A DNA stretch of 40,505 nucleotides from Nitrospiraceae bacterium (GTDB lineage: Bacteria; Nitrospirota; Nitrospiria; Nitrospirales; Nitrospiraceae): assembly GCA_037442105.1 (NCBI GenBank), contig JBBIQV010000030.1:1-40505 (forward strand), written 5' to 3'. Below are positions 1-40,505 of the stretch, in pieces. Positions within the stretch are counted from its first letter, which is position 1; each line of letters starts with the position of its first letter. The notes under the pieces are model-generated. The model was not told the DNA's origin and ran no database searches. It worked only from the letters and a program-made list of their open reading frames with translations. The position numbers and the translations under genes are program-made.

Positions 1-1
1 C

Positions 2-3229
<3,228 letters not shown>

Positions 3230-3243
3230 CGGAGAACAGACGC

Positions 3244-3720
3244 ATGCCGACACCGATTACGAGAAAAGGCTACGATGCGTTGCAAGCCGAGCTGGATCGC
3301 CTTCGGAAAGTGGAGCGGCCCAAAGTGATCGAGGCGATCGCCGAAGCACGGGCTCACGGCGATCTGAGCGAGAATGCGGAATATGACGCGGCCAAGGAAC
3401 GCCAGGGATTTATCGAGGCGAGGATCGCCGAACTGGAAAGCAAGCTCGCGGATGCACGGATCATCGACACCGCCGGACGTGTCAGCAACACGGTCGTTTT
3501 CGGCGCCACTGTCGTCCTGATCGAACAGGAATCTCAAGCGAAGAGACAATACACGCTCGTCGGCCAGGATGAAGCCGATCTCAAGCTGAATCGTATCTCG
3601 GTTCAATCTCCGGTAGGCCGCGCGCTGATCGGGAAGCGAGTCGGAGACATGGTGGAGGTGACGACGCCGACCAAACTGGTCGAATACGAGCTCGTCGATA
3701 TCCGCTACGAGGAGTTGTGA
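3244..3720 (+). CDS. greA: Transcription elongation factor GreA
   Basis: ATG at 3244 after GGAGA; motifs [16 protein letters not shown] and [13 protein letters not shown]; 158 aa. Confidence 0.97.
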
Positions 3721-3721
3721 G

Positions 3722-4522
3722 GTGCCTCAGGCGCTGCCCGTCGTGACGCTCCTTACCGATTTCGGAGACCGCGACTACTTTGTGGCGAGCATGAAAGGCG
3801 TCATTCTCAACATCAATCCACAGACACGGATCGTTGATCTCTCCCATCAGGTGACACCGCATCAGATCGGCCAGGCCGCATACCTCCTCAAGTCCTGTTA
3901 CCGCTATTTTCCTGAGGGGACCATACATCTCGCAATCGTCGATCCAGGGGTCGGGAGCCGGCGGCGTGCGCTGCTGGTCAACAGCTCGCGCTATTTTTTC
4001 ATGGCGCCGGACAATGGCCTATTGACCTACATCTTCAACGAGGAAACGGATGTCGAAGTCCGGCAGATCGAAAACAAGCAGTACCGCTTGGATTCCGAGG
4101 GTGCCACGTTCGATGGCCGGGATCTCTTTGCACCAGCCGCGGCCTGGCTCACGAAAGGGCAGCCGGTAGGGTCGTTCGGCAGGTTGATTCACGACTACGC
4201 CCGCCTCGCAATACCGGAGCCTCGCTGGGAGCAACAGGCGCTGGTCGGGCAGATTGTGTATGTAGACCACTTCGGCAATCTTATCTCCAATCTCACTTCG
4301 TTTCACCTCAACGAAGTGCGCAGCGTGACGCAACACACTACACCGCGCATCCGCCTCGGCAATCTCACCATTGAAAGCCTGGTCGCCAGCTACAGTGATG
4401 GTTCGTCAGAAACCCCTTGCGCACTCATCAACAGCAACGGCCAACTTGAGATCTTTCTAAAAGAAGCTCCTGCGAGTGACCGGCTGAAGATGGGACAAGG
4501 GGAGCCTATCAAAATTTCCTGA
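3722..4522 (+). CDS. SAM hydrolase / SAM-dependent halogenase family protein (DUF62-type)
   Basis: TLLTDFG, VDPGVGS, APDNG, TFDGRDLFAPAAA and VDHFGNL motifs; GTG start immediately after the greA stop. Confidence 0.9.
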   Translation: MPQALPVVTLLTDFGDRDYFVASMKGVILNINPQTRIVDLSHQVTPHQIGQAAYLLKSCYRYFPEGTIHLAIVDPGVGSRRRALLVNSSRYFFMAPDNGLLTYIFNEETDVEVRQIENKQYRLDSEGATFDGRDLFAPAAAWLTKGQPVGSFGRLIHDYARLAIPEPRWEQQALVGQIVYVDHFGNLISNLTSFHLNEVRSVTQHTTPRIRLGNLTIESLVASYSDGSSETPCALINSNGQLEIFLKEAPASDRLKMGQGEPIKIS

Positions 4523-4641
4523 GAGATTACGGCGATGCGAGGACTAGTTACAGTTGAGTCGGAGTGCAGGGTTTTGTAAAATGAACATGAGCTTGATATG
4601 CGATAAAGTTAACATAATATTTCTTATCTGACTCACATGCC

Positions 4642-5280
4642 ATGACGCATGAATTTTTCAGCAGGATGAGAAAGGAACTCGTGCTGACGGAGCATACGCT
4701 CTATGAAACAATCCTGGCGATCTCCGAGCGCATCAATCGCAAAGTACAAATCCTCCAGCTCCACTGGCAGGCCACCACGATCTCCAATCGGGTCAATAAT
4801 CTCTATCAAGACCTGGGAGCGCATGTCTGTCTGGCGCTTTCCGCGCACACAGCCCTCGATGAGAGACCACCAGGGGTCGATTCGGTCGCATTCTCTCGAA
4901 AACTGAGCGTCGCTTCCGAAACCGCAATCCAACTGAAGGAGACCGTCCGCAAAGTGGACAACCTCATCCGTGAACTCAAACTCGAAACGATCCAGGAGGA
5001 CTTGCTGAAAGTTCAACAAGATCTTGCCATTCGGTCTGCAGCGCTTGAACGCGTAGTTGTCGCGCGGGGAGCCCCCGCCGATGGCCACACGCTGGCAAGC
5101 CTTCATCTACCATCGGCAACGCGCATTGTTGCGGTCCTCCGCGGCCCGTTCCTTGTACCGCCGGCTGATGAATCATTCATCTTTCGGGCCGACGACGTTA
5201 TCATTGTGGTGGGTCTCCAAGACGATTTATCACGGCTCTTGCCCTTATTTACCGCGCGTCGATCACTGAAGACCGCGTGA
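4642..5280 (+). CDS. Protein with N-terminal helical/coiled-coil region and C-terminal TrkA-C (RCK_C) domain
   Basis: C-terminal GAPADGHTLASLHLP...RIVAVLRG...FRADDVIIVVG matches the RCK_C pattern; stop abuts the degP start region. Confidence 0.7.
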   Translation: MTHEFFSRMRKELVLTEHTLYETILAISERINRKVQILQLHWQATTISNRVNNLYQDLGAHVCLALSAHTALDERPPGVDSVAFSRKLSVASETAIQLKETVRKVDNLIRELKLETIQEDLLKVQQDLAIRSAALERVVVARGAPADGHTLASLHLPSATRIVAVLRGPFLVPPADESFIFRADDVIIVVGLQDDLSRLLPLFTARRSLKTA

Positions 5281-5291
5281 GGGACGAACCC

Positions 5292-6689
5292 ATGAACTTC
5301 AGAGCAGCCTCGCTCGTTCTCGGCCTCACGCTGACTGCGGCAAATGTTTATGTGCTCCCGGCGGCGGGTGCCGCAACCGACACCGGAAAACCGATCGCGC
5401 AGCAGCCATCAGGCCTGCGGCTCTTAGAAGAAATCCAAAGTGTGATTACGGATCTTGCGGAAAAGACCAAACCGTCGGTTGTGAGCATATTCCCTCTTCC
5501 GATGCCCGGTCGATCTCAGGATTTCTCCGGCGAGCGCATTCCCAATTCCCCCGGTTCCGGCTCCGGTGTGATCATAGACCAAGAAGGCCACATTGCGACC
5601 AATAACCACGTGGTCGGCGACGCGACCGAAGTGGAAGTTCGCCTTTCCGACAAAACTAAGTTGATCGCGCAAGTGATCGGCAAAGATCCCGATACCGATT
5701 TGGCAATTCTGAAGGTGACTACCGATCACCATCTGGTGAGCGCTCAATTCGGCGATTCCAGCACCATTAAAGTCGGCCAGTGGGTCCTCGCCGTAGGCAC
5801 TCCCTTTGGGCTGGACCGCACAGTGACGTTGGGAGTCGTCAGCGGAATCGGTCGAGACAACATTAATCTTTCTCGCTACGAGAATTTCATCCAAACCGAC
5901 GCCTCGATCAACCCCGGAAATTCCGGAGGTCCCTTATTCAACCTGCGCGGTGAAGTCATCGGCATCAACACGGCGATCATCAACTTTGCCCAAGGCATCG
6001 GATTTGCCATTCCCTCGAACATGGCGAAGCAGGTTTTGCAGCAGTTAGTGGCGAGCGGCAAGGTGGTGCGCGGATGGTTGGGAGTCGGAATTCAGCCGCT
6101 GACCGCTGATCTTGCCAAGAAATTCGGAGTCTCTGAAGGAGAAGGTGTATTGATTAACGAGGTCTTCGAGAGCGATCCGGCCGCCGTGGCCGGCATCAAG
6201 CCGGGCGACATTATTACAAAGATCGACGGGAATATCGTGGACACCCCGAATAAGCTCTCTCGTCTGATCGCGAGCCTGCCGCCCGGTGCAACGACAAAAA
6301 TCGAAGTTGTGCGAGACAGCCAGCGACTGGTTCTCACTGTGGCACTTTCTGAACGCCGAGAGAGCGTGGTTGTTGCTTCTCTCCCCCAAGCTCGGACAGA
6401 GATCAAACTGGGAATCGATGTGCAGGATCTCACCGGTGGGTTGGCGGAAAAGTTCAAACTGCGGGAAAGTCATGGGGTGCTCATTACTAAAGTAGAGACC
6501 GGAAGCCTGGCGCAGGCCGAGGGGCTTCGCGAGGGCGACTTGATCAAAGAAGTCAATCGCGTTGAAGTGGCATCCGTGATTGACTTCACGACCTCCGTCG
6601 CCAAAGTCAAGCACGGAGAGACGATCCTGCTGCGTGTCCTGCGAGAGAACCGTGCATTTTACGTGGTGCTCAAGCCGTCCGACCGGTAG
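5292..6689 (+). CDS. degP: HtrA/DegP-family periplasmic serine protease with two PDZ domains
   Basis: Signal peptide; TNNHV, DLAILK and TDASINPGNSGGPL catalytic motifs; two PDZ repeats. ATG at 5292 chosen; alternative GTG at 5277. Confidence 0.93.
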   Translation: MNFRAASLVLGLTLTAANVYVLPAAGAATDTGKPIAQQPSGLRLLEEIQSVITDLAEKTKPSVVSIFPLPMPGRSQDFSGERIPNSPGSGSGVIIDQEGHIATNNHVVGDATEVEVRLSDKTKLIAQVIGKDPDTDLAILKVTTDHHLVSAQFGDSSTIKVGQWVLAVGTPFGLDRTVTLGVVSGIGRDNINLSRYENFIQTDASINPGNSGGPLFNLRGEVIGINTAIINFAQGIGFAIPSNMAKQVLQQLVASGKVVRGWLGVGIQPLTADLAKKFGVSEGEGVLINEVFESDPAAVAGIKPGDIITKIDGNIVDTPNKLSRLIASLPPGATTKIEVVRDSQRLVLTVALSERRESVVVASLPQARTEIKLGIDVQDLTGGLAEKFKLRESHGVLITKVETGSLAQAEGLREGDLIKEVNRVEVASVIDFTTSVAKVKHGETILLRVLRENRAFYVVLKPSDR

Positions 6690-6692
6690 AGG

Positions 6693-8795
6693 TTAGTGAG
6701 CCGCAACCGCCATCTTTGCAGCCTTTTGTTCCTCGATGACTCTGGACGCCAGCTCTCGCGGCACTTCTTCGTAGTGTGAGAACTCCATTACATAGCTGCC
6801 TCGCCCAGCCGTGATCGAATTCAGCGATGGGGCGTATTTGAGCATCTCAGCCAGCGGAACCACCGCTCGGATGACCTCGGTATGAGCTGCTGCGGAAACA
6901 CTCACGATCCGCCCCCGACGTGCATTGAGATCGCCGATGACTGCTCCAATCTGGTCTTGCGGGGCTTCGACATCCACGGTCATCAACGGCTCGAGTAGCA
7001 CAGGATGCGCCGCCTCCATAGCCTTCTTGAACCCCATCGAGGCGGCGATCTTGAAGGACATCTCCGAAGAATCAACCACGTGATATGAGCCGTCGTAGAC
7101 GCTGACCCGTAAATCCACAACCGGAAACCCGGCCAGGATTCCTTCATGCATCGCTTCGACGACTCCTTTTTCAACTGCTGGGATAAAATTGCGTGGGATC
7201 GCCCCACCCACGATCCGATTCTCAAACTCGAACCCCTTACCTCTTGCAAGGGGCATCAGTTCGAGCCAACAATCGCCGTATTGTCCGTGTCCACCTGTTT
7301 GTTTCTTATACTTGCCTTGCGCTTGCGCCACGGCGCGGATGGTCTCTTTGTAGGGCACCTTCGGGGTGCGCAGCGTCACCTCTACCCCGTATTTCCGGCG
7401 CAATTTCTCAATCGCTACATCGATGTGCAGCTGTCCTGTCCCGCTGAGCACCATCTCCTTCGTTTCAGGATTGCGGACGAATTCAAGCGCCGGATCTTCC
7501 TCGATCAGTTTGTGCAATCCCAAACTCACCTTCTCAACATCAGCTTTCGATTTCGGCTCGAGCGCGAAGGAGAGGACAGGGCGCGCCAGATGGAGCTCCG
7601 GAAATCGGATCGGTGCTTGTTCATCGCACAATGTATCCCCCGTTTGGGTGTCCTTCAATTTTCCGATCGCGACGATCTCGCCTGCCACCGCGGCTGGCAC
7701 GGAGCTGTATTTCTTGCCCACGATCGAAAAGAGATGCCCTCCTTTCTCTCGTAGTTGCCTCGTCACGTTGTAGAGTCCCGCGTCCGCCGACATGATGCCC
7801 GACAACACACGTACGTACGTGAGGCGCCCCATGAATGGATCAATAATGGTCTTAAAGACGAAGGCCGATAGAGGCTCCGTTGGGAGGGGTTTCCGAGACT
7901 CAGAATCACCGGTCGCAGGATGCACGCCTCGAAGATGAACCGATGCAGTCGCCGACGCCGGTGACGGAAGCAATGTCACGATCGCATCGAGTAATGCTGT
8001 TGTGCCGATGTTTCGGATAGCCGATCCACAGAGGACTGGAAGCAACGCGCCGGATTGCACACCAGAGCGAAGTCCGTCGGCCAGTTGCCCGTCACTCAAC
8101 TCGCCGCTTGATAGGTACGTCTCGAGCAATTGGTCATCGATTTCAGCGACCCCTTCCACAAGCCGCTTGGTTCCCTCTTCGACCTGGGCAGCTAGTCCGC
8201 CCGGCACACTCCCCTCCAGTACCTTCGCGCTATCGGGGCGTGGTTTCACCGCGACGCTTCGGAGCAAATCCACTACGCCATTGAGACTGTTCCCCTCACC
8301 GTCAGGAAGCAAGATCGGCACACAAGTAACCCCGAACGCTTTTTGACAATCCTCGACCGCTACCGAGAACTTAGTCCCCTCCTTGTCCAACTCATTGACG
8401 AACAGCAGACAGGGAAGACCCAGTTCTCTGGCCACCTTCCAGACGCGAACGAGCTCACTCCGGACGCCCGTGGATGCACCGACGACCAGCAGAACTCCAT
8501 CGACTGCGCGAAAGGCCGCCCGTACTTCCCCGAACAAGCTCAATGCTCCCGGGGTATCAAGGATGTTCAACGTCGTATCCTGCCAGGTCATGTGAAGGAC
8601 GCTCGTGTTGAGCGAGATCTTGCGGTGAATCTCTTCCGGTTCGAAGTCTGAGACCGTTGTGCCCTGGAGCACAGATCCCATGTTTGGAATCGCCCCCGTG
8701 GCATAGGCCATGGCCTCAACTAACGACGTTTTCCCTACCCCCGTGTTCGAAACAACGGCAACATTTCTGAACGCATTAGCACGAAGATCGTTCAT
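6693..8795 (-). CDS. fusA: Elongation factor G paralog (EF-G2-like)
   Basis: 700 aa; GKYKKQTGGHGQYGD, DGSYHVVDSSEMSFKIA and GQLHIDV motifs; outside the str operon; degenerate G-domain motifs. Confidence 0.9.
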   Translation of the reverse strand: MNDLRANAFRNVAVVSNTGVGKTSLVEAMAYATGAIPNMGSVLQGTTVSDFEPEEIHRKISLNTSVLHMTWQDTTLNILDTPGALSLFGEVRAAFRAVDGVLLVVGASTGVRSELVRVWKVARELGLPCLLFVNELDKEGTKFSVAVEDCQKAFGVTCVPILLPDGEGNSLNGVVDLLRSVAVKPRPDSAKVLEGSVPGGLAAQVEEGTKRLVEGVAEIDDQLLETYLSSGELSDGQLADGLRSGVQSGALLPVLCGSAIRNIGTTALLDAIVTLLPSPASATASVHLRGVHPATGDSESRKPLPTEPLSAFVFKTIIDPFMGRLTYVRVLSGIMSADAGLYNVTRQLREKGGHLFSIVGKKYSSVPAAVAGEIVAIGKLKDTQTGDTLCDEQAPIRFPELHLARPVLSFALEPKSKADVEKVSLGLHKLIEEDPALEFVRNPETKEMVLSGTGQLHIDVAIEKLRRKYGVEVTLRTPKVPYKETIRAVAQAQGKYKKQTGGHGQYGDCWLELMPLARGKGFEFENRIVGGAIPRNFIPAVEKGVVEAMHEGILAGFPVVDLRVSVYDGSYHVVDSSEMSFKIAASMGFKKAMEAAHPVLLEPLMTVDVEAPQDQIGAVIGDLNARRGRIVSVSAAAHTEVIRAVVPLAEMLKYAPSLNSITAGRGSYVMEFSHYEEVPRELASRVIEEQKAAKMAVAAH

Positions 8796-8865
8796 GGTGC
8801 CCTCCTCGTTCCGGTGGAGTCGGTGCGGCTAGAGACTCCCGTTCTTTGTACAGTCTATCTCATCG

Positions 8866-9582
8866 CTACGTTGATGGAGCCTGATCGGCCAGCCATCCCT
8901 TGTCCGCGAAACTGATGTAACGCCCATCTCCCACAATCACGTGATCGAGCACGCGAATCCCGAGCACCTCGCCCGCGGATACTAACCGCGTTGTCAGAAT
9001 GCGATCTTCATGACTGGGAGTAGGATCGCCGCTGGGGTGATTGTGGAGAAAAATCACCGCGGCGGCGGATTCTCGCACGGCGAGATTGAAGACTTCGCGG
9101 GGATGAACAATGCTCAGGGTGAGACTGCCTTCCGAAACCGTTGTGTCGCGAATGACTGTGTTCTTCGCATCCAGCAGGATGACCTGAAAGATCTCATGGC
9201 GCAGATCACGTACGCGAGGATGATAGTGCGTGTACAGATCGGCGCTTGAGGTGATACGGACGCCCGTCGAGAGAGGAGTCGCAAGCGTACGCTTGCCTAA
9301 CTCAACCGCCGCCTTGAGCTGGGCGGCTTTAGCTGGTCCGATTCCGGAGATACAGCGGAGCTCTTCTAGTCCGCAGTTTGCCAGGCTTGCTAGTCCTCCA
9401 AGCTGGTGCAGGACTTCCATAGCAACCTGCACCGCCGATGCATCTTGACGCCCGACTCGCAAGAGGATTGCAAGTAATTGCGCATCGGACAGAGAGTCTG
9501 GCCCTTCACGCAGCAGCCGTTCTCGTGGGCGTTCTGTTTCAGGCCAATGGACGATTCCGTTGCCTGGCTTCTTCACTGCCAT
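8866..9582 (-). CDS. radC: RadC/JAB-domain protein (UPF0758)
   Basis: ERPRERL N-terminus, GIGPAKA HhH motif, VHPREVF, HNHPSGDPTPS and LDHVIVG motifs. Confidence 0.96.
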   Translation of the reverse strand: MAVKKPGNGIVHWPETERPRERLLREGPDSLSDAQLLAILLRVGRQDASAVQVAMEVLHQLGGLASLANCGLEELRCISGIGPAKAAQLKAAVELGKRTLATPLSTGVRITSSADLYTHYHPRVRDLRHEIFQVILLDAKNTVIRDTTVSEGSLTLSIVHPREVFNLAVRESAAAVIFLHNHPSGDPTPSHEDRILTTRLVSAGEVLGIRVLDHVIVGDGRYISFADKGWLADQAPST

Positions 9583-9671
9583 GGAATTCCTTGCCGGACA
9601 AAATTATGACATGACGAACGATTTTGTACTGGTCACATAGGGTTAGATTGACACTCCTTGGTCATACAACC

Positions 9672-9686
9672 TGTTGAATTTCAACA
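9672..9686. promoter_or_regulatory. Perfect palindrome TGTTGAA-T-TTCAACA upstream of the sigma54 promoter; possible protein-binding site
   Basis: 7-bp perfect inverted repeat in an AT-rich divergent intergenic region, ending 11 nt before the -24 element. Confidence 0.4.
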
Positions 9687-9697
9687 AATCGACAAAT

Positions 9698-9713
9698 TGG
9701 TGCAGGACTTGCT
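9698..9713 (+). promoter_or_regulatory. Sigma54 (RpoN) -24/-12 promoter
   Basis: TGGTGC-AGGAC-TTGCT has exact GG-N10-GC spacing, about 45 nt upstream of the ATG at 9758. Confidence 0.7.
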
Positions 9714-9757
9714 TGCCACACCCTACAGCACTGAACGCAACTACCCAGGAGGGTGAA

Positions 9758-9931
9758 ATGGAATGTCCGAAGTGCAAAGGGTTGATGATGTTGGAGCGGT
9801 TCTCCGATTTCTTCCTCATCTTTTACGCCTGGAAGTGCATTAATTGTGGCGCCATCATCGACCGTACCATTTCAACAAACAGAAGACGGAGTTTAGCGGC
9901 CCGTGAACCTCAGGCTGTGACGACCCGCTGA
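9758..9931 (+). CDS. Small CxxC...CxxC zinc-ribbon-like protein (57 aa)
   Basis: Strong RBS AGGAGGG; MECPKCKGLM...WKCINCG. Confidence 0.8.
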   Translation: MECPKCKGLMMLERFSDFFLIFYAWKCINCGAIIDRTISTNRRRSLAAREPQAVTTR

Positions 9932-10151
9932 GTCGGTTCTCACTGTTGCCTACCGGCGAGTTTGTGCTGCTTTCAGATAGCCCTCGCCCCGCAACGCACA
10001 AACACCAACGTTGAGAACGTGCATCCCTTGGGCGCACCATTATAGCCATTGGGATTGTCGAGCGTCAAAGCACAGAATCGTTTGAATCTCTCTTTCAGAT
10101 CTTCGGTATCCCCCCTATTTCCGACCAGGAATCTTCTGATATGACTGCGCC

Positions 10152-10181
10152 TTGACCCTTTCCAAATCACCGTGATAAATT
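10152..10181 (+). promoter_or_regulatory. Putative sigma70 promoter for rsmD-coaD-aminotransferase
   Basis: TTGACC-N18-TAAATT with an extended TG, 27 nt upstream of the rsmD ATG. Confidence 0.4.
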
Positions 10182-10208
10182 TGACCGCTTCTGGAGAACC
10201 GTACAGAC

Positions 10209-10781
10209 ATGCGTGTCATTGCCGGGGCACATCGGGGCCGTCGGCTCACCGGACCTCACTGCAACAGCCTCAGGCCTACTTCAGACCTGGTTAGAGAAGC
10301 GCTCTTTTCGATCATCGGAACCAGAGTACAAGGGGCTCGTGTGTTGGATTTATATGCCGGAACCGGTGCGGTCGGGATCGAAGCGTTGAGTCGGGGAGCT
10401 GCCCATGTCACATTTGTCGAGTCCGCTCCGACAGCCCAACGTATCCTGCAAATGAATCTCGATCGCTGTGCGCTCGGTGATGAGGCTGAAGTTCGTAGGT
10501 GTCGAGTGGAGCAATTCCTGCGGCGGTTTGGTCCCGATCTTACCCCGTTCGATATCGTGTTCGCCGACCCCCCCTACTCGGCAGACGAAGAACTGAGCAT
10601 GCTGTCGAGATTGTTTGGCAAGATCATTCTGGCTGATCAGAGCATTATTGTGCTGGAACATGCGAAACAGGCACGGATACCCGACACGCTAGGTGGCATA
10701 GCGTTGACCAAGCGGTACGAATACGGGGATTCCTGCCTGAGTGTGTTTCGCACCATGAATAGCCGTAGTCTCGCCCCATGA
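10209..10781 (+). CDS. rsmD: 16S rRNA (guanine966-N2)-methyltransferase
   Basis: MRVIAG, LRPTSDLVREALF, LDLYAGTGAVGIEALSRGA and DPPY motifs; overlaps the coaD start (ATGA). Confidence 0.95.
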   Translation: MRVIAGAHRGRRLTGPHCNSLRPTSDLVREALFSIIGTRVQGARVLDLYAGTGAVGIEALSRGAAHVTFVESAPTAQRILQMNLDRCALGDEAEVRRCRVEQFLRRFGPDLTPFDIVFADPPYSADEELSMLSRLFGKIILADQSIIVLEHAKQARIPDTLGGIALTKRYEYGDSCLSVFRTMNSRSLAP

Positions 10782-11266
10782 AAATCGGTGTGTACCCCGG
10801 CACATTCGACCCGATTACGCACGGTCATCTGGACATCATTACCAGAAGTCTGCGCGTGTTCGAAAAGGTGATCGTGGCCGTTGCTCCCAATCCGAGCAAA
10901 CATCCGATGTTCGATCTCCCGGAACGGTTGAGCATGGTCAAAATGGTGACGAAAGGACTGTCGCAGGTCGATGTCACCACATTCGACGGTCTCCTGGTCG
11001 ACTTCGTCCAAAGTCGCGGTGCCAGCGCGATCATCCGGGGCCTTCGCGCCATCTCCGATTTCGAGCATGAATTCCAGATGGCCTTGATCAATCGAAAGCT
11101 GGCCGAGAGCGTTGAAACAGTCTTTTTGATGCCGAGTGAGGAGTATTCGTATCTGTCATCCACTATCATCAAAGATGTCGCGCACCACGGGGGAACCCTG
11201 ACCGATTTCCTCCACCCAGAAGTCGCGCAACGTCTCAAGGAGCGCGTTCGGAGTTTTCGACCATGA
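10778..11266 (+). CDS. coaD: Phosphopantetheine adenylyltransferase
   Basis: YPGTFDPITHGHLDII, RGLRAISDFEHE and YLSSTIIK motifs. Confidence 0.98.
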   Translation: MKIGVYPGTFDPITHGHLDIITRSLRVFEKVIVAVAPNPSKHPMFDLPERLSMVKMVTKGLSQVDVTTFDGLLVDFVQSRGASAIIRGLRAISDFEHEFQMALINRKLAESVETVFLMPSEEYSYLSSTIIKDVAHHGGTLTDFLHPEVAQRLKERVRSFRP

Positions 11267-12456
11267 AATTGGCTGCCCGTGCTGGACGCATCGTCCCATC
11301 CCCCACCCTGAGCATCACGGCGACCGCCAAGGCCATGGCCGCCCAGGGCATCGATATCGTCGACTTCGCTTCGGGAGAACCGGATTTCGACACTCCGGAA
11401 CCGGTCAAGGCAGCGGCGGAGGCTGCCATCCGAGCCGGCTTTACGAAATACACGCCTTCGTCCGGAATTGATGAACTCAGGCTTGCCATCGCGGAACAGC
11501 TCCGCGCTGAGCAAGGGCTCACCTACGAGAAGTCTCAGATCCTGGTGTCGTGCGGAGCCAAGCACTCGCTCTACAATGTGGCAGAGGCTCTCTTGGAAGC
11601 GGGGGACGAAATTATCATTCCGGTCCCTTTCTGGGTCTCTTACCAGGATCAAACGTTGTTGAACGATGCCACTCCGGTGCTGCTCCATACGCAGGAGAAC
11701 CAGGGGTACACGATCCATCATGCGGAGTTGCAACAGAAAGTCACGCCGCGAACCAAAGCCATCATTGTGAACAGCCCGTGCAATCCGACCGGTGCAACCT
11801 ACGATCGCAAGACCCTCGAGGGCATTGCAGACATCGCGATGAAACATGATCTCGTCATTATTTCTGACGAGATCTACGAGAAGGTGCTGTACGACGGCGC
11901 GCGCCACGTGAGCATTGCCGCCCTTGCGCCGGAGGTCGCGGCGAGAACCATCGTGATCAATGGCGTCTCGAAAGCCTATGCGATGACGGGATGGCGGATC
12001 GGCTATGCAGCAGGCCCCAAAGAGCTGATCACCGCCATGGCCAACATTCAGAGCCAGAGCACGTCGAACCCGTGCTCCATCGCTCAAAAGGCCGCCGTGG
12101 CAGCCATCCGGCTCGGCGCTCCATTCACACAACGAATGGTAGAGGAATTTGATCGCCGGCGGCGGGTGATGGTTCAACGGCTGAACAAGATGCCCAGCGT
12201 GAGTTGCCGGATGCCGGCCGGTGCGTTCTACGCTTTCCCAAACATCGGCGGCGTCTTAAGCCGGCGGACCAAAGATGGACCCATAATGTCACCAGCCGAT
12301 TTAGCCACGTATCTCCTGAAGGAGGCAAAAGTGGCCGTGGTTCCCGGCGAACCATTCGGAAGCCAGCAACATATTCGTCTTTCCTATGCCACCAGCATGG
12401 AATCAATTGAACGAGGATTGGATCGGATTGCAGCCGCTCTCAAACAGCTCCAGTAG
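11263..12456 (+). CDS. aspC: PLP-dependent class I aminotransferase (aspartate aminotransferase-like)
   Basis: GEPDF, NSPCNPTG, SDEIY and SKAYAMTGWRIG (PLP lysine) motifs. Confidence 0.9.
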   Translation: MKLAARAGRIVPSPTLSITATAKAMAAQGIDIVDFASGEPDFDTPEPVKAAAEAAIRAGFTKYTPSSGIDELRLAIAEQLRAEQGLTYEKSQILVSCGAKHSLYNVAEALLEAGDEIIIPVPFWVSYQDQTLLNDATPVLLHTQENQGYTIHHAELQQKVTPRTKAIIVNSPCNPTGATYDRKTLEGIADIAMKHDLVIISDEIYEKVLYDGARHVSIAALAPEVAARTIVINGVSKAYAMTGWRIGYAAGPKELITAMANIQSQSTSNPCSIAQKAAVAAIRLGAPFTQRMVEEFDRRRRVMVQRLNKMPSVSCRMPAGAFYAFPNIGGVLSRRTKDGPIMSPADLATYLLKEAKVAVVPGEPFGSQQHIRLSYATSMESIERGLDRIAAALKQLQ

Positions 12457-12558
12457 TCCCTGCAAACGGCTTCCAGTCTCCTTTTGATCTTGGATAATCC
12501 GGCATTATCTAAAGCACCACCACTGAGCGGCAGAGGGTAGACTGAGGAGGAGATCGCT

Positions 12559-12936
12559 GTGCCAATCTATGAATATGTTTGTCAGGGCTGTGCGCATCGT
12601 TTTGAGGTCAAGCAGAGCATCAAAGACGATCCCGTCACGAGCTGTGTGCGGTGCGGGAAAGACGTGACGAAGGTAATCTCGGCCCCGGCTATTATGTTCA
12701 AAGGGAGCGGCTGGTATATCACCGACTACTCAGACAAAATGAAGCCTCCGTCTGAGGCGAATAGTTCGGAGCCATCAGCCAAGGGAGACAAGACCGCAGC
12801 ACCGGCCACTCCGGCACCGACGCCCTCACCGGCGGGAGCATCGAGCCCGCCCGCCGGAACTAGCGCCACACCCACCGCACCAGCCTCATCAGGCTCCACT
12901 AGTTCCACTCCTTCTACGACCAAATCGACAACTTAG
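12559..12936 (+). CDS. FmdB-family zinc-ribbon protein with low-complexity Pro/Ser/Thr/Ala tail
   Basis: MPIYEYVCQGCAHRFE...CVRCG...FKGSGWYITDY; RBS GAGGAGG with GTG start. Confidence 0.9.
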   Translation: MPIYEYVCQGCAHRFEVKQSIKDDPVTSCVRCGKDVTKVISAPAIMFKGSGWYITDYSDKMKPPSEANSSEPSAKGDKTAAPATPAPTPSPAGASSPPAGTSATPTAPASSGSTSSTPSTTKSTT

Positions 12937-12958
12937 CAGCTCCTTCGTCTGGCCGGTC

Positions 12959-13360
12959 CTACGTCCGTTTCTTCGCGGTCTTCTTTTTCGCCGCCGGTTT
13001 GGTTGGTGTCTTGGCTGGGGCTTTTACGGAGGTCTTCGCTGAACCGTGCCGGGTCAGTTTGGCAACTTTCTCCCGTTCCGCAGCGAGATTGTGCTCCAGC
13101 CCTGTGATCGTGGCGGTCCGTTCCCGATTCACACGGGTCAGTTCTTCGACGCGAGCTTCTAACTCTTCTCTGGCTTTGGTAGCCGCGGAAAGTTGATTCT
13201 GAAGCTGGGCCTTTTCACTCTGCACATTCTGGACATCCATCTTCAGTTGCTCGATTTGCGCTTGCAACGCGGGCGGCCAGTAATCGCATCCGCTCAGGCT
13301 AACGGCGACCAACAACCCAGCCGCCAGGAATCCGGCACGGGACAAGGAAAATCGTCTCAT
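12959..13360 (-). CDS. Coiled-coil lipoprotein with basic Lys/Ala/Pro tail
   Basis: Lipobox LSGC after a hydrophobic stretch, heptad-rich middle, RBS GGAGG upstream. Confidence 0.75.
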   Translation of the reverse strand: MRRFSLSRAGFLAAGLLVAVSLSGCDYWPPALQAQIEQLKMDVQNVQSEKAQLQNQLSAATKAREELEARVEELTRVNRERTATITGLEHNLAAEREKVAKLTRHGSAKTSVKAPAKTPTKPAAKKKTAKKRT

Positions 13361-13383
13361 CGGGCAACCTCCTGCTCTATGGG

Positions 13384-14064
13384 TTAACTCGGCACTGTTC
13401 TTATGTTCAGTTGGAAACCACCTCGCTGTAACGTGGTCCGGAGTGCTTCTCGCGTTATAGGTCCTTCTCGGATAAGCGTCACAGGCTCCCTGGCATCAAC
13501 TACCGTGGATGGCGCGCCGCCGGGTGCCGAGCCCGCGTCCAGAATGATATCAACTTCCGTCCCAAAGAGAGCCTGCACAGCCTCCGCCGTCTGCGCCGGC
13601 TGCCGTCCGGCCCGATTGGCGCTGGTGCCCGTCAGCGGTCCTGTGACGCGCAATATGTCGACAAGCGGCCTATAGATCGTCCAGCGCACTCCCACCGATT
13701 CTGATCCGGCCGTCAACGCGGCGGGCAACGACGCTGCCGCGGGAAACACAATTGTCAGCGGGCCAGGCCAAAACGCCTCCATCAGTAAATAGGCTGCAAG
13801 GGGAATATCGCGCACGAGCCTATCAAGTTGGGAGCGTGCAGCGATCAGCACCAGAATGGGCTTGCCATCAGTACGTTCCTTCAGCCGGCAGAGCCGCTCC
13901 ACCGCATCAGCTTGAAACGGCGATACGCCCAGGCCGTACGAACTCTCCGTAGGAATGGCAATCACGCCGCCCGCCTGTACCACCGTTGCGACCTCGTGAA
14001 GGACAGCGGTATTTAGACCCGTGTGATACGCGAGAACCTGAGCCATGGTTGATGCCTCATTCAT
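13384..14064 (-). CDS. tsaC: L-threonylcarbamoyladenylate synthase (YrdC/Sua5 family)
   Basis: IPTESSYGL, KER...KP, FWPGPLT, TSANRAG and PSTVVD motifs. Confidence 0.93.
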   Translation of the reverse strand: MNEASTMAQVLAYHTGLNTAVLHEVATVVQAGGVIAIPTESSYGLGVSPFQADAVERLCRLKERTDGKPILVLIAARSQLDRLVRDIPLAAYLLMEAFWPGPLTIVFPAAASLPAALTAGSESVGVRWTIYRPLVDILRVTGPLTGTSANRAGRQPAQTAEAVQALFGTEVDIILDAGSAPGGAPSTVVDAREPVTLIREGPITREALRTTLQRGGFQLNIRTVPS

Positions 14065-14070
14065 CGGTCG

Positions 14071-15348
14071 CTAGGCTCTCGCTGCCAGAGCCCGATGGGC
14101 GATGTCAGACCGGAAATGACAACCGTCAAACGTAATCGATCGAATCACCTCGTATGCTCGGTCCCTGGCCGTGAGAAGGGATGATCCAATCCCCGTCACA
14201 CCCAGCACCCGCCCGCCCGCGGTGACGACCTCGCTCCCCTGCCGCCTTGTACCAGCGTGAAAGACCAGTGCCTCTCGATTTTCCATCTCGTTGCCTAGGC
14301 CATGGATCGGCGCACCCGTCTCGTATGGCCCTGGATATCCGCGCGACGTCAGCACGACGCACACGGCCATCCGGTCGTGCCATTCGACCGTCAATTGATC
14401 CAATCGATGCTCGGCAACGGCTTCGATGACATCCACGAGATCAGTCTTGAGGAGCGGGAGGACCACCTGGGTTTCCGGGTCACCCATGCGCGCGTTGAAT
14501 TCCAGCACGTACGGAACTTCTTTCACAATCATTAACCCCGCATACAACACGCCCTGGAAAGGGCAGCCCAGGCGGGACAAGGCATCCACAATCGGCTGCA
14601 ACACCTGCTGCGTTACAGCCTCTCGCAGCAAGGGTGTGCCGAGCGGCGCCGGGCAGTAGGCACCCATGCCGCCGGTGTTCAAGCCTGTGTCGTCATCGCC
14701 GACGCGCTTGTGATCTTGAGCAGGCAGCATCGGCACGATCGTCTTTCCATCGGTGAAGGCCATGATCGTCAATTCCTCACCATCCAGGAACTGCTCGATC
14801 AGCACCCGCCGACCAGCCTGGCCGAAAACGGCGCGATCCATCGAATCCATTACTGCCTGCCTCGCTTGGTCCCGGGTTGTTGCCACCACCACGCCTTTCC
14901 CCTGCGCGAGTCCGTCGGCCTTTACGACCACCGGCATCTCGTGCTGATCCAGGTAAGCCAGTGCCGGCTTGAGCTGATCAAAGCTCTGTGCCCGGGCGGT
15001 AGGAATTTTGGCGACGGTCATCAATTCTTTCGAGAAGATCTTGCTGGCCTCGATGCGTGCCGCGCCTCGTGTGGGGCCGAAAATCTTGAGTTTGCTCTTC
15101 CGAAATTCATCCGCAATGCCAAGGGCCAGCGGGGCTTCCGGCCCCACGACCGTCAGATCGATTCTCTCCGTCTGCACGAAGGTCTTCAGGCCGGCAATGT
15201 CCTCGGCTTTGACCGGCACGCACCTCGCCAGAGCCTCGATGCCGGCATTGCCCGGTGCGCAATACAGCGCCGACACACGCGGGCTCTGCGCGATCTTCCA
15301 CACCAGCGCATGTTCGCGCCCTCCGCTGCCGACGACGAGAATCTTCAT
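14071..15348 (-). CDS. purD: Phosphoribosylamine--glycine ligase
   Basis: MKILVVGSGGREHAL, KADGLAQGKGV, NTGGMGAY and EFNARMGDPE motifs. Confidence 0.98.
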   Translation of the reverse strand: MKILVVGSGGREHALVWKIAQSPRVSALYCAPGNAGIEALARCVPVKAEDIAGLKTFVQTERIDLTVVGPEAPLALGIADEFRKSKLKIFGPTRGAARIEASKIFSKELMTVAKIPTARAQSFDQLKPALAYLDQHEMPVVVKADGLAQGKGVVVATTRDQARQAVMDSMDRAVFGQAGRRVLIEQFLDGEELTIMAFTDGKTIVPMLPAQDHKRVGDDDTGLNTGGMGAYCPAPLGTPLLREAVTQQVLQPIVDALSRLGCPFQGVLYAGLMIVKEVPYVLEFNARMGDPETQVVLPLLKTDLVDVIEAVAEHRLDQLTVEWHDRMAVCVVLTSRGYPGPYETGAPIHGLGNEMENREALVFHAGTRRQGSEVVTAGGRVLGVTGIGSSLLTARDRAYEVIRSITFDGCHFRSDIAHRALAARA

Positions 15349-15360
15349 GTCAGGCCTTCA

Positions 15361-15478
15361 GTGACGAGTGATCCGTGATGAGTGACGGGTCAAGGAGGAA
15401 GACGATGTGTGTGGACACTTGTAGCGAAAAGTGATGAGTCAACTGATCACCCATCACTGATCACTCATCACCCATTAC
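15361..15478. repeat. Heptamer-periodic inverted repeat between purH and purD
   Basis: GTGACGA GTGATCC GTGATGA GTGACGG (15361-15388) faces TCACCCA TCACTGA TCACTCA TCACCCA TTAC (15447-15478). Confidence 0.85.
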
Positions 15479-15485
15479 CATTAGG

Positions 15486-17039
<1,554 letters not shown>

Positions 17040-17277
17040 GTTCAACTCCTGGAAGTAACGAGTGTTTGAGAAAGGGTGACCGTTTCGTGAAAGGCGGGCG
17101 CAGAATAACAAATGGTCCGGGGAAGTTCAAGGCCATGGGACTCCGGTGATCTGAGACGGCTATCCGACCGGCCTTGCAATTCCGCGTGAATTGCCCTAAG
17201 AAGCTCAAACCAAGAGGTGGTCGGAAGATGCACTGTCCGGCCAATGCGCGCAACCACCGTCGACCGGGTGAAACCGG

Positions 17278-18699
17278 ATGATCCTCCAGTTAGTTCCCCA
17301 TCGAGTCACCGACACTTCCGCATCAATCTGGCTCGGCGTGTTCGGGGCACACGCCAGGCCGGATGACGTGCAGATCCGGTTTGGCTCCCGGACTTGGTCT
17401 GCTCCTTCTGCTGCATGGACAGCCATCCAGGCGGGTGGGAATCTTGCTCCGTCCGATCGCAGGGTATGGACGCAGGCCATCACGGTGGGACCTTTCTCAC
17501 CCGGAGAAGAGGTCCGGCTCACGGGGACTCTGCGGACTGAGCCGGCGTGGTGCAGATTCCAGACGCTTCCCCGGCAGCTTCCCCGCAAGCAGGACTCTCC
17601 TTTTACAATCCTGCTCGGCTCCTGCTTCGCCTACTTCCAGGACGAGGCAGGACTGGCGGGGGCCAACCTCGCCAACCTTCCTGCTCCATTCAAACCTGCG
17701 CTCAAGTTTCTGGCAGGCGATCAGGTGTATTTGGACAACCCTGCGACCGAAGTATTACCCCGCAAGGCCCCGGACTTGGCCGCCCGCCTGCTCAACAAAT
17801 ATGTGGCGACCTGGACTCAGGGCGGGGGATGGGGAGGCTTCTCGCGTATCCTAGCTGAGGGGGGAACATACTTTCTCGCCGACGACCATGAGTTCTGGAA
17901 CAACCATCCGAATTGGAGCCCGTTGATCGCCTTCCGAGGTCCGGAAAAACGCGCTGAGTGGATTCAAATCGCCGGTGAACTGTATAAGAAGTTTCAGACT
18001 CTTCCCGACCAACAGCCGGCGCAAGCTCAACAATTTTCCGTCGAGCCGGTAGATTTTTTCCTGGCAGACACGCGCTTCGGACGAGACCTCGGTTCAAGCC
18101 GGTTTATGGACCAGGATGAATTGGGCAAGTTGTCCAATTGGCTTGCAAGTCCTGCGGACAGACCGGGCGTGCTGGTGATTGGAGCCCCGCTATTTACCCA
18201 GCCGGCTGGTTGGATCGGATCCTGGTTGGCCGATCGGTCCCTCGCAAACTATAAGGATCAGTATAGTGAGCTCGCCCAAGCGGTCCTTGACTCCCCGCGA
18301 AGCCTGCTCATACTGAGCGGAGACATCCACTGTGGCCGTGTGGCCGAAGCGATCGGTCTGTCCCCCCAGGACACTGAGCGCCGGATCACTTTGTTTGAAC
18401 TCATTTCTTCTCCCCTCGCTCTGGTGAGCAATCTGGCTGGAGGTACATTCGAGCCGGCACCAGCCCGCTTTCCGGTCGAGGCAGCGCCAGGAGATAGCCG
18501 GATCGGGGTCAAGACCAGACAATGGGATAAGTGGAATGGCACAGGCCATGGTCTCGACCAAAACCAATTCATAACACTCAGTTTTACCCAAGTCGACCAG
18601 GCCGTCAACGTCCGGGCGATCGTGTGGGAGATCACCCGCCGCACGCCGCATATCCCCATTTGCCGAGGAGCGTACGACTGCAAATTGCCTAGGAGGTAG
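17278..18699 (+). CDS. PhoD-like (alkaline phosphatase D family) metallophosphoesterase, no evident export signal
   Basis: GSC, GDQVYLD, DDHEFWNN, DTR and SGDIH motifs in PhoD order; no Tat/Sec signal peptide. Confidence 0.8.
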   Translation: MILQLVPHRVTDTSASIWLGVFGAHARPDDVQIRFGSRTWSAPSAAWTAIQAGGNLAPSDRRVWTQAITVGPFSPGEEVRLTGTLRTEPAWCRFQTLPRQLPRKQDSPFTILLGSCFAYFQDEAGLAGANLANLPAPFKPALKFLAGDQVYLDNPATEVLPRKAPDLAARLLNKYVATWTQGGGWGGFSRILAEGGTYFLADDHEFWNNHPNWSPLIAFRGPEKRAEWIQIAGELYKKFQTLPDQQPAQAQQFSVEPVDFFLADTRFGRDLGSSRFMDQDELGKLSNWLASPADRPGVLVIGAPLFTQPAGWIGSWLADRSLANYKDQYSELAQAVLDSPRSLLILSGDIHCGRVAEAIGLSPQDTERRITLFELISSPLALVSNLAGGTFEPAPARFPVEAAPGDSRIGVKTRQWDKWNGTGHGLDQNQFITLSFTQVDQAVNVRAIVWEITRRTPHIPICRGAYDCKLPRR

Positions 18700-18702
18700 C
18701 GC

Positions 18703-19542
18703 ATGATCCCTTCACGACGATCGTTCGCGACACACGACAACCCCGACCTCGAACCGGTGTCCCTCCGCAAAGGAGAACGCCGCCCTTCGCTCGGTCGGTG
18801 CATTCGCGAGGTTGTTGGCGGCAAAAAAGAAGTCGCCGGGACAATCCTGCTCCTTGGCGGGACTGATCTGACCCATTTCCGGCTCCGCGTCGCCCAAAGC
18901 CACGTACGCAGCGATACCACGCCAAGCTACTGGTCTCACATCGGAATCGTCATGCCACACAGCAAGGACAAACTCTCGCTCGTGGAAGTTCCATTAGATC
19001 CGCCCAGAGGTTTTTCGAGGATGCCCGAAACGAACGGGATTCAAACGTACCTGCGCTACCCTGATAATGACAATGAGTACGACAACACGACGCGCTTTCC
19101 CAACGTTGCGGTGGTGCGGTTTCCCATTAAAGCCGATCCCGATATGACGCTCGACGGCACGGTAAAGAAGGCGATCCGCCGCATCCAAGCTGAACGGGGC
19201 CTCCTGGACTTAACAGCCATGATCTTGCCCTGGTTGGGATTTGTCTGGGGGGCTGGAACGCCCGGCAATCCCTTGCTGGCAGGAAACGGCATCCCGTCGG
19301 CTGCGTTCGTCGAAGCGGTGTTCGCAGCGATGGGCATGGAACTGACCCCCGGCCTGGAATCACGTGCCAGTTGCCCGGAAGCGATCTGGCAGGCCGCAAA
19401 GTGGTGGCATAGCCATTATGAAACGATCAGCCCTGCTGCGACCGGGAAGAAATCGGGAGAGCACGCGCCCAAGGCCGGACACGAAAACTGTCCGTACGGC
19501 AAGTACTGGCTCGGTCAGCCCCACGCCGCCATAGTAGAGTAA
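18703..19542 (+). CDS. Hypothetical protein, permuted papain-like (YiiX/YebB/NlpC-P60) fold suspected
   Basis: RBS AGGAGG, 3 nt after the phoD-like stop; YWSHIGIV then PSAAFVEAVFAAMGMEL...CPEAIW, resembling the family SHxGI...CSELV...Y...G...P layout. Confidence 0.55.
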   Translation: MIPSRRSFATHDNPDLEPVSLRKGERRPSLGRCIREVVGGKKEVAGTILLLGGTDLTHFRLRVAQSHVRSDTTPSYWSHIGIVMPHSKDKLSLVEVPLDPPRGFSRMPETNGIQTYLRYPDNDNEYDNTTRFPNVAVVRFPIKADPDMTLDGTVKKAIRRIQAERGLLDLTAMILPWLGFVWGAGTPGNPLLAGNGIPSAAFVEAVFAAMGMELTPGLESRASCPEAIWQAAKWWHSHYETISPAATGKKSGEHAPKAGHENCPYGKYWLGQPHAAIVE

Positions 19543-19583
19543 GGAAGCAGACCCGGAACCAACGCGATGTGCGAAGATCGGAT

Positions 19584-20243
19584 TTATTCTGCCGGAGGCG
19601 GAGACGACTTGATCTGGCGCAGGAGAACATTCCACCGATCCTTGTAAGCACCGCTCTCAATCTGGTGGATGCGAGTACCAAGGTCGGAGGATTGCTTGGC
19701 CATCAGAGTACCATGCGCCCTGCTGGCATATACTGCCACAAGAAAGGGCCGGAGGCCGGCACCGCAGACACAGACGCACAGTCCACACTGGACGCAACTT
19801 ACGAACAGGTCGGCCACGCTCTGAAAATCGCCGAAGACGGCGCACCAGATGCCGCGCATGACGTCGATCCCCTGAGGGCAGGCCTGCACGCAGGAACCGC
19901 ACTTCCGACAACCGGTCACTTCGGGAAACAAGTCAAAGAGAGCCTGCTTCGGGTCATCAATCGTAGCAAGGTCATAGGTCGGCTTGGGACAGGGGTACCG
20001 TCCGACGAGGGAAAAGGAGATCCCGTCTTGAACAGGAATCCGGCAAGCCAGCCCGGTCCGCACATGCGTTTCATCGGGGAGCCGATAGAGTACGGCGCAG
20101 GCCCCGCAGCATTCCCCTAGACACCCAAGCTCTCTGGCAGATTCCCACCCGGTTTCAAGCAGCGCCTCCATCAGAGTGCTCTCTTTCGACACGCGGTATG
20201 TCTTGCCCATGAACTGGATTGAGACTCGATCCTGAAACGCCAT
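19584..20243 (-). CDS. FrdB/TfrB-like iron-sulfur subunit, copy 2 ([2Fe-2S] + 2x[4Fe-4S])
   Basis: GCLGECCGAC...LAC; CRKCGSCVQACP; CVQCGLCVCVC; ATG at 20243 with RBS AAGGAG. Confidence 0.85.
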   Translation of the reverse strand: MAFQDRVSIQFMGKTYRVSKESTLMEALLETGWESARELGCLGECCGACAVLYRLPDETHVRTGLACRIPVQDGISFSLVGRYPCPKPTYDLATIDDPKQALFDLFPEVTGCRKCGSCVQACPQGIDVMRGIWCAVFGDFQSVADLFVSCVQCGLCVCVCGAGLRPFLVAVYASRAHGTLMAKQSSDLGTRIHQIESGAYKDRWNVLLRQIKSSPPPAE

Positions 20244-20259
20244 AGCCTTCGCACTCCTT

Positions 20260-20316
20260 GTGAAGCGTGACGCGAACGGTTCCATTCCACTCACGCCTGA
20301 CGACTCACGTATTACG
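20260..20316. repeat. Heptamer inverted repeat at the frdA/frdB2 junction
   Basis: GTGAAGC GTGACGC ... TCACGCC TGACGAC TCACGTA TTACG. Confidence 0.7.
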
Positions 20317-21967
20317 GCACCTGCATCGCCACCCGCCTGGCTCTGATGTGTTCAGGGGCATAATTGGGGAGCAGCATGGGCCCCACGTTCCCATCGGAAA
20401 TCCCCGTCTCGGCCAACTCCCGCTCGAAGGATCGCACATGGTCGAGTGACAAGGCCTTTGGCGTGCCGGCTTCGTGCGCATAGGTAGACGCGGCCAGCCC
20501 CGCTCGTCTCCCGAACACCACCACATCCAGGAGGGAATTCCCCATCAGACGGTTCTTGCCGTGCACGCCGCCCGACACTTCGCCAGCCGCAAACAGTCCC
20601 GCAATCGACGTCTCACCGTTGACGCCGATCTCCAAGCCTCCGTTCTGATAGTGGAGGGTCGGATAGACCAGCATCGGTTCCCGGCCGATGTCGATCCCGA
20701 ACCGCTGGAACTGGAGATACTTGGCGCCCAGCTCCCGCTTGACTGTCCCTTCTCCATGTAGCTGGTCGATCATGGGCGAGTCCAGCCAGACGCCGGCTCT
20801 GCCGGCCGGGGTGGCAATGCCCTTGTCCTGTTCGCTGCACTCCCGAATGATGCAGGCGGACGCGACATCGCGCGGCTCAAGCGAGAAGAGAAATTCCTCG
20901 CCGTCGCGGTTGAGCAGTTGGGCGCCTAATCCGCGGACCTTTTCCGTGATGAGCAATCCGGCGTTCTGTTCCGGAAAGACCGCGCCGGTCGGATGGAACT
21001 GGGTCGAATCCAGGAAGCAGGTCTTGATCCCAGCCCGGTAGGCCATCACTAAACCGTCGGCCGTGGCGCCGTAATGGTTCGTGCAAGGGAAGCCCTGGAT
21101 GTGGAGACGGCCGAGTCCGCCGGTGGACAGGATCACCGCCTTGGCGCGCGCGACGTACAACTCTTTGGTTTCCAGATTGAGCAGGATCGCGCCCGCGCAT
21201 CGCCCGCATTCATCCAGCAGCAACTCCAACGCAGGCGTAAACTCCAGCACCCGAATGCCTGGTTGGTTCCTCGCCTCGTCGCGGAGCACGCGCATGATCT
21301 CCGCGCCCGTCATGTCGCCGCACGAGTGCAGTCGTTTGCGGGACGTGCCACCTCCATGCTGAACTCGCAGCCTTCCATCCAGATATTTATCGAACAGAAC
21401 GCCGAGCCGCTCCAGCCATTCGATGGCAACCGGCGCATCCTTGACCAACGTCTCGACGAGATCGGGCTGATTGGAGAAATGCCCGCCACCCATCGCATCG
21501 ACGTAGTGATAGCAGGGGGAGTCGGTTTCGGCTGTCGCGCCTTGGATGCCGCCCTCCGCCATGACGGTGTTGGCATCTCCATGCCGGAGCTTGGTGGCTA
21601 TGGTCACGGACGCACCGGCCTGCGCTGCCTCAAGGGCCGCCGCTGTCCCGGCTCCGCCCGCTCCGATGATCAAGACGTCCGTGTCGATGTCGACGCGATC
21701 CAGACGTACCGCATCAAGATCCAGGCGGCTATGGGATTCCAGGAGATCAACCAGTTCCACCGGCAGGCTGTCTCCCCGGTTGGGGCCGACAGCCAGCGGC
21801 CGTTTCGCGTCGAGCCGGTAGTCCGGATGGAACTGCTTCAACCGCGCCTCGCGCTCGGCCAAAGTCAAGGCCGGAAACGCCTCGCCTCGCTTCGCCCGCT
21901 CCACGCGTTGCGGACGGGTTTTCTCAACCAATCTGATCAATGTTTTCAATTCCGGTGGATAACTCAT
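20312..21967 (-). CDS. frdA: Fumarate reductase/succinate dehydrogenase-family flavoprotein (soluble, TfrA-like)
   Basis: IIGAGGAG FAD motif; dicarboxylate-site motifs QFHPTG, TEKVRG, PRD, HYQNGG and HGKNRLMGNSL; ~90 aa N-terminal extension; short C-terminus. Confidence 0.85.
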   Translation of the reverse strand: MSYPPELKTLIRLVEKTRPQRVERAKRGEAFPALTLAEREARLKQFHPDYRLDAKRPLAVGPNRGDSLPVELVDLLESHSRLDLDAVRLDRVDIDTDVLIIGAGGAGTAAALEAAQAGASVTIATKLRHGDANTVMAEGGIQGATAETDSPCYHYVDAMGGGHFSNQPDLVETLVKDAPVAIEWLERLGVLFDKYLDGRLRVQHGGGTSRKRLHSCGDMTGAEIMRVLRDEARNQPGIRVLEFTPALELLLDECGRCAGAILLNLETKELYVARAKAVILSTGGLGRLHIQGFPCTNHYGATADGLVMAYRAGIKTCFLDSTQFHPTGAVFPEQNAGLLITEKVRGLGAQLLNRDGEEFLFSLEPRDVASACIIRECSEQDKGIATPAGRAGVWLDSPMIDQLHGEGTVKRELGAKYLQFQRFGIDIGREPMLVYPTLHYQNGGLEIGVNGETSIAGLFAAGEVSGGVHGKNRLMGNSLLDVVVFGRRAGLAASTYAHEAGTPKALSLDHVRSFERELAETGISDGNVGPMLLPNYAPEHIRARRVAMQVP

Positions 21968-21976
21968 GCGTCCTTT

Positions 21977-22105
21977 CAGCGAATAGCGAATAGCAAACAG
22001 CGGGTAGCTAGAAACGAGGGGCTGCCTCTTACCGGTTCCAACCTATTCGCTATTGGCTATCAGCTATTCGCTTCAGTTTGAAAGCTGCTCGCTATTCGCT
22101 CGCAG
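21977..22105. repeat. Heptamer inverted repeat at the frdB/frdA junction
   Basis: CAGCGAA TAGCGAA TAGCAAA CAGCGGG TAGCTAG vs CCTATTC GCTATTG GCTATCA GCTATTC, plus GCTGCTC GCTATTC. Confidence 0.88.
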
Positions 22106-22891
22106 CTACAGCCACACCGTGTCCTTCGGCTTCCACTCTCCCGGTTTGCTGAGGTCCGGTTCCCGCTCCCGGTTGGCATAGAAGGTTTTCAACTCTTCTT
22201 TGCTCATCGCTTTCAGCTTGCTGAGTTTCGCGTCAAACCGGCCTTCCTTCACTTCCGCCACGCGTTTGGCGAGATGCTGGGCCTTGGGCGCCAGATATCG
22301 TCCCGCTAAGCGGCGGACATACATGGCCGCCGTGTGCTGAGAAATCTGAGCCGGGCATCGGATGGCGCACAGTCCGCACATGACGCAGGAGAATGAGACC
22401 TCGGCCGCCTTCGTCAAGTCACCCCGCCCGATCAAGGCCACGTAATCCATCACATCGATGCCCATCGGGCAGGTGCGCGAACAGGTGGCGCACCCGACAC
22501 ACCGGTACACTTCGGGAAAGAGCCGGCGAACGGATTCGTGCAAGGCCCCGGGTGCCACAGGGTGCCCGTTACTCTCGAACGATCCCACATCATAGTCAGG
22601 ACGGTTGGCCGGCACGTAGGGCAACTGCATGATCATCATGCCGGACTGGATCACGGTTTGGCAGGCCAAGCCGCTCTGCAATTGAAAGTCGCCCGGGAGC
22701 CGATAAAAAGTCCCGCAGGCTCCGCAAATGCCGCCGCGACAGCCGCAGCCCCGGATGTATTGGTAGCCGGAGTATTCGACCGCCTTCATGATCGTCAGTC
22801 CCTCCGGCACTTCGCAGTACCGGCCCATGATCTGAAGCGGAATCAATCTTTCACTGCTCTTGCCGTTGATGGATCCGTTGATATCGCTCAT
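22106..22891 (-). CDS. frdB: FrdB/TfrB-like iron-sulfur subunit, copy 1 ([2Fe-2S] + 2x[4Fe-4S])
   Basis: GCGCRGGICGACG...LACQ; CVGCATCSRTCP; CVMCGLCAIRCP; ATG at 22891 with RBS AAAGAGG. Confidence 0.85.
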   Translation of the reverse strand: MSDINGSINGKSSERLIPLQIMGRYCEVPEGLTIMKAVEYSGYQYIRGCGCRGGICGACGTFYRLPGDFQLQSGLACQTVIQSGMMIMQLPYVPANRPDYDVGSFESNGHPVAPGALHESVRRLFPEVYRCVGCATCSRTCPMGIDVMDYVALIGRGDLTKAAEVSFSCVMCGLCAIRCPAQISQHTAAMYVRRLAGRYLAPKAQHLAKRVAEVKEGRFDAKLSKLKAMSKEELKTFYANREREPDLSKPGEWKPKDTVWL

Positions 22892-22907
22892 GGTCCAAAC
22901 CTCTTTC

Positions 22908-22986
22908 AAGGTTAAGGTTGAGGCTAAGGTCAAGGAAAAGAACTGACCGATCGTCTCACCTAAGCCTTAACCTCAGCCTCAACCTT
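22908..22986. repeat. Hexamer-periodic inverted repeat at the flxA/frdB junction
   Basis: AAGGTT AAGGTT GAGGCT AAGGTC AAGG vs CCTAAG CCTTAA CCTCAG CCTCAA CCTT. Confidence 0.88.
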
Positions 22987-22987
22987 C

Positions 22988-23821
22988 CTAAAAATCCGGA
23001 TACATTCTTCTCGTTTGCGCGGCGGTGTAGACCGGACCTTCCTTGCAAATGTAAAGGTCACCGACGTTGCACCTGCCACATTTCCCCAGGCCGCACTTCA
23101 TCTTGTTTTCCAGCGTCAGGTAGATCTGCTCCGGGGTGAAGCCCAGCTTTTCGAGGGATTGCAGCGTAAACTTGATCATGATCGGCGGGCCGCACATGAT
23201 CACATAGGCGTTCTCCGGAGACGGATTGATCTTCTCCAGCACAGCCGGCAGCAGCCCGACCATGCCATCCCACCCTTCCGTCACACCCCAGGGATCTACC
23301 GTCTTCACCATGTTGACGTCGGAGCGCCGCTCCCACTCTGCGATCTGCCTCTGATACACGAGGTCTCTCGTGCTTCGAGCTCCATAGAGAATCGTGATGG
23401 CTCCGTAGTCGCCCCGCTGCTCCAGGCAGTCGTACAACACCGACGTCACAGCCGGCAGCCCGATCCCGCCGGAGATGAACAGAAGGTTTTTCCCCTTGAA
23501 CAGTTCCATGGGAAAACGATTGCCATAGGGTCCACGGAATCCGACCGTGTCTCCTTGATTCAACGACGCCAGCGCGCCGGTCACCCGGCCGATCTTCCGG
23601 AATGTGATGTCCAGCGAGCGTTGCCGAAAGGATGACGAAGCCAAGGTCAAGGTGGATTCCCCTGCGCCGAAGGCCGAGATCAGCCCGAACTGGCCCGGCT
23701 GAAACGAAAAGGAGTCCCGCACCGCCTGATCCTGGAACTCCAGCTCGAAGGTCCAGGTGTCCACCGTCTCCTGGACAGAAGTCTTGATCGTGGCGAGATA
23801 TGGCAAATATAAATTGCGCAT
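22988..23821 (-). CDS. flxA: FAD/NAD(P)-binding oxidoreductase with [2Fe-2S] (FlxA/AsrB/HydG/PyrK family)
   Basis: PGQF, RGPYGN, GGIGL, YGAR, CGPPIM and KMKCGLGKCGRC...CKEGPV motifs. Confidence 0.88.
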   Translation of the reverse strand: MRNLYLPYLATIKTSVQETVDTWTFELEFQDQAVRDSFSFQPGQFGLISAFGAGESTLTLASSSFRQRSLDITFRKIGRVTGALASLNQGDTVGFRGPYGNRFPMELFKGKNLLFISGGIGLPAVTSVLYDCLEQRGDYGAITILYGARSTRDLVYQRQIAEWERRSDVNMVKTVDPWGVTEGWDGMVGLLPAVLEKINPSPENAYVIMCGPPIMIKFTLQSLEKLGFTPEQIYLTLENKMKCGLGKCGRCNVGDLYICKEGPVYTAAQTRRMYPDF

Positions 23822-23830
23822 ACAAAGCCT

Positions 23831-23877
23831 TCAGCGATCAGCATTCAGCTGTCAGCTAATGGCTGACGGCTGATGGC
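23831..23877. repeat. Heptamer inverted repeat at the flxB/flxA junction, overlapping the flxB 3' end
   Basis: TCAGCGA TCAGCAT TCAGCTG TCAGC / GCTAATG GCTGACG GCTGATG GC. Confidence 0.85.
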
Positions 23878-24907
23878 GTGGGTTGGCTTCGGCCAACCCG
23901 CTCACTTTCTCCATCATCTCCGCAATATCCAAACCGACGTAACAGACCCGGATGCAGCGCCCGCAACCCACGCAGCCCTTGGCCGAAAATTTCGTCGGGT
24001 AAAAGTGGAACTTGCACATGAACCGGTTCCGCCACCGCTGGGACTGCAAGGATCGAGGGTTGTGCCCGCTCGCATGGGCCGCGAAATGGTCGAACTGGCA
24101 GGCGTCCCAGTTTTTTCGCCGTTCGCCCTGGAAGGCGCCACCCTCGTCGGTCAGGTCGAAGCAGTGGCAGGTCGGGCAGACATAGGTGCAGGCTCCGCAG
24201 CCTAAACACTTGGCGGCATGCTCGGCCCAGACGGCATCCTGATAATGAGAGGGGTCCGACAGCCAGGCCAGAATCTTCTCGACATCGGATGTTTCGATAA
24301 CCGGCGGAGGAACGACGGGACGGAACGACTCCGACCCCTCTTCGAAATGCGAGGCCCAGCGGGCAACCAGCTTCTCCCCCTTGTCTGTCACCGGCTCCAC
24401 GGCAAAGTTCCCCGCGACCGTTTCCCGAAGCAATAGGTCGCTCCCCTCTGTCGCATCCGGCGCCAGCCCCACGCTGGTGCAGAAACAGGACCGGTCCCCC
24501 CTCGCACAGGCGAGCGTCACCACCGTGGTCCGCTCGTAACGATCGAGAAAGAGCGGGTCATCTTCTCCCTGCCAGACAAATACCGAGCGCAGCGCGGCGA
24601 TGCCGGCAGCATCGCAGGCGCGGGAACCCAGCAGGACGGTGTCCGGCCATTGACCAGCGCCTCCCACATCTTTCATCTCCACGCTGGACTTCTTAATGGT
24701 GTAGAGCATGACCGGCTCGGTCTGGGGAAACAGAAAGTCCTTGATGGAGTTGCGTCCGATGACCTGGCTGAAATCCAGCGCCGAGGCCCGATCTACGGGA
24801 GCATAGACCGGTTGCCCGGCCCGCGTGACGGGCCCTACAACACGGACCTTCTCCGCGAGCATCGCTTCCACCCAGCGATCGAGGTGTTGTCTAGTTAGTA
24901 GTTTCAT
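23852..24907 (-). CDS. flxB: 4Fe-4S dicluster protein (FlxB/AsrA/HydB family)
   Basis: RACD, CFCTSVG, CLGCGACTYVCPTCHCF, WDACQ and GCVGCGRCIRVC motifs. Confidence 0.88.
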   Translation of the reverse strand: MKLLTRQHLDRWVEAMLAEKVRVVGPVTRAGQPVYAPVDRASALDFSQVIGRNSIKDFLFPQTEPVMLYTIKKSSVEMKDVGGAGQWPDTVLLGSRACDAAGIAALRSVFVWQGEDDPLFLDRYERTTVVTLACARGDRSCFCTSVGLAPDATEGSDLLLRETVAGNFAVEPVTDKGEKLVARWASHFEEGSESFRPVVPPPVIETSDVEKILAWLSDPSHYQDAVWAEHAAKCLGCGACTYVCPTCHCFDLTDEGGAFQGERRKNWDACQFDHFAAHASGHNPRSLQSQRWRNRFMCKFHFYPTKFSAKGCVGCGRCIRVCYVGLDIAEMMEKVSGLAEANPRHQPSAIS

Positions 24908-24917
24908 CGACTCTACA

Positions 24918-24992
24918 AGCTAGCAGCGAGTAGCGAGCAGCGAATAGCTGGTAGCTCAGAGCTATTCGCTGTTCTCTATTTGCTATTCGCTA
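24918..24992. repeat. Heptamer inverted repeat at the mvhD-flxC/flxB junction
   Basis: CAGCGAG TAGCGAG CAGCGAA TAGCTGG TAGC vs GCTATTC GCTGTTC TCTATTT GCTATTC GCTA. Confidence 0.88.
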
Positions 24993-24996
24993 TGTC

Positions 24997-26409
24997 TCAC
25001 CGAATAAAATTCTCCTTATCGTCCGGGTGATAGACCACCATCGGCGGATGGGCCTTCTCATCGTAACCGGACCGATAGTCGAAGGCTTCCTCGGACACGA
25101 CGGCCAGTTTTCGATTGATCAAATTCAACGGAATGTTGGCGGGACAGACCCGGTCGCACTCGCCGCAATAAGTGCACCGTCCTGCCAGATGGATCGCGCG
25201 AACGAGATTCCAGGAAAAGTTCCCCTGCGGGTGCGCGCTGGTCTCGACCCACTGCGGATTGTTCTTCTCCGTGATGCACCGGTCGCAGTAGCAGAGCGGG
25301 CAGACTTGGCTGCAGGCATAGCACTTGATGCAGCGGTCGAAATGCTCGGCCCAGAAGTCCCACCGCTCACCCGGACTTTTGCGGTCCAGAGCTTCGATCT
25401 GCCGCTGGACTTCGGATGGCCCTTGTTGCTCGACGGATCGCGCAACCGGCTCGCCCACGACATGGTCGGCCAGCCGAGGCGTCTGCACATCGCAGCCGAT
25501 GCACTTGGGCGCCAGTAAATCGGGAGCCGCTTTCCCCGCCCACAGTTCCTGCCGATAGATCACACCGGAGCATGAGACTCCCAAGATCACGATGCCGTCC
25601 CGCCCAATCTGTTCTTCCTGCAACAGCACTGTGATGGTCTTGATGTCGCAGCCCTTCGCGACGATCGCGGGTTTGCCCAACTTCGCAATGTCCCCTTGCT
25701 TACGCGGCAGATAGACCGAGAGATTGTTCACGCAGAGGGGGTTGAAGACGAGGCGGGACACGTCGCCAGGTTCGGTGATGAACACCGGGACGATGCGCCG
25801 CTGGCGCTTGGCCCACCCGTACCCGATGACCACCTTGACCTCGCCCTTCTCCAACAGCTCGCGTGCCTTCTCTCTGAGAGCCGGAACGAACGGCGCGTCT
25901 TCGGGAAGCGGCACCTCATCCGGGATGCCGGGCTGCCAGGCCTCGCTCCACACCAGAAGGGGACAGGCTCCGCCGTTTGCGGCGGTGCCTGTCCCCTTAA
26001 GGGCGTGGTACTTCGTGAACGGACCCAACCCGCGGATGGTCTCCGTGGCCTGGTCCACCATCTTGGCCCACTTGTTCGCTTCGGAGGCCGATACCCAGGC
26101 ATACTGGATTCGTTCGGGTTCGATCCCTACGAAATCCGTCAAGCCCTTGAAGAAGATCCACCGGCGCTTAGCGTGGAGGTTTCCGGAGATGTAGTGGCAG
26201 TCGCCCGGATGGCAACCGGAGATCAGGACTCCGTCCGCTCCCTGCTCGAACGCTTTGATGATGAAGAGCGGATCCACTCGGCCCGTGCAGGGAACCCGGA
26301 TCAGGCGCACATTCGGCCGGTACTGAGTACGGGTGACCCCGGCGAGGTCCGCCCCCGCATAGGTGCACCAGTTGCACACAAACGCGACGATTTTGGGTTC
26401 CCAACTCAT
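24997..26409 (-). CDS. MvhD/FlxD-type [2Fe-2S] domain fused to a FlxC/FdhB-like 4Fe-4S domain
   Basis: N-terminal FVCNWCTYAGAD, VPCTGR and GCHPGDCHY (MvhD); C-terminal KGCD, CIKCYACSQVCPLCYCDRC and GRCTYCGECDRVCP. Confidence 0.9.
   Translation of the reverse strand: MSWEPKIVAFVCNWCTYAGADLAGVTRTQYRPNVRLIRVPCTGRVDPLFIIKAFEQGADGVLISGCHPGDCHYISGNLHAKRRWIFFKGLTDFVGIEPERIQYAWVSASEANKWAKMVDQATETIRGLGPFTKYHALKGTGTAANGGACPLLVWSEAWQPGIPDEVPLPEDAPFVPALREKARELLEKGEVKVVIGYGWAKRQRRIVPVFITEPGDVSRLVFNPLCVNNLSVYLPRKQGDIAKLGKPAIVAKGCDIKTITVLLQEEQIGRDGIVILGVSCSGVIYRQELWAGKAAPDLLAPKCIGCDVQTPRLADHVVGEPVARSVEQQGPSEVQRQIEALDRKSPGERWDFWAEHFDRCIKCYACSQVCPLCYCDRCITEKNNPQWVETSAHPQGNFSWNLVRAIHLAGRCTYCGECDRVCPANIPLNLINRKLAVVSEEAFDYRSGYDEKAHPPMVVYHPDDKENFIR
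25957..25998. repeat. REP-like hairpin in frame within the mvhD-flxC linker
   Basis: AAGGGGACAGGC-T-CCGCCG-TTTG-CGGCGG-T-GCCTGTCCCCTT: 18-bp stem with one mismatch. Confidence 0.85.
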
Positions 26410-26500
26410 AGCCAATAGCTCACAGCCAACAGCGAGTAGCTAACGCGAATAGCAAACAGCGACAGCTCCGAGCTATTAGCTGCTCGCTGCTAGCTATTCG
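26410..26500. repeat. Heptamer inverted repeat spanning the whole hdrA/mvhD junction
   Basis: TAGCCAA TAGCTCA CAGCCAA CAGCGAG TAGCTAA...TAGCAAA CAGCGA vs GCTATTA GCTGCTC GCTGCTA GCTATTC GCTA. Confidence 0.88.
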
Positions 26501-28480
26501 CTAAAGAGCGCAAATCGCGGCATAGATCTGCGCATCGGTGTAGCCGCGCAGATCGATCGTCTTTGAGTGGCAGGCGGCGACACAGACCCCGCAACCCACG
26601 CAGACCCCTTCGTTCACCTTCGCCACATACCGAAGCACATTGCCGGCCCGATCTTTCACCGCCTCCCGTTGGATCGCATGGTACGGACAGGCCGTTTCGC
26701 AATCCCAGCAGGCATTGCAGGTCGCGGTGTTAACCTCGGCCACGACCGGCTCGCGGCTCAGCTCCTCGTTGGAAAAAAGCGCGAGCACTTTGCTCGCCGC
26801 CGCCGACCCCTGCGCCACCGACGTGGGAATGTCCACCGGACCGATGCAGGCTCCGGCCAGGTAGATGCCGGCCGTGGCGGTTTCCACCGGACGGAGCTTG
26901 GGATGGTACTCGTTGTAAAACCCGTACCCGTCGTAACTGATCCCCAGCCGTTTGGCCAAGTCCTTGGCCCCGATCCGGGGAACGACTGCCGTCGCCAGCA
27001 CGACCAGATCCGCCTCCAGCTCCACCTGGCTCCCGCTCAAGGTGTCGGCGCCCTGAACCAGCAGTCTTCCATTGCGTTCGTACACACGCGAGACACGCCC
27101 GCGCAGATACACGGCACCTTCATGCTCGACCGCGCGCCGGTGGAATTCTTCATAGCGCTTCCCGCCGCATCGGATGTCCATATAGAAGATGAAGGACTGC
27201 CCCTCATGCACCTTGTGTTTGTAGAGCATCGCGTGCTTGGCGGTGTACATGCAGCAAATGTTCGAGCAATAGGCCACGCCCTTGCTCTCGTCACGCGAAC
27301 CGGAACATTCGATGAACACCACCCGGTTCGGCACCTTTCCATCTGAAGGCCGTTTGATGTCGCCGCCGGTCGGGCCGGAAGCGCTGGCCAGCCGTTCGAA
27401 GTCCAATCCGGTGATCACGTCCTTGTAGCGACCGCCGCCGAACTCCGGAAATCGCTCGACGCCCATCACCTCGTAGCCGGTGGCAACCAGCACTGCCCCG
27501 ACCTTCTCCGTCACGAACGTGTCTTCCTGATCGAAGTCGATGCAGTTCGGGCCGCAGACCTTCGCGCAGACGCCGCACTTCTTCTTGTCCTTGACGTACT
27601 TGGGGCAATGGTCGCGGTCGATGATGGGAATCGCGGGGACGGCCTGGGGGAACGGGATATAGATGAGCTTGCGTTTACCCATCTCCGAATCGAACTCGTT
27701 CGGCGCGGTGAACGGACACTTGGCGGTGCATTCGCCGCACTCCGTGCAGAGTTCCTCAATCACCGACTTGGCTTTCTTGCGGATCTTGACGGTGAAGTTC
27801 CCGATGTAGCCCTCGACCGACTCCACCTCGGAGTAGGTGTACAAGCGAATCTTGGGATGGTGCGCAGCTTCCACCATTTTCGGGGTGAGGATGCACTGCG
27901 AGCAGTCCATCGTCGGGAAGGTTTCGGAGAGCTTGGCCATCTGTCCGCCGATCGAGGGCTCCTTCTCGACGAGGATGACCTCGTGGCCGGCCTCGGCAAT
28001 GTCCAGCGCGGCCTGGATGCCTGCGACGCCTCCGCCGATGACCAACGCCTTCTTGGTGACGGGAACTCTGATCTTGTCGAGAGGCCCGTTTCGACGGACT
28101 CGCTCCACGGTCATACGGGTGATGTCGAGAGACTTCTCCGTACCGATGACTTTGGTCTTGTCCTCATGGACCCACGAGCAATGTTCCCGGATGTTGGCGA
28201 TCTCGCACTGGAAGGGATTGAGGCCGGCTTCCTCCGAGGCCTTGCGGAAAGTCTTCTCGTGCATGTGCGGCGAGCAGGCGGCAATGACGACCTTGTCGAG
28301 CCCGTTGGTCTTAATGATCTCCTTGACAAGCTGCTGCCCCGGAGAAGAGCACAAGAACCGGCAGTTCTCCGTATGGACAACGCCGGGCAGGTTCTTGGCC
28401 TCGTCGGCCACCTTGGCCGTATCCACCGTACCCGCGATATTGTTTCCACACTGGCAGACAAAGACGCCGATCTTGCTCAT
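26501..28480 (-). CDS. hdrA: Heterodisulfide reductase subunit A (flavin-based electron-bifurcating family), 659 aa
   Basis: IGVFVCQCG, AACSP, NIREHCSWVH, VIGGGVAGI, TFPTMDCSQCILTP, inserted ferredoxin domain, GLDFER, CSNICCMYTAK and a C-terminal 2x4Fe-4S domain. Confidence 0.96.
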   Translation of the reverse strand: MSKIGVFVCQCGNNIAGTVDTAKVADEAKNLPGVVHTENCRFLCSSPGQQLVKEIIKTNGLDKVVIAACSPHMHEKTFRKASEEAGLNPFQCEIANIREHCSWVHEDKTKVIGTEKSLDITRMTVERVRRNGPLDKIRVPVTKKALVIGGGVAGIQAALDIAEAGHEVILVEKEPSIGGQMAKLSETFPTMDCSQCILTPKMVEAAHHPKIRLYTYSEVESVEGYIGNFTVKIRKKAKSVIEELCTECGECTAKCPFTAPNEFDSEMGKRKLIYIPFPQAVPAIPIIDRDHCPKYVKDKKKCGVCAKVCGPNCIDFDQEDTFVTEKVGAVLVATGYEVMGVERFPEFGGGRYKDVITGLDFERLASASGPTGGDIKRPSDGKVPNRVVFIECSGSRDESKGVAYCSNICCMYTAKHAMLYKHKVHEGQSFIFYMDIRCGGKRYEEFHRRAVEHEGAVYLRGRVSRVYERNGRLLVQGADTLSGSQVELEADLVVLATAVVPRIGAKDLAKRLGISYDGYGFYNEYHPKLRPVETATAGIYLAGACIGPVDIPTSVAQGSAAASKVLALFSNEELSREPVVAEVNTATCNACWDCETACPYHAIQREAVKDRAGNVLRYVAKVNEGVCVGCGVCVAACHSKTIDLRGYTDAQIYAAICAL

Positions 28481-28541
28481 ATAGCCGTAAGCTTTCAGCG
28501 AATAGCTAATAGCTGTTAGCTGCTCGCTACCAGCTGTTCGC
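28481..28541. repeat. Heptamer repeat at the hdrB/hdrA junction, overlapping the hdrB 3' end
   Basis: CAGCGAA TAGCTAA TAGC / GCTGTTA GCTGCTC GCTACCA GCTGTTC GC. Confidence 0.82.
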
Positions 28542-29565
28542 GCACGATCCCTTTCGCCCGCAGCACCGGGCGTGGATCGATCAGGTTCTCGCCCAGACCC
28601 AACTCTTCCTCCGGCAACCCGAGCGCGAGGCCCAGCAATTGCGTGAAGTACAGAACAGGCAGCGTGGCGCCGGGGGTCTGGTCCCCTTCTTCGCGCATCG
28701 GGGGACTGACACCCTTCCCCGCGTCTGCGCGTGGCGTCTGTCCCCGTCCGGAAGGGGAGAGGCACTGTCGCGGACGACTGAGCCAGTCCCCGTGCAGGGG
28801 GTCAGACACCGCCTCGCTTCGCGTGGCCAGAAGGGTGTCTGACCCCTGGGCTTTCTGGCTCCGTTCGAGATTGTAGAAACAGAGCGGGCAGGTGGTCGTC
28901 ACCAGCTCAGCGCCGAACGCCTGAGCGGAGGCCACGACTGCGCCGGACAGCCGGACCACGACTTCCTCATTGGACATGGCCAGATGCGATCCGCAACATT
29001 CCCCTCGGTTGGGAAACTCGATGGCTTCGCACCCGATGGCTTCAAGAAACTCCTCGAAGATGCGGGTCGTTTCTCCTCCATCGATCGCCGCTGATTTCGG
29101 CCGGAGTAACGTGCAGCCGTAATACGCTCCGACCTTCAGCTTCTTGAGGTTGCGCGTCACCCGCTTTTTCAACTCAGAGAACCCCAGGCGATCCCTCAGG
29201 ACCTCCAGGAGGTGCACGACTTCCACATCTCCCTCGTAGCTCGTCCCCAGGAAGTCGTTAATGACCGTCCTGCGCCCCTCATCTTCCTTGATGACCTGGT
29301 TGGTTCGCCTCAGCGTGTTATAGCAAAAAGAGCAGAGGGTCGAGACCGTGCCACCCGCTTTTTGGGATTGAATGAGCACATTGGTAGGCCCGGTCAGGCC
29401 GATGATGTTGTTCGGGGTCAGCGGGAACGAGGCACCGCAGCAATTCCACTGGGCCAACTCGGCCAACTCGATGCCGAGCAACTTCAGCGACCGGCGCGCG
29501 GAAAGGTCGAATGGCTTGGCGACCGTGTTGAGCGTGCAGCCGGGATAGTAGGGGATGCTTGTCAT
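28516..29565 (-). CDS. hdrB: Heterodisulfide reductase subunit B (two CCG domains) with a ~55-60 aa insertion near the C-terminus
   Basis: YYPGC...WNCCG...LCSFC and YYGC...ECCG...TCPLC; the PVLYFTQLLG end follows an atypical insert. Confidence 0.92.
   Translation of the reverse strand: MTSIPYYPGCTLNTVAKPFDLSARRSLKLLGIELAELAQWNCCGASFPLTPNNIIGLTGPTNVLIQSQKAGGTVSTLCSFCYNTLRRTNQVIKEDEGRRTVINDFLGTSYEGDVEVVHLLEVLRDRLGFSELKKRVTRNLKKLKVGAYYGCTLLRPKSAAIDGGETTRIFEEFLEAIGCEAIEFPNRGECCGSHLAMSNEEVVVRLSGAVVASAQAFGAELVTTTCPLCFYNLERSQKAQGSDTLLATRSEAVSDPLHGDWLSRPRQCLSPSGRGQTPRADAGKGVSPPMREEGDQTPGATLPVLYFTQLLGLALGLPEEELGLGENLIDPRPVLRAKGIVREQLVASS
28672..28847. repeat. Tandem cluster of REP-like GGGG...CCCC palindromes inside hdrB
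   Basis: GGGGTCTGGTCCCC (28673-28686); GGGGACTGACAC...GCGTCTGTCCCC (28701-28745); GGGGAGAGGCAC...GAGCCAGTCCCC (28754-28791); perfect 13-bp IR GGGGTCAGACACC / GGTGTCTGACCCC (28798-28846). Confidence 0.85.
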
Positions 29566-29598
29566 AAGCTGACAGCTAATAGCTGATGGCTGATAGCT
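29566..29598. repeat. Heptamer tandem repeat filling the hdrC/hdrB junction
   Basis: GCTGACA GCTAATA GCTGATG GCTGATA GC. Confidence 0.85.
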
Positions 29599-30009
29599 TC
29601 AAGGAATCAGTTTCCGAAACCCTGCCACCACCGCCTGTTGCGGGGATCGTTCGAGAAAACCGTCAGGCACTTGCGCCAACGCAACCGGTCCCTTGCCCTG
29701 GCGAAGGCTCATCCGCCTGAGGGCTTCCATCACCTTCGACGGGTCCAGACACTTCGGACAGCGGGCCTGGCACTGGAGACAGGACACGCACAGCCACATG
29801 GAATTGGCCTGTAACGCCATCCGCTCCTGGCCTAATTGTACGAACCGAATCACCTGCGAGACGGGGATCTCCATCGCGAACGAAACCGGGCATGAACCTG
29901 AGCAGTTCCCGCACTGATAACAACGGGACAGATCCTCGCCGCTTTCCCGCTCGACCTGGTCGAGAAAGGCGTTCTGCTCACTGATGGTGTCGAGTGAAAT
30001 CTTCATCAT
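29599..30009 (-). CDS. hdrC: Heterodisulfide reductase subunit C (2x[4Fe-4S])
   Basis: CYQCGNCSGSCP and WLCVSCLQCQARCP; start ATG at 30009 or 30006. Confidence 0.92.
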   Translation of the reverse strand: MMKISLDTISEQNAFLDQVERESGEDLSRCYQCGNCSGSCPVSFAMEIPVSQVIRFVQLGQERMALQANSMWLCVSCLQCQARCPKCLDPSKVMEALRRMSLRQGKGPVALAQVPDGFLERSPQQAVVAGFRKLIP

Positions 30010-30018
30010 CGAACAGTC

Positions 30019-30086
30019 AATGCAAAATGAAAAATGCAAAATTTCGGAAGCCGCGATTCACATTCTGCATTTTGCACTTTGAACTT
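30019..30086. repeat. AT-rich heptamer inverted repeat at the CBS/hdrC junction
   Basis: AATGCAA AATGAAA AATGCAA AATT vs CATTCTG CATTTTG CACTTTG AACTT. Confidence 0.85.
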
Positions 30087-30102
30087 ATCATTGATCGGCA
30101 GG

Positions 30103-30495
30103 CTAGCTCCTCGGATACTTCGTCAGAAAGTTCACCAAATCGCGGACCGACACCAGGCCGATCATCTTTCCGTCCCTCTGCACTCCCAGATGGCGGACCC
30201 CTTCTTTGGCCATCAGGTCGTTGGCATCCAGCAATGTCGCCTCCGCCTCAATTCGCAGCAGCGGCGCAGACATGATCCGCTCCACCGGCGTCTTGTCCGG
30301 ATCGAGATCCTCTGCCATGGCGCGGCGAGCCAAATCCGTGTCGGTCACAATCCCCACCACGGCTTCTTTGTTGGTAACCAGAAGGCTGCCGATCCTGAAA
30401 TCCCGCATCAGTTTGGCTGAACGGCGAATGGGCTCGTCCCGATCAACGGTCTTGAGTTTCTCGACAGGGGTCATGATGAGTTTGACTGGTACCAT
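30103..30495 (-). CDS. Stand-alone CBS-pair protein
   Basis: VKLIMT...IGSLLV...VGIVTDTDL and VERIMS...RHLGV...IGLVSVRDL. Confidence 0.92.
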   Translation of the reverse strand: MVPVKLIMTPVEKLKTVDRDEPIRRSAKLMRDFRIGSLLVTNKEAVVGIVTDTDLARRAMAEDLDPDKTPVERIMSAPLLRIEAEATLLDANDLMAKEGVRHLGVQRDGKMIGLVSVRDLVNFLTKYPRS

Positions 30496-30501
30496 AAGCC
30501 A

Positions 30502-30577
30502 CGAATAGCGAACAGCGCATGGCGAGCAGCGAATAGCTCCGAGCTGTTAGCTGTTCGCTAAAGGCTGCTCGCTATTC
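30502..30577. repeat. Heptamer inverted repeat in the operon leader
   Basis: TAGCGAA CAGCGCA TGGCGAG CAGCGAA TAGCTC vs GAGCTGTTA GCTGTTC GCTAAAG GCTGCTC GCTATTC. Confidence 0.85.
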
Positions 30578-30594
30578 TCAAAACAGACCGGTGG

Positions 30595-30658
30595 ATTGTG
30601 GCTAAGGACGTAAGGCACGTCTATGACGGTCGTCATCCCACTGACTGACAATCGTCAG
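30595..30658 (-). promoter_or_regulatory. Crp/Fnr-type class II promoter of the CBS-hdr-flx-frd operon
   Basis: Two palindromes, ATGAC-N4-GTCAT (30623-30636) and CTGAC-N4-GTCAG (30645-30658), with centres 22 bp apart. A minus-strand -10-like CACAAT (30600-30595) places the proximal box at about -41.5. Confidence 0.7.
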
Positions 30659-30725
30659 GAAAGGGAGCATGTTGGATAGCCGGAGGACGAGGGAAGGACG
30701 GGTAAAGAAGGGCTTTTGTTATCGG

Positions 30726-31445
30726 CTACTGGAGAGAACCGGCAATCTTGTTCAGTCGTTCCGGTTTCAGCAGCGTAATCTCGCTTCCGTTCGTATTCAC
30801 CAAACGTTCGCGTCTGAACCGGCTCAGAAGCCTGATGACGGTTTCCGGGGCAGCCCCGATCAGTTCCGCCAGTTCCTCGCGCGTTAACCGGATGTCGAGC
30901 GTGATACCGTCTGAACCGCGGTGGCCGAAGCGTTGTCCAAGACTAAGCAGGAGGGCAGCCAGACGTTCCATCGTCTTGCAGAAGGGAGCGCGCTCGCCGT
31001 TCATCGTGGCGAACAACACCCGCCCACTCACGAGCTGAAGAAGTTCAATCGCCAGTGCCGGGTTCTTCTGCAGCAGTTCCAAATACCCCCGCCGATCGAT
31101 CAGGCAAATACGCGAGGGTTCGAGCGTCTCGCAAGTCACCTCATGCGCAACGCTCTCGCAGAAGCCGTTGCACTCGATCAGCTCACCAGGCCCCACAATG
31201 CCGACGATGCGCCGATGTCCTCGAGACGAAGACGCAGTGAGCTTGGCCTTGCCGGCGCACAAGACGTAAATCCCCAGGCACGGATGTCCCTCATAGAAGA
31301 CGACTTGGTGCGGCTGGTAGGTAAACCGGTGCAGGAATCGCTGGAACGTCGTGGCATCTGCCTCTGCCGCGCGGCAGACCAGACTCTGTGCGCGGACGGG
31401 ACACGTCTGGCACGTGTTCGAGCTTATTCCCGCTCGTCCACCCAT
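30726..31445 (-). CDS. Crp/Fnr-family transcriptional regulator with an N-terminal Cys cluster
   Basis: CQTCPVRAQSLVC N-terminus, cNMP-like beta-roll (VFYEG...GPGELI), HTH LTREELAELIGAAPETVIRLLSRF; RBS GGAGGAG before the ATG at 31445. Confidence 0.92.
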   Translation of the reverse strand: MGGRAGISSNTCQTCPVRAQSLVCRAAEADATTFQRFLHRFTYQPHQVVFYEGHPCLGIYVLCAGKAKLTASSSRGHRRIVGIVGPGELIECNGFCESVAHEVTCETLEPSRICLIDRRGYLELLQKNPALAIELLQLVSGRVLFATMNGERAPFCKTMERLAALLLSLGQRFGHRGSDGITLDIRLTREELAELIGAAPETVIRLLSRFRRERLVNTNGSEITLLKPERLNKIAGSLQ

Positions 31446-31709
31446 CAGTGTTTTCTCCTCCGCGACAGGAGGTCCCAGCAATAAGGAAGCGTCCCTGAGG
31501 ACGTGTGCCAGGATCGCCTACTCACTTCACGGCCCGTTATCGTAGGGGAAGGGGAACAAGGGAGTCAAGCAGACCCCTCCCGGGCGGTTTTCCCCAAAGA
31601 GAACAAGGCATTGTTCTCTACAGTCGGCGGGTACTCCTTCCGATAAAGGCAGCAAAGGTTCGGGATGAACCCGGCCATACACCTATTTGAATGTGAAGGA
31701 GGGTGCTCC

Positions 31710-32531
31710 ATGCCGACCGACTGCTTGTCCACACTCACCAACCGCGACATCGAGATCGCCAAGGCGATTCCGCTCTACCACACGCCGGGTCACCAGGTCT
31801 ATTGGATCGGAACCGTCACCGGCGGGGAGGAGATCGAGTGCAACGCCTACCTCCTGGTAGACGAGGGTGAGGGCTACTTGCTGGAGCCGGGTGGGTTCGA
31901 TCGTTTCACCCCGATCCAGGAGAAAGTCGACTCGGTGTTCTCTGCCCGGTCTATCACCCACCTCCTCTTCAGCCACCAGGATCCGGACGTGTGCGGCGCG
32001 GCCGCCGGCTGGCTGGAGTTCAACCCGCAGCTCAACGTGGTCTGTCCGTCGCTCTGGCAACGGTTCATGCCACACTACATGGTGTACAACGCCACGTACA
32101 AGACCATGAAGGACGACGGGCTGACTCTGCCGTTGAAAAGCGGAGGATCGCTCAAATGCCTCTCGGCTCCATACCTGCACTCCCCGGGGAACATGGTGGT
32201 CTTCGATCCCATCAGCGGCTTCCTATTCTCCGGCGATATCGGGGCAGCCGTGTACGCGGACGGCAAACCGCGATTGGTGATTGATGACTGGAATGAGCAG
32301 ATCAAGGCCATGCAGGGCTTTCATCAGCGCTATATGAGCTCTAATCGGGCCGTCTCAGCCTTCATCCGCAGCGTCGCGGGTCTTCCGATCAAGGCCATCG
32401 TTCCGCAGCATGGAGTGATCTATCGGGGCGACGAGGTGCAGAAGTTTTTCCAGTGGCTGGGGGCGCTGCCGTGCGGTGTGGACTATCTCTTCCCAGCCAG
32501 TAGCGGACAGCAAACAGCCAATGGCAGATGA
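31710..32531 (+). CDS. Diiron metallo-beta-lactamase-fold protein (ODP / FprA N-terminal domain-like), no flavodoxin domain
   Basis: CNAYL, EPGG, SHQDPDV, LHSPGN, FSGDIG, FHQRYM and PQHG motifs; RBS AGGAGGG. Confidence 0.85.
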   Translation: MPTDCLSTLTNRDIEIAKAIPLYHTPGHQVYWIGTVTGGEEIECNAYLLVDEGEGYLLEPGGFDRFTPIQEKVDSVFSARSITHLLFSHQDPDVCGAAAGWLEFNPQLNVVCPSLWQRFMPHYMVYNATYKTMKDDGLTLPLKSGGSLKCLSAPYLHSPGNMVVFDPISGFLFSGDIGAAVYADGKPRLVIDDWNEQIKAMQGFHQRYMSSNRAVSAFIRSVAGLPIKAIVPQHGVIYRGDEVQKFFQWLGALPCGVDYLFPASSGQQTANGR

Positions 32532-32561
32532 CTCTGAGCTCTTAGCTACTCGCTGTTCGCT
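32495..32561. repeat. Heptamer inverted repeat at the junction of the diiron MBL gene and the small ORF
   Basis: CAGCCAG TAGCGGA CAGCAAA CAGCCAA TGGCAGA vs GCTCTTA GCTACTC GCTGTTC GCT. Confidence 0.8.
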
Positions 32562-32582
32562 TACACAGACCGAGGAGAAGAC

Positions 32583-32840
32583 ATGCTGACATACAGCGAT
32601 GCAGTCAAAGAACATGCCCGCAACGCGGTTAAGATTTACAAAGAGAAGTGGGCGGAAATCGAACGGCTCGCTGGATTCAAGATTCTGCCGGACGGCTCGA
32701 ACACAGCCTCTACTTCGGAGGATGTACAGCGTTACGTCAAGGCAATCCAGTCAGTAGGAGGGTTTGTGGGATATACGAGCGCCAAGATGCAGGTCACGAA
32801 TGCCATCCTGAAGATGGGCCTGGCGCCGGTACCCCTCTGA
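32583..32840 (+). CDS. Hypothetical protein (85 aa)
   Basis: RBS GAGGAG, normal protein-like composition, follows the MBL gene on the same strand. Confidence 0.7.
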   Translation: MLTYSDAVKEHARNAVKIYKEKWAEIERLAGFKILPDGSNTASTSEDVQRYVKAIQSVGGFVGYTSAKMQVTNAILKMGLAPVPL

Positions 32841-33003
32841 TTTCGGAACGCTCAGGAAGACGCCGGTCAGCTTATGCAGTTGCCAAAGAACGTGGCCGGC
32901 AGAACGTGGTCGATCGCTGGGACAATCGTGCCTCTTGACGTCAGGTCGGCCGTAAGGCAGCATCTTCCCAAGCATCGAGTGAAACGATCGAGGAAGAGGC
33001 GTT

Positions 33004-33528
33004 ATGGCCACAGCATCGGTGATGCTTCCGCTCGGAACAGCCGCTCCCCCATTTTCATTGCGAGACGTCGTGGGCGGCCAGATGTACTCCCTCAACTCGT
33101 TTGCCGGACAGTCTGCGTTGCTCGTCATGTTCCTCTGCCGGCATTGTCCCTATGTGCAGCACATCCAGCACGAGATCGCCAAGCTGGGACAGGACTACGC
33201 GGACACAGGACTGGGAATCATCGGCATCAGCAGCAACGATCCGGCGCAGTATCCCGATGACGCGCCCGGACGGCTCAAGGAAATGGCCCAAGGCCTCAAC
33301 TGGCGTTTTCCATTTTGTTTCGACGAGAGCCAAGAGATCGCGAAAGCTTACCAAGCCGCTTGCACACCGGACTTCTATCTGTTTGACGCCCAGCGGCGAT
33401 TGGTCTATCGAGGGCAGCTTGACGACAGTCGCCCGAGCAACAACAAGCCGGTCACCGGCACCCAAAACCCCAGCATCGGCTGCAGCATCAAGTGGAAGCC
33501 AGGCAACGCCCCTCCGCATGTCCGGTAG
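33004..33528 (+). CDS. Thioredoxin-like (AhpC/TSA-type) protein, apparently with a C-terminal internal deletion
   Basis: APPFSL, CRHCPYV, SSND, AACTPDFYLFD, YRGQLDDSRP and PSIGCSIKWK motifs. Confidence 0.88.
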   Translation: MATASVMLPLGTAAPPFSLRDVVGGQMYSLNSFAGQSALLVMFLCRHCPYVQHIQHEIAKLGQDYADTGLGIIGISSNDPAQYPDDAPGRLKEMAQGLNWRFPFCFDESQEIAKAYQAACTPDFYLFDAQRRLVYRGQLDDSRPSNNKPVTGTQNPSIGCSIKWKPGNAPPHVR

Positions 33529-33594
33529 GAAACTGGTGTGTGATTGCAAAACCCCGCTTTACGATGCCGTCAGCATCCTCAACCAACTCGCGTG

Positions 33595-33897
33595 CTACGT
33601 TCTGTCTTTGAGCCGATGCCGGATCATCTCCCAGATGGACCGTAGCCCCAAACGGTCGGCCCATTCCACAATGTAGGCCTCGTCAATCTCCTCACCGCTG
33701 ACCTTCAGCATCCCCGTGATGTCCCGAAGATGCTTGTCCGATTCTCCCTCCCGGTCATACTCCATTTTTTTGATAATGGCATCCTCCGCCGATGCAAATG
33801 CGGCAGTGTAAGATTCGGTTGGGCGGGGTGAATGTGCCCGTGCAAATCGACCGCGATCGCAGGGGGTGTCTTTCCGCACCATCACTTCAATCCGTCG
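33595..33897 (-). pseudogene. C-terminal remnant of a nucleotidyltransferase-like (toxin-antitoxin associated) protein
   Basis: ASAEDAIIKKMEY...SDKHLRDITGML...IDEAYIVEWADRLGL resembles NTase C-termini; upstream in-frame sequence is not protein-like and lacks the N-terminal GS..DxD half. Confidence 0.6.
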
Positions 33898-34118
33898 CCA
33901 ATCCAGATTCATGCGATCAAGTCCTCCGGAAAGCCATTGAGCTAACCATCGGTTGAGAGGCATTCTACACGGGTGGCGTGGATGAAGGAATAGTGGCCAC
34001 AGAGGAACTATGGGAAGGTCGGGCAGAGTTAACCGCGGGGGCGCTACCATCGACCGAGGACACGTAGGGCATGGACCTCGCATTTCACTCCTCGCCCGCT
34101 CTTTCGACAATGTATGAT

Positions 34119-34151
34119 TGCAAGACCTGACCCCCTTATCTATGACCCCCC
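34119..34151. repeat. REP-like half element TGCAAGACCTGACCCC with a partial TGACCCCC duplicate
   Basis: Shares the TGACCCC end with the palindromes inserted in hdrB. Confidence 0.5.
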
Positions 34152-34197
34152 TATCTAATTCCGCCGTTATTCAAACCAAGATTCCCTGGACCGAGCC

Positions 34198-34241
34198 TTG
34201 ACAGATGCCCGTTCTCCTATGTAATTACACCGTAGCCACAC
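34198..34241 (+). promoter_or_regulatory. mazEF promoter/operator
   Basis: TTGACA (34198-34203), then palindrome TGTAATTACA (34220-34229) and a degenerate copy CGTAGCCACA. Confidence 0.55.
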
Positions 34242-34262
34242 GGTGTTGAAAGGCGCTCGGCC

Positions 34263-34517
34263 ATGAAAACGTAGGTCGTCCGCATCGGCAACTCGCAGGG
34301 TATCCGCATTCCGAAGTCGCTGCTTCATCAATGCCATCTCGACGGTCCCGTGGAAGTCGATGTCCAAGGAAACCAGTTGGTGGTGCGTTCGGTGTCACGC
34401 CCGCGCAGCGGGTGGGATGAGGCCTTTCGCACCATGCACCAGGCCGACGTCGATCGCCTGCTCGACCGTGAGAGTTCGTCTCCCTCCCTATGGGATCGCG
34501 AAGAATGGCGGTGGTAG
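34263..34517 (+). pseudogene. mazE: MazE/AbrB-family antitoxin with an in-frame TAG at codon 4
   Basis: Reads MKT*VVRIGNSQGIRIPKSLL...RPRSGWDEAF...WDREEWRW*; the stop is at 34272-34274. Absent from the ORF track. Confidence 0.88.
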
Positions 34518-34834
34518 TTCGCCGCTTCGAGGTCCATCTCGTTCGCCTCGATCCCACGCAAGGCCGCGAAATCAGAAAGACCCGCCCCTGTCTGATCATC
34601 TCGCCCGATGAAATGAACCGTCATATCGACACGGTGATCGTCGCTCCCATGACGACGAAGGGTCATCCCTATCCCACCCGCGTGCCCGTTCGTTTTCACC
34701 GCAAGACGGGACAGATTGTGCTCGATCAAATCCGCGCCGTTGACAAGGCCCGCCCGGTCAAACGTCTGGGCACCGTTGACCATGGCACGGCTGAGCGTGT
34801 ACTGGCGCTCCTGGCAGAACTGTTTGCTCCCTAA
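34505..34834 (+). CDS. mazF: MazF/PemK-family endoribonuclease toxin
   Basis: LDPTQGREIRKTRPCLIISPDEMN, VIVAPMTT and DQIRAVDK motifs; overlaps the antitoxin 3' end. Confidence 0.93.
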   Translation: MAVVVRRFEVHLVRLDPTQGREIRKTRPCLIISPDEMNRHIDTVIVAPMTTKGHPYPTRVPVRFHRKTGQIVLDQIRAVDKARPVKRLGTVDHGTAERVLALLAELFAP

Positions 34835-34956
34835 TCCATTTCGTTGCATTCACCGTCTCTTATTCCGGCTTCCATCGCTCCTCACATCCAACAGTCCACA
34901 CGGCACGTCGAAGTAGTACTTGTTCGCGGCGCTTCAACCATCTGGGGCGACAATGA

Positions 34957-34985
34957 TTGACATCTGCATGGTCTATGCACACGAT
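34957..34985 (+). promoter_or_regulatory. vapBC promoter with operator palindrome
   Basis: TTGACA-N17-CACGAT with TGCAT-N5-ATGCA (34965-34979) in the spacer. Confidence 0.5.
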
Positions 34986-35010
34986 TCAGGCAGATTGAGC
35001 GAGGGCCATT

Positions 35011-35250
35011 ATGCGGACGACCTTGGATCTCAACGAGAAACTCATTCGAGAGCTCATGGATGTCACATCCGCCAAGACCAAGACGGAAGCCATCCACCAG
35101 GCAGCGGCGGAATTGATTCGCAGGAAGAAAATGGATCGACTCAAGTCGTTGAGCGGCAAACTGCATCTCAACCTGGACTGGAACGCACTCGAACAGGCCG
35201 AGATCCGCCATCAAGCCTCCTTGAAACGCCGCCGGCATGGTCATCGCTGA
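35011..35250 (+). CDS. vapB: VapB-type antitoxin (DUF2191-like)
   Basis: MRTTLDLNEKLIRELM...KTKTEAIHQA; overlaps the start of a PIN-domain fragment. Confidence 0.85.
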   Translation: MRTTLDLNEKLIRELMDVTSAKTKTEAIHQAAAELIRRKKMDRLKSLSGKLHLNLDWNALEQAEIRHQASLKRRRHGHR

Positions 35251-35293
35251 CACCTCTGTCTGGATTCCCTTCTTTAACCTGCATAATTCATGA
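35237..35293 (+). pseudogene. vapC: Truncated VapC/PIN toxin (18 aa)
   Basis: MVIADTSVWIPFFN is a typical PIN N-terminus, followed by LHNS and a stop. Confidence 0.8.
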
Positions 35294-35439
35294 GCGCTTC
35301 TGCTGCAATCGCGGATTCGCCGCTGAGACGAGCCCTTCGGCGGGCGTACTCGCCGCTCAGTCGGTCAACATACTGTTTCAAGTATGCCTTCCTCCTTCGC
35401 GGCTGCGCTTGCCCGTCGATGACACCGATCTACTTAGGT
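35277..35439. mobile_element. Possible MITE-like palindromic element truncating vapC
   Basis: Short imperfect termini ACCTGCATA / TACTTAGGT; internal long hairpin (TCGGCGGGC...GCCCGTCGA, 35337-35419) capped by CATACT-N6-AGTATG; begins where vapC similarity ends. Confidence 0.45.
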
Positions 35440-35517
35440 ATTAGAATGGTTGAAGAAAGGGGATCGCCGCACGTTCTGCTAGCACGAGGGGAAGCCTAAT
35501 CGCTCTCGCTCCTTTCA

Positions 35518-35547
35518 TTGACTTCCCCTCCGAGCCCCGACTAGAAT
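35518..35547 (+). promoter_or_regulatory. Putative sigma70 promoter of dnaE-accA
   Basis: TTGACT-N18-TAGAAT, ending 19 nt before the dnaE ATG. Confidence 0.6.
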
Positions 35548-35566
35548 CCGTCACGAGTTTTTCTCC

Positions 35567-38500
35567 ATGGCTTCCCAATTCGTTCACCTCCATCTCCACA
35601 CCCAGTTCAGCCTTCTCGACGGCGCGAATCAGATCGAGCCGCTCGTGCAGCAGATCAAAGCGTTCGGCCAGCCGGCCGTGGCGATGACCGATCACGGGAA
35701 CATGTTCGGGGCGATCGAGTTCTATCGCAAGGCGAAAGATGCGGGGGTAAAGCCCATCATCGGCTGCGAAGCCTATATGGCACCGGGGAGCCGCTTCGCG
35801 AAAGACAGTGCGCTTGCCCACAACGACTACTACCATCTGATCCTGTTGGCCAGGAATCTGGTCGGCTACCAGAACCTGATCAAACTCGTGAGCAAAGCAT
35901 ATCTTGAAGGGTTCTACTATAAGCCACGGATAGACAAGGATATTTTAAGGCAGCATCACGATGGATTGATCGCTCTTTCAGGTTGCTTGAGCGGCGAGAT
36001 TCCCTACCTGATCGGCCAGAAAGATATGGATGGAGCCATGCGGGTGGCCGGGGAATTTCAGGAAATCTTCGGGAAGGATCATTTCTACCTTGAAGTGCAA
36101 GCAAACGGACTCGATCACCAGAGAGTGGCCAACGCCGGCCTGATCGAGATTCATAAACAGCTCGGCATTCCTCTCGCCGGCACCAACGATTGCCATTACC
36201 TCAAGAAGGAGGATTCCCGCCCGCACGATTTGATGTTGTGTCTCCAGACCGGCAAAACGATCAACGAACCGAATCGGATGAAATTCGACACGGATCAACT
36301 CTACGTCAAGACCACGGAGGAAATGGCGACCGCGTTTACGGAGTTCCCTGACGCCGTGATGAATACCTGCCGGATCGCGGATGACTGCGATTTGCAACTG
36401 GCGCTGAACAAAACCTATCTTCCCCAATACAAAGTCCCTGAGGGTTATACGCGTGAAACCTATCTCGAACACCTCGCTCTGGAAGGCCTGGCAGCCCGTT
36501 TGAAGGAGCGACCCCGTCAAACCCCGTTGACCGCCTATCAACTCCGCTTGCGCGAAGAGCTGACGATTATCTGCTCGATGGGCTTTGCCGGTTACTTCTT
36601 GATCGTGTGGGACATCATCAAGTTCGCGCGCTCGCGCAACATCCCTGTCGGTCCCGGACGCGGCTCAGCAGCCGGCAGCCTCGTGGCCTATGCATTGCGC
36701 ATCACCGACCTCGACCCGTTGGTGTACAACCTGCTCTTCGAGCGCTTTTTGAATCCGGAGCGCGTCTCCCTTCCCGATATCGACATGGATTTCTGCATGG
36801 ACCGCCGAGGCGAGGTGATCAACTACGTGATCGAGAAATACGGCGCAGACCACGTGGCGCAGATCATCACGTTCGGCACCTTGGGCGCCAAAGCCGCCAT
36901 CCGTGATGTGGGCCGCGTGTTGGAAATTCCCTATGCCGAGGTAGACCGGGTCGCCAAACTGGTGCCGAACGACCTGAAGATGACCTTGGAAAAAGCCTTG
37001 GAGCAGGAGCCGCGTCTCCGCGAATTGGTGGAGACAGATCCGAAGGTCGGCGAGCTTATGGGCATCGCCCGGTCCCTCGAAGGCTTGGCACGCCATGCCT
37101 CGACCCACGCAGCCGGCGTGGTGATTTCTGAAGAGCCGCTGACCGACCACGTGCCCCTCTACAAAGGAGCCAACGACGAAATCGTCACCCAGTACTCGAT
37201 GGGCGATGTGGAGAAGATCGGACTGGTCAAGTTCGATTTCCTGGGCCTCAAGACCCTGACGATGATCCAGCGGGCCGTCTCGCTGGTGAATGACGCGCAT
37301 CCCGACTCCCCTCCCCTTGTAATCGATCAGATCCCGTTCGATGATCCCAAGACATTCGCACTCCTCTCGTCCGGTAAGACGACCGGCCTTTTCCAACTCG
37401 AAAGCTCCGGCATGCGCGACCTGTTGACCGGTCTCAAACCGGACCGGTTCGAGGACATCATCGCCATCATCGCCCTCTATCGTCCCGGTCCGATGGACCT
37501 CATCCCCGACTTCATCAAACGCAAACAGGGGAAGATTCCCATCACCTACGAGGTACCGGAACTCGAGCCGATCCTGAAGGGCACCTACGGTGTCATCGTC
37601 TACCAGGAGCAGGTCATGGCCATCGCCAACAAGGTGGCCGGCTTCTCCCTGGGTCAAGCCGACATCCTCCGCCGGGCGATGGGGAAGAAGAAACCGGAGG
37701 AGATGGAAAAGCTCCGGGTGCAGTTCCTGGAGGGAGCTAAGAAACACAAGATCGCGGAGAAGAAAGCGGAGAAGCTCTACGAGCTGATCCAGAAATTCGC
37801 CGGCTATGGGTTCAACAAATCCCATGCCGCGGCCTATGCCGTCGTCTGCTACCAGACCGGTTATCTCAAAGCCCACTACCCGACGGAGTTTATGGCCGCC
37901 CTGATGACGACCGACATGGGCAACGCCGACAAGATCGTCGGCTACTTCACGGAATGCCGCGAGCTCGGCATCAAGGTGCTGGAACCGGACGTGAACGACA
38001 GCCACAAGGACTTTGCGGTGGTCGACGGCGGAATTCGTTTCGGCATGGCTGCGATCAAGAACGTGGGAGAAGGCGCAGTCGAGTCGATCATTGCGATTCG
38101 CAATGAAACCGGCCGATTCCGGTCCTTCTTCGATTTCTGCCGCCGCGTCGATCTGCACAAGGTCAACAAGCGGATGCTGGAAGGCTTGGTCAAGGCCGGA
38201 GCTTTCGATTCGATGGGGGCAAAACGCTCCCAATTGATGGCGGTGCTGGATCGAGCGGTTGAAGATGGAGCCGCAGCCCAGAAAGAGCGCGAGCAAGGCC
38301 AGACGAGTATCTTCGGCGGCGACTTCATCGAGAACAGTCCGACAGCCACGCTGGCCGATCCTCCCCTGCCGGATCTCCCGGAGTGGGACCAGGGGCAGCG
38401 GCTCAAGTACGAACGCGAGCTGACCGGCTTCTACATCACCGCCCATCCGCTGGCCCGGTATGAAGCGACGATCAACGCGCTGGCGACAGCCTCGACCATC

Positions 38501-39025
38501 GGGTTGGCAGAACTTCCTGACGGGCGCGAAGTCAAACTTTGCGGCATCATCACCACCGTCAAGACAATGCTGACGAAGAAGGGTGACCGGATGGCCTACC
38601 TGACGCTGGAGGATCTGCACGGCATGGTAGAGGTGATCGCCTTCCCCGATCTCTACAAGGCGGCGACGGACTTGATCGCGCCGGAACGAGTTGTCCGCCT
38701 GACCGGTACCGTGGATCGCGGCGACAAGGGCACCAAGATCCGTGGCAGCAAGCTGGAGCCGTTGGCGGAAGTGCGAAGCCAAAACATCAAGCGCGTGACC
38801 ATCCGCCTAGGGGACGAAGCTCACGCCGCGAGCCACTTGCCTCGGCTCCGGGACGTCTTCCAACGCCATCCCGGTGCCACGACCGTGTCGCTTACGTTCC
38901 GGATGGGAATGGGCCTGGAAGCCGACTTAACTCCCCTGCCCAATGTGAAAATTTTGCCCAGCGAACATTTTGTGGCGGATGTTGAAGAAGTGCTAGGCAA
39001 GGGGGCGGTGGTTTTGGTATCCTAG
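35567..39025 (+). CDS. dnaE: DNA polymerase III alpha subunit
   Basis: PHP domain (HLHTQFSLLDG, TDHGNMFG), GPGRGSAAGS, PDIDMDF, KFDFLGL, YGFNKSHAAAY and an OB fold; 1152 aa. Confidence 0.99.
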   Translation: MASQFVHLHLHTQFSLLDGANQIEPLVQQIKAFGQPAVAMTDHGNMFGAIEFYRKAKDAGVKPIIGCEAYMAPGSRFAKDSALAHNDYYHLILLARNLVGYQNLIKLVSKAYLEGFYYKPRIDKDILRQHHDGLIALSGCLSGEIPYLIGQKDMDGAMRVAGEFQEIFGKDHFYLEVQANGLDHQRVANAGLIEIHKQLGIPLAGTNDCHYLKKEDSRPHDLMLCLQTGKTINEPNRMKFDTDQLYVKTTEEMATAFTEFPDAVMNTCRIADDCDLQLALNKTYLPQYKVPEGYTRETYLEHLALEGLAARLKERPRQTPLTAYQLRLREELTIICSMGFAGYFLIVWDIIKFARSRNIPVGPGRGSAAGSLVAYALRITDLDPLVYNLLFERFLNPERVSLPDIDMDFCMDRRGEVINYVIEKYGADHVAQIITFGTLGAKAAIRDVGRVLEIPYAEVDRVAKLVPNDLKMTLEKALEQEPRLRELVETDPKVGELMGIARSLEGLARHASTHAAGVVISEEPLTDHVPLYKGANDEIVTQYSMGDVEKIGLVKFDFLGLKTLTMIQRAVSLVNDAHPDSPPLVIDQIPFDDPKTFALLSSGKTTGLFQLESSGMRDLLTGLKPDRFEDIIAIIALYRPGPMDLIPDFIKRKQGKIPITYEVPELEPILKGTYGVIVYQEQVMAIANKVAGFSLGQADILRRAMGKKKPEEMEKLRVQFLEGAKKHKIAEKKAEKLYELIQKFAGYGFNKSHAAAYAVVCYQTGYLKAHYPTEFMAALMTTDMGNADKIVGYFTECRELGIKVLEPDVNDSHKDFAVVDGGIRFGMAAIKNVGEGAVESIIAIRNETGRFRSFFDFCRRVDLHKVNKRMLEGLVKAGAFDSMGAKRSQLMAVLDRAVEDGAAAQKEREQGQTSIFGGDFIENSPTATLADPPLPDLPEWDQGQRLKYERELTGFYITAHPLARYEATINALATASTIGLAELPDGREVKLCGIITTVKTMLTKKGDRMAYLTLEDLHGMVEVIAFPDLYKAATDLIAPERVVRLTGTVDRGDKGTKIRGSKLEPLAEVRSQNIKRVTIRLGDEAHAASHLPRLRDVFQRHPGATTVSLTFRMGMGLEADLTPLPNVKILPSEHFVADVEEVLGKGAVVLVS

Positions 39026-39073
39026 CCCCCGCGCAACTCACTACATTCGTCTTTTCCACTCCTCCGGGTCTTG

Positions 39074-40039
39074 ATGCGCGACTACCTCGAATTCGAAAAG
39101 CCGATCCGCGAGATCGAAGAAAAAATCGAGAAGCTTGCCGCGGCGCACGCGACTAAGCCGGCGCCCCAAGACGAAATCCGTAAGCTTCGGGCGAAACTGG
39201 CCCAGGTTGAACACGAGCTCTACAGCCAACTGACTCCCTGGCAGCGCACTCAACTGGCCCGCCATCCTCAGCGCCCCAGCACCCTGGATTACATCAACGA
39301 CCTCTGCCGGGAGTTTCTGGAATTTCACGGCGACCGGTCCTTCGGTGACGATCGGGCCATTGTGGGCGGCTTCGCCCGATTCAACGACCGGTCGGTGATG
39401 ATCATCGGCCATCAGAAGGGCAAGACCCTGAAGGAACGGATGCAGCGGAACTTCGGGATGCCGAACCCGGAAGGCTATCGGAAAGCGCTACGGTTGATGA
39501 AGATGGCGGAGAAGTTCGGGCGACCGATCATCACGTTTATCGACACGCCCGGGGCCTATCCAGGAATCGGGGCGGAAGAACGAGGACAGGCCGAAGCCAT
39601 TGCCCGCAATCTGTTCGTCATGTCTCGGCTCACCGTCCCGATCATTTCCATCGTGATCGGTGAAGGGGGTAGCGGCGGCGCCCTCGCGCTCGGCGTGTCG
39701 GACCGGGTTCTGATGCTGGAACACTCCGTTTATTCGGTCATCTCACCGGAAGGTTGCGCGGCTATCCTGTGGGATGACCCAACTAAGGTTCAGGATGCTG
39801 CCACTGCCCTCAAGATGACGGCGCAAGATTTACTCGATCTGGGCGTGATCGACGACGTAATCACCGAACCTCTCGGCGGCGCCCACCGCGAACCCAAAGC
39901 CGTTTCCGACCGGATCGCCAAAGCTCTCACCAACCACCTCTATCAGCTTAGTGAACTCTCCTCCCAACAACTCCTCGCCCAGCGCGAACAAAAATACCGT
40001 AAGATGGGCGCAGTGGGCGGCCTTGTGGCACAGTCGTAA
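39074..40039 (+). CDS. accA: Acetyl-CoA carboxylase carboxyltransferase alpha subunit
   Basis: YLEFEKPI, RNFGMPNPEGYRKA, DTPGAYPGIGAEERGQ, GEGGSGGAL and SVISPEGCA motifs. Confidence 0.98.
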   Translation: MRDYLEFEKPIREIEEKIEKLAAAHATKPAPQDEIRKLRAKLAQVEHELYSQLTPWQRTQLARHPQRPSTLDYINDLCREFLEFHGDRSFGDDRAIVGGFARFNDRSVMIIGHQKGKTLKERMQRNFGMPNPEGYRKALRLMKMAEKFGRPIITFIDTPGAYPGIGAEERGQAEAIARNLFVMSRLTVPIISIVIGEGGSGGALALGVSDRVLMLEHSVYSVISPEGCAAILWDDPTKVQDAATALKMTAQDLLDLGVIDDVITEPLGGAHREPKAVSDRIAKALTNHLYQLSELSSQQLLAQREQKYRKMGAVGGLVAQS

Positions 40040-40067
40040 ATATCTTCACACACACTCTCCTGCGTAT

Positions 40068-40460
40068 CTAAGAATCGTAGTCCACTTTTGTCGGGAGGTC
40101 TCCGCTTGTCAAAGCGGGGGTGTGAACAAGGTCCCGCGGCTTTGACTTCAACTGGCTTGGGAATACCAATCTCGATGGATGGCTAATCTGAATAGGAGCA
40201 AGCTGCAGAATCTTCGCTATCAAAGCCGTTCGACGATGGACGTTAAGCTTTAGGAAGATATCTCGCAGATGAACTTTTACAGTGTATTCCTCGATCAGGA
40301 GCTGCTCTGCAATTTCACGATTGGACAATCCCCACATCACTAACTCTGCGACCTCCTGCTGCCGCTGAGTTAGGCCACATTCGGCAAGCCTTTCGTGAAG
40401 GGCTTGCTCTTGTAGGGCCAACCTCGACTCCCCTGACTTTCTCTTCCGCTGTCCGTTCAT
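40068..40460 (-). CDS. Stand-alone LuxR-type HTH regulator
   Basis: LTQRQQEVAELVMWGLSNREIAEQLLIEEYTVKVHLRDIFLKLNV; RBS AAGGAG. Confidence 0.85.
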   Translation of the reverse strand: MNGQRKRKSGESRLALQEQALHERLAECGLTQRQQEVAELVMWGLSNREIAEQLLIEEYTVKVHLRDIFLKLNVHRRTALIAKILQLAPIQISHPSRLVFPSQLKSKPRDLVHTPALTSGDLPTKVDYDS

Positions 40461-40505
40461 TTGTGTCTCCTTCCACCTATGCCAAACTTACTTAATTATG
40501 GCGAG

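Follow-up and report, generated by a model that had tools for sequence, protein, structure and literature searches.

A ten-gene operon that joins a complete HdrABC-Flx module to a soluble fumarate reductase is encoded in a Nitrospirales genome, on the 40,505-nucleotide stretch of DNA analyzed here (the window). The reading favored, with modest confidence, is that its products would carry out thiol-free, NAD(P)H-driven electron bifurcation to ferredoxin and fumarate, induced at low O2. A wider reading is proposed tentatively, at less than even confidence: short-tail HdrC/HdrB would form a widespread thiol-free Hdr branch, a flavin-bifurcating enzyme with HdrB serving as a wire, Frd as a bound subunit and fumarate taking the high-potential electrons, and some nitrite-oxidizing Nitrospirales would switch it on at low O2, using NADH to make reduced ferredoxin for the rTCA carboxylases.

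The ten minus-strand ORFs (19584..30495) follow the order cbs-hdrC-hdrB-hdrA-mvhD/flxC-flxB-flxA-frdB-frdA-frdB2 with intergenic spacing of 30–138 bp, and the genes are probably co-transcribed. ORFs and family matches confirmed the co-orientation and order given in an earlier note on this DNA; several of its starts were revised (likely starts: hdrC 30009, hdrA 28480, mvhD-flxC 26409, frdB 22891 and frdB2 20243), and it had overlooked an insertion in hdrB, an FNR-like gene and two upstream boxes. The operon lacks a hydrophobic helix, in agreement with the claimed lack of a membrane anchor in the window: 19-residue hydrophobic windows stayed below 1.6, the sole exception falling on the FrdB2 cysteine motif. 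A chimeric contig was rejected because an 11.6-kb contig from two other studies' runs covers positions 16000–27272, the whole stretch not being covered by any one piece. Scanning the sequence for promoters and terminators gave chance-level counts (3 versus 3.2 and 11 versus 10.5).

The FNR-like CRP/FNR regulator (30726..31481, minus strand; best NCBIfam model Fnr, below cut-off) carries an N-terminal Cx2Cx8C motif and a central Cys, the Cys motif being found in 4 of 5 homologs tested. It is a candidate O2-sensing activator; of 80 loci, the 6 in which its gene lies 5' of cbs are all from Nitrospirales. Two CRP/FNR-type palindromic boxes are conserved upstream of the operon in 7/7 aligned promoters: box 1 (30645..30658), of the TGAC-N6-GTCA type, with invariant TGA..TCA, and box 2 (30623..30636), 22 bp from box 1, with invariant TGAC..TCAT. 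A loose FNR pattern was uninformative by itself (70 matches versus 42.7 expected), and the case for the boxes is their cross-genome conservation, since the genome contains 57 exact copies of the TGAC-N6-GTCA core. The operon is likely switched on at low O2 by this adjacent regulator.

The first gene encodes a tandem CBS-domain protein (30103..30495, minus strand; Pfam CBS) that is confined to Nitrospirales loci. HdrA (26501..28480, minus strand; 659 aa) is full length, retains the Fe-S cysteines and matches chain A of 5ODC over residues 3–654 (E 3e-209). In the alignment its Lys415 and Glu362 correspond to 5ODC Lys409 and Glu356, and both are kept in 44/44 sequences; Glu356 is presumably a bifurcation-related residue. 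Lys409 is the lysine with a described role at FAD N5 (PMC6405883). HdrA is thus a candidate bifurcating flavoprotein, as had been claimed, judged by its diagnostic residues.

HdrB (28516..29565, minus strand) has the methanogen HdrB fold and two CCG motifs, with all ten cluster cysteines kept in 40/40 sequences. Such conservation is what a thiol-reducing site would need and counts against the thiol-free reading. The position of His154 is taken by Thr, Met or Phe; this loss was rejected as a mark of lost thiol chemistry because a canonical bacterial HdrB also lacks His154. A mobile-type repeat of ~91 bp lies in frame within hdrB (28701..28791) and has six further matches in the genome at 79–96% identity; among the 40 HdrB, the insertion was seen only in the window and in locus L001, and HdrB residues 245–296 were predicted with pLDDT < 50. 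The next gene encodes an MvhD/FlxD-FlxC fusion (24997..26409, minus strand; FlpD residues 9–131 plus two 4Fe-4S motifs), the two parts of which are separate ORFs in many deltaproteobacterial loci. Together with FlxB, an AsrA/HydB-like Fe-S protein by Pfam/NCBIfam family match (23852..24907, minus strand), and FlxA, which carries NAD(P)- and FAD-binding parts and a [2Fe-2S] motif (22988..23821, minus strand) and is the proposed site of electron entry, it places the full Flx set, including the Fe-S motifs of FlxB and FlxC, alongside HdrABC. The four FlxA cysteines were found in 59/59 sequences, so that the Cys motifs of both HdrB and FlxA are intact, as first described.

FrdA (20312..21967, minus strand) is a soluble protein of the FAD_binding_2 family. 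TfrA was its top NCBIfam model (345.5 bits against a cut-off of 718); it scores under all curated NCBIfam cut-offs and has ~95 extra N-terminal residues. Its catalytic residues and the change from the covalent-FAD His to Asn are conserved in 76/76 homologs, the dicarboxylate residues are invariant, and the NadB-type Glu is lacking. FrdB (22106..22891, minus strand) has a [2Fe-2S] and two full 4Fe-4S motifs and lacks a CCG domain in Pfam. The covalent-FAD His, [3Fe-4S] cluster and membrane anchor of quinone-linked Sdh/Frd (complex II) are all missing; elsewhere, the host genome encodes an SdhA of the covalent-FAD type along with an SdhE-like protein. FrdB2 (19584..20243, minus strand), a Nitrospirales addition with [2Fe-2S] and two [4Fe-4S] motifs, is a diverged paralog of the native rTCA-cluster (C26) FrdB, to which it is 49% identical (31% to the operon FrdB) and with which it clusters in a tree that carries a long-branch warning. 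The native rTCA FrdA is 51% identical to the operon FrdA and has Asn at the same His site. In the FrdA tree, also under a long-branch warning, the 20 operon-type sequences group in a single clade whose base is open and whose sister is formed by the native rTCA copies; the tree gives no resolved donor, and no direction of transfer is claimed. No FrdB-CCG fusion was found in a fusion search, which is weak evidence; one long FrdB form carries a FrdA domain, and the nine long CCG proteins (33–36% identity) have no 2Fe-2S domain listed.

Structure prediction placed FrdB on HdrBC with a score of 0.69, against 0.01 for the best of three controls. The calibration mark was passed by 116/157 solved and 2/215 mismatched pairs, from which the FrdB-HdrBC prediction differs in having three chains and its own alignments. 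At least 92% of contacts were common to the runs, with partner pLDDT of at least 76. With HdrC present, FrdB 115–158 (Cys131, Cys134) is predicted to contact HdrC 111–132 as well as HdrB 9–14, 39–44 and 55–62 (Cys10, Cys42), that is, the N-terminal CCG that forms the distal cluster; the proximal cluster HB1 contains Cys234. Interface residues were only slightly more conserved (0.68/0.77/0.83) than the rest (0.63/0.69/0.76). The FrdB 4Fe-4S domain resembles HdrC, and therefore likeness to solved Hdr may contribute to the predicted dock.

HdrC itself (29599..30009, minus strand; 136 aa, two [4Fe-4S]) is short and ends in an invariant PQxAxVxxFRK tail, on which FrdB is predicted to dock. Solved methanogen HdrC (183–191 aa) matches only up to profile position 108–117 of 135, and the HdrC of a Hdr-Flx cluster without Frd (genome G335) is longer and lacks the tail. 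In an HdrC-seeded search, frd or fumarase was present in 45/63 short-tail loci (frd itself inside the fetched stretch in 12/63), compared with 1/15 for long HdrC, these 15 controls being mostly near-identical sequences. The tail thus appears, from its sequence distribution, to mark fumarate-linked Hdr loci. The earlier note had left two options for the connection to FrdAB; the complex prediction favors direct wiring over a thiol/disulfide shuttle.

The host was confirmed as a Nitrospira-like member of the Nitrospirales with a complete Nitrospira-type rTCA cycle. The operon is not its sole rTCA fumarate reductase: a second frdBA sits within the aclBA-acn-idh-sucCD cluster, making the ten-gene operon an accessory copy. 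O2-reducing bd-like oxidases are encoded. No kor was present in the window, POR/OGOR and acl being on other contigs. The stated lack of a hydrogenase, a formate dehydrogenase catalytic subunit and dsrC extended genome-wide: DsrC gave 0 matches, no [NiFe] large subunit was found (two weak N-terminal hits, one inside the complex I locus), and the one molybdopterin-family protein is NuoG; since the assembly is 86.7% complete, these are to be read as "not found" and not "absent". Nor was nxrA found in this assembly. The operon occurs in 8/301 genomes of the class, of which 4 have full nxrA and 8/8 have the native rTCA frdBA. It is missing from G001, a 99%-complete genome of the same genus, and is therefore dispensable.

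Among 80 FrdA-seeded loci, the full hdrCBA-mvhD-flxCBA-frdBA order was found in 35, flxA-frdB-frdA in 26 and hdrC-hdrB-frdB-frdA in 6, and 13 were too short; neighbors were sucC (47), korA (32) and fumarase (25). The cluster is found widely among deltaproteobacterial MAGs, and sucCD-korABC lies downstream in many relatives. ACL-like genes were present in only 7/28 non-Nitrospirales hosts, indicating that the module is not tied to the canonical rTCA cycle.

In the favored reading, the complex would be soluble, quinone-free and probably thiol-free. FlxA would oxidize NAD(P)H and pass electrons through FlxB/FlxC/MvhD to the HdrA flavin, from which the low-potential electron would reach ferredoxin or the OGOR/PFOR Fe-S subunit. 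The high-potential electron would travel through HdrC and the two HdrB clusters as a wire to FrdB at the distal HdrB cluster, and on to the non-covalent FAD of FrdA, where fumarate would be reduced to succinate (net: 2 NAD(P)H + fumarate + 2 Fd(ox) -> succinate + 2 Fd(red)). Across the range of potentials tried, the computed dG was -18 to -64 kJ per 2 NAD(P)H, which is favorable for such coupling. In Nitrospirales, the module may act as an accessory at low O2 that regains the energy of the fumarate step and feeds ferredoxin to OGOR. In Endoriftia, tfrAB expression departed from the rest of the cluster (PMC11636981), which counts against this reading.

A thiol shuttle, already put forward in the supplement of PMC6315080, would have Flx-HdrABC bifurcate to ferredoxin and a disulfide, the thiol being re-oxidized at the FrdAB-bound HdrB (or a second HdrB copy), as in methanogen Tfr. 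The invariant CCG cysteines, the methanogen-like HdrB fold and TfrA as top model for FrdA agree with it, as does DsrC in 4/6 hosts of the minimal hdrCB-frdBA cluster; however, DsrC was found in 0/9 Nitrospirales genomes and 1/22 other full-cluster hosts, FrdB has no CCG domain (the negative fusion search adding weakly), and FrdB is predicted to lie against the distal HdrB cluster with HdrC bound. We regard the shuttle as unlikely.

It is improbable, in our judgment, that the complex is a non-bifurcating, fermentative sink discharging NADH (and reduced ferredoxin) onto fumarate under anoxia for redox balance and not CO2 fixation. Strictly kept bifurcation residues argue against such a role, a plain NADH:fumarate reaction would not call for seven subunits, and many relatives carry sucCD-korABC after the operon; the FNR-like gene and boxes, the native frdBA in all operon hosts, the patchy distribution and the lack of kor in the operon would nonetheless suit it. 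The sub-threshold NCBIfam scores and extra N-terminus of FrdA could also point to a non-fumarate substrate or to reverse operation (succinate + Fd(red) -> 2 NADH). Given the invariant dicarboxylate residues, the missing NadB-type Glu and covalent-FAD His, the fumarase/sucCD/kor context, a reverse direction endergonic by 18–64 kJ and the separate covalent-FAD SdhA and SdhE-like protein, this is very improbable.

The novelty implied for the system as a whole was not supported: PMC6315080 had put forward this linkage with both mechanisms in 2019, and clusters of this kind are spread widely among deltaproteobacterial MAGs. The system's occurrence in relatives of nitrite oxidizers appears to be new, as does the predicted direct docking of fumarate reductase onto the Hdr core: in the literature searched (few subscription journals; supplements of PMC6315080 only), neither the operon in Nitrospirales, nor a purified complex, nor a biochemical test of the 2019 hypothesis was found reported. 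A Manganitrophaceae paper was rejected as a source for the cluster, a term search of PMC9040806 giving 0 matches to Hdr or Frd. Ferredoxin reduction in rTCA autotrophs has been called unresolved (PMC10052474), and fumarate reduction in Nitrospirota unexplained, NADH-dependent fumarate reduction wasting ~58 kJ/mol (PMC13147460, table). Fumarate-ferredoxin coupling would recoup part of this and give the two ferredoxins that OGOR uses per turn; if true, it is one concrete answer to low-potential electron supply in O2-respiring rTCA autotrophs. The locus adds a compact operon without kor, the HdrC tail as a sequence marker and occurrence in nxrA-bearing genomes; with the tail and the predicted residue-level interface, direct wiring can be tested against a thiol shuttle.

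Flx-Hdr-Tfr linkage was described in tubeworm symbionts by Rubin-Blum 2019 (PMC6315080), with thiol shuttle and direct bifurcation both proposed, and a korABCD-tfrAB-flxABCD-hdrABC cluster is known from Ca. Endoriftia, the Escarpia symbiont and Thioflavicoccus mobilis (PMC6315080; PMC11636981). By gene content, the operon shares with it co-located, co-oriented Flx, HdrABC and soluble TfrA-like FrdAB; unlike it, the operon is without kor or other rTCA genes, is accessory to a native frdBA, has an MvhD-FlxC fusion, FrdB2, a CBS gene and an FNR-like regulator, and resides in Nitrospirales genomes in which DsrC was not found and some of which carry nxrA. FlxABCD-HdrABC of Desulfovibrio and other sulfate reducers has the same seven modules and NADH entry at FlxA, whereas its proposed acceptor DsrC was not found here; the canonical Flx-Hdr cluster in G335 has a long, tailless HdrC and no frd. 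Methanogen HdrABC-MvhAGD (5ODC) shares full-length HdrA with Lys409/Glu356, MvhD, the ten HdrB cysteines and the HdrB fold, and differs in its hydrogenase, in an HdrC ~50 residues longer with another tail and in His154. Methanogen TfrB is an Fe-S and CCG fusion. The operon shares with TfrAB a soluble FrdA/TfrA-like flavoprotein, scoring below the TfrA cut-off, and its FrdB lacks the CCG part. A soluble FrdA-type flavoprotein is also common to the NADH-dependent FrdABCDE of Hydrogenobacter; the Aquifex gene names given in PMC10052474 did not support equating Flx subunits with its FrdCDE. The "AB-only" Frd of Nitrospira is likewise soluble and FrdA-type, and the A/AB forms of the organisms covered by a 2026 survey (PMC13147460), those of Nitrospirota among them, are stated there not to be co-located with the Hdr-Flx complex, whereas the second copy described here is Hdr-Flx-linked.

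The operon at 19584..30495 on the minus strand is real and conserved. Ten minus-strand genes in the order CBS-hdrC-hdrB-hdrA-mvhD/flxC-flxB-flxA-frdB-frdA-frdB2, as the earlier note had described, were confirmed, with gaps of 30-138 bp, products matching the expected families and no transmembrane segment evident in them. Sampled words of the window were found at 87-94% in runs from three studies of subsurface and hot-spring metagenomes (X2 and X3 runs possibly not independent), and one 11.6-kb contig in the runs of two of them covers the purH-side flank, frd, flx and part of hdrA (16000-27272), showing that the window's contig is not chimeric across this join. Co-transcription is what we infer for the ten genes, since no RNA run was among the runs containing window words. 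Low-complexity GCTATT/GCTATC/CAGCTA-like runs occupy most intergenic gaps (19584-30720). Two ORFs of 473 and 279 aa without Pfam match (17278-19542, plus strand), the first metallophosphoesterase-like by eye, run convergently towards the end of the operon.

The nearest loci, with FrdA at 88-89%, have Nitrospiraceae or Nitrospira in their titles, and these titles and the gene content, rather than a marker tree, suggest the family placement of the host. Its contig C26 carries aclBA-acn-idh-frdB-frdA-sucCD, and the genome further encodes two five-subunit-type 2-oxoacid oxidoreductases and one other, four bd-like oxidase subunits, NadB, a CCG protein resembling SdhE, and a separate SdhA that has the covalent-FAD His; searches of this genome, 86.7% complete, detected neither DsrC nor a hydrogenase nor nxrA. 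Given this gene content, including the native frdBA within the rTCA cluster on C26, the operon FrdA (51% to native FrdA) is a second, accessory enzyme. Elsewhere in the host genome lie a 24-haem cytochrome (G000:C3:93567-95366) and an octahaem HAO-like protein (G000:C43:3183-4607) adjoining a cytochrome b and two ammonium transporters.

HdrA aligned with 5ODC along its length, its Glu362 corresponding to Glu356 of 5ODC. Both Glu362 and Lys415 were present in 44/44 rows after one duplicate locus (L090) was dropped; the equivalent of Lys415, Lys409, is the FAD-N5 partner (PMC6405883). HdrB resembles methanogen HdrB in fold and keeps its ten CCG cysteines in 40/40. In FrdA, with sites defined by E. 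coli numbering, the His, Thr, Glu, Arg, Arg, His and Arg of the dicarboxylate site were retained in 76/76, and Asn replaces the covalent-FAD His in all 76, a position at which host SdhA has His. Non-covalent FAD is linked to one-way reduction. FrdB contains a [2Fe-2S] and two complete 4Fe-4S motifs without CCG. FrdB2, found in Nitrospirales loci only, grouped with native rather than operon FrdB in a tree carrying a long-branch warning, and perhaps links native FrdA to the module. Within hdrB, a structured repeat of about 91 bp (28701-28791; folding z = -2.2) lies in frame and is matched at six further places in the genome; it is a MITE/REP-like element inserted into protein-coding sequence, common only to the window and the locus L001.

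How electrons reach FrdAB was addressed by a three-chain prediction of HdrC, HdrB 1-340 and FrdB 12-261 using 40-row alignments, which scored 0.69 against 0.01 for the best control. The score mark was reached by 116/157 solved complexes and 2/215 mismatched pairs, counts only roughly valid for a three-chain job; runs shared at least 92% of contacts, with partner pLDDT of at least 76. FrdB 115-158, including cluster ligands Cys131 and Cys134, is predicted to contact HdrC 111-132 and HdrB 9-14, 39-44 and 55-62, a patch including Cys10 and Cys42; these belong to the N-terminal CCG, which is assigned as the distal cluster in bioRxiv 10.64898/2026.08.25.746951. Because HdrBC is a solved pair and the FrdB domain resembles HdrC, likeness to solved complexes may contribute to the score. 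The HdrC side of the predicted interface, however, is a tail (PQxAxVxxFRK in the window's HdrC) missing from solved methanogen HdrC and from a non-Frd bacterial HdrC. An HdrC-seeded search gave 63 loci with short-tail HdrC, 15 with long HdrC and 2 ambiguous; frd or fumarase occurred in 45/63 short-tail versus 1/15 long-HdrC loci (21/24 versus 0/5 among loci of at least 8 kb), and frd alone in 12/63 short-tail loci. As the long-HdrC set is mostly near-identical sequences, this apparent association is suggestive only.

The locus yields direct FrdB docking as a testable model, within a proposed soluble, quinone-free and probably thiol-free NAD(P)H:fumarate/ferredoxin bifurcating complex; a thiol shuttle is a less likely rival explanation. 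Retention of all HdrB cysteines speaks against HdrB as a pure wire, as does interface conservation that is only slightly raised. The hdrC-hdrB-frdB-frdA adjacency survives permutation of hdrA, flx and kor (L218, L228), and DsrC was detected in 0/9 Nitrospirales, 1/22 full-cluster and 4/6 minimal-cluster hosts, completeness not being given for the latter two. For the bifurcating complex as a whole, we lean in its favor with modest confidence. With fumarate at +33 mV (PMC5861303), the coupled reaction was computed to yield -18 to -64 kJ per 2 NAD(P)H over -280 to -370 mV for NAD(P)H and -440 to -500 mV for ferredoxin.

The region upstream of the operon holds an FNR-like gene (30726..31481, minus strand) whose product has a cysteine cluster at its N-terminus. 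It also contains two boxes of the form TGA(C)-N6-(G)TCA, set 22 bp from each other and both invariant across 7/7 promoters; the operon would be induced at low O2. A close relative (L002) was reported to reach higher abundance in dysoxic groundwater (PMC11033732). A gene for an ODP-family oxygen-binding di-iron protein (31665-32531, plus strand) is oriented divergently to the FNR-like gene and fits an O2-sensing neighborhood. A perfect TGAC-N6-GTCA palindrome precedes another CBS-domain match (G000:C37:3015 and C37:3363), possibly a member of the same regulon.

Full-length hdrA occurs in 2/41 relatives, host counted, and FlxA at ≥71% in 8/301 genomes of the class, the remaining 18 genomes with matches reaching only 35-39%. 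All 8 operon-bearing genomes keep native frdA. Full-length nxrA, recognised through a match of 1575 bits to PDB 7B04 NxrA, is present in four (G137, G150, G252, G287); the remaining four genomes are all fragmented and yielded none. By gene content, some operon-bearing Nitrospirales are putative nitrite oxidisers. The same-genus genome G001 has nxrA and no operon. In G137, the operon lies about 15-25 kb or less from the native acl-acn-frdBA cluster (L131-L132).

Among 80 FrdA-seeded loci outside Nitrospirales, 35 showed the whole order, 26 more flxA-frdB-frdA and 6 the minimal hdrC-hdrB-frdB-frdA, with 13 too short to judge; flanks carried sucC (47/80), korA (32/80) and fumarase (25/80). ACL-like genes were found in only 7/28 of these outside hosts, so the use of the module extends beyond the canonical rTCA cycle to the reductive C4 branch in general. 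At L029, L037 and similar loci, frdA is followed by sucCD-korABC and then CCG-anchored sdhABE, placing a reductive beside an oxidative enzyme. The minimal unit, without adjacent flx (L012, L014, L050, L062, L063 and L065, the last from a cultured species), may be a fumarate reductase fed by DsrC or by multiple HdrA; several hdrA lie elsewhere in 6/6 of its hosts. At L183, L184, L186, L190, L193, L199 and L217, short-tail hdrC-hdrB precedes several hdrA genes, in some cases along with a second hdrCB, and has fumarase upstream (plus carboxylase and malate dehydrogenase at L183 and L186) and no frd inside the stretch examined.

Within the literature covered, neither a description of this operon from Nitrospirales nor the purification of such a complex came up, and a term search of two marine Nitrospirales papers gave no mention of Hdr. 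According to PMC13147460, A/AB Frd forms of other surveyed organisms are not co-located with the Hdr-Flx complex, and the Nitrospirota Frd is called probably novel; the window's operon Frd is a case outside that survey. The korABCD-tfrAB-flxABCD-hdrABC cluster is known from tubeworm symbionts and Thioflavicoccus (PMC6315080), with operon-like expression supported except for tfrAB (PMC11636981). The mechanism offered in the earlier note, NAD(P)H electrons split between ferredoxin and fumarate, is reasonable and is not new, as PMC6315080 had already proposed both a thiol route and direct bifurcation. Unlike the Rubin-Blum cluster of that paper, the window operon lies in Nitrospirales; it lacks kor, is regulated and accessory, and represents a variant of the system already proposed.
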